DNA of 64,000 nucleotides, from contig JAOAKB010000001.1 of NCBI GenBank assembly GCA_026413865.1, positions 69,624 through 133,623 on the forward strand, given 5' to 3'. Positions within the stretch are counted from its first letter, which is position 1; every line of letters starts with the position of its first letter. The translations under genes were made by a program, and so were the position numbers. The notes beneath the pieces were generated by a model. That model did not search any database. It saw only the letters and a program-made list of their open reading frames with translations, and was not told where the DNA came from. Shown piece after piece: positions 1 to 64,000 of this stretch. Origin of the DNA: Nitrososphaeria archaeon. Lineage in GTDB: Archaea; Thermoproteota; Nitrososphaeria; JACIWG01.

Positions 1-1
1 A

Positions 2-955
2 AATATAGAGGGGGTAGGACCCACTACTAGAGACAAATTTTATGCTGCAGGAATATATGATATAAAACAGATACTCACATTCAGCCCCCAAGACCTAGTT
101 GAAATTTTGGGAATAAGTTATGATAAGGCTGTAGAAATTTCGAACAAGGCTAGAAAAAAGTTGACAGAATTAGGTTTAATGGAAAGCACATTTTCAGCAG
201 CAAGTGAAGTGCTTAAAAGAAGGCTTACGATAGACAGGATAACTACAGGATCAAACAATCTAGACAGCCTACTTGGTGGAGGTATAGAGGTTGGAGCACT
301 AACAGAATTTTATGGAGAATTTGGAAGTGGGAAGACACAAATATGCCACACACTTTGTGTTACAGTACAACTTCCAAAAGAGAAAAAGGGACTTGATGCG
401 GGAGCAGTATACATAGATACAGAAAACACTTTTAGACCAGAAAGAATAGAGACGATAGCAAAAGCTAGAGGATTAAACCCAGAAAATGTTTTAAAAAGAA
501 TATTTGTTGGAAAAGTGTATAACGCAAGCCACCAAGAACTATTAACAAGAGAAATACCAAATTATATAGAAAGAGAAAATTGCAGGCTTGTAATAGTTGA
601 TTCGGCAATGACACACTTTAGAGCAGAATATGTTGGAAGATCAATGCTGTCAGAAAGACAGCAAAAACTTAACAGATACCTTCACACACTATTAAGGCTC
701 GCAGAAATATATAAGGTAGCAGTCGTTATAACAAACCAAGTTCAAGCAGCACCAGACGTTTTCTTCGGAGACCCAACTAAAGCATCAGGAGGACATGTAA
801 TGGCACATGCAAGTACATACAGAATATATTTAAGAAAATCTGGAAAGAATAGGATAGCAAGAATAGTGGACAGCCCATACCATGCAGAAGCTGACGCGAT
901 ATTTACACTAACAGATGCAGGAATAGGGGATCCAGAAGAGAACACTAAAAAGTAG
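2..955 (+). CDS. radA: DNA repair/recombination protein RadA (5' end cut by window edge)
   Basis: The frame is open from nt 2. Residues upstream of the tracked ORF (NIEGVGPTTRDKFYAAGIYDIKQILTFSPQDLVEILGIS) look like the RadA N-terminal helix-hairpin-helix domain. Walker A GEFGSGKTQ and Walker B-like RLVIVDS are present, with RadA/Rad51 core length. Confidence 0.93.
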   Translation, partial: NIEGVGPTTRDKFYAAGIYDIKQILTFSPQDLVEILGISYDKAVEISNKARKKLTELGLMESTFSAASEVLKRRLTIDRITTGSNNLDSLLGGGIEVGALTEFYGEFGSGKTQICHTLCVTVQLPKEKKGLDAGAVYIDTENTFRPERIETIAKARGLNPENVLKRIFVGKVYNASHQELLTREIPNYIERENCRLVIVDSAMTHFRAEYVGRSMLSERQQKLNRYLHTLLRLAEIYKVAVVITNQVQAAPDVFFGDPTKASGGHVMAHASTYRIYLRKSGKNRIARIVDSPYHAEADAIFTLTDAGIGDPEENTKK

Positions 956-1009
956 CATTTAACAATGTAGCAATATTATATATATAGACTATATTATGTA
1001 GGTTATGGT

Positions 1010-3673
1010 ATGGTAAGAAAGGCTATAGCTTTAACCATACTTATTACAATAATATTGTCAACATCACCATTAACATCATATGCAGAACAATCCAAAGAAT
1101 ATTATGAGAACATCACATTATATGTTATTGGAAAAAATGTTCTAATAAGATATAATTTTACTGGAACAAATATTGGAATAATAGACCCACAATTTTTAAG
1201 AGAAAAATTTTCTGGCATAGATTATTTTAGATTCTATATAAGCCAATTTGACATGTCTTCCACAGAAATCACATACTTTAACGGACTAGGATACAATATA
1301 CTTTTATGCAACAGCACAGTTCCAAACATAGCGACATTATACATTCACTCAAAAACATTCCAGGAAGCAAACAAGTTTGCAGAGGAAATTGAAAACCTTA
1401 CAGGCCTATCATTCATTTCTTATGGAAAAGATGGTGAAATGTTCGTATTTATTTCACCAGCTTCATTTACGGACGTTCTAGAAAATTTTGTATGGCAAAC
1501 AGTCCCAATATCATATGGTGGATTCACACACTTACTAAACAAAAAGGACATACTTTCTTCAAAAATAAAAGAATTTGGTGTTATAGGAAAATTTGTGGAT
1601 GGAAGACTCTATCAGAGTATAGTAGTTAATATATTAAAGACAAACATTTATTCTGGAAACATGCTTAGAAGTGGACTAGACATCTTTCTCATAACTAGAG
1701 TAAATAGTTCAACCGATTCTAAGTTAAGCAGTCTAAAGATAATATCCTATGGACAAGTTATAGAAAAAAGTGATACAGGATATGTTAGAAGTAAAATTGA
1801 CAAAAAAGTGTCCGAACTTACTCTAACTATTCCAGGAAATAATGTTTTACACTTTCCAAACATAACATTATCCATAGGCACACCAAGCATTATAGTACAA
1901 AGAGAAATTTCAAAAACAGCCCTAAAATTTGGTGAAGAATTTGAGGTTCAGATAAAAATAAGGAATGTGGGAACATATGATGCAGAAGACATAAACTTTG
2001 AAGATAGATGGTGGATCGAGAATGGTAAGTTTACACTTACAGTAGGAAAATATTCTGACAAGATAAGTAGGCTGGGTCCAGGAGAAAACTATACTACAGT
2101 TTATAGGTTAAAAGTTCAATCAAAGGATACAGATAGCATATATGTTAAACCATTAGAAACAATATACTTTTGGAATGTTGCAGGAGAAAAAGTAAGCTTC
2201 AGATCTTACTCAAATGACGCACATGTTCTCTTGAACCAGGATGCAGCATCAGTATATGTTCTCGCTACAACATCCTCTTCAAAAGTAAACTTTGGAACAG
2301 GAAGAGAAACTGTTCTTGAAATAAAGAATAAAGGTAGTTTAACAGCCTTCGATATAGTAGTAGGTGGAGAAAAGATAGCGAACTTACTTCCTCAAGAAAG
2401 TGTAAAAAGGATATTAAGGTTTGACTTAGATAATGTAAGCCAACCTTTTAAAGAAGAAGTTATACGATGCCAATGGAATGATGGAAAAGAGATAAAAAGT
2501 TCAGTATCAAACAACATTATGTTAACAAACACTTACGGTAAAGTGGGAATCACAATATTAAGCTTAGAAAAGGAGGTTAAACAAATTTCTTTAAAAGATA
2601 AGATATTATTAAATCTAACATTGTATTTAAAAAGTTTTGGGGCAAAAGATGCATACAATATTACTATTTTAGAAAAAGTTCCAAAAGGATTAAAATATGT
2701 TAATGGAACCTTTACTTTAAAAGAGGAAAAAATATATCTTTTTGAAGGAAGAATAGCTGCAAATAGTTCAAAAACATACACATATCTTCTCGAGGTAGAA
2801 GACTACAGCAAAAATTATGTTCTAGAGCCAGCCTATGCAGAATATATTGTTGGTAGCCAAAAATATGCTAGCTTAAGTACACTAGAAGGAATTCCAATAG
2901 GATTAAAGATAATAATATATTTGGAAGATACCGAGGTCTTCCAAAACTATAATGTTAGTGGATATTATGCCATAAACAATTTTGGAGACAAAGGTATATA
3001 CAGAGTTTCAGCCCAACTCGTTTACGGCAAACCATTAAACATAACAACGGCAAGTTCAATAAACAAGACAATAATAAAATCAGGTTCACAGGAAAAAGTA
3101 TTTTTTACTGTAAATGGAAGAGAAGTTGGCTTAAACAACAGTATTTTTGTGAAAACAAAATATTTCTTTGGAGGAAAACAGTATATAGTAAATTCGACCA
3201 AAAAATACATTAATGTATATCATCTTCCAAAAATAGCGTTTTCAACTGAAGGAGATACTATCGAAGGTAAACCCTTTGAAATTAAGATAATTATAAAAAA
3301 TGATACACCGTTAAAGATTGAGAAAGTACAATTTAATATCACAGTACCAGCACAAATTAAAATTGTAGAAAACCTTTCACCATCTACAGCAAAGATTATA
3401 GAAAATATTGTTAAAGCAGAAATTGGAGCACTTGAAGGTGGAAGGGAAGAAATCATAGTTTTAAAAATGCTTAGCAGTAGTGCAAGAGAATATACCATAA
3501 GCACTTCAGAAATACTATTCAACTATAAAGGAGAAGTTCTTAAGACGGAACCACAGACAATTATATTAAGAGTTTCAGACGATCTAGTTTCAAGATACAT
3601 TATACCGCTTATAATAACAATTATAATAATGATAATTGGAAAGATAGCAATAGGAATTGTTAAAAAGAGATAA
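1010..3673 (+). CDS. Large secreted/surface protein with a signal peptide, repeated beta-sandwich (CARDB/DUF11-like) modules and a C-terminal TM anchor; possible S-layer or adhesin glycoprotein
   Basis: Signal-like N-terminus MVRKAIALTILITIILSTSPLTSYA|EQ. The C-terminus YIIPLIITIIIMIIGKIAIGIVKKR is a single TM helix with a basic tail. Roughly twenty N-x-S/T sequons by eye. Recurring segments FEVQIKIRNVGTYDAEDINF, ETVLEIKNKGSLTAFDIVV and PFEIKIIIKNDTPLKIEKVQF resemble CARDB-type Ig-like domains. Confidence 0.5.
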   Translation: MVRKAIALTILITIILSTSPLTSYAEQSKEYYENITLYVIGKNVLIRYNFTGTNIGIIDPQFLREKFSGIDYFRFYISQFDMSSTEITYFNGLGYNILLCNSTVPNIATLYIHSKTFQEANKFAEEIENLTGLSFISYGKDGEMFVFISPASFTDVLENFVWQTVPISYGGFTHLLNKKDILSSKIKEFGVIGKFVDGRLYQSIVVNILKTNIYSGNMLRSGLDIFLITRVNSSTDSKLSSLKIISYGQVIEKSDTGYVRSKIDKKVSELTLTIPGNNVLHFPNITLSIGTPSIIVQREISKTALKFGEEFEVQIKIRNVGTYDAEDINFEDRWWIENGKFTLTVGKYSDKISRLGPGENYTTVYRLKVQSKDTDSIYVKPLETIYFWNVAGEKVSFRSYSNDAHVLLNQDAASVYVLATTSSSKVNFGTGRETVLEIKNKGSLTAFDIVVGGEKIANLLPQESVKRILRFDLDNVSQPFKEEVIRCQWNDGKEIKSSVSNNIMLTNTYGKVGITILSLEKEVKQISLKDKILLNLTLYLKSFGAKDAYNITILEKVPKGLKYVNGTFTLKEEKIYLFEGRIAANSSKTYTYLLEVEDYSKNYVLEPAYAEYIVGSQKYASLSTLEGIPIGLKIIIYLEDTEVFQNYNVSGYYAINNFGDKGIYRVSAQLVYGKPLNITTASSINKTIIKSGSQEKVFFTVNGREVGLNNSIFVKTKYFFGGKQYIVNSTKKYINVYHLPKIAFSTEGDTIEGKPFEIKIIIKNDTPLKIEKVQFNITVPAQIKIVENLSPSTAKIIENIVKAEIGALEGGREEIIVLKMLSSSAREYTISTSEILFNYKGEVLKTEPQTIILRVSDDLVSRYIIPLIITIIIMIIGKIAIGIVKKR

Positions 3674-3675
3674 AA

Positions 3676-5136
3676 TTATGCACGTTTAAGTGGAACAGAG
3701 AAGGTTTCTTCAATTTTTGGCCTATGAATTGTATTCATGCTACAGAAGGGAATTATTCGCCCATCAGGAACAACATAGTGTATTCCACATCTTTCAACCC
3801 GTTCAAGGTCAAAATTATATGGGTCCATAAAATGCATGTCACCAACCATAACAATTTTTCTCATAAACTTGCCAAGTGAATGGTATGAGCCATTAGAAAG
3901 GAAAGCACTAACCAAAGATGACAGTGTACCCAAACTCACATGCCTTAAAGCAGCTGCAGCCTTAAGCTTACCCCTAGTCTTCTTTCCAGAAGACATTGTT
4001 TCAGCAGCACTCGATAATGCTTCAACAAACTTTTCAACATTAGCATACTTAGTTATTGGAGCATAATCGTTCTTTTCCTTATCAATAACAAGAAAAGTTG
4101 CAGCACCACAGTTCTGATGAACAGTAAAAGTTGGCTGTTGCACACCCTTTATGCCAGCTAAAAAGTCAGAGATAGGTGCCACAAATGGAATAGGATACCA
4201 ATCCTCCATTTTTATCTTACCATTAGTCTGTTTTTCCGCATAATTAATTACATCAGAAGTAGTAATCCTATATTCGAGAAGCTTTGAGGTATCTATTCTA
4301 CCAGCAAATGATACTGGCTGAAAGTTTACACATCTAACAACATCACTATTTTTTACACCAAACTCTATAAGCGCTCCAATTTCATTATCATTTATACCCT
4401 TAACTACAGTTGGAACAAGAACAAGACTTTCATGCCCAAGAGACCTTAGATTTTCTATTGCCTTAAGTTTAATGTCAAGCAAATCAGCACCCTTCATTTT
4501 AATATATGCTTCCCTATTCAGACTATCAAAAGATAGGTAGAAGGTGCTAACACCTGCTTCAATCAATTCCTTCAAATACTCTATATCCCTAGCAATACGT
4601 ACACCATTAGTATTCACTTCAACATGCTTTATTCCAATCTTTTTAGCGTATCTTATAATTTCAGGAAGATCATCCCTTAGAGTAGGTTCCCCGCCGCTCA
4701 ATTGCACAGCATAAGTTGGAACAGGCTTATTGTTGCGCAAATTATCTAACATTTCTTTTACCTTTTCAAGAGAAGGCTGATAAAGGTATCCGACTGCAGC
4801 AGCATTCGCGAAACATATTGGGCAACGAAGATTACATGCGTTTGTAACATCCACTATACCTAGTATGGTATGAGTTTTATGCTCATCACATATACCACAA
4901 TCAAATGGGCAGCCGATAGCTCTTCTTGTTCTAGGATTTTCTAATCCACGCCCAAGACGCTCATATTGTTGGACACGCTTATACCACCTATAATCTGACA
5001 TATATATGTCCTTAAAATCACCATGCTCCACACAACTTTTTCTCATATAAACAATATTATCTTCAACATATATTTCTGCTGGAATCACCTTATAACATAC
5101 TGGACAAAGACTCCTTGTATACTTAATATGCTCCAA
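3676..5136 (-). CDS. Radical SAM protein, probable tetraether lipid synthase (Tes / GDGT-MAS family)
   Basis: Radical SAM motif CNLRCPICF (CxxxCxxC). N-terminal rubredoxin-like Cys pairs (CPVCYK...CVEHG) and a second Cys cluster CPFDCGICDEH. The ~490 aa size and architecture match my recollection of the archaeal Tes family. Confidence 0.55.
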   Translation of the reverse strand: MEHIKYTRSLCPVCYKVIPAEIYVEDNIVYMRKSCVEHGDFKDIYMSDYRWYKRVQQYERLGRGLENPRTRRAIGCPFDCGICDEHKTHTILGIVDVTNACNLRCPICFANAAAVGYLYQPSLEKVKEMLDNLRNNKPVPTYAVQLSGGEPTLRDDLPEIIRYAKKIGIKHVEVNTNGVRIARDIEYLKELIEAGVSTFYLSFDSLNREAYIKMKGADLLDIKLKAIENLRSLGHESLVLVPTVVKGINDNEIGALIEFGVKNSDVVRCVNFQPVSFAGRIDTSKLLEYRITTSDVINYAEKQTNGKIKMEDWYPIPFVAPISDFLAGIKGVQQPTFTVHQNCGAATFLVIDKEKNDYAPITKYANVEKFVEALSSAAETMSSGKKTRGKLKAAAALRHVSLGTLSSLVSAFLSNGSYHSLGKFMRKIVMVGDMHFMDPYNFDLERVERCGIHYVVPDGRIIPFCSMNTIHRPKIEETFSVPLKRA

Positions 5137-5237
5137 ACCACATCATCAAAAGTGAGAAAGTACGTCTATAAAAAAATTATTTTTACATACACTATATTGG
5201 CTAATTAGTAAGAATATTTATATAATAAAATATAAAT

Positions 5238-5978
5238 TTACCATGTAATATTTTTAATTTCTTTAGCACTTTTCTTAATATCATTAGATTCAATTATAGC
5301 CCTCGCTATTATAAGATAATCTGAACCAGCACGAACAGCCTCCTTCGGGTCACCGCCTTGTACAAAAACGCCAGGAGAAAATATTGGAATAGTTTTAACC
5401 TTATCCTTCACATACTTTATGATTGATGGGTTAGTGGCGCCAACAATAAGACCATCAACATTCCATCTAATAGCTCTTTCAATAAAAAGGTCGTACATTT
5501 TTAAAGTTTTACCTTCTATCAAAATATCCAGCCCATAACCTTCAACTGCGCCCCTATGACTCATGTAAGTTAGAGTAAGCACACCCTTGCCCAATAAATG
5601 GGCACTTTCAATACATGGACCTAAAGCTTCTTCAAAACCTACAAATGGATTACATATTACAGCATCAAAACCAATATCCCACAGTATGCTTGTGGCAACA
5701 ATGTTTGTTGAAGAAATGTCATTCAATTTTAAGTCAGCTATAGATATAAGTCCAAAGTTGTGAGCCCTATCAACTATAGCCTTTAATTCTCTGAAACCCA
5801 GAGGTATTATAAGATGAAGATTCACTTTTATACCACATACATCATCTTTAACTTTATCTAATATTTCTAATGCTTTTGTAAGAAGATTTTCTGGCTGATC
5901 AGGCTTTAGGTCAAGGCCTAAAACAATACGACTCCCTTTCTCAATACTAGCTTTTTTTATTCTTTCAGGAAAGGCCAT
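5238..5978 (-). CDS. pyrF: Orotidine 5'-phosphate decarboxylase
   Basis: RIVLGLDLKP, GIKVNLH and IADLKLNDISSTN (the DxKxxDIxxT signature), with C-terminal DYLIIARAI. Size fits archaeal PyrF. Confidence 0.75.
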   Translation of the reverse strand: MAFPERIKKASIEKGSRIVLGLDLKPDQPENLLTKALEILDKVKDDVCGIKVNLHLIIPLGFRELKAIVDRAHNFGLISIADLKLNDISSTNIVATSILWDIGFDAVICNPFVGFEEALGPCIESAHLLGKGVLTLTYMSHRGAVEGYGLDILIEGKTLKMYDLFIERAIRWNVDGLIVGATNPSIIKYVKDKVKTIPIFSPGVFVQGGDPKEAVRAGSDYLIIARAIIESNDIKKSAKEIKNITW

Positions 5979-6613
5979 ATCCTACCACTTCCAACATCAT
6001 ATTTAACCTTTATAATCTTTGCATAAACAAATCCAGATTCTTCAATATTATTAGTATAGTCTAGAAAATTTTTTTCAGAAGAATATTTTATAAAATTTTT
6101 GTCAATAGACTTTGTTTTAACATAATATACTTTTGTAGGAAAAGTATCACCATAACTTAAAATTGTAAACAACACACCTAGTTTATCATTAGAAATATGA
6201 AATAGTGGCAAAACTGATTCTTCATAAAACATTTTATAGGTTGCAACCCTAACAATGCTGCTAACATCCTCTAACTCTACTAGAGAATTCTTTTTGAAAG
6301 GAAAAGTTTTATATCTAAACCAGTTTACTGGAGGATTCTTTAAAAAAATTATTGGAGCATATATGTATGAAGCATTCTGAATTGTGGAAAAAAAGTCAAC
6401 AATCTCTGTACCATACGTATTCTTATATCCAAGATAGGCGCCTATCCTGTCCGTAATAGCATAAATGTAATCTATTTTTTTCTCATCAACCTGATATTGG
6501 ACAAAAATGTGCCAGTATCCACTCTTATTAAATGCGAATACGGGATGGGGAACATGCTCAAACGCACAAACTAGCCTTCCGAAATCTTTGATTGAAGAAA
6601 GTTCAAAGACCAT
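5957..6613 (-). CDS. Hypothetical protein (no recognisable motifs); 3' end overlaps the pyrF start by 22 nt
   Basis: Long ORF, same strand as pyrF and overlapping it. Coding-like composition; no motif recognised. Confidence 0.55.
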   Translation of the reverse strand: MVFELSSIKDFGRLVCAFEHVPHPVFAFNKSGYWHIFVQYQVDEKKIDYIYAITDRIGAYLGYKNTYGTEIVDFFSTIQNASYIYAPIIFLKNPPVNWFRYKTFPFKKNSLVELEDVSSIVRVATYKMFYEESVLPLFHISNDKLGVLFTILSYGDTFPTKVYYVKTKSIDKNFIKYSSEKNFLDYTNNIEESGFVYAKIIKVKYDVGSGRIWPFLKE

Positions 6614-6674
6614 GCTTAGTCATCAATCCTCTACAGAGCCTAATAAAAAATTTTAAAACATTATCAAACACAGA

Positions 6675-7097
6675 ATGCAGAGCATGCAAAGAATACAAAA
6701 AATTTTAGCACATATAAATAGTGCACTTGAGGCTATAAAAAGTTTAGAAAAGAATGTAATCTCAAGAAATTCATTGTTAGAATTTGATAAGCTAATATGG
6801 GAAGCATACAAAAACTGTGAGGCAGCAATATTTTTAATAAAAATAGAAATAAAATCTATTGACGAATTTGATGACTCAAAACTTTTATTTGACCAAAACT
6901 ACATAGACTATAACATATTTGTAGCAGAAGAATGTATCAGCAATGCAATATCAAATATAAGAAATGGAAGACTAAGAGAGGCTTTAAAAGAGCTTAGAAA
7001 TGGCAGAAATATTCTAGCTGAACTTTTCATTCAATCAAGAAAAGAAAAAATTAATAGAATACGAGAAAATTTTAAGCATGAAAAAACTAATGTTTAA
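6675..7097 (+). CDS. Hypothetical all-helical protein
   Basis: 140-aa ORF with heptad-like helical composition and no recognisable catalytic motif. Confidence 0.5.
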   Translation: MQSMQRIQKILAHINSALEAIKSLEKNVISRNSLLEFDKLIWEAYKNCEAAIFLIKIEIKSIDEFDDSKLLFDQNYIDYNIFVAEECISNAISNIRNGRLREALKELRNGRNILAELFIQSRKEKINRIRENFKHEKTNV

Positions 7098-7133
7098 AAA
7101 ACTTTTATGTAATAGATTATCTGGGAAACAGGT

Positions 7134-8354
7134 GTGCCTAATTTGGATAGGAGGTTCTGGATTGCAAAAGAAGATGAAATTAAAAATGCTGAGACAACAG
7201 ACGTATATTTTTCTTATACAAAAAAGGTTTTAGAAAAGTATGGGTTACATAGGAAAGTTATAATGGAAGTTTATGCAAGAAACTTACCTTTTGAAGGAAA
7301 CTGGGGCATACTTTTAGGAGTCCACGATTGTATAAAATTGTTAGAAGGATTACCAGTTAATGTAAAAAGTATGTGCGAAGGCGAAATATTTCAAGTGAAT
7401 CCAAAGTCTATTGTATATGAACCTGTTATGCAAATTGAATGCTATTATGATGATTTCTGCCTATATGAGAATCCTCTATTAGGACTTCTAGCGGAGAATA
7501 CTGGTATAGCATCTAAGGCAGCAAGATATAGGATTATAGCAGGGAACAAGATATTATTTAGTTTCGGTTCAAGGCGAATACATCCAGTACTAGCACCAGC
7601 TTCAGAAAGAGCAATATATATTGCAGGTTTTGATGGAGTTTCAAATATGCTTGCGGCAAAATTGGTTGGAGTAAAACCTGTTGGGACAATGCCTCACGCA
7701 TTGATACAAGTTTTTGAGAGCCAAAAAGATGCATGGAAAGCCTTTGACTCAACATTACCAAAAGATGTACCACGAATAGCTTTAATCGACACATTTTATG
7801 ATGAAAAAGCTGAAGCAATAATGGCTTTAGAAACATTAGGTGAAAAACTTACTGGTGTGAGATTGGACACACCACGTTCTAGAAGAGGGGAATGGCGGAA
7901 GATAATTGAAGAGGTTAGATGGGAGTTAAATGTAAGAGGAGGAAGACATGTTAAGATATTTGTTAGTGGAAGTATAGATGAAAAAATGATTCAAGAGCTT
8001 AGTGATTTAGTGGACGGTTTCGGTATAGGAGCATCAGTCAGCGCGGCACCACCAGTAGATTTTAGTGCAAAAATTGTAGCTATTGAAGTTAATGGAGAAA
8101 TGAAGCCTATTGCTAAAAGGGGAGATATTGGCGGTGCAAAAAACGTTTTCAGAGACTGGGATACATTCACAGACTATATTACGTTGAAAGGAAAGAAACC
8201 GCCTTCAGAAAAATTTACACCATTACTTGAAGATGTTATCATAAATGGAAAAGTAGTTGCAGAATTAGAGGACACAAAAAGTATAAGAGATAAGGTTTTA
8301 AAAAAGATTGCTAGGTTAAGAGAAGTAGAACCAAAGATGGTCTATGAAATATAG
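7134..8354 (+). CDS. pncB: Nicotinate phosphoribosyltransferase
   Basis: N-terminal TDVYFSYTKKVL, central GTMPHALIQ, FVSGSID and GIGASV motifs characteristic of archaeal-type NAPRTase; ~400 aa; GTG start. Confidence 0.8.
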   Translation: MPNLDRRFWIAKEDEIKNAETTDVYFSYTKKVLEKYGLHRKVIMEVYARNLPFEGNWGILLGVHDCIKLLEGLPVNVKSMCEGEIFQVNPKSIVYEPVMQIECYYDDFCLYENPLLGLLAENTGIASKAARYRIIAGNKILFSFGSRRIHPVLAPASERAIYIAGFDGVSNMLAAKLVGVKPVGTMPHALIQVFESQKDAWKAFDSTLPKDVPRIALIDTFYDEKAEAIMALETLGEKLTGVRLDTPRSRRGEWRKIIEEVRWELNVRGGRHVKIFVSGSIDEKMIQELSDLVDGFGIGASVSAAPPVDFSAKIVAIEVNGEMKPIAKRGDIGGAKNVFRDWDTFTDYITLKGKKPPSEKFTPLLEDVIINGKVVAELEDTKSIRDKVLKKIARLREVEPKMVYEI

Positions 8355-8385
8355 ATTATACAAGCTATGATGGTGTGCAAAGGTT

Positions 8386-8925
8386 TTGAAAAAGTTTTTT
8401 GAAATGTCTTTGACAATAGTTTTTGGAGCACTTTATGCTGTTGTAGGATACTTCACATTCTTTGGAATAAATTTTTATGGAGTAAGATTTTGGCCCGCTG
8501 TTGTAATTCCTGCTACAGCTGCAGTCCTATTCGGTGAAAAGGTGGGGGGAACATCAGCAGCATTAGGGATATTTGTTTCAGACGTTCTTTCACATGGAAT
8601 GGCAATATTGAGTCTAACAGTTGGTGTACCATCAAATTTTATCGCATTCTATATTATAGGAAAATTTTGCAGAAAATACAGTTTTAAAAGATATCTTGTT
8701 TCAGCAACATTAGGATTAGGTGTTGGTTCAATTATAATAGGCTTAGGACTATTCTTATGGAGCCAAGCTTTCCCCCTACCATTCAGCACAAACATCACAC
8801 CTCTCGCTCTCGAGGCAATATTTTCTATATCACTCTGGACATTTCTTTCTGAAATACCATTTCTATATATATTAGTACCACCATTGGTTAAGGCAGTAAA
8901 GGGAAGAGTAGGAGGAATGATTTGA
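8386..8925 (+). CDS. Small polytopic membrane protein, ECF-transporter S-component-like (candidate vitamin/pantothenate uptake)
   Basis: 179 aa with about 5-6 hydrophobic helices, Gly/Ala-rich. Its stop overlaps the start of the downstream kinase gene (TGATG). Start uncertain: TTG 8386 or ATG 8404. Confidence 0.4.
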   Translation: MKKFFEMSLTIVFGALYAVVGYFTFFGINFYGVRFWPAVVIPATAAVLFGEKVGGTSAALGIFVSDVLSHGMAILSLTVGVPSNFIAFYIIGKFCRKYSFKRYLVSATLGLGVGSIIIGLGLFLWSQAFPLPFSTNITPLALEAIFSISLWTFLSEIPFLYILVPPLVKAVKGRVGGMI

Positions 8926-9758
8926 TGATTGTAGCGGGACTGGATATTGGTGGAAGCGTTACAAAGGGAGTTCTAATGGATGGAGAGAATATTTTAGCTC
9001 ATTCAGAAGTTCAAGCATCAGATTCGATAACATCAGCATTAGGATGTCTTGGAAGATTATTAGCGGATACGGGCATGAAGATTAGGAACTTAAGTAAAGT
9101 AGCTTTAACCGGTTCAGTAACAAGAAGATTAAAGTTGGACATGATTGAAGTAGATTATAAGATTGTTGATGAAATTGAGGCAATAGGATTGGGTGGACTA
9201 CACCTTTCGGGAAAAAAGGAGGCGATAGTTGTAAGCGTTGGAACAGGTACAGCAATAGTATATGCTAGAAGAAATACAAATGAGAATTATGTTGAACATT
9301 TGGGTGGAACGGGAGTTGGTGGTGGGACAATAGCAGGTTTAGGAAAACTCCTGCTCAAAAAAGAGTATCCCTCAAGCATCTTTAAAGAAGCTTTAGGAGG
9401 AGAACTTTCAAGAGTGAATTTGCAGGTTAAAGATATAGTTGGGGGGCCTATAGGAAGAATTCCAGCAGAAGCGACAGCATCTAATTTTGGGAAAGTGGGG
9501 GACGATACAAGGCCAGAGGACATTGCTTTAGGACTAATAACTATGATTGCTGAAATTGTTGCTACAGTAGCATACTTTGCATCGAAACAGAAAGGGTTAG
9601 AGGAAAATATAATATTTGTTGGAAAACTGCCTTCTCAAGAAATATTTTCAAAGAGGCTGTTAGATACATTATCTATTCTTGGTGGAAGAGCGATTATACC
9701 AAAAAATGCAGAATACGCTACAGCAATAGGTGCGGCAAAGGCCTTAAGAAAAATTTAA
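8922..9758 (+). CDS. Type II pantothenate kinase-like ASKHA ATPase (CoaW / eukaryotic PanK family)
   Basis: Phosphate-1 motif AGLDIGGSVTKG, then VSVGTGTAIVYA, LGGTGVGGGTIAGLGKLLL, EATASNFGKV, NIIFVGKL and C-terminal TAIGAAKAL. This order and spacing matches what I recall for staphylococcal CoaW. The likely start is ATG 8925. Confidence 0.6.
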   Translation: MMIVAGLDIGGSVTKGVLMDGENILAHSEVQASDSITSALGCLGRLLADTGMKIRNLSKVALTGSVTRRLKLDMIEVDYKIVDEIEAIGLGGLHLSGKKEAIVVSVGTGTAIVYARRNTNENYVEHLGGTGVGGGTIAGLGKLLLKKEYPSSIFKEALGGELSRVNLQVKDIVGGPIGRIPAEATASNFGKVGDDTRPEDIALGLITMIAEIVATVAYFASKQKGLEENIIFVGKLPSQEIFSKRLLDTLSILGGRAIIPKNAEYATAIGAAKALRKI

Positions 9759-10471
9759 GGTAATATCGTTTGCTTATATTTTTCAATGTCATCGTATACA
9801 ATGTTTCCTACAACAATTGTTGCATACTTACCCATAATTTCAGCCTTCTCCCTGCTATCTATTCCACCACCATAAAATAGATGAGAGTTCACCATATTCT
9901 CTTTAACAGCCTTAACAACATTAGGATCCCCAAATCGTCCACTATATTCAATATAGACGATTGGAGCATGCATAATTCTATCAGCAAAAATAGCATGTGA
10001 TACTATCTGCTCTAAAGTTAGGTCAGTGATACTTTTTGTTAACTTTGCGACAGCACATTCTGGATTAAGAACAATATAAGCTTCTATAACAATCTTTTCC
10101 CAAGGAATGTTTTTAAAACCACCAAATACATTTTTCATACTATTAATCCAAGAAATATGTGCACCGCCAGACCACCACCTTTCTTGAGTATTCAAGATTA
10201 GTGGGACAAAAAAGTAATCGAATGAAAAGTCAACAGCCTCAGACTTTGATGGCTCAAGCAATATTGGAATATTTGCACCCCTAAGCATACTTTTGAGACG
10301 CTTAACCTTATCCAACGTTATACCTTGTGTCCCACCAACTAATATAGCATCAGTACCATTCTGGAGTACAGCCTTAATTATCTCCTCAGTATTATTTTTA
10401 TCTGGATCAAGTTTTGTCACATGCTTCCACTTTTTCCACGGACAATCAAGTGAGCGCATACCTTCACACAC
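9755..10471 (-). CDS. Geranylgeranylglyceryl phosphate synthase (GGGPS/PcrB family)
   Basis: WKHVTKLDPDK, DAILVGGTQGIT and FYGGGIDS motifs; ~240-aa TIM-barrel size. Confidence 0.8.
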   Translation of the reverse strand: MCEGMRSLDCPWKKWKHVTKLDPDKNNTEEIIKAVLQNGTDAILVGGTQGITLDKVKRLKSMLRGANIPILLEPSKSEAVDFSFDYFFVPLILNTQERWWSGGAHISWINSMKNVFGGFKNIPWEKIVIEAYIVLNPECAVAKLTKSITDLTLEQIVSHAIFADRIMHAPIVYIEYSGRFGDPNVVKAVKENMVNSHLFYGGGIDSREKAEIMGKYATIVVGNIVYDDIEKYKQTILP

Positions 10472-10553
10472 AAACCAAATATTTTTAAATAGTTAAACTT
10501 TTAAACTTATTTAACAATATAGACAAACAGTATTTTGGCTTACGGTCGTAATC

Positions 10554-11852
10554 ATGAAAAAAAATGATATCATATTACCAGACAGTGTTAGGAAAGAGTT
10601 AGAGGATACTGGAATATCTCTTAGAGGAAAGTTTTCATCAATCTGCATATACTGTAGAGGGGGAAGAAATTTATGTGGTAAAGCAGTATGTCCAATAACA
10701 TTAAAGGCTGTAGCACTTCTTAAAATTTCTAAACCCATAAAGGTACAGAATATTTATGGATCCTCTCCACCATCTGTCTTTGTTGGAAGATCCGGATACC
10801 CCAAAGTTTATGCAGGGCCAATGGTACCACCATTTTCAGGAGATACAGTCTTAATGGACCTACCTGAAGCGTGGATTGGGACACCATTAGAAAAAATTGT
10901 AGAATACAGGTATACACTTCTTAGAGGGAAAAGTCTAGTTTCTGTAGACGAGGCTTGGAAAGGAAGCCGTTTAATAGATGCATTACATGAACTTGCATTA
11001 AGTGAAAAGCCAGTTGATTCTGAAGTAGAGTTTGAGAAACCACCTTCAGGAAACATTTACTTGGACGACAACTCTCAACCCTTCGGACCAAGCGCGCCGA
11101 TGAAAAAGTTCAAAGTCTATAGTATCTCTTCGTCGAATAGGAAGATAGAAAAATACTATTATGATACTGACCTACTTTCATATAAGGCGGTCTGGGAACT
11201 ATATCATTCAGGTGTAGAAGTGAGTAGAATACAGAGAGCATTTAGTGTTGGCATGTTTGGTATAAAAAAGAATAGGAAATTAGTTCCAACAAGATGGAGT
11301 ATAACAGCAGTCGATAGCATAATTTCAGCACAATTAATAGAAAGAATTAAGTACTATAGTACTATAGACAAATATTTAGTTTACAACTATAATTACATGA
11401 GCAACATATTTGCAGCACTACTTTTTCCTCAAAAATGGAGCTTCGAATGGATGGAGGCTTGGTTTCCAGGCACATTTTGGAACCAGAACACCCTTCAAGT
11501 AGATGTTGGAGGAGACTTTGAAGGATACTATGGAAGAACAACTTACCCAAGCATTGGAGGATGCTATTTTGCTTCAAGACTAGCTACTGGAGAATTTTTG
11601 GATAAGATAAGAAGGCAAGCAAAAGCACTGGTTTTAAGAGAAATACATCCAGAATTTCCTCTACCATTAGGAGTATGGTTTGTTAGAGAATGTGTTAGAA
11701 GAATGTTTGCACAAAAACCTAAAGTTTTTGAAGACTTAAAAAGTGCACTGGAAGGACTTTCAAATACATTAACTGTTCCATTAAAAAAATGGATAGAGAA
11801 AAGCGAGATTTTAAGAGAAAGCCTTTTCCAGAGAAAGATAACCGAATATTAA
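10554..11852 (+). CDS. Archaeal Nre-family protein (DUF650/DUF651; putative DNA repair, PCNA-associated)
   Basis: N-terminal Cys cluster CIYCRGGRNLCGKAVCP, ~430 aa archaea-type architecture, and a PIP-like QRKITEY at the extreme C-terminus. The family assignment is from memory of the Nre description. Confidence 0.45.
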   Translation: MKKNDIILPDSVRKELEDTGISLRGKFSSICIYCRGGRNLCGKAVCPITLKAVALLKISKPIKVQNIYGSSPPSVFVGRSGYPKVYAGPMVPPFSGDTVLMDLPEAWIGTPLEKIVEYRYTLLRGKSLVSVDEAWKGSRLIDALHELALSEKPVDSEVEFEKPPSGNIYLDDNSQPFGPSAPMKKFKVYSISSSNRKIEKYYYDTDLLSYKAVWELYHSGVEVSRIQRAFSVGMFGIKKNRKLVPTRWSITAVDSIISAQLIERIKYYSTIDKYLVYNYNYMSNIFAALLFPQKWSFEWMEAWFPGTFWNQNTLQVDVGGDFEGYYGRTTYPSIGGCYFASRLATGEFLDKIRRQAKALVLREIHPEFPLPLGVWFVRECVRRMFAQKPKVFEDLKSALEGLSNTLTVPLKKWIEKSEILRESLFQRKITEY

Positions 11853-11853
11853 C

Positions 11854-12756
11854 CTAATCTTCCCTAAAAATAAGCTCCTTTCCATCACATAAGCTGATTT
11901 TAAGCTTACCAAGGTTCACTAGACAGTTTATAAAAGACCTCAAAGTTGAACAAACAAGATAATATTCTATCAGATTATTAACTTTTATAGAAAGACTTTT
12001 CAAAACATTATAAAAGACTTCTGAGATAGTTAACCCTTCACAATATTTTAGAACATAATCAAATATATCATTTACTACTTTAATATTAAATTCTAGAAGA
12101 TTTGAAATTCCATTTTTATTGAAAGCGCCTGCATGATAGAGAACAAAATGATTAGTATCAAAACGCTTAATCTTTTCAATAGAAGATAAAGCATCTATTG
12201 GATTATTAAGAAAGGGAACACCATACTTTTCAACCGTCTCTTTAGAGAATAGGGCGTCTCCTAAAAAGAATACATCATCAACAAGAATACCGTAATGGTT
12301 TATACTATGTCCAGGAAGAGGAACAGGAAAAGCACCAAAATCTTGAAGCAATTGAACACCATTTTCTAAAATCACATCAACTTTACATGATTCTCCTAAA
12401 ATAAGCTTGTTTAATAAAAAATTTGGTGGAACAGCAGCCTGCGAAAACGAGGTGGCTTCTATAATCGGATTTTCGATAAAACAGGCTTCAATATTTGGTG
12501 AAATTGTGATAGCACAAGTTCTCCTTTTAATAAATGACGCGCCACCATAATGGTCTGCATGAGCATGCGTTAAGAAAATTATCTTAACCCTACATCCAAC
12601 ATTTTCAACTTCGTGGACAATCTTTCTACCAACATTCTCGTCTATTCCAGAATCTATTAAAAGCATTTCATCACCACTTATCTTGAAGCCAACCTTTGTC
12701 CTAAAATCAAAGAAGCCAACATTATCATTAATGTACCTTATTAATGACATGAGCAC
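11854..12756 (-). CDS. MBL-fold metallo-hydrolase
   Basis: LTHAHADHYGG (the HxHxDH motif) plus downstream His/Asp ligands (PGHSINH). Confidence 0.8.
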   Translation of the reverse strand: MLMSLIRYINDNVGFFDFRTKVGFKISGDEMLLIDSGIDENVGRKIVHEVENVGCRVKIIFLTHAHADHYGGASFIKRRTCAITISPNIEACFIENPIIEATSFSQAAVPPNFLLNKLILGESCKVDVILENGVQLLQDFGAFPVPLPGHSINHYGILVDDVFFLGDALFSKETVEKYGVPFLNNPIDALSSIEKIKRFDTNHFVLYHAGAFNKNGISNLLEFNIKVVNDIFDYVLKYCEGLTISEVFYNVLKSLSIKVNNLIEYYLVCSTLRSFINCLVNLGKLKISLCDGKELIFRED

Positions 12757-12878
12757 AAGTATAAGAGTAGCCTACATATTAAGAGTGTGTAAACAGAAAA
12801 TTAGTAGACAGATAAAATCAATGTAAATTTGTTTAAAAAAGAAAAATTTTAAATTTATGCAAAAAAAATTTACTTACA

Positions 12879-13676
12879 TTGGGTCCAAACTATAGTAGAA
12901 TAAGATGTAAAAGTGCAGTCTCCAAAAGCAATCTTCCAGGACTAGACTATACTATAAACCCATACATAGGATGTGAACATGGATGCATATACTGTTATGT
13001 TCCAGATATTATAAGAAGGAAAGAGTTCTTAGACAGTTGGGGAGAACTAGTTTATGCAAAAGAAAATTTTGTTGAAGTTCTTTCAAAGGAAGTTGGATAC
13101 ATAAAACCTGGAGTTGTAGGATATAGTACTGTAACAGACCCATATCAACCTTACGAGAAGAAAATGTGTTTTGCTAGAAAAATTATTGAAACATTACTGC
13201 AACACAATTTTAGGATTTCTTTTCAGACAAAATCATCACTAATACTCAGGGATGTGGACATAATAGAAGGTGATAAGGTAGAAGTCGGATTCACTATAAC
13301 ATCCTTAGATAGAGAGTTTGCTAGAAAGTTTGAACCAAATTCATCATCTCCAGAAGAAAGAGTACAAGCTCTAGAAACCTTTTCTGAAAAAGGAGTGAAA
13401 ACATGGATATTTTATGGACCAATAATATTTGGATTTAACGACGATGATGAAACTATTAAAAATATAATGTCTTTAGCTAAAAGGACAAGAAGTTATTTAA
13501 TTTATGATAAATTGAGACTTAAACCTATTCTTTCTAAAAGGATGATGAAACATTTGGGAGAAGAATTTGAAAAAATTAGAGGACATATAATAGAAAACGA
13601 TTTTAGGAAAGTATATTATAAGGTTATTAAATTGAGTAGAGAATATAATGTTAAAGTTGAAGCCGCCTTTACGTGA
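12879..13676 (+). CDS. Radical SAM protein (SplB/Rv2578c-like family)
   Basis: CEHGCIYCY (CxxxCxxC) near the N-terminus; ~265 aa; TTG start. Confidence 0.65.
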   Translation: MGPNYSRIRCKSAVSKSNLPGLDYTINPYIGCEHGCIYCYVPDIIRRKEFLDSWGELVYAKENFVEVLSKEVGYIKPGVVGYSTVTDPYQPYEKKMCFARKIIETLLQHNFRISFQTKSSLILRDVDIIEGDKVEVGFTITSLDREFARKFEPNSSSPEERVQALETFSEKGVKTWIFYGPIIFGFNDDDETIKNIMSLAKRTRSYLIYDKLRLKPILSKRMMKHLGEEFEKIRGHIIENDFRKVYYKVIKLSREYNVKVEAAFT

Positions 13677-14173
13677 GAGTGTCCAATTTGGATAGAAAAA
13701 GTGAAAGATACAAGGTGGTCGTGATAAACCCTTTAGTACTGGCACTATTACCACAACTTCTAGTACACTATATTGATAAAAGAAATCTAGCATTCTCTTT
13801 AACAAGAGACAATGTGATGGGATTATTTGGAATTCTTTTTATCGGACTATGGCTACTTTTAGGCACTTTGTTCCTAAAATATTTGTGGATATTTGCTTAC
13901 ATAATCTTTTATATTTACATAGGATCATTTGGTACACTAATATTGCTTAACACATATGTTATAGGCATTGTTTTTATAAGAAGAAAATGCTACAATTGCA
14001 AATTTAAGAAACTGATAATAGATCATGAAAGAGTGCATTTGGAAGCAAATTTTTCAGAAAAGGAGGTATGGAATAAGTTAAAAAATGTTTATACGGCACA
14101 ACAGTTCGGAGTCTACGACAATGGTACAATATGCGACCATTGTCCAATTCCAGCACATTTAATAGAAGAATAG
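13673..14173 (+). CDS. Hypothetical membrane protein with a C-terminal Cys-rich tail
   Basis: Hydrophobic helices (GLFGILFIGLWLLLGTLFL; IFAYIIFYIYIGSFGTLILL) followed by CYNC...CDHCP. The start is uncertain. Confidence 0.45.
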   Translation: MRVSNLDRKSERYKVVVINPLVLALLPQLLVHYIDKRNLAFSLTRDNVMGLFGILFIGLWLLLGTLFLKYLWIFAYIIFYIYIGSFGTLILLNTYVIGIVFIRRKCYNCKFKKLIIDHERVHLEANFSEKEVWNKLKNVYTAQQFGVYDNGTICDHCPIPAHLIEE

Positions 14174-14180
14174 CGGTGAT

Positions 14181-15986
14181 TTGAAAATGGTTCATAGAAT
14201 AGCAGTAATAGATAAGGAATTATGTAATCCTAAAAAATGTCCTTTCATTTGCGTAAATGTGTGCCCAATAAATAGGATGCGTAAAGAGACAGTTAAAAAG
14301 GGTGAGGACGGTTTTCCCGTTATCAGTGAAATATTGTGTACAGGATGCGGCATATGTGTTAAAAGGTGCCCCTTTCAAGCAATATCTATAGTAAATTTGG
14401 CTGAAGAGTTGTCAGAGGAAAAGATTCACCAGTATGGACCAAACAGTTATCGTCTCTATCGTTTACCAGCGCCTAGAGAAAAAACGGTTATAGGCTTATT
14501 AGGAAGAAATGGAGTAGGCAAATCAACTGTCATAAACATATTATCTGGTTTACTTAAACCAAATTTGGGGAAAACACCAGAACCTTCATGGGATGAAGTA
14601 ATAGAATATTTTAAGGGAACAGCGTTAAAGGAACATTTTGAAAAGATTGTGGCAAATGAACTTAGAGTAAGTGTTAAACCTCAGGCAGTATACAATCTAT
14701 TGAATGTTTGGTCAGGTGATGGACTAACACTTTTACATATGATGGACCAACGTAAGATAATGAGAGAATTAGTTTCAAAACTTAATTTGGAGAACGCGAT
14801 AAATAAACCTGTATCACAATTAAGTGGAGGAGAACTTCAAAGGCTAGCTATAGCTGTTGCAGCTGCAAAAGATGCGGACATATACTTTTTTGATGAACCA
14901 TCATCATATAATGATGTTTACCAAAGGCTTGCGGTTGCTGAAGTCATAATGGATGTTGCAAGGACTGGAAAATGCGTTTTCGTTGTAGAACATGACTTAA
15001 CAATTCTAGACTATCTATGTGACCAAGTTCACATACTATATGGGGAACCTGGAGTATATGGTATAGTATCAGGCGTCATGTCCACAAGAGCTGGAATAAA
15101 CGCTTTTTTAGACGGATATCTTCCAGAAGAAAATGTTAGATTCAGAGAACGAAAGATAAACTTTGATGTGTATGCACCAAAACAGGAAAGTATAGAGAGT
15201 AAAACTTTACTTGAATACAGTGAGCTAGAAAAAAATTATGGGAGTTTTAGATTAACTGTCTCTAGAGGAAAACTAAGGCTAGGTGAGGTTGTTGGCGTTG
15301 TTGGAGCAAATGCTTTAGGAAAAACTACATTCATAAAAATGTTAGCCGGAGTAGAAAAACCTGATAATGGGACAATCTCTTTATCCTCAAAAATTTCATA
15401 CAAGCCTCAATATATATCCCCTCCAAAAGGATTCCAGTACGTTAAGGAACTTTTGGACCGCATATGTGGAAGTGACATAACATCAGTTCCAGAATTTAAT
15501 GAGATAATAGTACCATTGCATGTAGACAAGCTTTTTGAGAAAGAAATTTCAAAATTGAGTGGAGGAGAACTCCAGAAAGTGGCTGTAGTCGCAGCACTCT
15601 TACATGATGCAGACATTTATGCTTTAGATGAACCATCAGCATTTATTGATGCAGAAGACAGAGTTGAACTTGCAAAAATTATACAAAGATATATTCACTT
15701 AAAAAATAAGACAGCTATAGTAGTGGACCATGATGTTCAATTGATAGACATAATATCTGACCGAATGATAATATTTAGGGGAAAACCATCCATTTTAGGC
15801 TATGCAGAAAGTCCATCAAACAAGGAGGATGGAATGAACAATTTCCTCAAGGACTTAAAGATAACTTACAGGAGGGACATTTCAACAGGTAGGCCGAGAA
15901 TAAATAAGCCTGGTAGTAAATTAGATAGGCAACAGAAGGAAGAGGGAAGGTACTATTATCTTACAAGATTGGAGGAGAAAGAATAA
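14181..15986 (+). CDS. abce1: ABCE1 / RNase L inhibitor, ribosome recycling ATPase
   Basis: N-terminal double 4Fe-4S domain (CNPKKCPFICVNVCP; CTGCGICVKRCP). Two ABC cassettes (GRNGVGKST, GANALGKTT) with two LSGGELQ signatures. The probable true start is ATG 14187. Confidence 0.95.
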   Translation: MKMVHRIAVIDKELCNPKKCPFICVNVCPINRMRKETVKKGEDGFPVISEILCTGCGICVKRCPFQAISIVNLAEELSEEKIHQYGPNSYRLYRLPAPREKTVIGLLGRNGVGKSTVINILSGLLKPNLGKTPEPSWDEVIEYFKGTALKEHFEKIVANELRVSVKPQAVYNLLNVWSGDGLTLLHMMDQRKIMRELVSKLNLENAINKPVSQLSGGELQRLAIAVAAAKDADIYFFDEPSSYNDVYQRLAVAEVIMDVARTGKCVFVVEHDLTILDYLCDQVHILYGEPGVYGIVSGVMSTRAGINAFLDGYLPEENVRFRERKINFDVYAPKQESIESKTLLEYSELEKNYGSFRLTVSRGKLRLGEVVGVVGANALGKTTFIKMLAGVEKPDNGTISLSSKISYKPQYISPPKGFQYVKELLDRICGSDITSVPEFNEIIVPLHVDKLFEKEISKLSGGELQKVAVVAALLHDADIYALDEPSAFIDAEDRVELAKIIQRYIHLKNKTAIVVDHDVQLIDIISDRMIIFRGKPSILGYAESPSNKEDGMNNFLKDLKITYRRDISTGRPRINKPGSKLDRQQKEEGRYYYLTRLEEKE

Positions 15987-16044
15987 GTTTGCACAAAACT
16001 TTATAAATATAAAATTTGCTCGAAAGGCTAAAGTGCAAAATTAG

Positions 16045-16896
16045 TTGAGTCGCCTGATTAAAAAAATTTTGGCAGATAAACTTTCCCCAGAAGAATTGAA
16101 CGAAGTTATTTCAGGTTTTGATGTTATAGGGGATATAGCAATTTTAAAAATTCCAGACAAGCTTTTGCCAAAAAAATATTTGATAGCCAAAACATTATTG
16201 GAGAATGTAAAGAGTATAAGATGCGTGTTTAGACAGGTTTCCCCAATTTCTGGAGAATATAGACTTATGGAGCTTGAGCATTTAGCAGGAGAGGATAGAA
16301 CCTACACAGAATATAGGGAAAGTGGATGCAGATTTTATGTGGACATTGCAAAAGTCTACTTTTCTCCAAGATTGTCTGGGGAAAGATTGCGTATAACAAA
16401 TCTCGTCAAAAACAATGAGGTTATTGTTAACATGTTTGCTGGAGTTGGAACATTTTCTATAATAATTGCCAAAAAATGTAAGACGACAAAACATCATGCA
16501 ATAGACATAAATCCAGACGCATATCAGTTTATTTTAAAAAATGCGTTCTTGAATAAAGTTGAGGATAGGATAACAGCATATTTGGGAGATGCTGGAAGAA
16601 TAATAGAATACCAGCTATCAGGATGTGCTGATAGAGTATTAATGCCATACCCTGAGATTGCAATAGAATATTTTCCTTTTGCAATAAAGGCGCTAAAAGA
16701 TCAAGGTGGAACAATACACATGTATCTTCACGTAAAAAGCAAGCCTATAAAGGATATAATTAATGAAACTTTACCTAAACTTGACTTTGGAGAAAAATTT
16801 ATTTTAGAAAATATAAGCGGAAGGATTGTAAGAGAGGTTGGCCCAAAACTAGATCAAATCGTATTAGATATTAAGCTGAAAGCTTCAAAAAAATAA
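16045..16896 (+). CDS. trm5: tRNA (guanine37-N1)-methyltransferase Trm5/Taw22 family (Met-10+ like)
   Basis: [22 protein letters not shown] and SAM-binding [12 protein letters not shown] motifs. Confidence 0.8.
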
Positions 16897-16900
16897 GTTT

Positions 16901-16949
16901 AAAGAAAATTTATAAACATGAGTTTTATAGGGTTTCTGGATTTTAGGTG
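16901..16949 (+). promoter_or_regulatory. Candidate thermosome promoter (purine-rich BRE + TATA) and Shine-Dalgarno-like element
   Basis: aaagaaaa followed by tttataaa (16909-16916), about 46 nt upstream of the ATG. aggtga (16944-16949) lies 9 nt upstream of the ATG. Confidence 0.45.
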
Positions 16950-16957
16950 AAAAAATT

Positions 16958-18616
16958 ATGTCTGCAACAGCAATACCAGCAGTAACCTCGTCTGGCCAAC
17001 CTGTACTCATACTTAAGGAGGGTACAGCCCAGACTAGAGGAAGAGAAGCACAAAGGAATAATATTCTTGCAGCAAAACTCGTCGGAGAAATTGTTAGGAC
17101 ATCATTAGGACCCCGTGGAATGGACAAGATGCTTGTCGATAGCTTAGGTGATGTAACAGTAACAAATGATGGTGCGACAATATTGAAGGAAATTGATGTA
17201 CAGCATCCGGCTGCAAAGGCGATGGTCGAAATCTCAAAGGCAACAGACAATGAAGTTGGAGACGGAACAACCTCCGCAGTAGTACTAGCATCCTCACTTT
17301 TAGAAAAGGCTGAGGAATTACTAGATAAGGATGTACATCCAACAGTCATCGTAGACGGCTACAAGAAGGCAGCTGAAAAGGCAAGAGAGGTCCTTTCATC
17401 AATAGCTATAAAAGTTGATCCAAAGGATAAGGAATGGTTAAATAAAATCGCAAGAACAAGCATGGCTACAAAACTTGTTGCATCAGAAGGAAAATATTTA
17501 GCAACACTCGTAGTTGACGCACTACTTTTAGTAGCAGAAGAACAAAATGGAAAGTTTAAAGTTGACATCGATGACGTTAAAGTTGAGAAGAAGCCAGGAG
17601 GAAGCATAACGGATAGCAAACTAATACAGGGAATAGTTCTTGATAAGGAAGTTGTTCACAGTGGTATGCCTAAGAGAGTTTCAAATGCTAAGATTGCCTT
17701 ACTCAATTGTCCTCTCGAGATTGAGAAGACAGAGTTCGATGCAAAGATAAACATCAACAACCCAGAACAGATCAAAATGTTCCTAGAAGAAGAAAACAGA
17801 ATGCTTAAGGAGATGGTTGAAAAGATTGTTTCAGCCGGAGCTAATGTTGTAATATGCCAGAAGGGTATAGACGATATAGCACAACACTATCTAGCAAAAG
17901 CAGGAATACTAGCAGTAAGAAGGGCAAAAGAAAGTGACATGACAAAACTTGCAAAGGCGACTGGAGGAAGAGTTGTAACAAGCCTAGAGGAACTTGGTCC
18001 AAGCGACCTAGGCTATGCTGAACTTGTTGAAGAAAGGAGAATAGAGGAGGACAAGTGGGTCTTTGTGGAAGGATGCAAGAACCCCAAAGCAGTAACAATA
18101 TTTCTAAGAGGAGGAACACAAAGGGTAGTGGATGAATGTGAAAGGTCAGTACATGATGCACTCTGTGTTGTAAGAGATGTAATGCACAAACCATTTATTG
18201 TAGTTGGAGCAGGTGCACCAGAAGCTGAGGTGGCTGCAAAACTATTTGATTGGGCACAAACATTGTCTGGAAGAGAACAGTTGGCAGTACAAAAGTTTGC
18301 TGAGGCAGTAGAATCAATACCATTGGCCTTAGCAGAAAATGCGGGCATGGACCCAATAGACACCCTAGTAGAGTTGAGAGCAAGACATAGTAAGGGAGAG
18401 AAAACAGTTGGAGTAAATGCACTCGAAGGAAAAATAGATGATGCAACAAAGTTTGAAGTATATGAACCCTTAATTGTCAAAGAACAAGTGCTTTCAGCTG
18501 CAACAGAAGCTGCAACAATGATATTAAGAATAGACGATATTATAGCTGCAAGCAGAATGAAGGAACCGCCTAAAGGAAGAGGCGGAGAAGGCGGAGAAAT
18601 GCCGCCAATGGAATAG
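16958..18616 (+). CDS. ths: Thermosome subunit (group II chaperonin)
   Basis: [32 protein letters not shown] and VVGAGAPE motifs, with a C-terminal Gly/Met-rich tail ([11 protein letters not shown]). Confidence 0.95.
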
Positions 18617-18623
18617 GCCCCTC

Positions 18624-18639
18624 TTTTTCCCCTTTTTTT
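18624..18639 (+). terminator. Oligo-T termination signal after the thermosome gene
   Basis: T5 (18624-18628) and T7 (18633-18639) lie directly after the stop codon. Archaeal RNAP terminates on oligo-T tracts. Confidence 0.5.
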
Positions 18640-18704
18640 AAAAGAATAGGATTTTGTTTAAAAATTAGAAAATTTTTTAAGAATAGGTTTATACTCACAT
18701 AAGC

Positions 18705-20057
18705 ATGGATTCGGAAAAGTATGAGGCAATAGTTGTTGGCGCAGGTACAGCTGGAACATTAGCCTCATTGGCTTTAGCTGAAAGGGGAGTTAAAGTACTT
18801 TTAATTGATTCCAAAACTAAAGACATAATTGGGAAAAAAGTTTGTGGGGACGCCTTAGGCACGCATCATATAAGTAATGTTGGTATACCATTCCCGCCAA
18901 AGGAGACATATAAAGGTAAATTTGATTCAGTCCGAGTATATTCTCCTTCAAAAAAGTATTCAGTAAAGGTTGAGGGTGAAGGTCTGGCATTAAACAGACA
19001 TGCATTTGGGCAGTGGCTCCTAAAGTTAGCACTAGATAAAGGTGTAGAATTGCTTGACAACACTAGAGCGGAAATCCTAAAGTTTGAGAACAGTAGAGCA
19101 AAAGAGTTAAAGGTAGTTGAGCAAAAGAATGGAAGCACATATTATGTTAGTGGAAGATACTTTATCGACGCCTCAGGATTTTACGGCATTTTAAGAAGAC
19201 AGGTTCCAGAAACGTTAGGTTTAGAAAAAGAAATAGCATTAGAAGATTTAAGCATAACATACAGGGAGATTAGAAGAGTTAAGAAAAGTGAAGATTTGGG
19301 TGTGGCAAAAATATTTTTAGATGAAGAGATTGCACCAGGAGGTTATTGGTGGTATTTTCCACAAGATGATACAACCGTTAACGTAGGTGTTGGAGTTCAA
19401 GGTGGAAAAAATGTGAACCCAAAAAAGAACTTCTACAAGATAATAGAGGAAAATGAAGAATTAAAAAGTTCTGAGATTCTAGAACAAGGTGGAGGGATAG
19501 TTCCAACAAGAAGAAGCATATACACGTTTGTTTCAGGCAACGTGCTTTTTGCTGGAGACGCAGCATGTACAGCAAATCCAATACATGGAGGAGGAATAGG
19601 GCCGTCTATGCTTTCTGGAAAATTGTGTGGTGAGGCAGTAGCAGATGCATTAGAAGATCAAGAGAGAGAGGAAGAGAAACTTTGGCAGGTGAATAAAAGG
19701 TATGTGAACGCTTATGGTGCAAAGGCCGCTGGACTAGACATCTTCAGAATATTCTTACAAAGTTTAACAAATGATGAGATAGAGTTTGGTATGAGTAAAG
19801 GGCTTGTTACGGATGAGGATATAACAGATATAGGTTATGGTAAAGCAGATTTTACGGTAAGAGAGAAGGCATTAATAATAATTAGAGGAATAACGAGACC
19901 AACAATGTTAAAGCATTTGGCTGAAACAGCAAAGTACATGAAGATTGTTAAGCAAGAATATCTAAAATATCCAGACTATGACAAGTTCACATCTTGGGTT
20001 GAAAAAATAGAGAACATATTCCAAGAATATAAGCAAAAGTTTATTGAAAAAAGTTGA
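18705..20057 (+). CDS. Geranylgeranyl reductase family flavoprotein (digeranylgeranylglycerophospholipid reductase-like)
   Basis: FAD-binding YEAIVVGAGTAGTLASLALAERG, KVCGDAL and FAGDAACTANPIHGGGIG motifs. Confidence 0.8.
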   Translation: MDSEKYEAIVVGAGTAGTLASLALAERGVKVLLIDSKTKDIIGKKVCGDALGTHHISNVGIPFPPKETYKGKFDSVRVYSPSKKYSVKVEGEGLALNRHAFGQWLLKLALDKGVELLDNTRAEILKFENSRAKELKVVEQKNGSTYYVSGRYFIDASGFYGILRRQVPETLGLEKEIALEDLSITYREIRRVKKSEDLGVAKIFLDEEIAPGGYWWYFPQDDTTVNVGVGVQGGKNVNPKKNFYKIIEENEELKSSEILEQGGGIVPTRRSIYTFVSGNVLFAGDAACTANPIHGGGIGPSMLSGKLCGEAVADALEDQEREEEKLWQVNKRYVNAYGAKAAGLDIFRIFLQSLTNDEIEFGMSKGLVTDEDITDIGYGKADFTVREKALIIIRGITRPTMLKHLAETAKYMKIVKQEYLKYPDYDKFTSWVEKIENIFQEYKQKFIEKS

Positions 20058-20080
20058 GAGTGGGGAAAAGGCACATAAAC

Positions 20081-21529
20081 CTATTCTCCTGGCAAGATTA
20101 TGTCATGAGGCTTAAGCTCCTCCATTCCAGAAAATGTTACAAGACCAAACCTAGCCTTCTTCCAAAGGTCCTTAATATTTTTTGCACCAGCATAGCCAAA
20201 CGAAGCCTTTAAGCCTAAAGAAAATTCTTCGATAACAATTTGTGCGTCACCACGATATGGCACATAGCCTTCAACACCTTCTGCAATACCCTTAGCCATA
20301 GTAGCATACCTATCAATAACAAAACGTTTCTGTCTAGCAGAAAGGCTGCCCATACCACGTAATGGCTTATAATATTTTCCACCAATCTTTATAAGTTCAC
20401 CTGGAGACTCACTACAACCAGCAAAGACCATACCCATCATCACAGTTGAAGCACCAGCAGCAAGAGCCAGCATCGCATCACCAGGACTCCTTACACCTCC
20501 GTCAGCAATAATTGGAACATTTAAATTGAGATCTTCGAGTGCATCAGCAACTTCAGATACTGCAAAAAGTGTTGGAGCAGCAGCCTTAGTGACCAGTGAA
20601 GTAATACATGTTGAGCCAGAACCAATACCTACACGAACACCCTCAAATCTTTCAATAACTTCAACAGAATCCTTCAAAGCTTCACCTGTACCAATATTTC
20701 CAATAACAAAGTCAGCCGAAACTTCCTTAACAAGCCTTTTAGCAGCATTCAAAATATTAGCATTATGAAAGTGGGCTACATCACACACAAGTGCATCCAC
20801 ATACCTGTCCAAAGCCTTAGCTCTATCAAAATCGAATGGGGAAATAGCAGCTGCAACCCTTAACCGCCCTTCAGAATCTCGAGTAGCGTTAACATACTTT
20901 TCTCTCGAGTATATGTCCCTTATAGTTATTAAACCTATAAGACGCCCACTTCCATCGACTACCGGAAGCTTTTCAATCCTATGATCGTGCATAATCCTTT
21001 TCGCTTCATCAACAGTTACATCAGGAGATGCCGTTATAACGTCTTTTGTCATAACATCCTTAACGTAACAGCTTTGGTCAGCAAAGGCGACATCCCTTTT
21101 AGTGAGTATGCCAACAAGCTTATCCCCTTCGACAACAGGCAAGCCAGAAATATTATACCTTTTCATGATAGAAATTGCTTCACCGACAGTAGAATCAGGA
21201 CCTATAGTGTAAACGTCTTTAATTATAAAAGATTCAGCCCTCTTAACCCTCTTGACCTCCTCAACCTGTTCTTCCACAGTCATGTTACGATGTATAACAC
21301 CAATACCTCCAAGACGGGCAATCGCAATAGCCATATCACTACCAGTAACAGTATCCATTGGACTTGAAACAAAGGGCAATGAAACATTAATATTTTTTGT
21401 AAAATGTGAGCTCAAATCTATTTCAGAAGGCTCGACTTCAGATTTACGAGGCAAGATTATAAAGTCTTTAAAAGTAAACACATTGGTTGCTTCAACCAAT
21501 TTTTTATAAAAGTTGTATGGCAAGGACAC
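20081..21529 (-). CDS. guaB: Inosine-5'-monophosphate dehydrogenase
   Basis: FKDFIILPRKSEV N-terminus, tandem CBS insertion (ISGLPVV... / IEKLPVV...), catalytic loop VGIGSGSTCIT, IADGGV and EGVEGYVPYRG. Confidence 0.9.
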   Translation of the reverse strand: MSLPYNFYKKLVEATNVFTFKDFIILPRKSEVEPSEIDLSSHFTKNINVSLPFVSSPMDTVTGSDMAIAIARLGGIGVIHRNMTVEEQVEEVKRVKRAESFIIKDVYTIGPDSTVGEAISIMKRYNISGLPVVEGDKLVGILTKRDVAFADQSCYVKDVMTKDVITASPDVTVDEAKRIMHDHRIEKLPVVDGSGRLIGLITIRDIYSREKYVNATRDSEGRLRVAAAISPFDFDRAKALDRYVDALVCDVAHFHNANILNAAKRLVKEVSADFVIGNIGTGEALKDSVEVIERFEGVRVGIGSGSTCITSLVTKAAAPTLFAVSEVADALEDLNLNVPIIADGGVRSPGDAMLALAAGASTVMMGMVFAGCSESPGELIKIGGKYYKPLRGMGSLSARQKRFVIDRYATMAKGIAEGVEGYVPYRGDAQIVIEEFSLGLKASFGYAGAKNIKDLWKKARFGLVTFSGMEELKPHDIILPGE

Positions 21530-21579
21530 TATCCCCTTGCCACATTATTAGATATTTATGTGCTAATTAACTCTTTTGC

Positions 21580-22131
21580 TTAAGCCTTTTCAAGCATCTT
21601 TTCAAATGTCCAAGTAACAAGATTTAATATCTCCTTCAACCTACTTTTTGTCCTATAATTTTCAATAAGAATCTTCCTAATTGTACCTTCGGAGTCCTCA
21701 TCAACTAAAAACTTTAGGACATCCTCATCCTTTAACGCACCACTTTTAACCTGAGCCTTATCCACTTCAACCATCTGAGGAAGTTTTTTACCAACAAGAT
21801 AAGATGCGAATGGTGGAGTCGAAGTCTTCAACTTTATCGAAGACACAGGAACAATTGTAACATTCTTTGCAGAAATATGTGCCGTAGCTAAAACCCTACC
21901 ATCTTTAGCCTTTAAAGACAAAACTTCTTCTGCAAAAGTTTCTTTAACCTCCTCCTTAACTTCAACAGCCTGCTTAATTTCTTCAGCCGGCCTAAAACCC
22001 TTCTGTAAAAGGAAACTGTCTATAACAGCAAGAGTTTCACGCAATGCTTCAATTTCCTTTTCTAAAGACTTTATCTTTTCCTCAATCCAAAGTTTTGTTT
22101 CAGCAACCTTCTTAATTTCCTCTTCACTCAA
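21580..22131 (-). CDS. Hypothetical protein with an N-terminal coiled coil
   Basis: 183-aa ORF. Heptad-rich N-terminus (KLWIEEKIKSLEKEIEALRETLAVID); no catalytic motif. Confidence 0.55.
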   Translation of the reverse strand: MSEEEIKKVAETKLWIEEKIKSLEKEIEALRETLAVIDSFLLQKGFRPAEEIKQAVEVKEEVKETFAEEVLSLKAKDGRVLATAHISAKNVTIVPVSSIKLKTSTPPFASYLVGKKLPQMVEVDKAQVKSGALKDEDVLKFLVDEDSEGTIRKILIENYRTKSRLKEILNLVTWTFEKMLEKA

Positions 22132-22178
22132 GGATTCTCACATAATAACATGTTATAGAGCATATATAACATTTTTGT

Positions 22179-22838
22179 TCAAAAATGTAACTTATGTCCA
22201 ACATACTTTTCTAAAACCATGATAAGAAGAAATGAACCGAAAGCTGCAATAGAACGCTCATAAAGCATTTGAGGAAACACTATCAACAATTGCTTATCAG
22301 TCAAATGATATAATAATATTGCAAATAATGTTCCAGTAGAATGCTGCACAAACGTTGAAGAAAAAGAGCTAAAAAAAATTTTAAAATTTTTTCCAACAAG
22401 ATAATACAAAAGGGAAGAGAAAGCAGCTAGAACATGTGGTATAATAAACCACCAAATCTTATTATAAGATATAATGAAAAATATAACAAACAAGAAAATG
22501 AATGAGAATGATAAGAAAGATAACTTTCTACGATTTAAACCTGCGAAGAGGGCACCCGATAAAGGCACTAGAGGAGTAAATATTCCAAAAAATGAACCAG
22601 GATTAAAGAAAAGATATATGGTTGAGCCGATGAACATTGAAAATGACCCATAAAATGGGCCGAGAAACCAGCCTACAGTAGGTGGCAGTATGAGAGATAA
22701 AGAGAAAACACCAGTTCCACCCACGAGGGTAGTGCCTATTGGCATAAAAGACAATACAACATAAAGTGAAGAAAATACTATTGCTGTGGAAAATTTTCTA
22801 ACATCAATTGACTTATGGCTCATGTATATCGAAAGCAA
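22179..22838 (-). CDS. Polytopic membrane protein (ECF S-component-like; substrate unknown)
   Basis: 219 aa, about 6 hydrophobic helices, Phe/Ser/Gly-rich. Confidence 0.5.
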   Translation of the reverse strand: MLSIYMSHKSIDVRKFSTAIVFSSLYVVLSFMPIGTTLVGGTGVFSLSLILPPTVGWFLGPFYGSFSMFIGSTIYLFFNPGSFFGIFTPLVPLSGALFAGLNRRKLSFLSFSFIFLFVIFFIISYNKIWWFIIPHVLAAFSSLLYYLVGKNFKIFFSSFSSTFVQHSTGTLFAILLYHLTDKQLLIVFPQMLYERSIAAFGSFLLIMVLEKYVGHKLHF

Positions 22839-22911
22839 AAAAGTAAATTATATAAGCTTAATGCCAATATAAACTAACTTTAAAAAGGTAAGATTTAATT
22901 GGTGAGAAAAC

Positions 22912-23970
22912 TTGTTTGAACAAAATTATGTTTACGGAATATATGTTAACGTGAAAAATTATACAATTAAAGAAAAAATTCATACACTTGATACTAGACT
23001 AAACCATTTCCTTAGCTATGGGCTGAAGACAACAATATATAATGCAGTGGATGAAAAAGGCTACGTATTATTTGATAACAAGCTAAGGAAAATGAATAAG
23101 GAGATTTACAATTTTTTGGGAAAAAGTCCGCTAAAACATGCTGTAAAACGCGCTCACACATTTGGCCTAAACTCTTGGGTTCAAGTGAACCCATTTAAGA
23201 TAGCTGAAAGGGATGTGGAAGCATATACCAAATATCTTATTAGAGACGAATACAATAGTGCATTAATTGAGAAATCGGGAGAACAAATAAACTATTTTCT
23301 TTCAACAGCTTACGAGGAAGTTGGTGAAATAGTTTCTAGAACAGTTTCTGAAATTTTAGAGGACTGTGAAGCAGATGGAATAATTTTGGAAGAAGCCTTC
23401 GGCTATCCAAAAATAAGTCCATACGACTTTTCAGAAGGAGCCTACAAAAATTTTGTAAAATTTCTAAAAGAAAAATATAATATATCCTTCTTCTTGTGGC
23501 CAAACGATGTACTGGAAGGAAGAAAATATTATTCACATTACCTAGAATGGAAAAATAATAAGGTACGAGAGATAATGGAATATTTAAGAAAGAGTATAAA
23601 AGAAAGTTTCGGCAACATACCTATATCAATACTTACCCAAATTAAGTTAGAAGAAGACAGAAAATTTGAGACTGATTTAAAAGATATAACAAGAGGAAGG
23701 CTATTTGATTATCTTCTAACAAACTTTGTTAACGAATATAATTTAAAAGAGATGGGCACTATATTAAGAAAAATTTTTAATATATTCAAGGAAACAAGTA
23801 TTTCGATAGTTTCTGTTATTGGATACAGTGAAAAAAGTTTGGATAAAAAATATTTGTGGGATGAAGCTATAAAAGAGGCGTTAATAGGAGGGTCTAATGG
23901 AATAATACTTTTCGATGACGAAAACATTTACAGAAATGGTGCATGGGAAAAGATTAGAATTTTATTATAG
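22912..23970 (+). CDS. Hypothetical protein, possibly a glycoside-hydrolase-like TIM barrel
   Basis: 352-aa ORF with a TTG start. The segment ADGIILEEAFGYP is reminiscent of GH-like (GHL10) proteins. Weak call. Confidence 0.3.
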   Translation: MFEQNYVYGIYVNVKNYTIKEKIHTLDTRLNHFLSYGLKTTIYNAVDEKGYVLFDNKLRKMNKEIYNFLGKSPLKHAVKRAHTFGLNSWVQVNPFKIAERDVEAYTKYLIRDEYNSALIEKSGEQINYFLSTAYEEVGEIVSRTVSEILEDCEADGIILEEAFGYPKISPYDFSEGAYKNFVKFLKEKYNISFFLWPNDVLEGRKYYSHYLEWKNNKVREIMEYLRKSIKESFGNIPISILTQIKLEEDRKFETDLKDITRGRLFDYLLTNFVNEYNLKEMGTILRKIFNIFKETSISIVSVIGYSEKSLDKKYLWDEAIKEALIGGSNGIILFDDENIYRNGAWEKIRILL

Positions 23971-24035
23971 ATTAAAAAATAATTTTTTTACTTAAGTTTT
24001 TAAAGAACAATAAAGTATGGTTTATAGAAGATAGA

Positions 24036-25484
24036 ATGTCTCTAAAATATTTTTTTGAACCATCATCTATAGCTGTAGTTGGAGCCTCTCCTTTAACAAA
24101 CAAGGTGGGCGGAGTTATTGCACACACGTTAATAACAAATATGCAGAAGGGGGTTTTGAAGGCAAAAGTTTTTCCCATAAACCCAAAATATGATACTGTC
24201 TTTGGAGTAAAGTGCTATAGAACATTAAGTGATGTAAAAGAAAGCATTGACCTTATTGTTGTGGCAATACCGGCACCCTTAATATCACAAATTATGAGAG
24301 AGGCGGGAGAAATTGGAGTGAAGGCATGCATAATAATTTCCTCCGGATTTAAAGAAGTTGGAAATGTCCAACTGCAGGATGAAGTTGAAAAGATTGCTAA
24401 AGAGTATAGGATAAGGGTTATAGGCCCAAACTGTCTAGGAATATTTGACCCATTCACTGGAGTAGACACACTATTCTTGCCTGAATTTAAGCAGCTTTCT
24501 ACTGGAAAAGAGGTGCTTGCAACACCAAGACCATTGCCTGGCTCTATTGTTCTAATAAGTCAAAGCGGCGCTCTTGGTGCAGCAGCACTAGATTATATGG
24601 CCGGAATAAACATGGGGTTAAGATGCTTCGTAAGCTTAGGAAACAGGATTGATGTAGACGAATCAGAATTACTAGAATATTTTATGAACGATAGAATGAC
24701 TAAGGTTATTCTACTATACATTGAGTCAGTAGCAGAAGGAAGAAGATTTCTTGAGGCAGCAAAAAAGACGAGTATGAGGAAACCTATAGTGGCCTTAAAG
24801 GTAGGAAGGTCTAAGGCTGGCGCAAGAGGAGCAGCATCGCATACAGGATCTCTTGCAGGATTGGACCAAATTTATCAGGCAGCATTCGAAGAATGTGGAG
24901 TTATTAGAGCTAACACATTAGAAGAACTTTTTGACATGGGACGGGCATTCACATACCAGCCTCCAGCACTGGGTACAGGTATTGCTGTCCTAACTAACGC
25001 AGGGGGACCTGGAATATTGGCGGCAGACGCTTGTGAGGCTTCTGGTTTAGAGCTTGTAGAACTTTCAGAAACAACAAAAAAAGCTTTTGAAGAGGGCATT
25101 AGAAAAGGAATATTTCCACCAATAATGACCTACAGTAACCCAGTAGATCTGTCAGCACAAGTAACAAGCGACGCTTTCCAAGAGGCACTTAAGATACTAT
25201 TAGATGACCCTAAGATTAATGGTATTATAGTTATAACATTACATCATACACCATTCGTGATGGATGATGTCGTAGGAAAAATCGCTGCCCCAGCATATGA
25301 GAAAAGGAAGCCTGTGATCGCAGTGGATATTGGGGCTACAGAAATGGCGCAAGAGATTAGGGCTAGATTTGAAAAGTTTAGGGTACCAGCCTTTAATTCA
25401 CCAGAAAGAGCGGCTAGAGCAATGTACGCTCTTGCATACTATGGAAAGTTTTTAAAAGAACATGGATTAGTAGAGACAGTGTAA
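24036..25484 (+). CDS. acdA: Acetyl-CoA synthetase (ADP-forming), alpha subunit
   Basis: CoA-binding FEPSSIAVVGAS, INPKY, phosphohistidine loop GAASHTGSLAGL and LTNAGGPGILAAD. Confidence 0.85.
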   Translation: MSLKYFFEPSSIAVVGASPLTNKVGGVIAHTLITNMQKGVLKAKVFPINPKYDTVFGVKCYRTLSDVKESIDLIVVAIPAPLISQIMREAGEIGVKACIIISSGFKEVGNVQLQDEVEKIAKEYRIRVIGPNCLGIFDPFTGVDTLFLPEFKQLSTGKEVLATPRPLPGSIVLISQSGALGAAALDYMAGINMGLRCFVSLGNRIDVDESELLEYFMNDRMTKVILLYIESVAEGRRFLEAAKKTSMRKPIVALKVGRSKAGARGAASHTGSLAGLDQIYQAAFEECGVIRANTLEELFDMGRAFTYQPPALGTGIAVLTNAGGPGILAADACEASGLELVELSETTKKAFEEGIRKGIFPPIMTYSNPVDLSAQVTSDAFQEALKILLDDPKINGIIVITLHHTPFVMDDVVGKIAAPAYEKRKPVIAVDIGATEMAQEIRARFEKFRVPAFNSPERAARAMYALAYYGKFLKEHGLVETV

Positions 25485-25492
25485 ACTGTAAT

Positions 25493-26011
25493 ATGGCTAA
25501 AAATTTGGAAGAATATGACAAAATTGTAATGTTAAAGGATGGCTCCAGAGTTTTGATAAGACCGGTTAGAGCTAATGATGCAGAAGACCTATTAAAAATG
25601 TTTACAACATTATCTCCAGAAACAGTTTACAACCGTTTTTTTAAACTTAGAAGACCCTTCACAATAGAGGAAGTGGAGAAGATGGCTTCAATAAACTTTG
25701 ATGAAGAATTTGCTCTTGTAGCTGCACCATTGCAGGATACAGAGTTAAAGATTATTGGGGACGCAAGATATTATGTTGAAAATAAGACAAGTGCTGAGGT
25801 TGCCATTGTTGTACAAGACAAATGGCAGCTAAAGGGTCTTGGAACAGCAATGCTCCAGCATCTTATAAATATTGGCAGGAAAAAAAATATTAAAGAATTT
25901 TACATTTATGTTCTAAGTGATAATGCGGTCATGATACATGTGGCTAAAAAGCTTGGGTTCAAATTAAAGTCACAGTCCTATGGTATAAGTAGATTCGACC
26001 TAATACTTTAA
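25493..26011 (+). CDS. GNAT acetyltransferase of the Pat (protein lysine acetyltransferase) GNAT-domain type
   Basis: LIRPVRANDAEDLLKMFTTLSPETVYNRFF...FTIEEVEKMASINFDEEFALVAA parallels the Pat GNAT-domain N-terminus as I recall it. The acetyl-CoA loop is QDKWQLKGLGTAML. Confidence 0.65.
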   Translation: MAKNLEEYDKIVMLKDGSRVLIRPVRANDAEDLLKMFTTLSPETVYNRFFKLRRPFTIEEVEKMASINFDEEFALVAAPLQDTELKIIGDARYYVENKTSAEVAIVVQDKWQLKGLGTAMLQHLINIGRKKNIKEFYIYVLSDNAVMIHVAKKLGFKLKSQSYGISRFDLIL

Positions 26012-26706
26012 TGCACTTTAAGAATTACTCTTGCATCAACTATAAGAAAACCAGTTTCATAAACTATTATAGGATTTAAATCCATCTGATCTATTTCCGG
26101 AATCTCTACACCTATCCTTGATACAGTTGATATAAGTTCTGCAATAGAGTTTATGTCTAGAGGCTTGGAACCTCTAAACCCTGATAATAGAGGATATCCT
26201 TTAATCTTCTTTATCATTTCTAAAGCCTCTTCTTTAGTAACAGGCGCAATCCTAAACACAACATCCTTCATCAACTCTACAAATATACCTCCAAGCCCAA
26301 ACATTACTGTTGGACCAAATGTTGGATCACGTAACATTCCAACAACAACTTCAACAGATTTTGGAGCCATTTCTACAACAAGTACACCCAAAATTCTAGC
26401 ATTTGGAGCATTCCTTTTAACATCATTCATTAAAGTTTCATATGATTCCCTTAAATGGCTATCATTTAAGATATTAATCTTTACACCACCAACGTCACTT
26501 TTATGCACAATGTCTGGAGAAACAATCTTCAAAACCACAGGATAACCTATCTCTCTTGCAGCCTTCAAGGCATCTTCTAATGAAGACACCATTTTATGCT
26601 TACAAACATGTATATTATATGCTGAAAGAAGATTATATGCTTCAGGTTCTAGCAGAACATTCCTACCCTCAGATAGAGCTTTAAGAACAATATTTTTAGC
26701 TAGCAA
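26008..26706 (-). CDS. acdB: Acetyl-CoA synthetase (ADP-forming), beta subunit (ATP-grasp)
   Basis: LLEPEAYNLLSAYNI, YPVVLKIVSPDIVHKSDVGGVK (second catalytic His) and MDLNPI. Confidence 0.85.
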   Translation of the reverse strand: MLAKNIVLKALSEGRNVLLEPEAYNLLSAYNIHVCKHKMVSSLEDALKAAREIGYPVVLKIVSPDIVHKSDVGGVKINILNDSHLRESYETLMNDVKRNAPNARILGVLVVEMAPKSVEVVVGMLRDPTFGPTVMFGLGGIFVELMKDVVFRIAPVTKEEALEMIKKIKGYPLLSGFRGSKPLDINSIAELISTVSRIGVEIPEIDQMDLNPIIVYETGFLIVDARVILKVH

Positions 26707-26774
26707 CCTTCCCCAGCAACTCTTTACAACATAATATATTTATTATTTTCACATAAATATCATACATAGTTTCG

Positions 26775-28652
26775 TTAGTATTGACCTTCTAGTTCAGAAA
26801 CCTCCTTTCCAAGTTCCAGTTCACGTAATAGTCTTCTCAATATTTTTCCACTTCTAGTCTTAGGCAAGGATGTGAGGGCTACAACTTCTGACGGCACAGC
26901 TATTTGGCCCACATCTTCTACAACCCTCCTTTTAATCTCTTCTATAAGAAGATCATCAAGAATCCAGCCTTCTCTTAAGACAACAAAAATTTTTATAATA
27001 TCACTACCAGAAGAGGAAGGTTTACCAATAGCTGCGGCATCAAGAACCGCAGGATGAGAAAGTACAGCTCTTTCAATTTCAGCAGTTCCTATCCTATAGC
27101 CTGCAACCTTAATCACATCATCAGACCTACCCTTAATCCAAAAGTAGCCGTTTTCATCAACAGATGCTATATCACCAGTAATGTACCAGCCTTCAACAAT
27201 ATCCCAGTAATCAATATATTTTCTTGGATCTTGATAAACAGTATCCATCATCCCAGGCCATGGACCTCCTATTGCAAGCATACCCTTCTCATTTTCCTTC
27301 AAAATTTCTCCTGTAGGAGAAAGTATAGCAGCTCTTATGGTTGGAAAGGGTTTACCAGCGGAACCAGGCTTAAGTGGCATAGATGGAAAGTTTGTTATAA
27401 GAATTATTCCAGTTTCAGTCTGCCACCAGGTGTCGAGTAATGGACAACGACCTTTCCCAACTTTTTCATAAAACCATTTCCAAGTTGATGGGTCGATTGG
27501 CTCACCAACCGTAGCTAAAAGCCTTAAAGATTCAAGAGAATAGTTTTCCAGCTCCCTTTCAGCCAGCATAAAGCTTCTAATGCTTGTTGGAATTGTGTAA
27601 AATATTGTTACACGATATTCATCTATTAGTTTAGCCCATCTTGTTGAAATAGGATAGCTGAGGTCACCTTCATAGATTAATATTGTTCCACCATTTAGAA
27701 GAGGGCCGTAGACTACATACGTGTGCCCAGTAATCCATCCTGGAGAGGCTGTACACCAGTAAACGTCATCATCTTTTATGTCAAAAATCAGCTTGGTTGT
27801 TAGATAGGCACCAACCATATATCCTCCATGAGAATGTATTATACCCTTAGGTTTTCCAGCTGTACCTGAAGTATATATTATAAAGAGGGGGTCACTGGAG
27901 TCCATTGGTTCGCATTCAGAAACATCAGGAGCATTGTTAACAATTTCATCCCAGTAAACGAATTTTGGAAACTCTTTAGAAGTTTTAGGCAGCCCAGGAA
28001 AAACTGGAAGGTCTATTCTCTTTTTTATAAGAACATACTTTAATGATGGACATTGGATTGCATATGGTATAATTCCTGAAACAGGTGTGAGTGTACCACC
28101 ATAATATGCTGCATTAGATATGATAAGGACTTTTGATGAGGTTTCGATAAGCCTTTCCCTCAAAACTCTACCACCATATCCGTAATATATTACATTATGT
28201 ATAGCACCAATTTTTGCACACGCAAGCATAGAAATTATGAGCTCAGGAAGTATTGGCATGTATATTGTTACAAAATCACCTTTATGGACACCAAGCTTTT
28301 TTAGAACATTCGAAAGCTTATTAACTTGTCTATAAAGTTGGCCATAAGTTAAAACTTCTCTTTCTCCAGGCTCACCTTCCCAGTAAATAGCAACCTTATT
28401 TCTTCTCCATGAAGAAGCATGCCTATCAAGAACATTATGTACAATATTACATTTTCCATTAACAAACCATCTAGCATAAGGATAGTTCCACTCAAAAACA
28501 CGGTCCCAGGCCTTAAACCATTCAAGTTCACATGCAGCCTGAGACCAGAAACCTGCAACATCATTAAGAGAATTCTTGTATAAACTATCATAGTCTTTTA
28601 AGTATGCCTTTTCTAAAACATTTTTGCTTGGATAATATATTTCTGAGTTCAT
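26775..28652 (-). CDS. acs: Acetyl-CoA synthetase / acyl-CoA ligase (AMP-forming)
   Basis: YTSGTAGKPKG (A3), YITGDIASVDENGYFWIKGRSDDVIKVAGYRIGTAEIE (A7-A8) and LPKTRSGKILRR (A10, with the acetylatable Lys at 26844-26846). Confidence 0.9.
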   Translation of the reverse strand: MNSEIYYPSKNVLEKAYLKDYDSLYKNSLNDVAGFWSQAACELEWFKAWDRVFEWNYPYARWFVNGKCNIVHNVLDRHASSWRRNKVAIYWEGEPGEREVLTYGQLYRQVNKLSNVLKKLGVHKGDFVTIYMPILPELIISMLACAKIGAIHNVIYYGYGGRVLRERLIETSSKVLIISNAAYYGGTLTPVSGIIPYAIQCPSLKYVLIKKRIDLPVFPGLPKTSKEFPKFVYWDEIVNNAPDVSECEPMDSSDPLFIIYTSGTAGKPKGIIHSHGGYMVGAYLTTKLIFDIKDDDVYWCTASPGWITGHTYVVYGPLLNGGTILIYEGDLSYPISTRWAKLIDEYRVTIFYTIPTSIRSFMLAERELENYSLESLRLLATVGEPIDPSTWKWFYEKVGKGRCPLLDTWWQTETGIILITNFPSMPLKPGSAGKPFPTIRAAILSPTGEILKENEKGMLAIGGPWPGMMDTVYQDPRKYIDYWDIVEGWYITGDIASVDENGYFWIKGRSDDVIKVAGYRIGTAEIERAVLSHPAVLDAAAIGKPSSSGSDIIKIFVVLREGWILDDLLIEEIKRRVVEDVGQIAVPSEVVALTSLPKTRSGKILRRLLRELELGKEVSELEGQY

Positions 28653-28748
28653 ACCCTTTAAGGAGATAATTACTAGAGTTAAATATATTAATTATTAACA
28701 CCCTCAAAATGCTAAACTTTATTAAGAATCTAATATCTTAAACTAGAT

Positions 28749-29561
28749 ATGAGGAAGTTTGTTATCGGCAAGGATGAGAAGATCGATGCACTAGGATATG
28801 GTACATGGCTTATTGGTGGAAACAGTAGCCCAGATTATTCAAAAGACGATTATTATATAAGAGTCTTAAAAACAGCTTTTGAATTAGGATATAGGCTGGT
28901 TGACACAGCAGAATATTATGGTGGAGGACACACCGAAGAACTTGTAGGCAAGGCGCTAAAGGATTTCGATAGAAAAGAATTTTTTATAATTTCAAAGGTT
29001 TGGCCAACCCATTTACGTTATGATGATACAATTAAGGCTGCGGAAAATAGTCTAAAAAGGCTTGGTATAAAATGTATAGACTTGTATCTTATACATTGGC
29101 CAAACCCAGCTATTCCAATAAATGAAACCATTTCTGCACTAGAAAGACTTGTTGACGAAGGAAAAATTAGATATATTGGAGTAAGCAACTTTTCAGTCCA
29201 ACAGTTAAAGGAGGCAATGGAAGCTACAAAAAAATATGATATTGTAGCTAACGAGGTAAAATATAGTGTCTTTGATAGGAGGGTTGAAGATGAACTTTTA
29301 CCATTTGCTAGAAAAAATAATGTTAGAGTAATAGCATATACACCTTTAGAAAAGGGAAAAATTTACAGTACAGCAGTATTAGAGGAAATGGCTAAAAAAT
29401 ATGGTAAAACAGTTAACCAGATAGCGTTAAATTATCTAATTTCGATGGAAGCGATTCCTATACCAAAGGCTGAAAAGAAGGAGCACATGATAGAAAATCT
29501 TGGAGCACTAGGATGGAAACTTGAAGAAAAAGACCTAGAAACAATAAGAAAGAGATTATGA
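28749..29561 (+). CDS. Aldo/keto reductase
   Basis: GYGTW, DTAEYYG, ISKVW, DLYLIHWP and IGVSNF motifs. Confidence 0.9.
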   Translation: MRKFVIGKDEKIDALGYGTWLIGGNSSPDYSKDDYYIRVLKTAFELGYRLVDTAEYYGGGHTEELVGKALKDFDRKEFFIISKVWPTHLRYDDTIKAAENSLKRLGIKCIDLYLIHWPNPAIPINETISALERLVDEGKIRYIGVSNFSVQQLKEAMEATKKYDIVANEVKYSVFDRRVEDELLPFARKNNVRVIAYTPLEKGKIYSTAVLEEMAKKYGKTVNQIALNYLISMEAIPIPKAEKKEHMIENLGALGWKLEEKDLETIRKRL

Positions 29562-29580
29562 TCAAAACGGAGGATTTTAT

Positions 29581-29793
29581 ATGGGGTTCACGACAACATT
29601 CTTTATCGTCTTAGCATTAATTATACTCTTGTTTGCAGTTAGAATAAGAAGAGTTACAATAGCTATAGCATTAATATTTTTATGCCTTATTGCTGGACTA
29701 ATTTTTAGAACAATATCTGGACTTGTCGAAATTTTTACAATCACAATTATTTTAGCAATATTTTTACTGTATATGCTTTTAAGGAAAAAATAG
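29581..29793 (+). CDS. Small two-helix membrane protein
   Basis: 70-aa ORF, almost entirely hydrophobic, ending in LRKK. Confidence 0.35.
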   Translation: MGFTTTFFIVLALIILLFAVRIRRVTIAIALIFLCLIAGLIFRTISGLVEIFTITIILAIFLLYMLLRKK

Positions 29794-29807
29794 GGGGAAG
29801 AAATAAT

Positions 29808-31676
29808 TTAGAGACCAAGCTTCTTCTTTAATACAGAGTCAACATTAGAAAGACCAAGCTTCTTTAATGTATCACTTGTTGGCACACCCTTTTCATTCCA
29901 GCCCACAGCTTTATAGTATTCGCTCTTCATCTTTTCAACATCCTCTAGCTTTGGAGCTTTTCCCTTACATGGTCCTGTAGGCAGAGGCTCATAGAAACGT
30001 GGCGGATTAACATCTGAACCAAACCATTTTGCATCAGGGCCACCTAGTAAAAGAGCAGCCCTCTGTATAGCTATGACCCTGCTTGCAATTTCATTATACC
30101 ATTCTTCAAACGATATATTAAAGCCTGTAACAGCGTTCAAAAAGTCTATCTGGAACTGTGGTGTTACAGAGAAGCTGTTAAACATACAGTATACTCCAGA
30201 ATCCATTAATATTGTCGTATGCTCACTGCTTGGATGGGTAATTGGAAGGTATGCTACAGAAGTGTGATCACCACCTTGGGCACCACATGGGTAAGAATGT
30301 AGTTGTGGATAGTCTAGACCGCTTCTAATACCATGCGCACCTATACCGATACCTTTTGCTTGAACCGCATACTGTAGTAGGTTCATGTTCTTTATTTTAC
30401 CAAGTTTTAAGGCAGCACGATATGTTCCTTCAGCAAGTATATCACCTAAACCTCTTCTGTGAGCTATCATTTCAGCAACCTTAGCAAATGCCTTTGCATC
30501 ACCCCACTTCAATTCTACACCATCAAGTTCATCTTTAGTAATGATACCTCTCTGATATAATTCCGCAGCAAATCCTAGCACATTACCAACCTGTATACCA
30601 CAGAATCCAAGATCTTCTATTACAGAATTGAGGAAAATATTTGCTTCAGGAGTGAATACTCCAAGGTTTGTGCCCATGTAAGCTTGAGTCTCATAATCAG
30701 GATTATCTGTTATAGCACCCTTGAACTCTCCACACCTTGCTACAGAAAGCTTTTCACATGCTGTTGGACAGCCGAAGTCAGCCCAATACCTTTTAACCCA
30801 CACCCTACTCTCGAACTGGTCTACAGCAAAAGATTTTTCATCATGCCATTCTTCCTGCCAATTCTTAACAGGCTCAGAACTTTGAACATTACCAACATAG
30901 TAGCCTAGGTAGCCAGTACCCCACCTTCTCCATACATCATTAGCAATTGAAGCCTTCCTAACTTGATCTAGAAGCTCTAACATTTTAGCCTGGTCATAAA
31001 CCTCTGGAAGGGGACCAGTTCCTTTAGCTAAAACAGCTTTAAGGTTCTTTGAACCCATAACAGCACCATATCCACCATATCCTGCCCCATGAGCCCACTT
31101 AGCCTGAACACCGGCAACTCTACACTTATTTTCACCCGCCGGACCAATGTATACCATACCAGGTTCACGCCATAATCTTTCCCTATACTTTTTGTCAAAT
31201 TCTTCCCTAACTTCTTTAGAAAGTTTTAGAAGTGTCTGCTTACCATCTTTACCCCAAACATGTGTTGCATCTCTAATTTCTATTGAAGAATCTTTTACTA
31301 GAATATATGACGGCTTCTTTGCTTTACCAGTTATTATTAAACCGTCCCATCCTGCACACTTTAATTCAACAGGGAACTCTCCAGCCACCGTGCTACCAGT
31401 TATACCATTACTCTGAGGAGACTTTCCAGAAACACAGAGCCTTCCTCCAGGATAGAAGCCAGTCATTGGACCAGTTAGAAGTAATAGTATGTTTTCTGGA
31501 CCGAGTGGATCAATTTCATCCCATCTTTCTCCAAGCCTATCCCAAAGTATTTTTGCAGCAAGACCTCGGCCTCCAATGTAGTTTCTCAACGTCGATTCAT
31601 CGAATCTTACTTCTGTGACTTTTTCTTCTGTTAAGTTTATTTCTGCAAATTTTCCAGCATAACCTCTCATCCACAT
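29808..31676 (-). CDS. aor: Aldehyde:ferredoxin oxidoreductase family (tungstopterin enzyme)
   Basis: GYAGKFAEINLT, IGGRGLAAKILW, SGKSPQ and GPAGENKCRVAG motifs with an AOR C-terminal domain; ~620 aa. Confidence 0.9.
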   Translation of the reverse strand: MWMRGYAGKFAEINLTEEKVTEVRFDESTLRNYIGGRGLAAKILWDRLGERWDEIDPLGPENILLLLTGPMTGFYPGGRLCVSGKSPQSNGITGSTVAGEFPVELKCAGWDGLIITGKAKKPSYILVKDSSIEIRDATHVWGKDGKQTLLKLSKEVREEFDKKYRERLWREPGMVYIGPAGENKCRVAGVQAKWAHGAGYGGYGAVMGSKNLKAVLAKGTGPLPEVYDQAKMLELLDQVRKASIANDVWRRWGTGYLGYYVGNVQSSEPVKNWQEEWHDEKSFAVDQFESRVWVKRYWADFGCPTACEKLSVARCGEFKGAITDNPDYETQAYMGTNLGVFTPEANIFLNSVIEDLGFCGIQVGNVLGFAAELYQRGIITKDELDGVELKWGDAKAFAKVAEMIAHRRGLGDILAEGTYRAALKLGKIKNMNLLQYAVQAKGIGIGAHGIRSGLDYPQLHSYPCGAQGGDHTSVAYLPITHPSSEHTTILMDSGVYCMFNSFSVTPQFQIDFLNAVTGFNISFEEWYNEIASRVIAIQRAALLLGGPDAKWFGSDVNPPRFYEPLPTGPCKGKAPKLEDVEKMKSEYYKAVGWNEKGVPTSDTLKKLGLSNVDSVLKKKLGL

Positions 31677-32212
31677 TACACCTCCATCTTTTCCCCAAAC
31701 ATAAGTTCAGTAAGACCTTCTGCAATAGCCTTCGGATGCCTAGCATAGACTCTATAGTTTAATGCTTCACCCTGACCCTTATCATATTTTACAACATTTA
31801 GACAGTCAAATCCTGCTTCCCTACAGATTTTTACACACTGTGGGTCTCCATTGCATAGGTCACATATTGTCGCCTTATTGTCTTTAGGATGTAGGAAGGG
31901 AACATGCCCTGGACAAGCACGTATACAGTTACCGCATGAAATACATTTTTCCCTATTAACAATCACAGCACCAGTCTTTTCGTCAACAGAAAGGGCTTTA
32001 GGCTTAGTTGGACAGGCTTCAACACATGGATAATCATGACATTGTGCGCACAAGTGTGGAAACTCTATTCCTGGAGCGTACATGAAAACTCTTACCCTAG
32101 AGGCTTCAGGCCAAATCCTTCCTTCATGAGAAAGAGAACATGAGATTTCGCACATGCGGCAGCCACTACATCTTAAAAAGTCTCTTGTAACCCAAACTTG
32201 TTTACTTGACAT
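31676..32212 (-). CDS. 4Fe-4S multicluster ferredoxin-like subunit, partner of AOR
   Basis: Four Cys clusters (CSGCRMCEISC; CAQCHDYPCVEACP; CISCGNCIRACP; CDLCNGDPQCVKIC). Its stop overlaps the aor start by 1 nt. Confidence 0.8.
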   Translation of the reverse strand: MSSKQVWVTRDFLRCSGCRMCEISCSLSHEGRIWPEASRVRVFMYAPGIEFPHLCAQCHDYPCVEACPTKPKALSVDEKTGAVIVNREKCISCGNCIRACPGHVPFLHPKDNKATICDLCNGDPQCVKICREAGFDCLNVVKYDKGQGEALNYRVYARHPKAIAEGLTELMFGEKMEV

Positions 32213-32268
32213 AAATTTAGATTATTTTTTAAGGTTAATAAATATTTCTAAAAAATTTCTTATTAAGA

Positions 32269-32550
32269 CTAATATATTATATCGAATGTCCTATATTTGC
32301 CACAATATTCAAGCCATTCAACCTTAACATCTTCTACAACAGCATGAGGGGGACCAACTTTGCACCAGTCAATAAGCTTTTTAATAGAATCTTCTTCACC
32401 TTCTGCGAAAATTTGAACTCTACCATCAGGTAAATTTTTAACCCAACCCGTTATACCAAGAGACCTAGCCTTGCTTCGAGTGTATGCTCTAAAAAATACA
32501 CCTTGGACAATCCCACTAACATAAATGTTAGCACTAACAAGCTTTCTCAT
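32269..32550 (-). CDS. acyP: Acylphosphatase
   Basis: VSGIVQGVFFRAYT...GITGWVKNLPDGRVQIFAEGEE; 93 aa. Confidence 0.9.
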   Translation of the reverse strand: MRKLVSANIYVSGIVQGVFFRAYTRSKARSLGITGWVKNLPDGRVQIFAEGEEDSIKKLIDWCKVGPPHAVVEDVKVEWLEYCGKYRTFDIIY

Positions 32551-32610
32551 AACTTTATAATTGTACCATTTTTATTAAAAAATTTTTTGTATAATAAAAA
32601 ATTTTTGGGG

Positions 32611-32919
32611 TTATGTTAAGGAAACCCTTAACTGTACCTCTTCAGGCATCTTCAAACGCATAAACTGTCTTAAGGTTCTTTCATCCTGGTCTATTTCAAC
32701 ATATCTTCTATGAATTCTTAGTTCCCATTTGTCAAAAGTATGTGTTCCCTCACCACACGGAGATTTTCTGGTTACCACTTTCCTTTTCTTTGTCGGTAAT
32801 GGGACAGGCCCCTTCATCTTTACTCCAGTCTTTTCAGTAATTTCCTTTATCTGATTACACACGTCCTCCAACAGTTTTACGTTGGTACTCGTTAGTATTA
32901 TTTTAGCCTTTTTTGTCAA
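32611..32919 (-). CDS. rps10: 30S ribosomal protein S10 (uS10)
   Basis: KGPVPLPTKK...HTFDKWELRIHRR; it sits after the EF-1alpha gene. Confidence 0.92.
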   Translation of the reverse strand: MTKKAKIILTSTNVKLLEDVCNQIKEITEKTGVKMKGPVPLPTKKRKVVTRKSPCGEGTHTFDKWELRIHRRYVEIDQDERTLRQFMRLKMPEEVQLRVSLT

Positions 32920-32956
32920 CCCAAGTACACCAGCTTAGGGTTCCGTCACCCTATTT

Positions 32957-34255
32957 TTAGCCTTTTACTGTTACTTCCTTAACTATTCCAGCTCCTATCG
33001 TTGTACCCATATCTCTGATAGCAAATCTTCCTAACTGCGGAATCGCGCTATATGGTTCTATACACAATGGTCTTAATGGAGCAAGTCTTACTAGTGCACT
33101 GTCACCTGTCTTTAGAGACTTAGGCTTTTCTTCAACTACTTGACCACTTCTTGGATCTATTTTTGCAATAAGCTCCTTAAATGTTGTTGCAACCTGTGCA
33201 GTGTGAGCGTGTAGTACTGGTGTGTATCCTGCGGATATTGCAGAAGGATGATATATTATTATTATTTGGGCTATGAACTCTTTTGCAACTGTTGGTGGAT
33301 TATCAACTGGACCAATTACATAACCTCTTTTGATATCCTGTTTCGATACACCTCTTAGGTTTATGCCAATGTTATCTCCAGGAATAGCCTTCTCTATAGG
33401 TGTATGATGCATTTCAATAGATTTAACTTCAGCTGTAAGGTTAGCTGGAGCTATTATTACCTTGTCGCCTACCTTAACGACACCAGTTTCAACTCTACCT
33501 ACTGGAACTGTACCAACGCCTGTGATAGAATAAACATCTTGTACAGGAAGACGGAATGGTTTATCGATTGGCTTTGGAGGCTCTGAAACCATGTCAAGAG
33601 CTTCAATTAGTGTTGGACCCTTGTACCATGGCATGTTCGGGGACCTTGTTGTAAGATTGTCACCAACCCAACCGGATACTGGAATAAATGGTAGCTTTGA
33701 TACATCATATCCAACCATTCTAAGAAGTTTTTCGAAATCAGCTTTTACAGCCTTATACCTTTCTTCAGAATATTTTACTGTAGGATCATCCATCTTATTT
33801 ATTAATGGAATAACTTGTGTTACACCAAGTGTTCTTAGTAGGAAAGCATGCTCTCTAGTCTGACCTCCAAACCCTAAACCAACTTCAGTTTCACCAGGTT
33901 TTGCTGAAAGAACTATTATTGCAACATCAGCTTGACTTGCGCCAGTGATCATGTTTTTAACAAAGTCTCTGTGTCCAGGAGCGTCTATGAGTGTATAATA
34001 GTATTTTTTGGTTTCAAACTTTTGGAATGCTAGGTCGATGGTCACACCACGTTCACGTTCATCCTTTAATCTATCGAGAACCCAAGCGTATTTGAATGTG
34101 TCACCTGCACCAAACTTTTCAGACTCTTTTGCATACTCTTCTATAACACGTGGGTCGATTGCACCCATTTGTACTAGAAAGTGGCCCATAGTAGTTGACT
34201 TTCCATGGTCAACATGTCCTGTTACTACTAGGTTAAGATGAGGTTTAGTAGACAT
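32957..34255 (-). CDS. tuf: Translation elongation factor EF-1alpha
   Basis: GHVDHGKST, DAPGHRDF and NKMD GTPase motifs; 432 aa. Confidence 0.96.
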   Translation of the reverse strand: MSTKPHLNLVVTGHVDHGKSTTMGHFLVQMGAIDPRVIEEYAKESEKFGAGDTFKYAWVLDRLKDERERGVTIDLAFQKFETKKYYYTLIDAPGHRDFVKNMITGASQADVAIIVLSAKPGETEVGLGFGGQTREHAFLLRTLGVTQVIPLINKMDDPTVKYSEERYKAVKADFEKLLRMVGYDVSKLPFIPVSGWVGDNLTTRSPNMPWYKGPTLIEALDMVSEPPKPIDKPFRLPVQDVYSITGVGTVPVGRVETGVVKVGDKVIIAPANLTAEVKSIEMHHTPIEKAIPGDNIGINLRGVSKQDIKRGYVIGPVDNPPTVAKEFIAQIIIIYHPSAISAGYTPVLHAHTAQVATTFKELIAKIDPRSGQVVEEKPKSLKTGDSALVRLAPLRPLCIEPYSAIPQLGRFAIRDMGTTIGAGIVKEVTVKG

Positions 34256-34321
34256 TTTCTACACCTTGCACCAATTTTGAACTTCAACCTTATTATATAA
34301 GGTTTAGGGTTTTTAAATTTT

Positions 34322-34930
34322 TTATCGTGAGGAGAGAGCGATACGTTCTTGCTCATTCTTCTTCTTTATGGCATAACTGTTTTGGTCATTGTTGGCTGCA
34401 AGAATTAGTTCCTCAGCTAATGCTTCTTCAACTGAAATCATTTTATTAAAGGTCGCTTCCCTCACACCTTCTGAAATAAACCTTAGTGCCAAATCTAAGC
34501 GCCTTTGAGGAGAAATGTCGACAGCAACATGATATACTACACCACCATACATTATCCTTGTAGTATCCTCGTTTGGTGCAGCATTCTCTAACGCCCTAAC
34601 AAGCACCTGAATAGGATTCATTCCAGTTTTCAACTGTATTATTTCAAAAGCAGACCTGACCATTTTTAGGGCATGATATTTTTTACCACCCATTCGACCA
34701 GTATTCTTTGCATATTTTTTACCAAAATGCATAAGGTCGTTTGCTAGACGTTCTACAATATTCACTTTAGATTTTGCAAATTTTTGATGTTCATGCCTTC
34801 CAAAAGAATGAGGCAAGAGCACAGGCTTAAGGTCTATAACACTTTTTAAACCAATATCGTTTACCTTAACATCCTTAAAACTCCATTTACCGAATAAGAG
34901 TAAATGCTGGTATTCTTGCTTAGATGACAT
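34322..34930 (-). CDS. rps7: 30S ribosomal protein S7 (uS7)
   Basis: Position between S12 and EF-1alpha; LLFGKW..., IVERLANDLM and EEALAEELI segments typical of archaeal S7. Confidence 0.9.
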   Translation of the reverse strand: MSSKQEYQHLLLFGKWSFKDVKVNDIGLKSVIDLKPVLLPHSFGRHEHQKFAKSKVNIVERLANDLMHFGKKYAKNTGRMGGKKYHALKMVRSAFEIIQLKTGMNPIQVLVRALENAAPNEDTTRIMYGGVVYHVAVDISPQRRLDLALRFISEGVREATFNKMISVEEALAEELILAANNDQNSYAIKKKNEQERIALSSR

Positions 34931-34938
34931 TTTACAAG

Positions 34939-35379
34939 CTACCTCCTAGGTTTCTCCTTACGACCAAGAACTAGCATCTTAAGAGAGATACCGTTTACTT
35001 TAAAAACTTTGTATCTTACACCAGGAATATCGCCCATTGAACGACCTAATGTACCCCCAATACCTTCAACATGAACTTCATCATGCTCGTCCACATAATT
35101 TAAAGCACCATCACTGGGCAAGAAAGCTGTAATCTGCTTATTATTTTTAATAAGCTGTACACGAACACACTTACGTATTGCAGAGTTAGGCTGCTTTGAT
35201 TCTACACCAACCTTCTCTAGTACTATACCTCTTGCTTGAGGAGCTCCTTCAAGTGGGTCAAACCTTTCTTTTATCCTTAGTGCACGTTTAATATACCTTT
35301 TACTAGACCATCTAAACTTTTGCCTCTTCTCCATCAGCTTGCGCGCTGCAAACTCTCCTACAGGCGATTTTTTCCCCAT
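34939..35379 (-). CDS. rps12: 30S ribosomal protein S12 (uS12)
   Basis: [33 protein letters not shown] is the S12 signature. Confidence 0.93.
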
Positions 35380-35427
35380 ATTATCAGCAAAAAGGCGGAC
35401 TTATTGCTCTTATATAACTGTTTCTTT

Positions 35428-35886
35428 TTAGGTTTGAGTAACGATTCTTACATCGGCTATGTCAAAATATCTTCTTACTAGAAGACGTGCCTTTTCCGCA
35501 TGCTTTCCACCAAGGCCTACAACAGCACCCTGAAACTTGGGGTTTGTTAAGACGACTACAGCAATTTTACTTCCATCCATTCTTTCACTTAAACGTATTT
35601 CACTAATATATTTTGGATTAAGCGTGTTTTTTATAAGCTGTATTGGATCATCTGAGTAAGCTACAATTTCAACTGGCTTCTTAATAATGTTTTCTAATGC
35701 TTTCACACAAGACCCTTTTCTTCCTATTGCAAGACCGATTTCGTTAGGATTTACTAAGAAAATTACACGATTCATTTTATTGTCTATCACACAATCTCTT
35801 GCAGTCACACCACTAATTTTTTGAAAAAGTGAAAGAAGTTCAAGTTCTTGCGTTGACCACGTTATTTTGTCAGGCATAGTGATCAA
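35428..35886 (-). CDS. nusA: Archaeal NusA-like protein (two KH domains)
   Basis: IGLAIGRKGSCVK and GAVVGLGGKHAEKAR contain KH GxxG loops. Conserved position between L30e and S12. Confidence 0.85.
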   Translation of the reverse strand: MITMPDKITWSTQELELLSLFQKISGVTARDCVIDNKMNRVIFLVNPNEIGLAIGRKGSCVKALENIIKKPVEIVAYSDDPIQLIKNTLNPKYISEIRLSERMDGSKIAVVVLTNPKFQGAVVGLGGKHAEKARLLVRRYFDIADVRIVTQT

Positions 35887-35887
35887 C

Positions 35888-36199
35888 TTATTCTGACAAA
35901 ATTTCCTTTAAATCTAAGCCTCCAGTAGATTTAATTGATAGAACAGAAATTCTAAAGTTTTTCCCCAAAGCTCTGCCCAAGTCTATTGATGAACCATTGT
36001 ATTCGATTACTGGAATAGAGTTCTTTTTACAGTCCCTTAAAAGCTTCTGCCTAATTTCTGGCTTAACGGATGTGGAGATTAAAATAGCCTTAGAACCCTT
36101 AAGCTCTTCCATAACTTCTTTAGTACCATACACTATTTTACCCTTTTTTGTAACTTGCTCAAGTAGAGCTTCAATTTGACTTTTGTTCAACATTCTCAC
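35888..36199 (-). CDS. rpl30e: 50S ribosomal protein L30e (eL30)
   Basis: L7Ae/L30e-fold sequence (KGKIVYGTKEV...AILISTS). Conserved position after rpoA; its start overlaps the rpoA stop. Confidence 0.8.
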   Translation of the reverse strand: MRMLNKSQIEALLEQVTKKGKIVYGTKEVMEELKGSKAILISTSVKPEIRQKLLRDCKKNSIPVIEYNGSSIDLGRALGKNFRISVLSIKSTGGLDLKEILSE

Positions 36200-39100
36200 C
36201 TTGTGTTATGAACAGGTCAACCATTCCAGTACCAACAGGAATGGGGAGGCCTACTATAACACTTTCGGTTACACCCTTTAACTGTTCAATTTCACCTTTT
36301 ACCGCGGCTTCAGCCAGTGTGGGAACTGTTATCTCAAAGGCAGCTCTAGCAAGAACGCTTGCCTTCCCTCCGACAACACCATGACGACCAACCTGCTTTA
36401 GTGTTCCTGTTACTGTCATTAGGTCCGCAACCAAATATATGTGTCGCATGTCTACTTCTAAACCTTGTTCTTCCATAGTTTTACTTATTTCTCTGACGAG
36501 CGCGGCTCTAGCAGCTTCAATTCCAAGTGTAGACCATATTTCGTAGATGTCATTAGTTATGGTTCTAGTCGGATCAACACCTTCAATCTTCAAAACTTTT
36601 GCAAGATTTGAGCCCTTCGTTTGAATAACCCATTCAGAGCCTTCTTTGACAACCGTGGCTTCAGTAATTCCTGGAATACCCTTAAGACGACTGTTTAAAA
36701 TCTTGTTTCTCATTCTCTGAAGTGAGACTGGGTCAGCACCTTCCACCATCAATATTATAGTGTCCTCGCTAACTACTTCTGGCTTTCTCTTACCAGTTTC
36801 TATTTGTGAGGCAACATATTCTGGTGTGACAACAAGCTCTTCCATAGCCTCCTTGTCTAGGACAAATGTTATTTGACCACTTGGATCAATTTCACTACTT
36901 TTTACAACATCCCCTATTCTTGAGAATCTAATTTCTGCAGCAATCTTTCTTGCAAAGTTAAGGTCTTCAGCAAATTCTGGGAGCAAGTATATGTCCATTG
37001 CTGGTGTAGAAGGCTGCCTTCTAGCGTCTACAAGCTCAATAAGCCTTGGTAGACCTAAAGTGATGTCTCTTTCCCTAACACCTGCAAAGTGGAATGTTCT
37101 TAGAGTCATCTGAGTACTAGGCTCGCCTATGGATTGGGCTGCGACAACACCTACAGCTTCACCAGGCTCGATTAAAGCTTGCTCGAAAAGTTCTACAGTC
37201 CTCTTTAATACGTTTTCCACATTAGTTTTAGGAAGCCTTGACTTACTCAGGGAAACCTTCAATTCCTGTAACAATTTTGGATTGAGTTTGTGAGCATACT
37301 CTTTAAGCAAGTTTTCAAGTTCATCTAATTCAATCGGCTTGCCTTGTGCAACAAGCTGTTCTGCTTCAATAAGTCTTTGAACATTGACAGCTTTGCCATG
37401 ATCACTCTTAGACGGGTCTACACCGTCTTCACCATAAAGGAATTGTATTATTGCACCTTCTGGATCTCTTACAGTCCGATCATATTCTACTCTAAGATGT
37501 TCCATAGCGTTAACCAAACGCCTCTGCATGTATCCACTCTGCTGGGTCCTGACGGCCGTATCAACAAGACCCTCTCTGCCACCCATTGCATGGAAAAAGA
37601 ATTCCAGTGGATTAAGACCGTCTCTATAATTTGATTTTATGAAGCCTCTTGAGTCGGGGTTAGGGTCGTTTGGTTTAAAGTGACACAAAACCCTGTTTTC
37701 ATATCCTCTCATTATTCGTTTTCCACGTATAGACTGCTGTCCTAGAGCTGCAGCCATGTGGCCGATGTTTAGTGATGAACCTCTTGCACCAGTTCTAGCC
37801 ATTATCACTGCACTATTGTCGTCACTCAAGTACTTTTCGGCAACCTTTCCAGCATCATCACGGGCTTTAGAAAGTTCATTTACTATATAAAGTTCCAAAG
37901 CTTCTTCTGGAGAAAGACCTCTCATTAGAGGTAAAGTGCCTTCCTCATACTGTTTTTGAAGTTCCTTTATACGATCGTATGCTTCAGCAATTGATTGATT
38001 TATGGCTTTTCTAGCACTTGGTGGAAGCCAAAAGTCATCATAGCCTATAGTGAAACCTTTTGATGTAATATATGCCTTAATAACCCTAAAGATTGAGTTC
38101 AAGAAACTTCTTGCAACATCACTACCATATTCTTTAACAATTCTATGAAGTATACTGTCAGGCTTTTCTGCACCAATTGATGCCTTGTCGATTACTCCAG
38201 AGACAAGCACACCATCTTTTATAACAACCTGTCTTCCACGCCAGCTTGCCCTAAGAGTATAATTGAAACCTTTTGGAAGGAAAAGCGAGAAAAGTTGTTT
38301 ACCTTGATAAAGTTCTTTTGGCTCCTTTATTGCAGGCTCAGGTATTGGACCAGTGTATCCGCCAATGTTTGCAAGATTAAGAAACTCTTCTTTGGTGAGG
38401 TAGGTGTCATCTTTTGTTAGAAGATATGCCCCTGTAAGGAAATCTCTTATTGCACCAATTATTGGTCCACCATATCTTGGTGAAAGAATCTGATCTTGAA
38501 CCCTCATTAGAAGCTCAGCTTCGCATCTAGCTTCCTCACCCTGTGGAACATGAAGGTTCATTTCATCACCATCGAAGTCAGCATTGTATGGTGGACATAC
38601 GGCAGGATGAAGTCTGAATGTTCTACCCGGTAAAACTTTAGCATGATGAGCCATAATCGACATTCTATGAAGTGAAGGCTGCCTATTAAATAATACTATG
38701 TCACCGTCAACAAGATGTCTTTCAACAACATATCCTGGGGCTAAGGCAGCAGCAACAGCCTTCCTATCCTGAACATAATCTAATCTAATCTTTACACCAT
38801 CTGGTCTTATAATATAGTTTGCACCAGGATAATTATCGCCATTGATAACAAGTTGTCTAAGCCTTTCAATATTCCAGCTCGTAACCTTTTCTGGAATTGT
38901 AAGCTTTTTTGCAACCTCAATAGGAATACCGACTTCATTTATATCAAGGTTTGGGTCAGGAGAGATTACAGTCCTGCTTGAGAAGTCAACACGCTTTCCT
39001 GAAAGGTTTCCTCTAAACCTACCTTCTTTACCCTTAAGTCTCTGGCTTAAAGTTCTTAGAGGACGACCAGAACGATGATGGGCTTGTGGAATACCACTTA

Positions 39101-39965
39101 CTTCATTATCAAAGTATGTTGTTACATGATATTGTACAAGGTCTACAAGGTCTTGAACAATAAGTGGAGGTGAACCTGACTCCTTACTTTCTTTAACTCT
39201 TTGATTTGTTCTAAGAATATCAACAAGCTTATGTGTTAAATCATCTTCAGAACGAATTCCCGTTTCAAGTATTATTGATGGACGTACTGTGACAGGTGGT
39301 ACGGGTAGAACTTGTAAAACAAACCATTCAGGCCTAATCTTCTCAAGGTCGTATCCCAAGAGTATAAGATTTTTATCGCTTATATCTTCAAGCCACGCCC
39401 TAATCGAGCTCGCTAGAAGACGTGAAGGACCCTCCTCTCTTATTTCATAGAATGTTGTAGGCTTCACAAGCTGTATTTCATATTTTGCACTACCACAATG
39501 TGGACACTGCCTAACCTTTTTAGCCTTAGACTTAATTTCTCTAGAAATATTTTCGTAAACTTCAGGAGTAACATATCTTCTCTCCTCCAAAATCTTTTTG
39601 TACTCGTTTATAACTTCATCACTTAATATAAGCTTATGACAGACCCTACAAGTAGATTGTAGTATAGTGTATATATCGTCCACAAATGCAACATGGATTA
39701 TAGGTTCGGCTAATTCAATGTGTCCAAAATGTCCTGGACATTTTGCTGAAGTATTGCCGCATGTAGCACACTTTTGTCCAGGTTCAAGTGTCCCAAGCCT
39801 TGGATCCATTAAGCCTCCAGGAACAGGTAAACCATCTCTATCATATGTTTCTGGAGCCGTGATTTCTACAACACTATAGGCCCTAATAATCTGTGGAGAG
39901 AATACAGAAAACTTTATTCCACCAATATTCTTTTGAATCTCTTGAACAGACATTATCATATTCAC
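36171..39965 (-). CDS. rpoA: DNA-directed RNA polymerase largest subunit, unsplit (A' and A'' in one ORF)
   Basis: N-terminal Zn motif CATCGNTSAKCPGHFGHIEL and catalytic NADFDGDEMNLH (A' part). AAQSIGEPSTQMTLRTFHFAGV plus a trigger-loop-like region (A'' part) lie in the same 1264-aa frame, with no stop at the expected junction (about 37190-37440). Confidence 0.93.
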   Translation of the reverse strand: MNMIMSVQEIQKNIGGIKFSVFSPQIIRAYSVVEITAPETYDRDGLPVPGGLMDPRLGTLEPGQKCATCGNTSAKCPGHFGHIELAEPIIHVAFVDDIYTILQSTCRVCHKLILSDEVINEYKKILEERRYVTPEVYENISREIKSKAKKVRQCPHCGSAKYEIQLVKPTTFYEIREEGPSRLLASSIRAWLEDISDKNLILLGYDLEKIRPEWFVLQVLPVPPVTVRPSIILETGIRSEDDLTHKLVDILRTNQRVKESKESGSPPLIVQDLVDLVQYHVTTYFDNEVSGIPQAHHRSGRPLRTLSQRLKGKEGRFRGNLSGKRVDFSSRTVISPDPNLDINEVGIPIEVAKKLTIPEKVTSWNIERLRQLVINGDNYPGANYIIRPDGVKIRLDYVQDRKAVAAALAPGYVVERHLVDGDIVLFNRQPSLHRMSIMAHHAKVLPGRTFRLHPAVCPPYNADFDGDEMNLHVPQGEEARCEAELLMRVQDQILSPRYGGPIIGAIRDFLTGAYLLTKDDTYLTKEEFLNLANIGGYTGPIPEPAIKEPKELYQGKQLFSLFLPKGFNYTLRASWRGRQVVIKDGVLVSGVIDKASIGAEKPDSILHRIVKEYGSDVARSFLNSIFRVIKAYITSKGFTIGYDDFWLPPSARKAINQSIAEAYDRIKELQKQYEEGTLPLMRGLSPEEALELYIVNELSKARDDAGKVAEKYLSDDNSAVIMARTGARGSSLNIGHMAAALGQQSIRGKRIMRGYENRVLCHFKPNDPNPDSRGFIKSNYRDGLNPLEFFFHAMGGREGLVDTAVRTQQSGYMQRRLVNAMEHLRVEYDRTVRDPEGAIIQFLYGEDGVDPSKSDHGKAVNVQRLIEAEQLVAQGKPIELDELENLLKEYAHKLNPKLLQELKVSLSKSRLPKTNVENVLKRTVELFEQALIEPGEAVGVVAAQSIGEPSTQMTLRTFHFAGVRERDITLGLPRLIELVDARRQPSTPAMDIYLLPEFAEDLNFARKIAAEIRFSRIGDVVKSSEIDPSGQITFVLDKEAMEELVVTPEYVASQIETGKRKPEVVSEDTIILMVEGADPVSLQRMRNKILNSRLKGIPGITEATVVKEGSEWVIQTKGSNLAKVLKIEGVDPTRTITNDIYEIWSTLGIEAARAALVREISKTMEEQGLEVDMRHIYLVADLMTVTGTLKQVGRHGVVGGKASVLARAAFEITVPTLAEAAVKGEIEQLKGVTESVIVGLPIPVGTGMVDLFITQGENVEQKSN

Positions 39966-39966
39966 C

Positions 39967-42900
39967 TCAAATCTTATCCTTCAAAATCAGGCGAGGAAGT
40001 ATGTTCAAGCTCATCATTTCCTGCACAAGCAACTTGAAAGCATACGCCATAGAAACAGTCGCTATCTTTGCGTTAGTGCCACAAACTCTACAAGTATACT
40101 TTCTAGTTCTAGCATCAAAATATGCTATTAGGCCACAGTTTTCACATACATAAACATCAGTCTTATCAGATTCATCTAATAATCTATCCTTTAGAACCAT
40201 AGACGTTCCGTAGGCGATTAGACAGTCACGCTCCATTTCACCAAACCTTAAACCGCCACCCCTTGAACGGCCTTCAGTAGGCTGTTTAGTCAACATCTGA
40301 ACCTGTCCTCTAGCCCTAGCGTGAATCTTGTCAGCAACCATATGGTGCAGCTTCTGATAGTATACTACACCTATGAATATGTCAGCAACATATCTTTCAC
40401 CAGTTTTACCATCATACATTACCTCCTTACCAGTCTTAACAAAACCGAATTCTTCAAGCTGCCTTTCAAGTGAATCCACTGTTTCTCCAGAGAATGTTGT
40501 TCCATCAACAGGCTTACCTCTAATAGAACCAACTTTACCTGCAATCGATTCAATAAACTGCCCAACAGTCATTCTTGATGGGAAAGCATGTGGGTTTATT
40601 ATTAGGTCTGGAACTATTCCATCTTCAGTGTATGGTAAATCTTCTGGGTTAGCGAGTAAGCCAACTACACCTTTCTGACCATGCCTTGAAGCAAACTTGT
40701 CACCTAATTCAGGTATACGAAGGTCTCTAACCTTAACCTTATACATTTTACCTCCTTCAACATTAACTGACATTATAACAGAATCAACTACACCAGTTTC
40801 CGATGGACGGACTGCTACAGAAGTATCACGCATATATGGGCCTCCAGCTTCAATTTCACGATATTCTTCAGTAAACCTTGGAGGACTCAACTTTCCAATC
40901 AAAACATCCCCACCTGAAACATTAGCTTCTGGAAAGATTACACCATCAGGTTCAAGAAGCCTATAAAACTTGTCACCTCTATATCCTTTAACATTAGAGT
41001 CTGCGTTAGGTATCTCAAACTTGTCCTTCATTCCACCAAGATAAAGTTGTGCTTCGGCCTCATAAAGTCTGAAGAAGAAGGTTCTACCAAACCCCCTTTC
41101 TACAGAAGCCCTATTCAATACAATAGCATCCTCAATATTATAGCAGTCGTAAGAGAGAACAGCTACAACAGCGTTTTGGCCAATGGGCCTCTTATCCAGA
41201 TTAAGCATTTCAAAGGAGCCTGTAGTGACCATCGGAGTTTGAGGATATAGGAGAAGATGGGACCTAACGTTCATTAGATGCTTGTAAACTGGTGTTGGAA
41301 AACCTAGAGCCTGCTTAGCCATAGCACTCTCGTACGTGTTTCTTGGAGACTGATTGTGTTCTGCATAAGGTATTATTGAGGCTACAGCACCAAGCATTCC
41401 GCTCATGGAAATTTCTAGATGAGTATGTTCAAGTGTAAGCTCATAGATGTTTGCCGCAATATAACAGTTTTCTTCCTCGTTAGCGTCAATAAGCTCAAGC
41501 TCACCCTTCTTTAAGAGCTCCCTCCAAGACATCTTACCCTTTATTACAAGATCCATATCCTCTTTTTTCAGCTGTGGAACACCATCCTTTACTATAATCA
41601 AAGGCCTAAGAACCCTTCCAGAATAAGTGTTAATGTATATTCTTGTTTCAGCATTCGGGTTAGGTGGAACCTTTAGATAAATGCTCACGTCACTAGGAAT
41701 AAGCCCAGTTCTTCTCATATTTCTAAACTCTTTGCAGAAACCTTCTGGGTCTATAACATAGCCTACAACACCACCATCCAAGAACACTCTGGCACCATTC
41801 AACTTAACCTCTTTCGGAGCATCCTTGTAAGGTATTAATCCAATCTGTGTGATAATGTTCATTATTTCTTTGGGGTCTGCGGCTACAGAAATTATTGCCG
41901 AAAGTGCAAGATTCTTAACAAGGCCACAGTTTGAACCTTCAGGAGTCTCACATGGACAAACTCTTCCAAAATGTGTTGGATGAAGGTCTCTTGCCTCAAA
42001 GTTAGGTTGGCTTCTCGAAAGTGGAGACTGAATTCGCCTAAGATGGCTTATTGTAGAAAGATAGTTTGTTCTATCCAAAAGCTGTGTTATACCAACTTTA
42101 CCCCTACCCCAATTTCCAGTAGCAATAGCATTTCTCAGCTTATCAGTTATAATTCCAGGCCTTATAGCCACATTTACTACGCCAATACCACGCTTTTGGC
42201 CAGAATGTTCAAGCTGATACTTCATATCCTTAACAAGATTCCTAAAACATGTTCTGAAAAGGTCTGCAAGAAGCTGTCCAGCTAACCTTATAACCTTATT
42301 TCCATAATGGTCTTTATCGTCAGCAGGAATCCATCCAAGCTTATATTCTAGAAGTTTGCATACAGCTTCACCAATAAATAGGGCCTTACTTAGTCTATCT
42401 TCAGGATCTTTTCCCAAATGAGGTAAAAGACCCCAGTCCAGAACATTTTCAGCACGCTTAACACGATATTCTTCTTGAAGACCATGGGCAACCCTATTTC
42501 CGATATAGACTAGTGCATCATTTACAGTAACCACTTCAGCACATTTATCAAAAGTTGGCCCAAGAAGATCCTGTATTTCAGGCTTAAGTGAGACAGCTTC
42601 AACTATTTCTCTATCAGATTCAAGCCCAAGAGCCCGCATCAACACTACAACAGGAATGTCAGTAGGAAGATTCGAGAAACGCGCGTATATTACACCATCC
42701 TGGTGCATTGAAATTTCAAGTTTAGAACGATAACCTATTACAGACGAGTATACTGTTACAGTATAAAATGTTGAACCACCCTGCTTTTTAACTTCAACAA
42801 GCATTTTATTTGGTGCTAGATCCTCTAACCCTACAATAACACGTTCAGAACCATTTATTATAAAGTACCCTCCTGGATCAAGATAATCTTCACCTTCTTC

Positions 42901-43320
42901 AATAAGTTCATCAATCGACTTTTTAGACAAATAGCATAAATCTGACTTAACCATTACCGGAAGGTCACCAATATACAAATATTGTGAATCTGTTACGATA
43001 CCATTTTGGACAATCTTCATCTCCAATTCTATTGGAGCAGAATATGTTAGATTCCTCATCCTAGCCTCCATAGGCGTTACCAGAGTTTTCGAAGCATCAT
43101 GCTCTGTAACACGAGGCAAGCCTACACGTATATTACCAAATTCTACAGTATAAGGGTTCGTTAACGTTTCAACATCAATCTTTCCAACTTCGTCAACAAT
43201 AGCCTGTAAACCATATTTTATAAACTCATTATATGAGTTAATATGCTGTCTCGCAATACCCTCTTCTTCAATTATAGCCTTAAGCAGAGGCCAAAAATCT
43301 GAAGCCTTCCTTTCAACCAA
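39967..43320 (-). CDS. rpoB: DNA-directed RNA polymerase subunit B (unsplit)
   Basis: Single 1117-aa ORF. GDKFASRHGQKGV, EMERDCLIAYG and the C-terminal Zn ribbon CENCGLIAY...CRVCG. Confidence 0.96.
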   Translation of the reverse strand: MVERKASDFWPLLKAIIEEEGIARQHINSYNEFIKYGLQAIVDEVGKIDVETLTNPYTVEFGNIRVGLPRVTEHDASKTLVTPMEARMRNLTYSAPIELEMKIVQNGIVTDSQYLYIGDLPVMVKSDLCYLSKKSIDELIEEGEDYLDPGGYFIINGSERVIVGLEDLAPNKMLVEVKKQGGSTFYTVTVYSSVIGYRSKLEISMHQDGVIYARFSNLPTDIPVVVLMRALGLESDREIVEAVSLKPEIQDLLGPTFDKCAEVVTVNDALVYIGNRVAHGLQEEYRVKRAENVLDWGLLPHLGKDPEDRLSKALFIGEAVCKLLEYKLGWIPADDKDHYGNKVIRLAGQLLADLFRTCFRNLVKDMKYQLEHSGQKRGIGVVNVAIRPGIITDKLRNAIATGNWGRGKVGITQLLDRTNYLSTISHLRRIQSPLSRSQPNFEARDLHPTHFGRVCPCETPEGSNCGLVKNLALSAIISVAADPKEIMNIITQIGLIPYKDAPKEVKLNGARVFLDGGVVGYVIDPEGFCKEFRNMRRTGLIPSDVSIYLKVPPNPNAETRIYINTYSGRVLRPLIIVKDGVPQLKKEDMDLVIKGKMSWRELLKKGELELIDANEEENCYIAANIYELTLEHTHLEISMSGMLGAVASIIPYAEHNQSPRNTYESAMAKQALGFPTPVYKHLMNVRSHLLLYPQTPMVTTGSFEMLNLDKRPIGQNAVVAVLSYDCYNIEDAIVLNRASVERGFGRTFFFRLYEAEAQLYLGGMKDKFEIPNADSNVKGYRGDKFYRLLEPDGVIFPEANVSGGDVLIGKLSPPRFTEEYREIEAGGPYMRDTSVAVRPSETGVVDSVIMSVNVEGGKMYKVKVRDLRIPELGDKFASRHGQKGVVGLLANPEDLPYTEDGIVPDLIINPHAFPSRMTVGQFIESIAGKVGSIRGKPVDGTTFSGETVDSLERQLEEFGFVKTGKEVMYDGKTGERYVADIFIGVVYYQKLHHMVADKIHARARGQVQMLTKQPTEGRSRGGGLRFGEMERDCLIAYGTSMVLKDRLLDESDKTDVYVCENCGLIAYFDARTRKYTCRVCGTNAKIATVSMAYAFKLLVQEMMSLNILPRLILKDKI

Positions 43321-43326
43321 CCCAGT

Positions 43327-43584
43327 TCACCCTTCAATTACATACCTGTAATAGTATGCTATACCAGAAACATCACTTTTTCTAGTAATCTTAATTATAT
43401 CACCAGGCTTAGCACCCAACTCCTTAACTACAGGATCAGAAGACAAAATGTATGGAAGCTGATGTGGCTTAACACGATATGTTTCTAAAATGTTTTTTGC
43501 TTCTTCTGAAGAAAGAACCTCATGTTTTGGAACAAGAATATGATTCATTATAGAAAATTCTTTCTGTGGAGTCTTCTTATCCAT
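43327..43584 (-). CDS. rpoH: DNA-directed RNA polymerase subunit H (Rpo5)
   Basis: [22 protein letters not shown]...[24 protein letters not shown]; the first gene of the rpoH-B-A cluster. Confidence 0.9.
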
Positions 43585-43735
43585 AGAAAACCACCTCTAT
43601 AACAGTTATTTGACAAAAAACTGTCATAATAAACGCCTAAAAAACCCTAAAATGACGGTTATTTAAACATTACCATAACCATTTCATTTAATACAAAATT
43701 ATAAAATAGAGTTTTGTAATATATTGTGGAATATG

Positions 43736-44527
43736 TTAGAAAAGTTTAACAGCACCAGAACTTTCAACACCTCTAGTATTAAGATGCGATAAAGTTGAAA
43801 GCCGATAGTCTCTAACAAGCATAGTAAGTTCACCAAATTCTCTGGGATCCATTCTGTCACCCAAAAGAAGATATTTACAGGAAAGTTTTATCATATCAAA
43901 CCTTCCAACCCTAAGATTTTCCCTCATATCAGCCTCATACTTGTCAAGAAATGAAAGAAGACGGTCAAAGTTTATTGAAATGCTCTTGTCACCAAAATCA
44001 ATTCTTTTCCAAAGCCTATTCAGTCTAGGCCTACTAACACTTGCACCATATGGAAACTGGTGTATTATATTCTGCGAAAGACGACCATTGTCAGGGTCAG
44101 CACAATCCTTTCTCAAATCTATGCCAGCACTTTCAAATGCTTCAATAAAGGCTCTCCAGTCATCGAGCTCTACTGGAATACTTTCCCCAGAATCGTCAGA
44201 ATAGTACCATGGAAAAACATCACTACCAAAAGCCCATTCATAAATGTATCCCTCCGATGTAGAACCTAGAGGGCGAGTAACATGCGCATAATGGTAGAAG
44301 CCTTTCTTGAAAAAATAGTCTTCAAGCTTCTTGATTATAGCATGCTTAAGAAAAAGTCTATGACCAACATTAGGTGAAGAAGAAAATTCTCTTCTAAAGG
44401 CAACAGGTATTGCCTGGTAAGTGTGTATGGTGCCACCAATACCGGGAAAAACTCGTCTTAACTGAACGTCAATTTCTGCCTCACTACCAAAACCACCTTT
44501 ACAAATGAATTCAACATCCAATGACAT
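43736..44527 (-). CDS. Hypothetical protein with atypical protein-kinase-like motifs
   Basis: G-loop-like KGGFGSEA, hinge-like GYIYEWAFG, DNGRLSQNIIH (an HxD...N-like catalytic loop lacking the canonical His-x-Asp) and IDFGD (DFG-like). The order is consistent with a RIO/Kdo-like kinase fold, but this is weak. Confidence 0.35.
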   Translation of the reverse strand: MSLDVEFICKGGFGSEAEIDVQLRRVFPGIGGTIHTYQAIPVAFRREFSSSPNVGHRLFLKHAIIKKLEDYFFKKGFYHYAHVTRPLGSTSEGYIYEWAFGSDVFPWYYSDDSGESIPVELDDWRAFIEAFESAGIDLRKDCADPDNGRLSQNIIHQFPYGASVSRPRLNRLWKRIDFGDKSISINFDRLLSFLDKYEADMRENLRVGRFDMIKLSCKYLLLGDRMDPREFGELTMLVRDYRLSTLSHLNTRGVESSGAVKLF

Positions 44528-44714
44528 CTGTTATCACTGTAAGCATAATAATGGGAATGCTTTTAAGACTTATTGTTATAATCAAACTTTTAAACACACA
44601 CTTTATATAAAAAAATTTATATTATAAAAAATTATACTTTTTATAAGAGTTTTTAATATAAATTAAGCTTTAACAATAAATTTAAATACATGGACTGAAT
44701 AAAAATTTGATACG

Positions 44715-45514
44715 GTGGGTGGATTGCCCACTGACAAGGAGTTTAGAGGAGTAGAAGATATACCTGAACCTTTTAAAGTTACAAGATTCAAAGATGCCAT
44801 AGGATTCCTTATAGGTCCAGCAATAATTTCCGTTTCAGTCGGAATAGGAACGGGGGAGGTTATTTCTGGACCACTGGCAATATTATCTTATGGGCCAACA
44901 ATCCTATGGTTTGCACTAATATCAATATTCTTCCAAACAGTTAGTGCCATTGCAGGAACAAGATACACAATGGCAACAGGAGAACCTCTGATAAATGGTA
45001 TTTCAAGACTTTGGCTTGGAAAAAAGTTTGGGCCATAATCTGGACAGTTTCAGACTTTGTTAGATTAATGTGGCCATACTATATGGTATTAACAGGCACA
45101 AAATTTGCATACATAACACTCGGTAGGCCTCCAGAGGCGCCTGAACAATACCTTGTTGGTGTATTAGGTGTTGTCGGTCTGTTCATAGGAATATTACCAT
45201 TACTGTTTGGTGAAAAGATACAGAAGACACTAGGATGGCTTTCATGGTGGGATGTGGTTATTGAGGTTGGCATAATCGTTATACTCACACTTTTAGTAGT
45301 GCCAGCAAATGTTCTGTTTGAAGTTTTTGTGGGATTCTTTTCTTTTGGATCATTACCGTCTGGTGTAAATTTTGTACTGCTTCCAAAAGCGTATAAGATG
45401 AAATGGTGAGAGATACTTGTTATTATTGTGGGACTGGTTTTCTACTCGATAATATTTGTTGCCTTTGTACTTCTTTGGAATAAGGATATAACCACATCCT
45501 CTCCCCTTTTTTAG
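44715..45514 (+). pseudogene. Decayed Nramp-superfamily-like transporter gene, a paralogue of 60337-61773
   Basis: The reading frame shifts -1 in the A6 run at 45020-45025. An in-frame TGA lies at 45407-45409 and is followed by 34 more hydrophobic codons. Total length is only about half that of the intact 478-aa paralogue. Both fragments align with the paralogue (GEPLINGISRLWLGKK|VWAIIWTVSDFVRLMWPYY versus GETIMQGFHKLKPRKFWTWFTAIFVFIQQAWPAW). Confidence 0.7.
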
Positions 45515-45584
45515 TTACTTAACCGGTTTTTATGAAATAAGAGTAGATTCTATAGCAAGTAACCTAGGAAAAGAATTTTTGATG

Positions 45585-45658
45585 CGGGCCTGCCGGGATT
45601 CGGACCCGGGACCCTCGGGTTAAAAGCCCGATACTCTACCTGGCTGAGCTACAGGCCC
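45585..45658 (-). tRNA. tRNA-Lys (anticodon UUU)
   Basis: The reverse complement folds by hand into a cloverleaf: acceptor GGGCCTG/CAGGCCC, D arm GCTC-AGCCAGGTA-GAGT, anticodon arm TCGGG-CTTTTAA-CCCGA, variable loop GGGTC, T arm CCGGG-TCCGAAT-CCCGG, discriminator G. No intron and no encoded CCA. It is a GC-rich island in AT-rich DNA. A TATA-like ataattatagg lies about 30 nt upstream. Confidence 0.92.
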
Positions 45659-45690
45659 GTTTCTCGCTTTGGGCTATATTTTGCCTATAA

Positions 45691-45879
45691 TTATTCTTTT
45701 TTCTCTTTTTTGTTGTATATAAAAATTTTTAGGTAGTTTAGTATTGTTATTGAGGTTAGTATGAATGTGATGAGTGCTGCTGTTGTATTGTTTATTTTTT
45801 CGTATATTATTAGGAGTATTGTTGCTGCAAGTAGGCCTATATAGAGAGCCATTGTCTCGTGTAGATTTTGTATTATCAT
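45691..45879 (-). CDS. Small two-TM membrane protein, last gene of the minus-strand pilin-like trio
   Basis: 62 aa with two hydrophobic helices and a basic tail (KKEKKE). Its start overlaps the upstream gene's stop by 4 nt. Confidence 0.4.
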   Translation of the reverse strand: MIIQNLHETMALYIGLLAATILLIIYEKINNTTAALITFILTSITILNYLKIFIYNKKEKKE

Positions 45880-46280
45880 GGTCCCTTTGTATAGTATGCT
45901 ATGATTTTGTTATCCGATTTCAGGTATATGGTTTTTTGCACGTCTATTGGTTTTTTTATTTCGAGTATGGCTATTGAGTTTGGTGGTATAGTGTTTTCTT
46001 TACATATACTCATGTTCGCGTATTTTAGAGAAAATGGTGCGCTAGTGTTTCCTAGTACAGTTTCTGTTATTTTTATTGGTACGGGGTTTGGGTTGTAGAG
46101 TATAAGTTGAGATAATGAACCATTCACTGTTTGCAATATTTCAAGCTTGTATACTGTTTCTGGAGAAAATGTTATGCTGCCAAACGTTTGTGTGTAAGTT
46201 GAATATAGTATTGTTGATGTTATGATCGTTAATGTTAATATTATTAGTGGAGTTGTTGCAGACGATAATGCTTTAGCCAA
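45876..46280 (-). CDS. Pilin-like protein with a class III (prepilin-type) signal peptide
   Basis: N-terminus MAKA|LSSATTPLIILTLTIITSTILY is a short basic leader, a small residue, then a ~20-aa hydrophobic helix. The C-terminal part is beta-rich. Confidence 0.5.
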   Translation of the reverse strand: MAKALSSATTPLIILTLTIITSTILYSTYTQTFGSITFSPETVYKLEILQTVNGSLSQLILYNPNPVPIKITETVLGNTSAPFSLKYANMSICKENTIPPNSIAILEIKKPIDVQKTIYLKSDNKIIAYYTKGP

Positions 46281-46628
46281 CTATATCACCCTAAAATTTT
46301 CTCCAGACACACATACTAGAGTTAGATGATAAAGTTGTGATAAATTTGCTGGCAAAAATATTTCAGTAGCTTCATACGGTTTTAGGCATAGGATTTCAGA
46401 CAAAGAATATTCTCTATTGTTTACAATAAGTTTTGAAACATAATATTCCATTGGACTATTGTTCTTCAAAAATATTATGGTACATTTATCAGAATTAAAG
46501 TAGCCTAATAATTCTATTCGAAGAAAATTTGGTCGAACTTCAAATACAGGCATGCTAATAGCTGTTAGCGGAGAAAGTATTAATGTCAAAGCAATCAGAC
46601 ATAATATTTCATCAAACACTGACTTCAA
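46281..46628 (-). CDS. Small secreted/pilin-like protein (N-terminal hydrophobic helix)
   Basis: TTG start. MKSVFDEILCLIALTLILSPLTA followed by a beta-rich domain. Abuts the next gene with no gap. Confidence 0.35.
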   Translation of the reverse strand: MKSVFDEILCLIALTLILSPLTAISMPVFEVRPNFLRIELLGYFNSDKCTIIFLKNNSPMEYYVSKLIVNNREYSLSEILCLKPYEATEIFLPANLSQLYHLTLVCVSGENFRVI

Positions 46629-46714
46629 ATTATATCACAAGATAAAATTATATTATGGAATAAAAGCGCCAACATAAGTTGGCTTAAAAAATTCTGTAAA
46701 CAAAGTTTTCTTGT
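46629..46714. promoter_or_regulatory. Divergent promoter region of the two pilin operons, with a 16-bp palindrome
   Basis: ttaaaaaa (46684-46691) lies about 27 nt upstream of ATG 46715. ataatataatttta (reverse complement of about 46643-46656) lies about 22 nt upstream of TTG 46628. Both spacings suggest leaderless transcripts. A perfect palindrome GCCAAC-ATAA-GTTGGC sits at 46668-46683, in the BRE position of the plus-strand promoter. Confidence 0.4.
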
Positions 46715-47143
46715 ATGCAAACAAAAAAATTGTTTAATAAAAGAAGAGGTTTAAGCAGGGTCCTCACAGAAATAATATTTCTAATGCTAGCAACAACTAC
46801 AGCATTAGGAGCCTACACAATATACAATGGCTACAGTTCAAGCGTGAGTGGAACAACAAAAATTGCAATAGAGCAAGTGGACATTATAGCATCACAAAAT
46901 AAGGCATATGCTACAATAAAAAATTTAGGCACAACAGTTATTCAAGCAATAAATATAACGGTATCAGGAGCAGAGCAAAAATTTTCTGATATCTCTATAG
47001 CACCTGGTGGAGTAAAAACTTTTGAATTAAACTTAGATAACATTGTTTCAGGCAAACAGTACACAGTTGTTGTAAAGGTTTTGGATACAGATAAAAAGTC
47101 AATATTGTACACAGCAACATATACAGTAACAGCTAAACCATAA
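46715..47143 (+). CDS. Type IV pilin-like protein (class III signal peptide + Ig-like domain), paralogue 1
   Basis: MQTKKLFNKRRG|LSRVLTEIIFLMLATTTALGAYTIY. The C-terminal beta-sandwich-like sequence is ATIKNLGTTVIQAINITVSG...YTVVVKV. Confidence 0.7.
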   Translation: MQTKKLFNKRRGLSRVLTEIIFLMLATTTALGAYTIYNGYSSSVSGTTKIAIEQVDIIASQNKAYATIKNLGTTVIQAINITVSGAEQKFSDISIAPGGVKTFELNLDNIVSGKQYTVVVKVLDTDKKSILYTATYTVTAKP

Positions 47144-47154
47144 AGGCGAATTAC

Positions 47155-47580
47155 ATGAAAAAGAGGAAAGCTCTTTCCAGAGTTCTGACAGAAATCATCT
47201 TCCTAATTTTAGGACTTACTACAGCAGTAGGAGCATATTCACTATATAATAGCTCTATTTTATCTACTAGTCAGGTTGCAAAGATTGTTTGCACAGACAC
47301 AATCATAGCTGCTGGATCACAGGAAGTGAATGTTATAGTAAAGAATATCGGGAATATTGCAGTAGAAGTTTCTGTTGAAGCAGTAAGTGAATATGGTAGA
47401 AGTGAAAATCTAAGCATAACAAAAGGAAATAGAATATTATTGGAGCCTGGAATGGAAAAAATGATTACCACGAAATGTTCGGGTTTAATTGCAGGGTTAA
47501 GGTACAACGTTTTCGTTACGGCAAGAGTCAATGACGAGATAGTTGGATATGTTATTGCTGAAAGTATAGCATTACCTTAA
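47155..47580 (+). CDS. Type IV pilin-like protein, paralogue 2
   Basis: MKKRKA|LSRVLTEIIFLILGLTTAVGAYSLY has a mature N-terminus nearly identical to the upstream paralogue. It is followed by VIVKNIGNIAVEVSVEA...YNVFVTA. Confidence 0.7.
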   Translation: MKKRKALSRVLTEIIFLILGLTTAVGAYSLYNSSILSTSQVAKIVCTDTIIAAGSQEVNVIVKNIGNIAVEVSVEAVSEYGRSENLSITKGNRILLEPGMEKMITTKCSGLIAGLRYNVFVTARVNDEIVGYVIAESIALP

Positions 47581-47636
47581 ACTGTGAGGGCCATACCAAA
47601 TTTTTTGCTTAAAAATATTTTTTTACAATTTTTCTT

Positions 47637-49187
47637 TTGATGAAAACAGGTAAAGGAATACTGACGGATATTTTTTGGAAAGAGCCTGAAGAAAAGTTTA
47701 GGGAAAGACTTTTTACTCAAGCGTTAGGTAATAGGATCAGGTTTCTAGATTTTTCTGATTTTAAAGGTAGGCTTGTTGACAGTTATGTTCTTGATTTAGG
47801 TGAAATGTATAAGCCTATAGTGTACATTTTTGATTGTGGCAATTTTGGATATTATTATGTTAGAGAGCCTAATATTGATGGCGAAGATAGAGAGTGTTTT
47901 ACTATTGTTCTTGGATACCTTTTATCTTCTACAAATTTTAATGAAAATTTTTATAGCATAAATTTTTTGGAGGACAAAATTTTTGATATTATAAAAGAGG
48001 TTGGACTAGATGTTAGCTCTAGTAAGGTTAAACTTTTTTCAGAAATCATTTTCCGTGAAGTTTCAGGCTATAGTGTATTAGAGCCGCTTATGGCAGACGA
48101 TAATATTACTGACATCTCATGCTCCGCCTTCAACCAGCCTGTGTTTGTTAAACATAGAGAGTATTCAGAATATAATTGGATGAATACAAACATAATGTTT
48201 TCTGAAGATGAACTTGACACTTTAGTTCAGAAGATTGCATCAAAACATGGCAAGGGAGTGAATATCCTTTCACCAGCTTCAGAGATTACTACACGCGAGG
48301 GACATAGAATAATGTTAACCTTCAAAAACGAGATAACATTACCCTCATCCACATTTTCAATAAGAAAGTTTCCTAAAAATCCATGGACTATAGCTAAGCT
48401 TATTTCATACAAGACTTTAAACGAGGATTTGGCAGCATACCTTTGGCAGGTTTTAGAAGATAGAAACTTTATTATTATAAGTGGTGCAATGGGATCAGGA
48501 AAGACAACACTTCTTTCAACACTTTTACAGCTTATAGATTTAAGGCAAAAGATTTTAACAATAGAAGATACTGCAGAAATTGCTTTAGGAAAAAGGATTA
48601 ATTGGCAAAGACTGGTTACTAGAAAAGGTTTACAGGCTGGAGTAAATGAAATCAACTTAATTGATTTAAGCCTGCTTTCTTTAAGAAGCTCATCAGACTA
48701 TGTTGCACTCGGTGAAGTTAGAGGGACAGAAATTCAAGCCCTTGTTCAAGCGGCTGGAACAGGGTTAGGCTGCATAACAACCTTTCATGCTGGAAGCTTT
48801 CAAGAACTTTTGAGTAGAATGAGGGGAAAACCACTTTCCGTAGAAGACTCCTTTCTACAGACTATAAAGTGTATTGTATTCTTATCTAATGTTAAAGCAT
48901 CTAGTGGAAAAATCTTAAAAAAAGTTACTTCAATAGAAGAGCCTTATTTTATAGAAGGCGGACTTTTTAAAAGTAATGTAGTATATGATTATAGTGCTGA
49001 TGGAGAAGAAATTAAGCTTGATAAAATAATTTCAAGAAGCAGGCTTATTAATAAAAAGGATGATTATACAGTTAGAGTGTTTAGAAAGAAAGAGTTTCTT
49101 GAAAGCATTTTGAATCATAGGGCATACACCTTCGAGCAGCTTCAGACACATCTTACAAGATTTTATGGTGATAACTTTGGAAACTAG
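47637..49187 (+). CDS. Type II/IV secretion-family assembly ATPase (FlaI/UpsE/VirB11-like)
   Basis: Walker A GAMGSGKTT (48483-48509), Asp box ILTIEDTAEI, Walker B DYVALGEVRGTE and His box TTFHAGS. The likely start is ATG 47640. Confidence 0.88.
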   Translation: MMKTGKGILTDIFWKEPEEKFRERLFTQALGNRIRFLDFSDFKGRLVDSYVLDLGEMYKPIVYIFDCGNFGYYYVREPNIDGEDRECFTIVLGYLLSSTNFNENFYSINFLEDKIFDIIKEVGLDVSSSKVKLFSEIIFREVSGYSVLEPLMADDNITDISCSAFNQPVFVKHREYSEYNWMNTNIMFSEDELDTLVQKIASKHGKGVNILSPASEITTREGHRIMLTFKNEITLPSSTFSIRKFPKNPWTIAKLISYKTLNEDLAAYLWQVLEDRNFIIISGAMGSGKTTLLSTLLQLIDLRQKILTIEDTAEIALGKRINWQRLVTRKGLQAGVNEINLIDLSLLSLRSSSDYVALGEVRGTEIQALVQAAGTGLGCITTFHAGSFQELLSRMRGKPLSVEDSFLQTIKCIVFLSNVKASSGKILKKVTSIEEPYFIEGGLFKSNVVYDYSADGEEIKLDKIISRSRLINKKDDYTVRVFRKKEFLESILNHRAYTFEQLQTHLTRFYGDNFGN

Positions 49188-50940
49188 TACACTATTATTT
49201 TATGTAATGGTACTAACATTTGCAGCTAATCTCATACTATTAATTTTAGAAAAGGATGAAACTCCCGGCAAATGGTTTGAGAAAGTGAACCTTCACCTCA
49301 AGAATAGGTTTTTGAGTTCAAGATTCTTTGAAAAAATTGTTTATGATATTGCCTCAGACCTCATACCAAAATATAAAAGTATTAGCGTTGAAAAAGGCTC
49401 TGACGGACTCCTAGAATATATTGGTGAAATAGTTTACAAGTCGACATTATTCAGCATATTTTCCTTAGCCATATCATTAACTTTAGCATACCTTTTCAAT
49501 AATCTAATAATAGTAATTTTTGGAATATTAAGTTTTACAAGCATATTATATCCCTACATCGACTACCTTCTCTTAAGAGGAGAAAAGGATAGAGAAATAT
49601 ATAATGAACTAATATTTTTTGCATTCACAGAATACATTTGCCAAGAAGGTGGAAGAAATATAGATTATGCCTTAAATCATGTAATTAATGGAAGACTCTT
49701 CAAATGGATTAGGACAGAGGCAAAAATAGTTCTCACAGACCTACTGATACACTCTAAAAATTTATACAATTCTTTAAGAGAAAGAGCTTCAAACACAAAG
49801 GCAACAGTCTACAGAAGATTTTTGGACGGATATGCTGGAATATATGCTACTGGAGGAAACCTTCTCACATACATGAGCCACCAAATGGAGGTTTTAAAGA
49901 ACGATTTAAAATTTAGGATAGGGCAGTTTCTTGAAAAAGCTCAAATGATTTCTGAAGTAAATATTATTTTAACTGTAATAATGCCAATAGTAGTCATAGT
50001 TTCCTCAAACTCTCGAGCCGGCATAATAATGCATGTTATAGCGTTCTCATTCCTAATCATTTATATAATTGCAATGTCATTTTTTATAGAAGATTCCAGG
50101 CCTAAGACTGGACTGGGAAACATTAGAGTTAAACCAAAAGTTTCTGAAATAATATTAGCACTTCTAGTTTTTGTAGCAACATATATTATGTTTAAAAGTT
50201 TATGGCTTCCAATAACAGTAGCACTAATAACATTTTCTACATTATACGGTTATAGGGGAAAATGTAGACTTAAAGAGGGAAAAGATCTTGAGGAACCTTT
50301 ACCAATTTTTGTACGTGATATAGCAGACTATAGGACTGCTGGAAAAAGTATTTACCAGGCAATCACATTATCTTTGAAAGAAAAGGAGTATAATGAAAAA
50401 TTTAAGAAAGAGGTTATGGTGGTTGTAAACAAGCTTTCTCTAAACTCTACAGACCTTAGAACAAGTACGGGTGTGTGGCTTTTTGACTATGTGTTCGATT
50501 GCCTAGACTTAATGCAGAAAAGTGGAGGAGGCAGTACCAGCGTATTAATTGAACTAGCGAACATGATAGAAGATATAATTTTAGAAAAGGAGAAGGTTAG
50601 AAGAGAAACCGCACTCGCTTCATACCTTACTTATCTGGCACCAATACTCTTCACACTTGTTTCAGCATCAATGCTAGCACTTTTAGAAACAATGATAGTG
50701 GGAGCAAATTCTGGAACAAGCCTACTTCCTATCAATGCCATTCAAATAGAAAAGGATTGGCTTTACATGATGATCGTTGCAAACACATTTTCCAATACAT
50801 ATATAACAGGGCTTCTTAAAGAAGGAAGCTACGAGAACATATACATTACGGCTATAACACTGGTTATAGCATTAGTATGTATACTACAAATGGATAACAT
50901 GGTTCACCTTCTAAAAACAACAATTTTTGGCTTAAGGTGA
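49165..50940 (+). CDS. Polytopic pilus platform protein (FlaJ/TadC/UpsF-like, two T2SS-F-type repeats)
   Basis: 591 aa. Two cytoplasmic helical repeats are each followed by TM bundles (...GGRNIDYALNHV...ATGGNLLTYMSHQ... and ...AGKSIYQAITLS...SGGGSTSVLIELAN...). Its start overlaps the ATPase stop by 23 nt. Confidence 0.72.
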   Translation: MVITLETSTLLFYVMVLTFAANLILLILEKDETPGKWFEKVNLHLKNRFLSSRFFEKIVYDIASDLIPKYKSISVEKGSDGLLEYIGEIVYKSTLFSIFSLAISLTLAYLFNNLIIVIFGILSFTSILYPYIDYLLLRGEKDREIYNELIFFAFTEYICQEGGRNIDYALNHVINGRLFKWIRTEAKIVLTDLLIHSKNLYNSLRERASNTKATVYRRFLDGYAGIYATGGNLLTYMSHQMEVLKNDLKFRIGQFLEKAQMISEVNIILTVIMPIVVIVSSNSRAGIIMHVIAFSFLIIYIIAMSFFIEDSRPKTGLGNIRVKPKVSEIILALLVFVATYIMFKSLWLPITVALITFSTLYGYRGKCRLKEGKDLEEPLPIFVRDIADYRTAGKSIYQAITLSLKEKEYNEKFKKEVMVVVNKLSLNSTDLRTSTGVWLFDYVFDCLDLMQKSGGGSTSVLIELANMIEDIILEKEKVRRETALASYLTYLAPILFTLVSASMLALLETMIVGANSGTSLLPINAIQIEKDWLYMMIVANTFSNTYITGLLKEGSYENIYITAITLVIALVCILQMDNMVHLLKTTIFGLR

Positions 50941-50947
50941 TAAAAGT

Positions 50948-52138
50948 ATGGAGAATTTAGAAAACTATAGAATTTTATGCTTAGAAATAACAGTCTATGA
51001 AGAAAATGGGATAATAGAATATAATGTTAAGGAACCAAATTTGGAGGAAGAAAGCTTAAACAAGATTAATGCAATAATAGAAAACATTTTTTCAAAAGAC
51101 ATTTTAGGCAAAAATTTTGAAAAAAACAAATTGATTGAAAAATATGGGTTGAAAGATGAAGAACTATATCATCTTAACAAGAACATATCACCATATAGGC
51201 AACTGTATCCAATACTCTTGGACGAGAATATACTTGAGGCAACAATATTGTCACCCGAAAAACCAGTTTACGTTAGACACAAACACTTTCTAAAACAACA
51301 GTATATCAAAACAAACATAAACTTCAAGAACGAAAAAGAGTATGAAATGCTAATTGAGAAGATTAGAAATAAACTAATAGAATATGGTGATGGAAAATTC
51401 TATGAGGGACCATTAGATGAGAAATTTTACGCAAATCTTGTTATACAAAAGCAACCATATACAAGTTTTTGCATAATCAAAAGAAGGATAGAAATTTTTG
51501 ACGAAGAAATTTTTAAAGATAAGCATTTGACACCACAAGAACTAGCTTATCTTTGGACAATGCTTGAAATAAAAACTACGATGGCAGTCACAGGGTCAAC
51601 AAGAGAATACAGAAGAAACATCTTAAATAAGCTAGTTCAACTTATTCCAAAAAAAGCTCGTATAATGGTTGTAGAAAACACTACCACAACATTATATCCA
51701 CAGGAATATTTGATAAAAATTCATATTACAAAAAGCAAAGAGGAGTTTAAAAAAATCTTCGAAATCATTCAAAAGAATGATATCGAATATGCTATAATAG
51801 AGGGAGAAGAGATAGAAGAAGAAATAAAAATACCTTCTACAAGAAACTGCTACATTTACATGAGACAAACGCCGTTGACTGTCACGAATAAGATTCAGGT
51901 GATAGTGAACATTACAAACAATATTAAATCTAATAGAATAGAGTTGATTGAAGAGTTTGGAGAATATAAGACAAACATTTATTTTGAAGTATATGATGGA
52001 CCAGAAAAAGTTTATGATAAAAGTAGAATATTACAGCATTGGGCAAAAATAAACCATTATAGTAGAGAAAAAGTTTTAGAGACAATTTCACTAAAAATAA
52101 ACTATATACTATATCTACAGGACAATAGGACCTCTTAG
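50948..52138 (+). CDS. Degenerate (predicted catalytically dead) paralogue of the secretion ATPase
   Basis: Collinear with the 516-aa ATPase: ILLDENILEATILSPEKPVYVRHK versus LMADDNITDISCSAFNQPVFVKHR, and ELAYLWTMLE versus LAAYLWQVLE. Walker A is replaced by VTGSTREYRRN (51587-51619), the Asp box is IMVVENTTT, and the His box is lost (CYIYMRQ). Confidence 0.7.
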   Translation: MENLENYRILCLEITVYEENGIIEYNVKEPNLEEESLNKINAIIENIFSKDILGKNFEKNKLIEKYGLKDEELYHLNKNISPYRQLYPILLDENILEATILSPEKPVYVRHKHFLKQQYIKTNINFKNEKEYEMLIEKIRNKLIEYGDGKFYEGPLDEKFYANLVIQKQPYTSFCIIKRRIEIFDEEIFKDKHLTPQELAYLWTMLEIKTTMAVTGSTREYRRNILNKLVQLIPKKARIMVVENTTTTLYPQEYLIKIHITKSKEEFKKIFEIIQKNDIEYAIIEGEEIEEEIKIPSTRNCYIYMRQTPLTVTNKIQVIVNITNNIKSNRIELIEEFGEYKTNIYFEVYDGPEKVYDKSRILQHWAKINHYSREKVLETISLKINYILYLQDNRTS

Positions 52139-52169
52139 TTGCTTAAAAGGAGAAAATGAACATAATCTT

Positions 52170-53702
52170 TTGAACAGTATGAAAAGGAAAGGACAGTCTG
52201 CAAGTATAGCAATAGTCTTTATTGCTCTAATGTTTATTTCAGGATACACAATATTCTATAATCAGATTGAGGCATTCAGACAAGAGTTTAGATTGAAAGA
52301 AGATATTTTATCAAGACAGGTTGACAGAGCAAAAGAGAATATAAAGATATTTTATGAAAATAATAAGATTATTTTATATAACGATTGGACAAAATTTTCA
52401 GAAATAAAATATATAGTTTTCTTGAATAAAAGTAACTTTGTAGAGAATGTTGTTGAAACAAAAGTCATATTGCCTCCTGGAGGAAGAGAAAATTTACAGA
52501 TTACATGGAAAAGTGATAAAGTTGGTGTAATAACATCACTTGGAAACCTCTTCTTAAAAGAAAATGAGGACGTAAAAGAGGACATAATACCAGTTGGATT
52601 ATATAATGGAGAGGGAAGCATAACTCCAGTAAGACTCTACATTAATCCAGAAAATCCGAAAGTATTCAATGTGGTTGTAGGATTACATTATGTTTACACA
52701 TATAATATCACTAACTGTCAGTTGATTGCAGTACGCTATGTTGATGCACCACGTTCTCTTGAAGACAATCCTTACAGGGGATGGGTATATTATATGCATC
52801 CTGTTATACCATTCTACGACCTTTCTGGTTGGGCAAGCTGGCAAATGGTTTCCTTCACAAGTGGTAAAGTTAGAACAGTTTATGATACAGCATATATTTT
52901 TGTATACAAGTTCCTTTGTCAATCAGGCGGCCAAAAGGTTGAGAGCGTTACAGGAACAACAACATATTCATACTATATACAGCAGGTTAGTACTGATGGT
53001 AGTAGAGCATGGATACTAATGTTGTCTTCAACATCAGGGACAGGAGCCCAAGTCTTCTATTCTCTTGTTAGTCCCACTAGTTCGAATCCTGGTTCTGCAA
53101 ATGGTTTAGGTGTAACATTATCGGGATCCTCTTATGCTAGTTATGGTATTGTATCATTCAATTACCCTTATTTTATAGTTTACAAGTATGATTCATCCAC
53201 CTACTATTATTATGTTTACAAGATAAGTGGTGGAAGTGCTATAAACAAGCCATGGGCTTCCGGTAGTTCAAGCTCACCATACAAAAGCTATAGTTCACCT
53301 CCAAGTGTTATCATTACAAGAGATGGATACTATATCGAAAGAAACGGTGATTCATTCACATCATATAATATGGAGACTGGAGGATACGGTGACCAAGTAT
53401 TTTGGACTGCACCATATTCTGTACTAGGCTGCAAGTATACAAGATACGGTCTCATACTGCTAAGATGGAACGGATTCGACATACTCAACAGTAGACTACA
53501 GGTTGTAAAAAGTGTTAACCTACCAGAAGGCTACAACTGGTACTATACATTACAAACATACTTTTCAAATTTTGTGAGAGAGAAAACAGACTATGGTTAC
53601 GAATATTTCGAATACCAGCTTTCATTAATAGACTCGAATACAGCACTAGCAATATTATCGGGCCCAGATGGGTTAGCTAAAATAGTTAAACTCACTTTCT
53701 AA
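52170..53702 (+). CDS. Large (about 510 aa) pilin-like protein with a class III signal peptide and a Ser/Tyr/Gly-rich beta-rich C-terminal region
   Basis: MKRKG|QSASIAIVFIALMFISGYTIFY, with the likely start at ATG 52179. The C-terminal half is rich in S/Y/G (SSTSGTGAQVFYSLVSPTSSNPGSANG...YDSSTYYYYVYKISGGS...). Confidence 0.6.
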   Translation: MNSMKRKGQSASIAIVFIALMFISGYTIFYNQIEAFRQEFRLKEDILSRQVDRAKENIKIFYENNKIILYNDWTKFSEIKYIVFLNKSNFVENVVETKVILPPGGRENLQITWKSDKVGVITSLGNLFLKENEDVKEDIIPVGLYNGEGSITPVRLYINPENPKVFNVVVGLHYVYTYNITNCQLIAVRYVDAPRSLEDNPYRGWVYYMHPVIPFYDLSGWASWQMVSFTSGKVRTVYDTAYIFVYKFLCQSGGQKVESVTGTTTYSYYIQQVSTDGSRAWILMLSSTSGTGAQVFYSLVSPTSSNPGSANGLGVTLSGSSYASYGIVSFNYPYFIVYKYDSSTYYYYVYKISGGSAINKPWASGSSSSPYKSYSSPPSVIITRDGYYIERNGDSFTSYNMETGGYGDQVFWTAPYSVLGCKYTRYGLILLRWNGFDILNSRLQVVKSVNLPEGYNWYYTLQTYFSNFVREKTDYGYEYFEYQLSLIDSNTALAILSGPDGLAKIVKLTF

Positions 53703-53714
53703 AAAATTTTTTAA
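53701..53714. terminator. Candidate bidirectional oligo-T terminator between convergent genes
   Basis: A6T6 (aaaaaatttttt) lies directly after the stop of 52170-53702 and about 20 nt after the stop of the convergent ParB-like gene. It reads as a T-run on both strands. Confidence 0.4.
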
Positions 53715-53734
53715 TATTGCTAAATTGAACTTTT

Positions 53735-54802
53735 TCATTCAAAATAGGCTATCATGTCAGCATAGTTAATGCGAAGTCTTTTTCCCACATGTTCTGGCAA
53801 AATTTCTATAATCTTTTCAGCAGGCTTATCCCACTTTTCTAGTATATCAAGAATCTTACCCCTAACCAAATAAACTCTGCCACATTGACACTTAAAATAC
53901 GAACTTTTCCTATTCTTCAATTCATGACCATTCAATGGAGCAAGAGAATAAAGAGAACTTTTATCTAAGTTTTCCAGAAAAGTGCTCCTGATAAAATTAA
54001 CTTGACCGCTTTCATCACAAATTTTACACAACCTTTCAATCCTATCTTCAGAAAATGTTAGAGGATCCCTTTCAACAATTGACTTTAAAAGTTCAGCCGA
54101 TTTAGGAAATATCAAGCCACCAGAAACCTTCTCATCTATGATCGAAAGAATCCTCAGTTTTGTGAGAAAATTTGCAACAATCCTTTCAGCCTCCGGCCCA
54201 GAAACATTTCCTTCAAAAAATTCTTTTGCAAAAGACAGCATATCTTTTTCAGGAAGCTTTGAAAGTGCAATTAGATGCCTGAACGTGAATCTGAAACCAT
54301 TTTCAAAATAATCTTCACTAGAATCATTTACTTTATATATAAATTCTTTTACCTCAGCCGACAATCTTGTAAGCTGCAGAATATAGTCTACTGTGTAGGC
54401 TGAAAGATTATATTTTTTGGCAATTTCTCTAACAGTCAAGCCACAATTTCTTTCAATATTAAATAATTCTCCAGCCTTAAGATAATCTATTCTACCCCTC
54501 TGATAGTTCCTTTTAAAACACTCAATCTTAACATCTTCATCAGACAAGTGTACAATTTCAGCTCTAATAGTTTCAAATCCAAGTTCTAGTGCAGCCCTCC
54601 ATCTATGTTCACCATCAACAATCATAAAACCATCAGTCCTTGGCGTAACAAGTATTGGTGGAATACCTTCAACACCCTTTTCTAAAAGGTCCCGCTTTAA
54701 GCTCTCATATTCTTTATAGCACATACGGTTTGCGTTAAAGGGATTAGGATAAACCTTTTTCAGTGGCAGATATGTGAATTCACACTTTGGCCAAGCCTTC
54801 AT
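53735..54802 (-). CDS. ParB/Spo0J-like DNA-binding protein (ParB N-terminal domain + HTH + C-terminal Cys motifs)
   Basis: YPNPFNANRM..., PILVTPRTDGFMIVDGEHRWRAALELGFETIRAEIV (the GERRxRA box with R to H), NYQRGRIDYLKAGELF, and the HTH LTVREIAKKYNLSAYTVDYIL. The C-terminus carries CKICDESG and FKCQCG. Confidence 0.75.
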   Translation of the reverse strand: MKAWPKCEFTYLPLKKVYPNPFNANRMCYKEYESLKRDLLEKGVEGIPPILVTPRTDGFMIVDGEHRWRAALELGFETIRAEIVHLSDEDVKIECFKRNYQRGRIDYLKAGELFNIERNCGLTVREIAKKYNLSAYTVDYILQLTRLSAEVKEFIYKVNDSSEDYFENGFRFTFRHLIALSKLPEKDMLSFAKEFFEGNVSGPEAERIVANFLTKLRILSIIDEKVSGGLIFPKSAELLKSIVERDPLTFSEDRIERLCKICDESGQVNFIRSTFLENLDKSSLYSLAPLNGHELKNRKSSYFKCQCGRVYLVRGKILDILEKWDKPAEKIIEILPEHVGKRLRINYADMIAYFE

Positions 54803-55565
54803 AAGAGAACACCGTAACCTTGTCCAAAACTTTCCTTAGATTGTTAAAGTCTAGACAAAAATGTTTTGAAAGAAGCCTTAATGTTACAGGATTTTCTAGA
54901 CCAAACGACCTGAAAACCCTATTACATGAAACATATATTGATATTATACACTTAACTTTCAAAGACTCACCTAAAAAACGGTAATCTTCCAAAAATTTCA
55001 AGCAATATAGTTTAATTTTAGACCAGAGAATATTTTCGTTTAATTGATAAAAGTTTCTAACATATTCTCTGACAAAAATGTTTGACTTTAAACTTTCAAG
55101 TAAAAAGTTAAGATATGAGCTTAAGTTAAAACTTTTGTAAGAATAATATTTCCAGAACCTTGAAAGAATTCTCATACAGTTTCTTTCATTAACCTTCAAA
55201 CCCATACTACGAAATTCTTTCAAAACCATTTCACAGAAAAATGGATTTAAGTTCTTGCAAGCAGAATAAAGGCTGAAGAAAGCAATTTCAAGACCATTAA
55301 ATCTTGTACCAGACTCTATAATAGATTCTGCAATATAAGATGCATCATTAAGAATGGTGCTATTAAAGTCTAGACGGTCACAAACATCCTTTATTATATA
55401 CAGTATGCTAGAACGCTTAGAGGCAAATGGTTTAGGAAAATTGTGAAAAAAAGGTTTAGACTGATGGTCATATATTTCTTCAAAAATTTTACCACACTTT
55501 TCACAAACATATTCTTCATTATCAAAAACTACTCTACTACCACATTCACTACATTTATATGGCAT
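54780..55565 (-). CDS. Divergent, shortened TFB/TFIIB-like protein (Zn ribbon + cyclin-like repeats, reduced B-reader/linker)
   Basis: MPYKCSECGSRVVFDNEEYVCEKCGKIFEE closely mimics the TFB Zn ribbon. LDFNSTILNDASYIAESIIESG...EIAFFSLYSACKNLN resembles the first cyclin-fold helices. At 261 aa it is shorter than the roughly 300 aa I recall for canonical TFB. It overlaps the ParB-like gene by 23 nt. Confidence 0.55.
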   Translation of the reverse strand: MPYKCSECGSRVVFDNEEYVCEKCGKIFEEIYDHQSKPFFHNFPKPFASKRSSILYIIKDVCDRLDFNSTILNDASYIAESIIESGTRFNGLEIAFFSLYSACKNLNPFFCEMVLKEFRSMGLKVNERNCMRILSRFWKYYSYKSFNLSSYLNFLLESLKSNIFVREYVRNFYQLNENILWSKIKLYCLKFLEDYRFLGESLKVKCIISIYVSCNRVFRSFGLENPVTLRLLSKHFCLDFNNLRKVLDKVTVFSYEGLAKV

Positions 55566-55617
55566 CAGAAAAATAGGTTATAATAGAATTTAAGAACCTA
55601 CAAGAAATCTTTACATG

Positions 55618-55821
55618 CTAAAATTCTATCAAATGCTTTTTAATAGGATCGAGAAAATCTGGAGAAACGGCTCCTATGATATCAAAAATCCTTTTATCAG
55701 TTACAGAAATAATATCACATACACAAAACTCAAAAACATGTAGAAGTGCCAAGATTTTCAGCCTTAGAGCATCACCGCAAGCCCTAAGCAGCCTCGCACA
55801 AACTCTATCCAAACCATTCAT
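55618..55821 (-). CDS. Short ArsR/SmtB-family HTH protein (lacks the wing and C-terminal helix; possibly truncated)
   Basis: ALRLKILALLHVFEFCVCDI matches the ArsR alpha2-alpha3 region with the As(III)-type CVC motif. It is only 67 aa long. It is divergent from acr3 and sits 52 nt upstream of the TFB-like gene on the same strand. Confidence 0.5.
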   Translation of the reverse strand: MNGLDRVCARLLRACGDALRLKILALLHVFEFCVCDIISVTDKRIFDIIGAVSPDFLDPIKKHLIEF

Positions 55822-56052
55822 AGGATTTTTTAAATAAAATATTAGCTAAGCTCATTATTTAACCTTTATAAGAATATTTAAATACTGTTATTTTTATCCC
55901 CAATTTATGCAAAAAATTTATAAAAATTGAGGTATTGAAAATGTCTAAAGCGACACTACTTTCCTGGATTTTAGGCCAAATTCATGATATAGTGAACATG
56001 ACTACAACAAAAAAAGCTTTTTCATCTTATACCATTATAGCAGGCGCCTATA

Positions 56053-57156
56053 GTGAATAGTATAGGCATAAGACTCTCTTTAGAGGTGAAATATGCTTTG
56101 AAAACAGAAAAGAAGCTTTCGATCTTGAACAAGTTTCTAACATTATGGATATTCTTGGCAATGGTTACCGGTGTAGTATTAGGTTACATCTTTCCACAGA
56201 TATCAGTTTACTTGAGTGCAGCAAGCATTGGGACAACATCAATCCCAATAGCTTTAGGCCTTATCTGGATGATGTATCCGCCACTTGCAAAAGTCAAGTA
56301 TGAGGAGTTGAAGGAAATTGTTAGGGCGCCAGGCTCTAAAACCGTTGTCACATCATCACTATTTCTCAACTGGATAATTGGACCAGCCCTAATGTTTGTT
56401 TTAGCGTGGACATTTCTAGCAGATTTTCCAGAATATAGGAACGGTATAATTTTGGTTGGACTCGCACGATGTATAGCTATGGTTATAGTATGGAATGAAT
56501 TGGCTAACGGAGATACTGAGTGGGCTGCTATACTTGTTGCATTAAACTCCATATTCCAGATAGCAACATATTCACTTTTAGCATACTTTTACATCACGAT
56601 TATAAGCTCATGGATTTCTGGAAAAGGTACAATTGTTGAAATTTCATTTTATGAAATAGCACAGTCTGTATTGATATATCTTGGCATACCATTCTTTGGA
56701 GGAGTTTTAACAAGATTCTATTTTCTTAAAACAAGAGGAAAAGAATGGTATGAGAAGATATTTTTGCAAAAGATAGGGCCGACATCACTCTTTGCACTAC
56801 TCTTCACCATAGTTGTAATGTTTTCTCTTAAGGGAGAATATATTGTCAAGACACCATTTGATGTTGCAATAATATCAGTACCATTAATTTCATATTTTAC
56901 AATAATGTTTGCAGCATCATTTATTCTAGGATATTTCATGAAACTAGACTATGAGAGGACGACAACATTATCCTTTACAGCAGCAAGCAACAACTTTGAG
57001 CTAGCTATAGCAGTTGCAGTAACAGTATTCGGAATAACCTCAAAAGAGGCATTCGCTACAGTAATAGGACCACTTATAGAAGTGCCCGTAATGATAGGTC
57101 TAGTTAATGTAGCACTATGGGCAAGAAAAAAATTTGTTAACAAGCAAAAAATATAA
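56053..57156 (+). CDS. acr3: Arsenite efflux permease, ACR3 family
   Basis: [71 protein letters not shown] and LNSIFQI match the ACR3 consensus closely. The true start may be an internal GTG/TTG near 56086-56098. Confidence 0.9.
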
Positions 57157-57847
57157 CTTTTATACAATAATTATATATGAAGGGATAAGATTGAAGAGTA
57201 TTACAGAATATTTTAGGAAAGAATATGATAGGATTTGGGAAAAAATATTGAATCACCCCTTTGTAGTGCAATTATATTCAGGAAAGCTTCCATTAAATAA
57301 ATTCAAATATTATGTTATACAAGATTTCAACTATCTTGTAGGTGTTACTAGAGTATTATGTTTAGCTGCTTCAAAATCACCAAGCCTAGACTATGCGAAG
57401 AAAGCTCTAGAATTGGCTTACGGAACTGTTACAGGGGAAATGGAAAATTATATTAAACTTTTGAATGAACTTGACATAAAATTGGAGGAAGTTTCTGGAA
57501 TTGAACCTAATCCAACAAACACCGCTTACATGAATTTTCTTGCATATGTTGGGTATGTGACAGATTTTTGGACAACCATGACAGCCTTCCTACCATGTGC
57601 ATGGACATATGAGGAGATAGCTGAAAGAAACAAGTTTAGATTAGAAACAAATGATGTTGAGACATATAGAAAATGGTGTAGCATATATTTAAGCAAAGAG
57701 TACAAGGATTTGGTTAAAATGTTAAGGAATATTGTTGATGAGTCACCTTTAGAACCTATGACACTTAAACCATACTTTTTCACAGCATTAAGGTACGAGT
57801 ATATGTTTTGGGATGCTGCATATAGGGAAGAAACGTGGCCAATATAA
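57134..57847 (+). CDS. tenA: TenA/thiaminase II family protein
   Basis: [34 protein letters not shown] and [11 protein letters not shown]. The likely real start is TTG 57191, which removes the overlap with acr3. Confidence 0.8.
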
Positions 57848-58804
57848 TCAAATTCTGTTTAGATAATGTTTTACTACACTTTTTACAGCCTGTTCAGAAC
57901 CCATTTTCGGAAACCATCCAGTAGACTTTAGCTTAGAAATATCAAGTAGCATAAATTTTACGTCACCCAACCAGCCTCTTCCATCAACTGTAGCAGGAGA
58001 AAAACAGTATTTTACATCATGTAAACACATTTCCTTTACAATAATGTCCGCTATCTCTTTAACAGTAATCCAGTCATCGTTTCCAACATTATATATTTCA
58101 TAATCTTTTTTAGAAGATAATAAATTTTTGTAAAGGTGTATTGTTGCATCAACAGCATCTTCTACATGAATATAACTTTTTTTCTGTAACCCATCACCTA
58201 AAATTTCAAGCACACGAGAATCTTTTCTAAGCTTGTTTATGAAATCGAATATAACCCCATGACTGCTTCTAGGGCCTATGACGTTCGCATACCTTAATAT
58301 AAGCGACCTTATACCATAAAGTTTTGAATAAGTTATTATGAGGTTTTCGCAGGCAAGCTTGCAGCCACCATATACTGATATCGGCTCAAGTGGATAATAT
58401 TCTTCTGGTGTAGGTATCGTTCGAGCGTCACCATATACAGTACTTGTACTAGCAAAAACAAAATATGATATATCATATTTTCTGCATGCTTCAAGAACAT
58501 TAAAGGTTGATACGACGTTTTCTTCAAAATGGGCTCTTGGGTCGAAAACGCTTACCCTCACTTCAGGGTTTGCAGCATAATGGAAAACTGATTCTATATC
58601 CTCAAAAATGTTATCAAAATCTTTAAAAAATTTAAGGTCAATCGTCTTTAGAGAAAAATATTCTTTACCAAAGTGATGTCTAATATTTTCTATTGAACCA
58701 GAAGACAGGTTATCTAAAACAATAATCTTTTCAAACAAACCTTGGAGCCTGTCAACAATATGGCTTCCTATAAAGCCAGCGCCACCAGTAACCACAGAAT
58801 TCAT
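57848..58804 (-). CDS. NAD-dependent nucleoside-diphosphate-sugar epimerase/dehydratase
   Basis: VTGGAGFIGSHIV Rossmann motif and a YGGCK (YxxxK) catalytic motif. Confidence 0.85.
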   Translation of the reverse strand: MNSVVTGGAGFIGSHIVDRLQGLFEKIIVLDNLSSGSIENIRHHFGKEYFSLKTIDLKFFKDFDNIFEDIESVFHYAANPEVRVSVFDPRAHFEENVVSTFNVLEACRKYDISYFVFASTSTVYGDARTIPTPEEYYPLEPISVYGGCKLACENLIITYSKLYGIRSLILRYANVIGPRSSHGVIFDFINKLRKDSRVLEILGDGLQKKSYIHVEDAVDATIHLYKNLLSSKKDYEIYNVGNDDWITVKEIADIIVKEMCLHDVKYCFSPATVDGRGWLGDVKFMLLDISKLKSTGWFPKMGSEQAVKSVVKHYLNRI

Positions 58805-58893
58805 AGTAGAATATTATGTTAGATTTTGCATTTAAAGATTTTTATGTTCAATTGCTTATCAACTTAAAATTTATTTTAAAATACTAACAATAT

Positions 58894-58955
58894 TAGCTCA
58901 GGGCATGAATGGCTAATCATCGTGTTCTCATATTCACTGAATTTCTTCATCGCTA
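58894..58955 (-). ncRNA. Candidate C/D box sRNA (weak)
   Basis: The minus strand reads TAGC-GATGA-(15 nt)-ATGA-GAAC-ACGATGA-(15 nt)-CTGA-GCTA. This gives complementary termini (UAGC/GCUA), two GAUGA boxes and a terminal CUGA. Against it, both C boxes have C instead of U at position 2, and both spacers are 15 nt rather than about 12. Confidence 0.3.
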
Positions 58956-59033
58956 CAATATTAAAGTGTTTATGAACATAAAAACTTTTAATTTATAGCT
59001 CACGCTAAATAGGAAAACCTTTAGAAGCTAGAT

Positions 59034-59774
59034 TTAGATGTAAAGTTCCGGAGCCTTAGGTTGAACAGATTTAGACTGTTCCCTTAAAGTTTTAATCATG
59101 AACTCATACTTTTTAGCTTCTTCAACAAGTTCTGTTAAATCAATCTTAAGCCTTGGAACAAGTTTGTTCACTGTTTCAAGAAGCTTTACAGCAGCCCTAT
59201 ACTCTTCAGCCTGACTATATAATGGTGTAACCAATGTTATCACATCAAAATTTTCAAGTCTACCCTCATTCAATAGTATAGCGGATAAGCCTGTTATAAC
59301 ACCATAATCCAACTGTCTTATACCGGCATCAGAAAGCTTTTCCCTCATCTCATCCGTACTACCTATACCGAAAACTTCCTCTGGCATAACCTTTCTCTCC
59401 AAACCTTCTAGTGGGAGACCAAGTAATGTTATTATGTAACTGCAACCCCTAGTCTTACACCAGTCAAGCATAGCTCTAGCAAGATTTCTACTCAACTTTA
59501 ACGGTATAACAAATTCTGAAAGAAAGACAGCAATCTTAAGTTCTTCACTAGCATAAACTCTTGCCGGACACTTTGGCTTACCAGCGTATATCATGCTAAC
59601 CGGTGGAAAAAGGGTTGAATCTATTGCCGCAACCTGGTCAAGGTTCAAAAAAGATACAAGAAAATTTGCTGCAATAGCACTTGAAAGGCTAACCATTGGA
59701 ATACCGTCTATGATAACACTTCCCTTAAGGTTAGGCTTCTTATAGTCCACAATCTTAACAACATTATCAGACAT
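59034..59774 (-). CDS. PAC2-family protein (archaeal proteasome assembly chaperone-like)
   Basis: ~245 aa. LKGSVIIDGIPMVSLSSAIAANFLV...PPVSMIY...ITLLGLP fits the PAC2/COG1938 pattern as I recall it. Confidence 0.5.
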   Translation of the reverse strand: MSDNVVKIVDYKKPNLKGSVIIDGIPMVSLSSAIAANFLVSFLNLDQVAAIDSTLFPPVSMIYAGKPKCPARVYASEELKIAVFLSEFVIPLKLSRNLARAMLDWCKTRGCSYIITLLGLPLEGLERKVMPEEVFGIGSTDEMREKLSDAGIRQLDYGVITGLSAILLNEGRLENFDVITLVTPLYSQAEEYRAAVKLLETVNKLVPRLKIDLTELVEEAKKYEFMIKTLREQSKSVQPKAPELYI

Positions 59775-59878
59775 AATACGATATTGCTTTACTTTCTATT
59801 ATAAAGATTTACATTTTTTCCAAAACACTTAAAAGGGAATAGTTTAGAGTATCTGCCATATAAAATGGTGTAGAAATT

Positions 59879-60310
59879 TTGTCAGAAAAATTTTATGGAG
59901 AAAGAAAACCTGTTGAATCAAAAGTAGGACAGCTAACACTTTCATCAAAAGCAGTTAATGTGACAGCAAAAGTTGTTTCTAAAAGTGAAGTGAAAAGTGT
60001 TACTTCTGGAAAAGATGGTATGCCACATCAAGTATGTGATGCACTAGTAGGAGACAGTACAGGATGTATAGTTTTAACGTTATGGGACAAGAATATAGAG
60101 GCAGTGGAAGTTGGAGGAACAGTTAGAGTAGAAAATGGTTATGTTAGCCTATATAGGGGAAACATGAGATTAAACATTGGAAGATTCGGAAAAATAGAGA
60201 AGACAGAAATGTTACCAGAGGAAGTGAATACAGAAAATAATCTTTCAGAAAAAGTTTACGAGCAACATTTCAGAAAAAGGAGAGGATACAGGGGATATAG
60301 AAGATATTAG
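59879..60310 (+). CDS. ssb: Single-OB-fold ssDNA-binding protein (Sulfolobus SSB type)
   Basis: KVGQL...VNVTAKVV...ALVGDSTGCIVLTLWDKNIEAVEVGGTVRVENGYVSLYRGNMRLNIG parallels S. solfataricus SSB. The tail is basic (RKRRGYRGYRRY). Confidence 0.8.
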   Translation: MSEKFYGERKPVESKVGQLTLSSKAVNVTAKVVSKSEVKSVTSGKDGMPHQVCDALVGDSTGCIVLTLWDKNIEAVEVGGTVRVENGYVSLYRGNMRLNIGRFGKIEKTEMLPEEVNTENNLSEKVYEQHFRKRRGYRGYRRY

Positions 60311-60336
60311 ATTAAAAAAAATGAGAGTGGGAGAGT

Positions 60337-61773
60337 TTAGCTAGCCCATGGAGGCTGGAAGAGAGTCCATATTATAAAGTATGTTACACAGGTAGCGCCC
60401 CAAGCATAGTTTATACCAAGATTATACCATTTTGGTCTTATGGGCTTAGGTAGAAGTTTATAGTTCATAGAAGGTATAATAAAGCATAGGAAGCCATGAG
60501 CTAAGTTTCCCAGCCAGTTTACAGCAAGCCATATAACGTATGGTGTACCCAATGGTATAGCACAAACACCCCAAATAACGACTATAGCCAACATAACAAA
60601 GTACCAGAAACGATAAGGCCTCTTCCCAGTCTTCTCTGGAATTTCAAGATATAGTGTATCAGCCCACTGTCTTGCAATACCATCATAGACTGAAAACTGG
60701 CTGTCAAACAATGAGGCAATTATAACAATTCCAAAAAGGGAGAAAGCAATTGGACCCCAAACTTTACCGAATATTTCTGCAATGACAACAGCAATTCTCC
60801 ATCCTGAAGGAACCTTTAATCCGTATATGCTTGCCGCAGTATATCCTGCAACACTAACTATGTAAGTAAACCAGATACCACCCAATATGATGAAGAACAG
60901 TATCATAGTTATACCGTTTACTTTCATCCATTGACTAAACTTTTTAAGTTCATTTGGATTATTTGTGTCAAAGATATAGCCTGAACGTCTAATATCCTCA
61001 GGCTTCCAAGCCAATCCTGTTACATGGCCCATGTATGCTGACATACCCATACCCTTCTCTCTAACCCAGTAAGTGTGCCAGAAGTTCCAGAAACCTCCAG
61101 CAGGCTGATTCAAGAATGGACCTATAGCTGCAATAGTTATACCGGCTGGAATTAGGCCGAAGCTAAGCCAGTCCGTTGCAACCTTAGCGAATGCAGAAGG
61201 AGGACTCATGAGTATTGTGAATATTGTTATACCTAAGTTTGCAATAATGAATGCACCATACATCAAGTATTCAAGAGTTTTATAAACAAATGGACTTGCT
61301 GCAAAAAGCAGGAACACAAGCGCTAATGCTACAACCGCCCACTGCTCCCAAGTTCCAATACCCATAAGTGCAGCAGCACCTGCTGCAGCACCACCAATCC
61401 ATGCAGGCCAAGCTTGCTGAATGAAAACGAATATTGCGGTAAACCATGTCCAGAACTTTCTCGGCTTAAGCTTGTGGAAGCCTTGCATAATAGTCTCTCC
61501 AGTAGCGATACCATATCTTGCAATCTCATTGTTTAAGAAGAGCTGTGTAAAACATGATACCAGATACAACCAGAAAATGCCTGTAAGCATTTGAGCGCTC
61601 ACATAACCTGCATGGTATGCTTCGAATCCTCCTACTGAGAGAGTGCCTAAGATTACGGCTGGACCACACCATTTTATAAGTCCACGGAGAGAAAGTGGTG
61701 GTGGGTCGGGCATTGGTTTTATTTCCCATTGTGGATCGTCAGAACTTTTAACATCTGTTTTTGCAGATGTCAT
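60337..61773 (-). CDS. Nramp-superfamily-like polytopic transporter (substrate unknown)
   Basis: 478 aa with about 11-12 TM helices. CGPAVILGTLSVGGFEAYHAG occupies the position of the Nramp TM1 motif, but there is no DPGN. It is an intact paralogue of the pseudogene at 44715-45514. Confidence 0.5.
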   Translation of the reverse strand: MTSAKTDVKSSDDPQWEIKPMPDPPPLSLRGLIKWCGPAVILGTLSVGGFEAYHAGYVSAQMLTGIFWLYLVSCFTQLFLNNEIARYGIATGETIMQGFHKLKPRKFWTWFTAIFVFIQQAWPAWIGGAAAGAAALMGIGTWEQWAVVALALVFLLFAASPFVYKTLEYLMYGAFIIANLGITIFTILMSPPSAFAKVATDWLSFGLIPAGITIAAIGPFLNQPAGGFWNFWHTYWVREKGMGMSAYMGHVTGLAWKPEDIRRSGYIFDTNNPNELKKFSQWMKVNGITMILFFIILGGIWFTYIVSVAGYTAASIYGLKVPSGWRIAVVIAEIFGKVWGPIAFSLFGIVIIASLFDSQFSVYDGIARQWADTLYLEIPEKTGKRPYRFWYFVMLAIVVIWGVCAIPLGTPYVIWLAVNWLGNLAHGFLCFIIPSMNYKLLPKPIRPKWYNLGINYAWGATCVTYFIIWTLFQPPWAS

Positions 61774-61870
61774 GGAATAATAGTATTGTATTTTGTATAT
61801 TTAAACTTTAATTTTTTAATAATTTTTTATTTTAAAAATTTTTTTATTATTTTCTCTCTTTTTAAAAAAT

Positions 61871-62797
61871 TTAAGCACTAGCGTCCTTCTGCTTCACCAA
61901 TAATATTCTTTTACAGTAAGAGCATATTTCGTTTGTCGATGGAAAATTGCATAACCTGCATCTTGTTAGTTCAGGCTTTGGAAACACATTTTCTATCATT
62001 GGTATCAGTTCTAGAAAACGGTTTAATATGATGTATTTGAAGCCTGGGTCTTCTTCTGAAAATCTTTCAAGTAACTGCATATATTTTCTGATACCAGTCT
62101 GACTAGCATGTGGGCAACCTAGGCTTCTTATTGGAAGCTCACCATATAAGCAGTAGAGTAGGTTTTCTTTTTCTGGAGAACGTATTAGAGGCTTAACCTT
62201 ATAGGCCATATTCTCAGCCAAAGGAGGTAAAAGTGGCTTTATTCTTGTAAGCTGGCTCCAGTTGCCGTTAAAGAATGTGTTAAGCATAACACTAGCAATA
62301 TCATCAAGATTATGTCCTGTAGCAAGAACTCTAACATTTGCTTCTAAAGCCATTTCCTCAAAAATGTGACGCTTTATTGTTCCACATATGGAGCAAATTT
62401 TTCTTTTAAAACGTGTTTTCATAAAATCTTCTATTGTGAAACCAAGCCTTTTTTTAACGTCGAAGACATAAAGTTCTATGTCCAATGATTTTACCAGAAG
62501 CCTTACCCTGGATTCACAATGATCAGAATATTCTGGAATACCAAGATTTATGTGTAATGCTTTAAGTTCAAGTTTTGGAAAAGCTTTACTTAACGAATGT
62601 ATTAGTGCAGAACTATCCTTGCCCCCTGAAACAGCAACTCCTACAACATCGTCTTCCCTAAACATTTTGAACTCTTCAACAGTATTCTTAACACGTCTAA
62701 CATAAAATTCTAGAAAACACTTTTGGCACAAGCTCATTTTGGCATAGGGAAGATATGCTATAACAGTTCCAGAACCACACATCCTACAATATGGCAT
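61871..62797 (-). CDS. PP-loop ATPase of the TtuA/NcsA (tRNA 2-thiolation) family
   Basis: N-terminal CRMCG...CQKC, the PP-loop VAVSGGKDSSAL, central CSICG, and C-terminal CRLCN...CSYC. Confidence 0.75.
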   Translation of the reverse strand: MPYCRMCGSGTVIAYLPYAKMSLCQKCFLEFYVRRVKNTVEEFKMFREDDVVGVAVSGGKDSSALIHSLSKAFPKLELKALHINLGIPEYSDHCESRVRLLVKSLDIELYVFDVKKRLGFTIEDFMKTRFKRKICSICGTIKRHIFEEMALEANVRVLATGHNLDDIASVMLNTFFNGNWSQLTRIKPLLPPLAENMAYKVKPLIRSPEKENLLYCLYGELPIRSLGCPHASQTGIRKYMQLLERFSEEDPGFKYIILNRFLELIPMIENVFPKPELTRCRLCNFPSTNEICSYCKRILLVKQKDASA

Positions 62798-62909
62798 AAC
62801 AGCTCATAATAGGATGTAGTAAGCTTCATTTAAGAACTTTAAAAAGAATGTACTAAAGCCTACAGAAAAAATTTGTGAAAAGAAAAACTTTTATAAAAAT
62901 ATTAAGAAT

Positions 62910-63404
62910 GTGATTACAAGTTTGAAAATAAGATGTGAGCTTAAGCCAGGAGATATCGGAGAAATTATAAAATTTCATGGAATAACATATTCTAAAGAAT
63001 ATGGTTATGACCTTACATTCGAAGCATATGTTGCAGAAGGTTTAGCGGAATTTATAAAATCTTACAGTGCTGAAAAAGATTGTGTCTGGATTGTGGAAGA
63101 CGATAAAAAGATTATTGGATGTATAGCTGTCTTTGGACGATCTAAAGATTGTGCCCAAATCAGATGGTTCCTTGTCCACCCAGAATATAGGGGAAAAGGT
63201 TTAGGAAAAAAGCTTTTAGAGAAAGCAATTGAATTTTGCAAAAATTATGGCTATAGGAATATTTATCTTTGGACTACAAGTGAACTTGCTGTTGCAAAGA
63301 AACTTTATACCGGCTTCGGATTTGTTAAAACTGAAGAAAAAAAGCATAGGATATGGGGCAAAGATATAGTGGAAGAAAAGTATGAGTTAAGGGTTTGGAA
63401 ATAA
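62910..63404 (+). CDS. GNAT family N-acetyltransferase
   Basis: RWFLVHPEYRGKGLGKKLLEKAIEF is the acetyl-CoA binding R/QxxGxG/A motif. GTG start. Confidence 0.8.
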   Translation: MITSLKIRCELKPGDIGEIIKFHGITYSKEYGYDLTFEAYVAEGLAEFIKSYSAEKDCVWIVEDDKKIIGCIAVFGRSKDCAQIRWFLVHPEYRGKGLGKKLLEKAIEFCKNYGYRNIYLWTTSELAVAKKLYTGFGFVKTEEKKHRIWGKDIVEEKYELRVWK

Positions 63405-63472
63405 AACTTTTTTAAAGTAAAAATTAAATATTTTAACATACTGTATTTTTGGCGTCTATAAAGGGTGAATTT

Positions 63473-64000
63473 TTGGAACTAGAATCCGACTTACATTCTA
63501 TTTTAGATAAAGCTGAAAGCTATGGTGTCTCATATGCGGATATAAGGTATCAAGAATACTATTATGAAAGTATTTTAGTCGAGAACAAGGTTTTAAAGAA
63601 CTATTCTTCAAGAAAATTTTCTGGAGTAGGAATAAGAGTTATCATTGAGGGGGCAATGGGATATGCTTCAACATGTAATATAGCTCCTGAAAATCTTTTA
63701 AAAACATTAGATAATGCAATAAATGTTGCAAAAGCTTTAGGTAAAAGAGAAAAAAAGACCTTAGATTTTGAAGTAAACAGGGCTGAGGTTAGGTCAAAGT
63801 TTAAAGTTGACCCAATAAACGTTTCTCCAGAAGAAAAGACTGCAATCGCTTTAGACGCCAATAAGGCAGCTTTTATAGGAGACAAGATAAAGAATGCTTT
63901 AACTAGACTCGGATTTTCAAAGGACAACAGACTTTTCATGTCGACAAACGGAGCAAAGGTTAGGGTTGAGACAATAATGTCGGGTCTCTGGCATGAAAGT
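63473..64000 (+). CDS. tldD: TldD/PmbA family metalloprotease (3' end cut by window edge)
   Basis: This ORF is not in the supplied track because it runs off the window. The frame is open from TTG 63473 (alternative TTG 63449) to nt 64000. The translation LELESDLHSILDKAESYGVSYADIRYQEYYYESILVENKVLKNYSSRKFSGVGIRVIIEGAMGYAST matches the TldD N-terminus pattern. Confidence 0.7.
   Translation, partial: MELESDLHSILDKAESYGVSYADIRYQEYYYESILVENKVLKNYSSRKFSGVGIRVIIEGAMGYASTCNIAPENLLKTLDNAINVAKALGKREKKTLDFEVNRAEVRSKFKVDPINVSPEEKTAIALDANKAAFIGDKIKNALTRLGFSKDNRLFMSTNGAKVRVETIMSGLWHES

Follow-up and report, generated by a model that had tools for sequence, protein, structure and literature searches.

We analyzed a 64-kb stretch of DNA (the window) from an uncultured hot-spring Nitrososphaeria archaeon and found a type IV pilus-like gene cluster that is genuine and kept across relatives. 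It comprises a live ATPase of the FlaI/GspE family, a TadC platform protein, two paralogous pilins, a putative minor-pilin operon, an apparently dead ATPase paralog (ATPase2), and a 510-aa pilin-headed protein. An ORF check of the window recovered all nine ORFs at the coordinates and on the strands given by the original prediction, and two further linked genes and a tRNA gene flank them. In the list below and in the text, a slash marks the predicted cleavage site.

45584 to 45658, minus strand: tRNA-Lys(UUU), found with ARAGORN, flanking the small-gene end of the module
45691 to 45879, minus strand: two-helix membrane protein, 62 aa, at the end of the minus-strand trio (hydrophobic segments 9 to 27 and 32 to 50)
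45876 to 46280, minus strand: 134-aa prepilin-like protein, candidate minor pilin, MAKA/LSSATTPLIILTL (FlaFind-type core KALSSA; TM residues 7 to 25)
46281 to 46628, minus strand: 115-aa pilin-like protein with no recognizable leader, MKSVFDEILCLIAL... (TM residues 1 to 19; cleavage motif absent)
46629 to 46714, no strand: divergent spacer, putative promoter region (invariant ATAAAAGC[GA]CC at 46660 to 46670; CTTAAAA about 30 nt before the pilin ATG)
46715 to 47143, plus strand: pilin 1, 142 aa, KRRG/LSRVLTEIIFLML (weak BasC match; dN/dS 0.18 to 0.22)
47155 to 47580, plus strand: pilin 2, 141 aa, MKKRKA/LSRVLTEIIFLIL (paralog of pilin 1; dN/dS 0.14 to 0.15)
47637 to 49187, plus strand: assembly ATPase, FlaI/GspE/VirB11 family, 516 aa (all catalytic boxes intact)
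49165 to 50940, plus strand: TadC/FlaJ-type platform protein, 591 aa (Pfam T2SSF, 6e-10, in two stretches; about 8 hydrophobic segments)
50948 to 52138, plus strand: ATPase2, full-length paralog of the assembly ATPase, 396 aa (hhalign 98.1%, E 1.2e-13, 356 columns)
52170 to 53702, plus strand: 510-aa pilin-headed protein, MKRKG/QSASIAIVF..., candidate minor pilin or adhesin at the tip (N-terminal domain resembling BasB, E 3.8e-7)
53735 to 54802, minus strand: ParB-family protein, 355 aa (Pfam ParB_N, 2e-8; N-terminal ParB/Noc domain, HTH region, C-terminal Cys pair)
54780 to 55565, minus strand: TFB/TFIIB-like protein, 261 aa (Pfam TFIIB Zn-ribbon, 28.5 bits against a cutoff of 29)

Overlaps or small gaps between the module genes indicate operon structure. 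Six genes (the two pilins, ATPase, TadC, ATPase2, and the 510-aa protein) form a plus-strand operon, and the three small minus-strand genes, which abut or overlap, form a divergent operon; both are probably transcribed from the AT-rich spacer that they share. The spacer motifs come from an alignment of seven orthologous spacers, and the ATAAAAGC[GA]CC motif has no other exact match in the window.

The arrangement is not due to chance: the nine-gene set recurs in unchanged order in at least 16 MAG and metagenome loci, some of them the same or near-identical in sequence, with protein identities of 48 to 87%. Tier 1 loci (ATPase identity of at least 69%) and Tier 2 loci (55 to 57%) keep the order of all nine genes. 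Every major gene is under purifying selection, with dN/dS values of 0.157 for the ATPase, 0.152 for TadC, 0.136 for ATPase2, 0.158 for the 510-aa protein, 0.10 for the ParB-like protein, and 0.21 for the TFB-like protein. The module lies close to rpoB and a 263-aa gene in Tier 1 as well as in Tier 2, and this shared site in two clades argues for long chromosomal residence and vertical descent. The tRNA-Lys(UUU) gene likewise has an identical position in Tier 1 and Tier 2 relatives. Neighboring genes in this genome have decayed: one is a transporter fragment with a frameshift, and an ArsR gene has an internal deletion.

The two tandem pilins that begin KRRG/ and KRKA/ had been called paralogs in the original prediction, and they are indeed about 33 to 34% identical. 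Pilin 1 starts with MQTKKLFNKRRG/LSRVLTEIIFLML, and its LSR.L.E, GAY..Y, and beta-sandwich motifs are invariant in Tier 1 to 3 homologs. The divergent trio of 115, 134, and 62 aa was also found as described, with hydrophobic helices and a MAKA/LSS leader at the start of the 134-aa protein, whose Tier 2 orthologs begin MKKG/LSTALTSLIIL. The 134-aa protein matches the UpsA model weakly (E 0.0025) and has a dN/dS of 0.21 to 0.27. The 115-aa protein opens straight with a pilin-like MK-SVFDEILCL helix, an N terminus kept in all relatives as MK[SLYA][VA]FDE[IL], and its HMM and the pilin HMM match each other weakly in both directions.

Of the six prepilin-type proteins originally proposed, the four of 134, 142, 141, and 510 aa, and only these, carry a class III-like [KR][GA]/x motif ahead of a hydrophobic helix; the 115-aa protein is leaderless, and the 62-aa protein was rejected as a prepilin, being a two-TM hairpin with no [KR][GA] motif. 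Relatives of the 62-aa protein are 62 to 75% identical, and its dN/dS of 0.4 to 0.9 indicates weak constraint. In a class III signal check, the KALSSA core of the 134-aa protein fits a FlaFind-type pattern; both major pilins have Arg at +3, contrary to what we take to be the strict FlaFind hexamer. A PibD/FlaK-type peptidase with its gene elsewhere in the genome would cleave the four prepilins behind [KR][GA]; the search for a prepilin peptidase gene, also proposed in the original prediction, found none within the 64-kb window. We speculate that the 134- and 115-aa proteins are minor or priming pilin-like subunits.

The assembly ATPase, which likely starts at the ATG at 47640 (an NCBI 515-aa product is 100% identical), was correctly recognized as a FlaI-family enzyme with all boxes intact: Walker A GAMGSGKT, Asp box IEDTAE, Walker B DYVALGEVRG, and His box TTFHAG. 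It matches Pfam T2SSE (4e-26), PDB 2OAP (2e-59), and the FlaI structure 4IHQ (3.5e-40). As had been noted, the first 23 nt of the platform protein gene lie within the ATPase gene (49165 versus 49187). By family, a live hexameric ATPase would dock on TadC and polymerize the two LSRVLTE-type pilins into a filament. That the locus is not an archaellum holds as originally stated: there were no matches to FlaH, FlaX, FlaF, FlaG, or archaellin, and the ATPase scores 236 bits against the NCBIfam FlaI cutoff of 550.

Downstream of TadC, ATPase2 still has a FlaI/GspE-like profile (NCBIfam, 2e-10; PDB 2OAP, 5e-8); since its AlphaFold model has a pLDDT of 38, the fold assignment comes from sequence profiles only. 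Its motifs indicate a catalytically dead protein, with the destroyed P-loop that had been reported: GSTREYRRN (clade form GSTRE[YH]RRN) stands in place of the Walker A GxxxxGK[ST], the Asp box reads VENT, GEVRG is missing from Walker B, and no His box is left. Tier 3 copies keep GxxKSGKT and have lost the Asp box D, the Walker B GEVRG, and the His box, while Tier 1 and Tier 2 copies have lost GK[ST] too; the presence of Walker A without the other boxes in Tier 3 points to stepwise motif loss. A search of 1.84 billion representatives gave 3 clusters with E<1e-30.

A destroyed P-loop in a genome where neighboring genes decay could mark a nonfunctional remnant, a duplicated ATPase on its way to loss in a degenerating island. 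However, ATPase2 is full length in every homolog with its degenerate motif invariant, its dN/dS (0.136, rounded to 0.14) is as low as that of the live ATPase (0.157, rounded to 0.16), the ATPase-TadC-ATPase2 triad is kept in distant loci down to 38% ATPase identity, and the ORF check of the window found no frameshift or stop in any module gene. The conservation and dN/dS data effectively refute decay, to which we assign almost no weight.

We postulate instead that ATPase2 is retained because it partners the ATPase/TadC motor in a structural or regulatory role; it would not hydrolyze ATP and, in the window's clade, would probably not bind it. The analogy is with the logic of FlaH (ArlH), not its ancestry. 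FlaH is a non-hydrolyzing P-loop-fold partner that is encoded beside the motor ATPase gene and is a stable component of the archaellum. Tier 3 ATPase2, with an intact Walker A and lost catalytic boxes, follows the same logic. Unlike FlaH, which belongs to the KaiC/RecA family, ATPase2 is a paralog of the FlaI-type ATPase, its P-loop lysine is absent in the window's clade, and its partnership is one that we infer.

The last gene of the plus-strand operon begins MKRKG/QSASIAIVFIALMF, as originally described, with a likely start at 52179; the NCBI call uses the same Met. This N terminus is near-invariant down to 32% overall identity. An AF2 model of the 510-aa protein (pLDDT 67, pTM 0.63) has a helix at residues 4 to 45, a beta-sandwich at 55 to 126, and an all-beta C terminus, and the top Foldseek matches are WD40/beta-propellers. 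The C-terminal domain is thus predicted to be beta-propeller-like, and the protein may sit on the filament as an adhesin.

These genes place the cluster among type IV pili of the TACK clade 4 style, here meaning subclades 4A/4I (Makarova, Koonin and Albers 2016), to which the Sulfolobales Aap, Ups, and Bas systems belong. The clade 4 plan consists of an ATPase, TadC, and PilA-type pilins, and the Sulfolobus bindosome locus has three such pilins and a specific product, about 500 aa long, that is secreted (Makarova et al. 2016, PMC4858521). Our locus shares a FlaI/GspE-family ATPase beside TadC, tandem PilA-type pilins with G/LS-type class III signals, and a protein of similar size; TFIIB homologs are frequent neighbors of clade 4 loci, and thaumarchaeal ones are noted to have additional components of the adhesin or S-layer-like kind. 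The gene order differs, and all curated Ups and Bas models score below their cutoffs (in bits): UpsF, 177 of 400; UpsA, 18 of 130; BasE, 232 of 1000; BasF, 109 of 1300; BasB, 30 of 230; and BasC, 15 of 260. The BasE score belongs to the ATPase and the UpsF and BasF scores to TadC.

The original prediction was therefore right that the order is undescribed for Ups, Aap, or Bas. Its Sulfolobales frame of reference does not suit an uncultured Nitrososphaeria lineage, and its proposal of a distinct machine stands only in part. The general plan is exactly that of simple TACK clade 4 pili, which makes the locus less exotic than suggested. A dead ATPase paralog after TadC, a divergent operon of three small proteins, and a ParB-like gene go unmentioned in the 2016 census. 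The census also describes subclade 4D of Pyrobaculum and Thermoproteus, in which a shortened secretion ATPase without its C-terminal domain is encoded with a TFIIB homolog (Makarova et al. 2016). However, 4D loci have no pilins or TadC and the truncated ATPase is their sole ATPase, whereas here the shortened ATPase accompanies a complete pilin-bearing system.

Could the products instead form a bindosome-like (Bas-type) assembly, in which surface proteins with class III signals (solute-binding proteins or the 510-aa protein) are anchored in the envelope with no long filament? The best, though weak, pilin-level matches are to BasB (the 510-aa head) and BasC (pilin 1, E 0.02), and the BasE score and the gene content of the Sulfolobus bindosome locus lean the same way. 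Yet every Bas score is far under its curated cutoff, TadC is nearer UpsF than BasF, the locus and those of its relatives are not linked to genes for solute-binding proteins or ABC transporters, and Bas systems are not known to have a second ATPase or a TFB/ParB pair. We regard a bindosome as improbable. The reading that we favor as probable is a clade 4 surface filament machine that resides in the chromosome and is passed on vertically within an uncultured, thermophilic lineage of Nitrososphaeria.

The coordinates of the original prediction stop short of an operon at 53735 to 55565, convergent to the module, in which the TFB-like and ParB-like genes overlap by 23 nt. The ParB family profile matches Noc/ParB/Spo0J structures over residues 7 to 155 (1e-14), with an NCBIfam parB_part score of 48 bits, under the cutoff of 58. 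The TFB assignment rests mainly on the Zn-ribbon (family profile to 1PFT, 1e-4; TFIIB core weak, 0.05), and relatives are annotated Zn_Ribbon_TF. The ParB gene always adjoins the module in Tier 1 and Tier 2 and lies upstream of it in Tier 3 locus L011. The pair is absent from the L012 group of Tier 3 loci; elsewhere it stays with an inverted module (L020), in another context (L009/L010), and as an upstream co-oriented pair (L011). This association, surviving rearrangements, ties the operon functionally to the module. Most simply, it would be a dedicated transcription-initiation and DNA-binding control pair; TFIIB homologs are the commonest predicted regulators in archaeal type IV pilus loci (Makarova et al. 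2016, PMC4858521).

The same pair raises an alternative that we consider rather unlikely, albeit the strongest competitor: that the locus is the pilus/partition part of a thaumarchaeal-type integrative-conjugative element (ICE) fixed in the chromosome and still used for DNA exchange (mating-pair formation or uptake), not plain adhesion, with the ParB-like protein handling DNA and the TFB-like protein driving element-specific transcription. All thaumarchaeal ICEs encode a TFIIB homolog, whose gene in most cases directly precedes a ParB-like gene of the same operon. This coupling appears specific to them, and the ICEs also have genes for a prepilin peptidase, pilins, FlaI, and TadC (Krupovic et al. 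2019, PMC6563490). The window's pair matches in arrangement and overlap and is of similar size (261/355 aa versus about 269/341 aa in NitNCS1-E3), and the locus shares with these elements (Krupovic et al. 2019; Abby et al. 2018) the nearby FlaI, TadC, and pilins, a tRNA border (in Tier 1 and Tier 2), and the host class. Among relatives, L011 adjoins a tyrosine recombinase and an IS605 OrfB, and L012 and L049 adjoin a Cdc6/Orc1 paralog (all three are Tier 3). Other ATPase relatives have surroundings that resemble conjugation systems or mobile elements; for instance, one in Cenarchaeum lies near a TraG/DUF87 protein and TrbL, and the one in L013 lies near MCM, ParB, and DUF87.

Against this, VirB4/TrbE, VirD4/TraG, VirB6, an integrase, and replication genes are absent in or beside the module in the window and in Tier 1 and Tier 2 relatives. 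A search downstream for an att-like direct repeat of the tRNA found none, and the locus also differs from ICEs in having no prepilin peptidase. ICEs have a median size of 64 kb, whereas the module spans about 10 kb in the same rpoB-proximal region of two clades, which indicates vertical descent. The ParB relatives on IMG/VR contigs lack TFB or pilus neighbors, and the L012 group has no TFB-ParB pair. ATPase2 is not described for ICEs, whose "PilT-family" ATPase (arCOG04116) is a different protein.

We know of no established role for ParB in pilus regulation, and its presence suits a DNA-handling function better than plain adhesion. The "uptake machine" of the original prediction is possible. 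On our favored reading of a clade 4 filament, the locus goes beyond the ordinary archaeal plan in two respects: its motor ATPase is accompanied by a catalytically dead copy, and a TFB-like/ParB-like pair is linked to it. If the machine might have to do with DNA, this pair is the best hint of it.

All nine genes that the original prediction had placed in the pilus-like module were recovered in our ORF list. The three minus-strand genes abut or overlap.

45691-45879, minus strand: 62-aa ORF, small membrane protein with a two-helix hairpin (ORF list, hydropathy)
45876-46280, minus strand: 134-aa ORF with a [KR][GA]/x site and helix (ORF list, motif/hydropathy test)
46281-46628, minus strand: 115-aa ORF, leaderless and pilin-like (ORF list, motif/hydropathy test)
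46629-46714: divergent promoter spacer, containing ATAAAAGCGCC
46715-47143, plus strand: pilin gene, 142 aa (ORF list)
47155-47580, plus strand: pilin gene, 141 aa (ORF list)
47637-49187, plus strand: ATPase, 516 aa (Pfam, NCBIfam, PDB sequence match)
49165-50940, plus strand: TadC platform/membrane protein, 591 aa (T2SSF; 23-nt overlap with the ATPase gene)
50948-52138, plus strand: second ATPase (ATPase2), 396 aa (weak FlaI-model match)
52170-53702, plus strand: 510-aa protein (BasB-like N-terminus)

The 516-aa ATPase belongs to the GspE/VirB11/FlaI family of secretion ATPases (Pfam T2SSE, 4e-26) and aligns to Archaeoglobus GspE (PDB 2OAP, 2e-59) and Sulfolobus FlaI (4IHQ). Alignment and motif comparison found the Walker A, Asp, Walker B, and His boxes all present, in agreement with its earlier description as a live enzyme. 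TadC, which adjoins it, matches T2SSF in two stretches and has about eight hydrophobic segments, and we assign it as the platform protein. The count of six prepilins was only partly borne out: four proteins (134, 142, 141, and 510 aa) carry the class III pattern [KR][GA]/[LQ]S (slash, predicted cleavage point) followed by a helix, kept in all homologues, and the 115-aa and 62-aa proteins do not. These are predicted signals from a simple motif and hydropathy test, with cleavage judged from sequence; two of the four pass the strict FlaFind-type hexamer definition. The 115-aa protein opens with a pilin-like helix, MK-SVFDEILCL, that is conserved among all homologues and is not preceded by a cleavage motif. 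None of the ORFs in the 64-kb window was recognized as a candidate A24-family prepilin peptidase (PibD/FlaK/EppA), and the prepilins would be processed by a PibD-type peptidase encoded outside it.

The core of the locus is ordinary, and archaeal type IV pilus loci are notoriously variable. As the original prediction had proposed, the locus is not an archaellum: judged by the FlaI equivalog score together with FlaH, FlaX/CDE, FlaF/G, and archaellins, the ATPase reached 236 bits with the NCBIfam FlaI model (cut-off 550), and no other archaellum components were matched. The exclusion of the Sulfolobales pili stood as well. Ups loci have the order upsX-E-F-A-B, which differs from that of the window, and scores were 177.5 for UpsF (TadC; cut-off 400) and 17.9 for UpsA (cut-off 130). 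For Bas, scores and cut-offs were 232/1000 for BasE (ATPase), 109/1300 for BasF (TadC), 30/230 for BasB, and 15/260 for BasC. Because every curated threshold was failed, the locus is, on sequence criteria, no member of the Ups, Bas, or FlaI systems. Aap loci comprise aapA-X-E-F-B; the module has no AapX Fe-S/radical-SAM-like ORF and no such Pfam match, which separates it from Aap on ORF content and Pfam domains. The N-terminus of the 510-aa protein does match the BasB model (3.8e-7), and we consider a bindosome-like role for the locus quite unlikely.

A comparison confined to Ups, Aap, and Bas was in any case too narrow, since the genome belongs to Nitrososphaeria and not to Sulfolobales. In operation, the window locus resembles a TACK clade-4 pilus. 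Subclade 4D in the census of Makarova et al. 2016 (PMC4858521), where the ATPase is shortened at its C terminus and comes with a TFIIB homologue but pilins and TadC are lacking, offers a partial parallel; the window locus has both pilins and TadC.

The only sources of close homologues were MAGs that carry the label Nitrososphaeria archaeon and derive from hot-spring assemblies, DRTY7 among them, and a 100%-identical copy of the ATPase lies on a 136-kb NCBI contig. Housekeeping genes make up the remainder of the window (RadA, thermosome, EF-1alpha, S7/S12, NusA, fused rpoA, rpoB, and rpoH). Archaeal rpoA is normally a split pair of genes; here it is a single fused gene of 1264 aa (36171-39965, minus strand; A' = residues 8-868, A'' = 894-1253), which we take to fit a Nitrososphaeria/thaumarchaeal affiliation. 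Between a 263-aa gene and tRNA-Lys, at 44715-45409 (plus strand), lies a truncated, frameshifted paralogue of a 478-aa membrane protein (60337-61773): a pair of ORFs, each in its own frame, matches residues 37-102 and 143-213 of that protein colinearly. The truncated paralogue is not found in the relatives L003 and L004. At 55618-56052, a 67-aa ArsR-like ORF has lost its HTH core to a 34-aa internal deletion, relative to a 108-aa homologue in the related locus L002, and the thioredoxin and ArsP genes that come next after ArsR in relatives are missing; together these indicate that the arsenic-resistance cluster is decaying locally. Distant from the pilus locus, at 1010-3673 (plus strand), an 887-aa protein with a DUF11-type repeat has the N-terminus MVRKAIALTILITIILSTSPLTSYA, readable as a Sec or a class-III-like signal, and is possibly a surface or S-layer protein.

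To survey related loci, we made alignments of each component, turned them into HMMs, and ran these against 28 fetched loci, among which we distinguish three tiers by ATPase identity to the window: Tier 1, at least 69% (L001-L008, L015, and L016); Tier 2, 55-57% (L009, L010, and L017-L020); and Tier 3, 38-42%. Tiers 1 and 2 share one order: the 62-, 134-, and 115-aa genes on the minus strand; a single pilin or a pair of them, followed by ATPase, TadC, ATPase2, and the 510-aa gene, on the plus strand; and then a ParB-family gene and a gene for a TFB-like (TFIIB-like) protein on the minus strand. Tier 3 retains pilin-ATPase-TadC-ATPase2. In its L012 group the gene after ATPase2 encodes a homologue of the 510-aa protein, and ahead of ATPase2 lie a Cdc6/Orc1 paralogue and a pair of "giant pilins," each an LSR[VI]L.E N-terminus joined to a long body (494 and 599 aa). 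Giant pilins of 494-642 aa were found at L012 3555-6916, L024 4543-7904, and L022 4218-7708, adjoined by the Cdc6/Orc1 paralogue, which also occurs in the Bathyarchaeia-labelled L049. In another locus (L013 203-12000), related ATPase and TadC genes, accompanied by ordinary pilins of the ISPLIATIIL type, occur beside MCM, ParB_N, RadA-like, and DUF87 (HerA/VirB4-like) genes, a setting that looks like a plasmid or integrated element.

The destroyed P-loop reported for ATPase2 was confirmed: the protein reads GSTREYRRN at the site of GETASGKTT in the alignment with 2OAP and 4IHQ, and it matches the FlaI model only weakly (2e-10). Nine homologues were found among 5.8 billion proteins searched; those aligned are all 394-396 aa long, with GST/AREHRRN invariant. 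When 1.84 billion representatives were searched exhaustively with a profile, only three clusters reached E<1e-30, and next below them came ordinary secretion ATPases, with matches over the N-terminal two-thirds. The best nonfamily match, the 1154-aa protein P0132, consists of two complete secretion-ATPase units in tandem with Walker A intact in both. In a profile-profile comparison (hhalign), ATPase2 matched the live ATPase family with 98.1% probability (E 1.2e-13, 356 columns). This match spans the N- and C-terminal domains, so ATPase2 is a shortened full-length paralogue and no fragment. The AlphaFold2 model of ATPase2, from a nine-sequence alignment, has a pLDDT of 38, too low for use; the kinship of ATPase2 to the ATPase is supported by hhalign, HMM, and PDB sequence matches.

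Relative to the orthologues in L003, a Tier 1 locus, dN/dS was 0.136 for ATPase2, 0.157 for the live ATPase, and 0.152 for TadC. Conservation and dN/dS lead us to reject a pseudogene, and ATPase2 is selected for some role other than catalysis. That the locus as a whole is a decaying remnant is extremely improbable. In Tier 3, ATPase2 has an intact Walker A (GAAKSGKT or GDKKSGKT), and the Asp-box D, Walker B GEVRG, and His box are already gone; in Tiers 1 and 2, GK[ST] is lost in addition. From this comparison, the second ATPase is evidently an old, stable part of these loci, and its motifs trace a stepwise decay from a probable binder to a pure pseudo-enzyme. Neither Makarova et al. 2016 nor our full-text literature searches yielded a description of a conserved, dead assembly-ATPase paralogue in archaeal type IV pilus loci. 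The likeness of ATPase2 to FlaH is functional only, as their ancestry differs.

The 510-aa protein has 14 homologues, down to 32% identity, among which the N-terminus M.RKG/QSASIAIVFIALMFISG is almost invariant. Its AlphaFold model (pLDDT 67, pTM 0.63) comprises an N-terminal helix (4-45), a beta-sandwich (55-126), and an all-beta C-terminal half that is confident across 310-450, and Foldseek with this model returned WD40-type beta-propellers. The combination of a pilin head and a predicted propeller suggests an adhesin on the filament or a tip subunit.

The original prediction ended the locus at 53702, short of two linked genes at 53735-55565, which are on the same strand with a 23-nt overlap and convergent with the pilus operon.

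53735-54802, minus strand: ParB-family gene (Pfam ParB_N 2e-8; profile versus Noc/ParB/Spo0J structures 1e-14)
54780-55565, minus strand: TFB-like gene (TFIIB Zn-ribbon 28.5 bits, cut-off 29; profile versus 1PFT 1e-4)

The ParB domain reads GEHRWRA in place of GERRxRA. This TFB-ParB pair is present in every Tier 1 and 2 locus that reaches far enough, also where the module is inverted relative to the 263-aa neighbor (L020) or lies in another context (L009/L010). TFIIB homologues are the commonest predicted regulators in archaeal type IV pilus loci (Makarova et al. 2016, PMC4858521). Within the divergent promoter spacer, ATAAAAGC[GA]CC at 46660-46670 is constant across Tiers 1 and 2, the surrounding spacer diverges, and this is its sole occurrence in the window. 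Read on the minus strand, it gives GG[CT]GC with TTTTAT directly downstream. This makes an element of unusual GC richness in the BRE position, to which a TFB would bind. We treat it as a lead toward a possible target of the TFB paralogue.

The same pairing is known from integrative-conjugative elements (ICEs) of Thaumarchaeota, all of which carry a TFIIB homologue, in most directly upstream of a ParB-like gene, a coupling called ICE specific; these ICEs also carry FlaI, TadC, pilins, and a prepilin peptidase (Krupovic et al. 2019, PMC6563490). The window pair likewise has its TFIIB-like gene upstream of the ParB-like gene in one operon, and this signature favors the main alternative, that the module is a domesticated pilus/partition part of a conjugative element that still serves DNA exchange. 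The other defining features of the ICEs are missing. VirB4, VirD4, VirB6, and replication genes were not seen in window ORF translations (Pfam on part) or in Pfam-annotated flanks of relatives; no integrase was found in the window or the Tier 1 and 2 relatives examined; and when the interval 44.5-57.5 kb was searched for att repeats derived from tRNA-Lys, only short chance repeats came up, for which reason we reject recent integration. On balance we regard the main alternative as unlikely.

In Tier 1 and Tier 2 alike, tRNA-Lys(UUU) directly flanks the module on the side of its small genes (window 45584-45658, L009 6261-6335, and L003 1323-1398). The differing flanks of L009 and L010 had raised the idea of module mobility, which is weakened by L017 and L018 of Tier 2, where the module adjoins the same 263-aa gene and rpoB as in the window, so that it occupies the same rpoB-proximal region as in Tier 1. 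The sole integrase encountered is in L011, a distant Tier 3 locus (3562-7483 and 15009-16385), where a 474-aa tyrosine recombinase lies directly upstream of TFB- and ParB-like genes, all preceding the operon and co-oriented with it, and a 674-aa Sec-signal surface protein and then IS605 OrfB follow downstream; L011 possibly represents the module in mobile form. Scans of IMG/VR returned one remote match for the ATPase, nothing for the pilin alignment, and, for ParB, 19 viral loci with a ParB domain, all of which lack TFB and pilus neighbors; the ATPase and ParB scans lend no support to a viral origin. PHROGs searches with window proteins returned only generic ParB families, with no match for TadC, ATPase2, or the 510-aa protein. 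We found no published account of a pilus locus on a chromosome with a linked TFB-ParB pair.

Directly supported are the family assignments, the layout of the operons, their conservation and selection, the state of each motif, and the folds as predictions. The whole is probably a chromosomal type-IV-pilus-like filament machine with TFB-ParB control and ATPase2 as a motor partner. In such a machine, the live ATPase on TadC would polymerize the two LSRVLTE-type pilins, and the 134-, 115-, and 510-aa proteins would be minor, priming, or adhesin subunits. ATPase2 would contact the motor as a noncatalytic partner, and TFB-ParB would form a dedicated control or DNA-binding unit. We also entertain a bolder and distinctly unlikely proposal, in which ATPase-TadC-ATPase2 with TFB-ParB would constitute a distinct, unrecognized class of archaeal type IV filament for DNA exchange, the pilus half of thaumarchaeal conjugation domesticated in the chromosome. 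On that proposal ATPase2 would form a ring on the live motor, either regulatory or as a stator, and DNA would be loaded or marked by the ParB-like protein.

Archaeal type IV pili are very diverse, and for the archaellum alone (FlaH and FlaX) are the motor's accessory partners in the cytoplasm understood. Across these loci a duplicated motor ATPase can be followed as it lost the catalytic boxes and later the P-loop, under strong selection throughout, a natural series that makes a ready case for studying how pseudo-enzymes partner secretion ATPases. For the TFB paralogue, the divergent promoter offers a testable, putative target in its conserved GC-rich element at the BRE position. The tie between a pilus operon and a TFB-ParB pair, earlier reported from thaumarchaeal conjugative elements only, gives a handle on whether those elements transfer DNA via type IV pili and on whether chromosomes have captured a conjugative-element module.

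Follow-up and report, generated by a model that had tools for sequence, protein, structure and literature searches.

The locus and its genes

The window, a stretch of 64 000 nucleotides from a Nitrososphaeria archaeon (contig JAOAKB010000001.1), contains a type IV pilus (T4P) operon in which an ATPase-like gene is encoded together with a complete secretion-type ATPase, a platform protein and pilins. This ATPase-like protein is referred to below as the pseudo-ATPase. The operon and the genes adjoining it are as follows.

45691..46628, reverse strand: divergent trio of small genes (62, 134 and 115 aa), at least one of them pilin-like (MAKA/LSSATTPLIIL)
46715..47580, forward strand: two pilin genes (142 and 141 aa) with class III signal-peptide-like N-termini (RRG/LSRVLTEIIFL), as read from the sequence
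47637..49187, forward strand: cognate active ATPase, 516 aa, with Walker A, Asp box, Walker B and His box intact
49165..50940, forward strand: TadC/UpsF-like polytopic platform protein, 591 aa, overlapping the ATPase gene by 23 nt
50948..52138, forward strand: pseudo-ATPase, 396 aa, with the FlaI/GspE2 two-domain fold and the nucleotide-site residues replaced
50948..51517, forward strand: N-terminal domain of the pseudo-ATPase (aa 1-190), collinear with the N-domain of the ATPase minus ~45 leading residues
52170..53702, forward strand: BasB-like protein of ~507-510 aa with a pilin-like N-terminus (KRKG/QSASIAIVF), the final gene of the operon
53735..55565, reverse strand: convergent pair adjoining the operon, a ParB_N/HTH protein (355 aa) and a TFIIB-zinc-ribbon-like protein (261 aa)

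The pseudo-ATPase reading frame runs uninterrupted from an ATG start to a TAG stop, and the TadC stop codon lies 7 nt upstream of this ATG, inside a Shine–Dalgarno-like AGGTGA motif. The likely true start of the BasB-like protein is the ATG at 52179. Pseudo-ATPase loci were recovered at 39–87% identity (n = 17, about 13 of them distinct). In every locus the gene was found directly 3' of the ATPase and TadC genes, with a gap of a few nucleotides to TadC or a 4 nt overlap; the synteny, accompanied by signals of translational coupling, was followed over at least nine loci spanning the same range of identity. The divergent trio was kept in related loci with contigs extending that far upstream, and the ParB_N/HTH and TFIIB-like pair in those extending that far downstream. 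TFIIB homologues are known to be associated with T4P loci (PMC4858521). Matches of the operon to equivalog models fell below the respective cutoffs [UpsF 177 bits (cutoff 400), BasE 232 (1000), BasF 109 (1300) and BasB 30 (230)]; the operon is thus related to the Ups and Bas (bindosome) pili of Sulfolobales and a member of neither.

Homology and fold of the pseudo-ATPase

The earlier note had described the protein as a collinear paralogue of the neighbouring 516 aa ATPase. The motifs compared there were found at aa 25-35 (YNVKEPNLEEE), aa 90-112 (LLDENILEATILSPEKPVYVRHK) and aa 198-207 (ELAYLWTMLE), and the collinearity proved to be far above chance by BLASTP, phmmer, the NCBIfam FlaI model and hhalign. 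BLASTP aligned aa 25-246 of the pseudo-ATPase with aa 73-313 of the cognate ATPase (E = 3e-12, 24% identity), and a phmmer search of PDB sequences returned GspE2 (2oap, E = 4.8e-8) and FlaI (4ii7, E = 3e-5). Comparison of the family profile with that of 27 real ATPases using hhalign gave a probability of 99.94% (E = 2.9e-37) over residues 2-391. Non-homology and chance likeness of motifs were ruled out by the BLASTP, phmmer and hhalign results. The pseudo-ATPase is 120 aa shorter than its cognate ATPase, the N-terminal ~45 residues being absent.

An AF2 model of the protein (pLDDT 81) was compared with known structures by Foldseek. The best matches were FlaI (4ii7; E = 1e-20, TMq 0.71-0.74) and GspE2 (2oap), with E~1e-20 and TMq 0.70-0.74 over the two. 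A possible bias from the real ATPases present in the AF2 alignment was controlled for by a control model built from a family-only alignment with the canonical ATPases left out: GspE2 and FlaI again ranked first, at a lower pLDDT of 68.7 and with a different domain orientation. Fold-defining non-catalytic residues were kept (Y25, E29, D92, T122, N123, G154, Y201, W203, E336 and S359).

Scores with curated family models stayed below their thresholds. The NCBIfam FlaI model scored 40 bits (E = 2e-10) against a cutoff of 550 and the BasE model 22.8 bits against a cutoff of 1000, and a search with the Pfam T2SSE model (PF00437) gave no match at E<=1. By descent the pseudo-ATPase belongs to the PilT/VirB11-like secretion ATPases (T2SSE, PF00437), with an N2D-like domain and a RecA-like C-terminal domain. 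A recent tandem duplication of the neighbouring ATPase was rejected as its origin: the cognate ATPases ranked just 51st-134th among the real ATPases when compared with the family profile.

Loss of the catalytic residues

The pseudo-ATPase family was compared residue by residue with a reference set of 41 real ATPases. Three remnants of the catalytic boxes were identified in the window protein.

51593..51616, forward strand: former Walker A, GSTREYRR (aa 216-223), equal in length to GxxGxGKT
51671..51691, forward strand: Asp-box remnant, VENTTTT (aa 242-248), first Glu (E243) retained and second Glu lost
51788..51823, forward strand: Walker B remnant, YAIIEGEEIEEE, strand and acidic cluster retained

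The Walker A replacement VTGSTREYRRN lies at aa 214-224, exactly where the earlier note had placed it (51587-51619), and the acidic EGEEIEEE that it had listed lies at aa 285-292. At Walker A, residues present in 41/41 real ATPases were exchanged throughout the family: G288 for His or Tyr, K289 for Arg and T290 for Arg. The second Asp-box Glu (E314, also 41/41) has become Thr or Ile. At Walker B (consensus GExRGxE) the catalytic Glu E360 is replaced by Ala or Gly and the conserved Arg R362 that follows it by Glu or Asp. Directly 3' of the Walker B remnant a helix and the His box are deleted; the MAFFT alignment opens a gap of ~17 residues over this segment, which takes in G376, T382 and H384. 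A gap is placed there by hhalign too, and the reported lack of any counterpart to TFHAGS was borne out by both programs. The two N-domain Arg fingers, each Arg in 41/41 real ATPases, are substituted as well (R224 by Lys, Asn or Ser, R243 by Lys), the corresponding residues of the window protein being K159 and K178.

In PilT/VirB11-like ATPases Walker A and B, the catalytic Glu, two Arg fingers and the Asp-box Glu are completely conserved, and the Asp-box Glu coordinates Mg2+ (McCallum 2017, PMC5424180). Nearly every ATP-binding or hydrolysis residue that is invariant in the real ATPases is substituted or deleted in the pseudo-ATPase. The loss of catalytic boxes claimed in the earlier note therefore stands and extends further than was claimed: the second Asp-box Glu and the two Arg fingers are affected too, as are the catalytic Glu and the conserved Arg that follows. 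Judged by its motifs, the protein would not be assigned ATPase activity at Walker A, the Asp-box Glu, Walker B, the His box or the Arg fingers, and nucleotide binding has presumably been lost.

Conservation and selection

Median NG86 dN/dS values were 0.126 for the pseudo-ATPase (range 0.09-0.21), 0.149 for the ATPase and 0.149 for TadC, and the values for the individual regions of the pseudo-ATPase ranged from 0.11 to 0.20 across all four. Purifying selection on the pseudo-ATPase is as strong as on the active ATPase and on TadC. The replacement motif G-x-x-R-E-x-R-R was invariant in 17/17 loci, down to 39% identity, and conservation within the protein is highest in the region of the former P-loop.

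That the gene is a decaying duplicate of the pilus ATPase, a pseudogene in progress, is hardly credible in view of these values. All catalytic motifs are gone, the copy at one locus (L019, on a 1.4-kb metagenome contig) carries an in-frame stop, and at long distance the divergence outpaces that of the ATPase (39-41% identity to the most distant loci versus 56%), as decay would have it. The reading was nevertheless refuted by the dN/dS values, which equal those of the ATPase and TadC, by the intactness of 16 of the 17 recovered copies over 39-87% identity, and by the invariant replacement motif. Genuine decay, by contrast, is seen elsewhere in the window: the transporter at 44715-45409 has suffered a frameshift and a deletion of ~200 aa. 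The earlier description of a full-length, maintained gene is thereby upheld. Both outcomes that the earlier note had set beforehand against its own reading, namely relaxed selection or frequent disruption in orthologues and lack of homology to the ATPase, were looked for and neither was found.

Distribution and related short paralogues

The family was found in five GTDB species, all uncultured MAGs, mostly labelled 'Nitrososphaeria archaeon' and in one case 'Micrarchaeia'. Because the family is so narrow, archaeal T4P as a whole clearly do not need the pseudo-ATPase. A word-indexed protein search with a mixed alignment missed P0098, P0009 and P0010, and its counts are therefore lower bounds; an exhaustive search of representatives gave the better census.

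Orthologous operons in other metagenomes carry, in the slot of the pseudo-ATPase, a short paralogue that shares the His-box deletion and has kept Walker A. Two such second paralogues, P0013 (392 aa) and P0098 (376 aa), are encoded in uncharacterised metagenomic T4P operons with the slot order of the window (pilin, ATPase, TadC, short paralogue, large protein), and it is in these operons that the ATPase, TadC and pilins of the window have their closest relatives. No description of paralogues of this type was found in the literature searched. Like the pseudo-ATPase they fall in the same length class, share the His-box deletion and have lost the catalytic Glu and the Arg fingers; unlike it they contain a canonical Walker A (GAAKSGKT and GDKKSGKT), and P0013 also has both Asp-box Glu residues. 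Since Walker A is kept in both and the two Asp-box Glu residues in P0013, P0013 and P0098 probably still bind ATP, as far as motifs can tell.

Identity of P0013 and P0098 to the window protein is just 19-24%, and hhalign matched the Walker-A-keeping counterparts to the family with a probability of 98.7% over columns 2-366. Score-based proof that they are its sister group failed, as expected for less degenerate proteins: in a reciprocal phmmer search from P0013 the real ATPases outranked the pseudo-ATPase family. Their sisterhood is based instead on synteny and position, operon orthology and the shared deletion. The pseudo-ATPase belongs to the class of short second paralogues, which are encoded directly after TadC, measure ~375-410 aa, lack the His-box segment and have lost the catalytic Glu; it is set apart within this class by the additional loss of Walker A. 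The shared His-box deletion together with a kept Walker A in a paralogue occupying the same slot suggests a stepwise loss, of hydrolysis first and of nucleotide binding later.

Comparison with known systems

With FlaI/ArlI and archaeal GspE2 (PDB entries 4ii7, 4ihq and 2oap) the pseudo-ATPase shares the two-domain fold and the order of elements over its whole length, and its gene likewise accompanies those of a TadC/FlaJ-type platform protein and of pilins. The archaellum also offers a functional analogy in ArlH/FlaH, a hexameric non-motor partner of P-loop fold on the FlaI/ArlI hexamer. The ArlH hexamer binds ArlI 1:1 (bioRxiv 10.1101/2021.03.19.436134), and ArlH/FlaH is essential for assembly of the archaellum motor (PMC4858521). 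ArlH is, however, a single-domain KaiC/RecA-like protein and no paralogue of FlaI, and it binds ATP and autophosphorylates, whereas the pseudo-ATPase has two domains, no Walker A and FlaI and GspE2 rather than KaiC as structural neighbours.

In bacterial type IVa pili PilT and PilU form interacting separate homohexamers, and Walker A and B mutants of PilT still support PilU-powered retraction (PMC6821130), so that an inert ring can act as an adaptor. In this pair the motor ATPase works together with a paralogue of itself. The pair differs from the window system in that PilT and PilU are, in nature, both active ATPases whose motifs are intact, in the role in retraction and in belonging to another clade of the family.

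Rotary ATPases contain a non-catalytic paralogue that alternates with the catalytic subunit in a hexamer; F1 alpha has kept the P-loop and the V/A-type B subunit has lost it. By analogy, the step from F1 alpha to V/A-type B would mirror that from a P0013-type protein to the window type, although rotary ATPases form an unrelated branch of P-loop NTPases. The PilT/VirB11-like structures and mechanisms in the literature searched were all homohexamers and no heterohexamer was found among them. Full-text searches, which included the Makarova/Koonin/Albers census, returned no description of an inactivated FlaI or PilB paralogue, in agreement with the earlier remark that no such feature was known from characterised archaeal motors.

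Proposed role and alternatives

The reading favoured here, which we hold to be rather probable, is that the gene product, a paralogue of the FlaI/GspE2-type pilus ATPase with a dead nucleotide site, is maintained by selection as a non-catalytic part of the type IV pilus machinery. We infer that, free of nucleotide, it probably docks on the ATPase–TadC motor and acts there as scaffold or regulator, in line with the spacer or regulator within or on the hexamer that the earlier note had put forward as a possibility. In real motors the interface between the N- and C-domains opens and closes on ATP; in the pseudo-ATPase this interface would be locked, and the Arg and Glu residues of the former P-loop may pair with the acidic Walker B cluster and with Lys and Arg residues of the N-domain. 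Held in a fixed shape, the protein would oligomerise and dock on the motor as scaffold, adaptor or regulator. It might sit on the ATPase as a ring of its own, in the manner of ArlH on ArlI or of ATPase-dead PilT with PilU; alternatively, inert protomers might take turns with active ones in an A3B3-like ring. Its evolutionary route may have led from an ATP-binding, non-hydrolysing partner of the P0013/P0098 type to the nucleotide-free family. A stricter version, in which the motor is obligately made of two proteins and the P-loop-locked paralogue alternates in an A3B3-like C3 ring or forms a second ring, is unlikely on present evidence; if true, it would be the first natural heteromeric motor of the PilT/VirB11 family, with P0013 and P0098 as evolutionary intermediates and the route from F1 alpha to V-type B repeated.

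A role as brake or dominant-negative regulator, in which the pseudo-ATPase co-assembles with the ATPase hexamer or caps it and so holds the motor off or slows it, appears rather improbable. By the mechanism in PMC5424180 an inert protomer is expected to stall sequential ATP turnover in a rotary hexamer, and the retained fold-defining residues are compatible with a fit to ATPase-type interfaces. The tightly coupled operon shared with ATPase and TadC predicts constitutive co-production instead of conditional regulation, however; an inhibitor made at a fixed ratio to its target would be an odd design, and Pfam and NCBIfam scans of the protein revealed no sensory or regulatory domain.

Little probability is given to a deviant P-loop acting as sensor or switch, with ATP, another nucleotide, polyphosphate or a phospholipid head group as ligand. 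Loop length and first Gly are conserved, the Lys position is occupied by Arg, three invariant Arg residues make the site strongly cationic, this block is the most conserved of the protein and the sister proteins P0013 and P0098 have a canonical Walker A. Yet the other two P-loop glycines have become Arg and His/Tyr and the Mg-binding Thr has become Arg, neither Arg finger is left, nor the His box or the second Asp-box Glu, and the invariant Glu within the loop would repel phosphate. Slighter still is the prospect that the fold is re-used away from the motor, for example in binding DNA or cargo for a DNA-transfer or secretion function of the pilus. The Arg-rich surface at the former active site would suit such a role, ParB_N/HTH and TFIIB-like genes always adjoin the operon, and one related locus (L010) adjoins an integrase and an IS605 OrfB gene; but the slot directly after TadC and the translational coupling point to the motor module, no nucleic-acid-binding domain was detected by the Pfam and NCBIfam scans, and the ParB/TFIIB pair, on the opposite strand, is more simply read as regulators.

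Significance

PilT/VirB11-like ATPases power type IV pili, type II and type IV secretion, competence and the archaellum. Within the literature searched, the pseudo-ATPase looks like an accessory part of a pilus motor of a hitherto undescribed kind. Proteins of this type are an annotation problem, being 'hypothetical' everywhere and missed by the Pfam T2SSE model. The practical impact is limited by their occurrence in a few uncultured archaea from hot environments, for which heterologous expression is the sole experimental handle. A catalytically dead paralogue maintained by selection among pilus genes would demonstrate that motors of this class can put an inert version of their own ATPase to structural or regulatory use. 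Full ATPase, paralogue with Walker A only and nucleotide-free paralogue form a graded series that amounts to a natural experiment, which could separate the surfaces for docking and ring closure from the catalytic ones.

The pseudo-ATPase gene and its operon

The pseudo-ATPase, a FlaI/GspE2-type paralogue with a replaced nucleotide site, is encoded in a compact plus-strand cluster with the following members.

46715–47143 (+), pilin 1
47155–47580 (+), pilin 2
47637–49187 (+), T2SSE ATPase, 516 aa, all motifs intact
49165–50940 (+), TadC/UpsF-like membrane protein, 591 aa
50948..52138 (+), pseudo-ATPase, 396 aa
52170–53702 (+), protein of ~510 aa with a pilin-like (BasB-like) N-terminus

The frame at 50948..52138, described in the earlier note as full-length and free of stops, was found to be intact, and each peptide string quoted there was recovered at its coordinates. 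There is a 23 nt overlap between the ATPase and TadC genes, and the pseudo-ATPase ATG lies 7 nt past the TadC stop, with the stop within an AGGTGA motif. The mechanically assigned start of the ~510 aa protein (52170–52181) is TTG; its orthologues start three codons further on at an ATG (MKRKGQSAS...), so that the true start is probably 52179. A tRNA-Lys gene (TTT; 45584–45658, minus strand), the sole RNA gene detected in the 64 kb, lies directly upstream of the pilus locus.

Homology and fold

The proposed homology to the neighbouring ATPase was borne out by BLASTP (E = 3e-12, 24% identity over ~250 residues). Among PDB sequences phmmer matched archaeal GspE2 (2oap, E = 4.8e-8) and FlaI (4ii7, E = 3e-5); the NCBIfam FlaI model matched at E = 2e-10, yet far under its cutoff, and no match to Pfam T2SSE was obtained. 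Alignment of the family profile with 27 genuine ATPases in hhalign gave 99.94% probability (E = 2.9e-37, residues 2–391 against 13–465), with one conspicuous gap spanning a helix and the His-box segment. An AlphaFold2 model (pLDDT 81) had FlaI and GspE2 as its best Foldseek matches (E ~1e-20, TMq 0.70–0.74). A control model whose alignment excluded all canonical ATPases was of lower confidence (pLDDT 68.7) and differed in domain orientation, but Foldseek still ranked GspE2 and FlaI first (E ~1e-15). From these profile, sequence and structure matches, the pseudo-ATPase is a homologue of secretion ATPases along its full length and not in its N-terminal part alone.

Lost and retained residues

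The family was compared with 41 real ATPases in a single alignment, which upheld the reported loss of the catalytic boxes residue by residue.

Residues of the window ATPase (first) and their counterparts in the pseudo-ATPase family
P-loop: G283, G216 (kept)
P-loop: G286, R219
P-loop: G288, H/Y221
P-loop: K289, R222
P-loop: T290, R223
Asp box: E310, E243 (kept)
Asp box: E314, T/I247
R350, K276
Catalytic E360, A/G286
R362, E/D288
His box: G376, T382, H384, deleted
R394, Y304
N-domain: R224, K/N/S159
N-domain: R243, K178

Every motif is intact in the window ATPase. Conserved residues of the fold type are kept in the pseudo-ATPase (Y25, E29, D92, T122, N123, G154, Y201, W203, E336 and S359). In the PilT-like family Walker A and B, the catalytic Glu, two Arg fingers, the Asp-box Glu and the His box are completely or highly conserved and serve in Mg2+ and phosphate binding and inter-chain cooperativity (McCallum et al., PMC5424180); the elements lost here coincide exactly with that list.

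Distribution, selection and conservation

Orthologous loci (L001–L009 and L012–L019) were taken from public assemblies. The order pilin, pilin, ATPase, TadC, pseudo-ATPase, large pilin-like protein, followed by convergent ParB_N and TFIIB-like genes, is unchanged from 87% to 39% protein identity in every sufficiently long contig. When 1.84 billion representative proteins were searched exhaustively with HMMER, the family comprised only three 50%-identity clusters, below which the score dropped from E = 1e-96 to E = 1e-18; ordinary ATPases then followed, matching profile positions ~1–265 only, all with GxxxxGK[ST] but one intein-containing protein. In several long matches (e.g. P0029, P0119, P0130 and P0147) hundreds of residues separate Walker A from Walker B, a spacing suggestive of inteins. 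The gene occurs in five genomes among GTDB species representatives (four labelled Nitrososphaeria MAGs and one 'uncultured archaeon') and at three further loci in JGI metagenomes. Against the family profile the cognate ATPases rank 51 or lower among real ATPases; as they are not the closest, either the duplication is old or divergence is too great for tracing.

Pairwise Nei–Gojobori dN/dS values, with medians from pairs with 0.15 < dS < 1, ranged over 0.09–0.21 for the pseudo-ATPase (median 0.126), 0.07–0.18 for the ATPase (0.149) and 0.05–0.19 for TadC (0.149), and each of four pseudo-ATPase regions gave 0.11–0.20. With 16 of 17 copies uninterrupted, the view of a maintained gene rather than a pseudogene stood. 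The G-x-x-R-E-x-R-R replacing Walker A does not vary among the 17 recovered loci (~13 distinct), and residues 196–235 form the best-conserved block (48% of its columns are invariant, compared with 25% across the whole of that alignment, in which members of 41% identity are included). The exception is L019 (19–1149 on a 1.4 kb contig; 41% identity to the window protein), with one in-frame stop at the conserved Tyr83 codon; the gene is otherwise intact, G-x-x-R-E-x-R-R included, and the stop may reflect either an error in sequencing or a lesion that arose very recently.

In contrast to the pseudo-ATPase, a transporter remnant 5 kb upstream (44715–45409, plus strand) illustrates what real decay would look like in the window. 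What is a membrane transporter of 481 aa in the related locus L002 is reduced there to short ORFs of 107 and 132 aa, with a frameshift near 45020 and ~200 aa (approximately residues 217–422) missing relative to the L002 orthologue, and is likely to be a pseudogene or an assembly error.

Neighbouring genes

Next to the operon (53735–55565, minus strand) lie genes for a 355 aa protein with ParB_N and ParB-HTH matches and for a 261 aa TFIIB-zinc-ribbon-like protein, and the pair is present in all long-enough related loci (L002–L008 and L016). In the related operon L010 a TFIIB-like gene and a 455 aa gene with a DGWHR motif, ParB-like by eye but without a ParB hit in Pfam, lie upstream (1748–4085), with a tyrosine integrase adjacent and an IS605 OrfB gene nearby. 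Given these neighbours, the pilus module might be mobile, now or formerly, or the pilus might be tied to DNA handling. Between the TFIIB-like gene and an SBF/ACR3-type transporter (55618–57156) the window holds only a 67 aa ORF, where L002, L003 and L006 carry an ArsR-type HTH gene (~100–110 aa) and thioredoxin-like and ArsP genes; an arsenic-resistance cluster appears reduced in the window and likewise in L005.

Short second paralogues

Two short paralogues, P0013 (392 aa; L010, 8001–9179; 18 near-identical metagenomic members), the best single-domain match outside the family, and P0098 (376 aa; L011, 5128–6258; 11 members), occupy the pseudo-ATPase slot directly after TadC in operons ordered pilin, ATPase (516/512 aa), TadC (614/608 aa), short paralogue, large protein. 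Both were annotated only as 'hypothetical protein'. The ATPases of these operons share 42% and 39% identity with the window ATPase (≤33% for other ATPases), with TadC at 31–32%, the pilins at ~31% and the L011 downstream protein at 33%; judged by sequence, the operons are orthologous to that of the window. The window family aligned with P0013 in hhalign at 98.7% (E = 1.7e-16, residues 2–366 against 12–373), the shortened C-terminal domain included. The His-box deletion and the loss of the catalytic Glu and Arg fingers are common to all three, but unlike the window family P0013 and P0098 keep a canonical Walker A (GAAKSGKT and GDKKSGKT), and P0013 both Asp-box Glu residues. Such proteins probably bind ATP without hydrolysing it and act as partners of the pilus ATPase. 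Most simply, one ancestral second paralogue would have lost hydrolysis first and, in the window lineage, the nucleotide site later; reciprocal sequence search did not confirm the sister relationship, and this step therefore draws on synteny and shared derived characters.

Proposed role

PilT-like ATPases grip nucleotide with the P-loop of the C-domain on one side and Arg fingers of the adjoining N2D on the other, and opening and closing of this interface powers the motor (PMC5424180). In the pseudo-ATPase the P-loop half and the Arg-finger half of this site are both degenerate, and it would therefore not be a motor. Its domain interface would be expected to be fixed, with invariant R219, E220, R222 and R223, the retained acidic cluster E285/E287/E288 and N-domain K178/R179/R180 as a candidate pocket-filling salt-bridge network.

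Tight operon coupling and equal selective constraint argue that the pseudo-ATPase works together with the ATPase and TadC. It might form an inert ring of its own that docks on the ATPase, for which there are precedents: the ArlH hexamer binds ArlI 1:1 (bioRxiv 10.1101/2021.03.19.436134), and ATPase-dead PilT still permits retraction driven by PilU, the two being separate homohexamers (PMC6821130). Alternatively, it and the ATPase might take alternate places in a C3 ring; the structures closest to the pseudo-ATPase, FlaI and GspE2, are those members of the ATPase family that have C3 crystal forms (PMC5424180). Natural proteins in which two secretion-ATPase units are fused in tandem, P0012 (1154 aa; full motif sets in both) and P0042 (864 aa; degenerate Walker B, GDLMGGE, in the first unit and no His-box histidine in either), show that rings of two non-identical units are feasible. 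Both architectures are plausible and neither is ranked above the other.

Other P-loop machines commonly contain pseudo-NTPase subunits, and the principle is thus familiar. An inactive paralogue within the PilT/VirB11-like family, in a pilus operon, appears undescribed: the remark in the earlier note that characterised archaeal motors offer no precedent agrees with the 2016 archaeal type IV pilus census, which lists many accessory proteins and no inactivated ATPase paralogue (PMC4858521), and with a full-text literature search (pseudo-ATPase, inactive paralogue, heterohexamer) that returned nothing relevant. The observation itself is solid. Its distribution is narrow, and the evolutionary series that the pseudo-ATPase would form with P0013 and P0098 is attractive.
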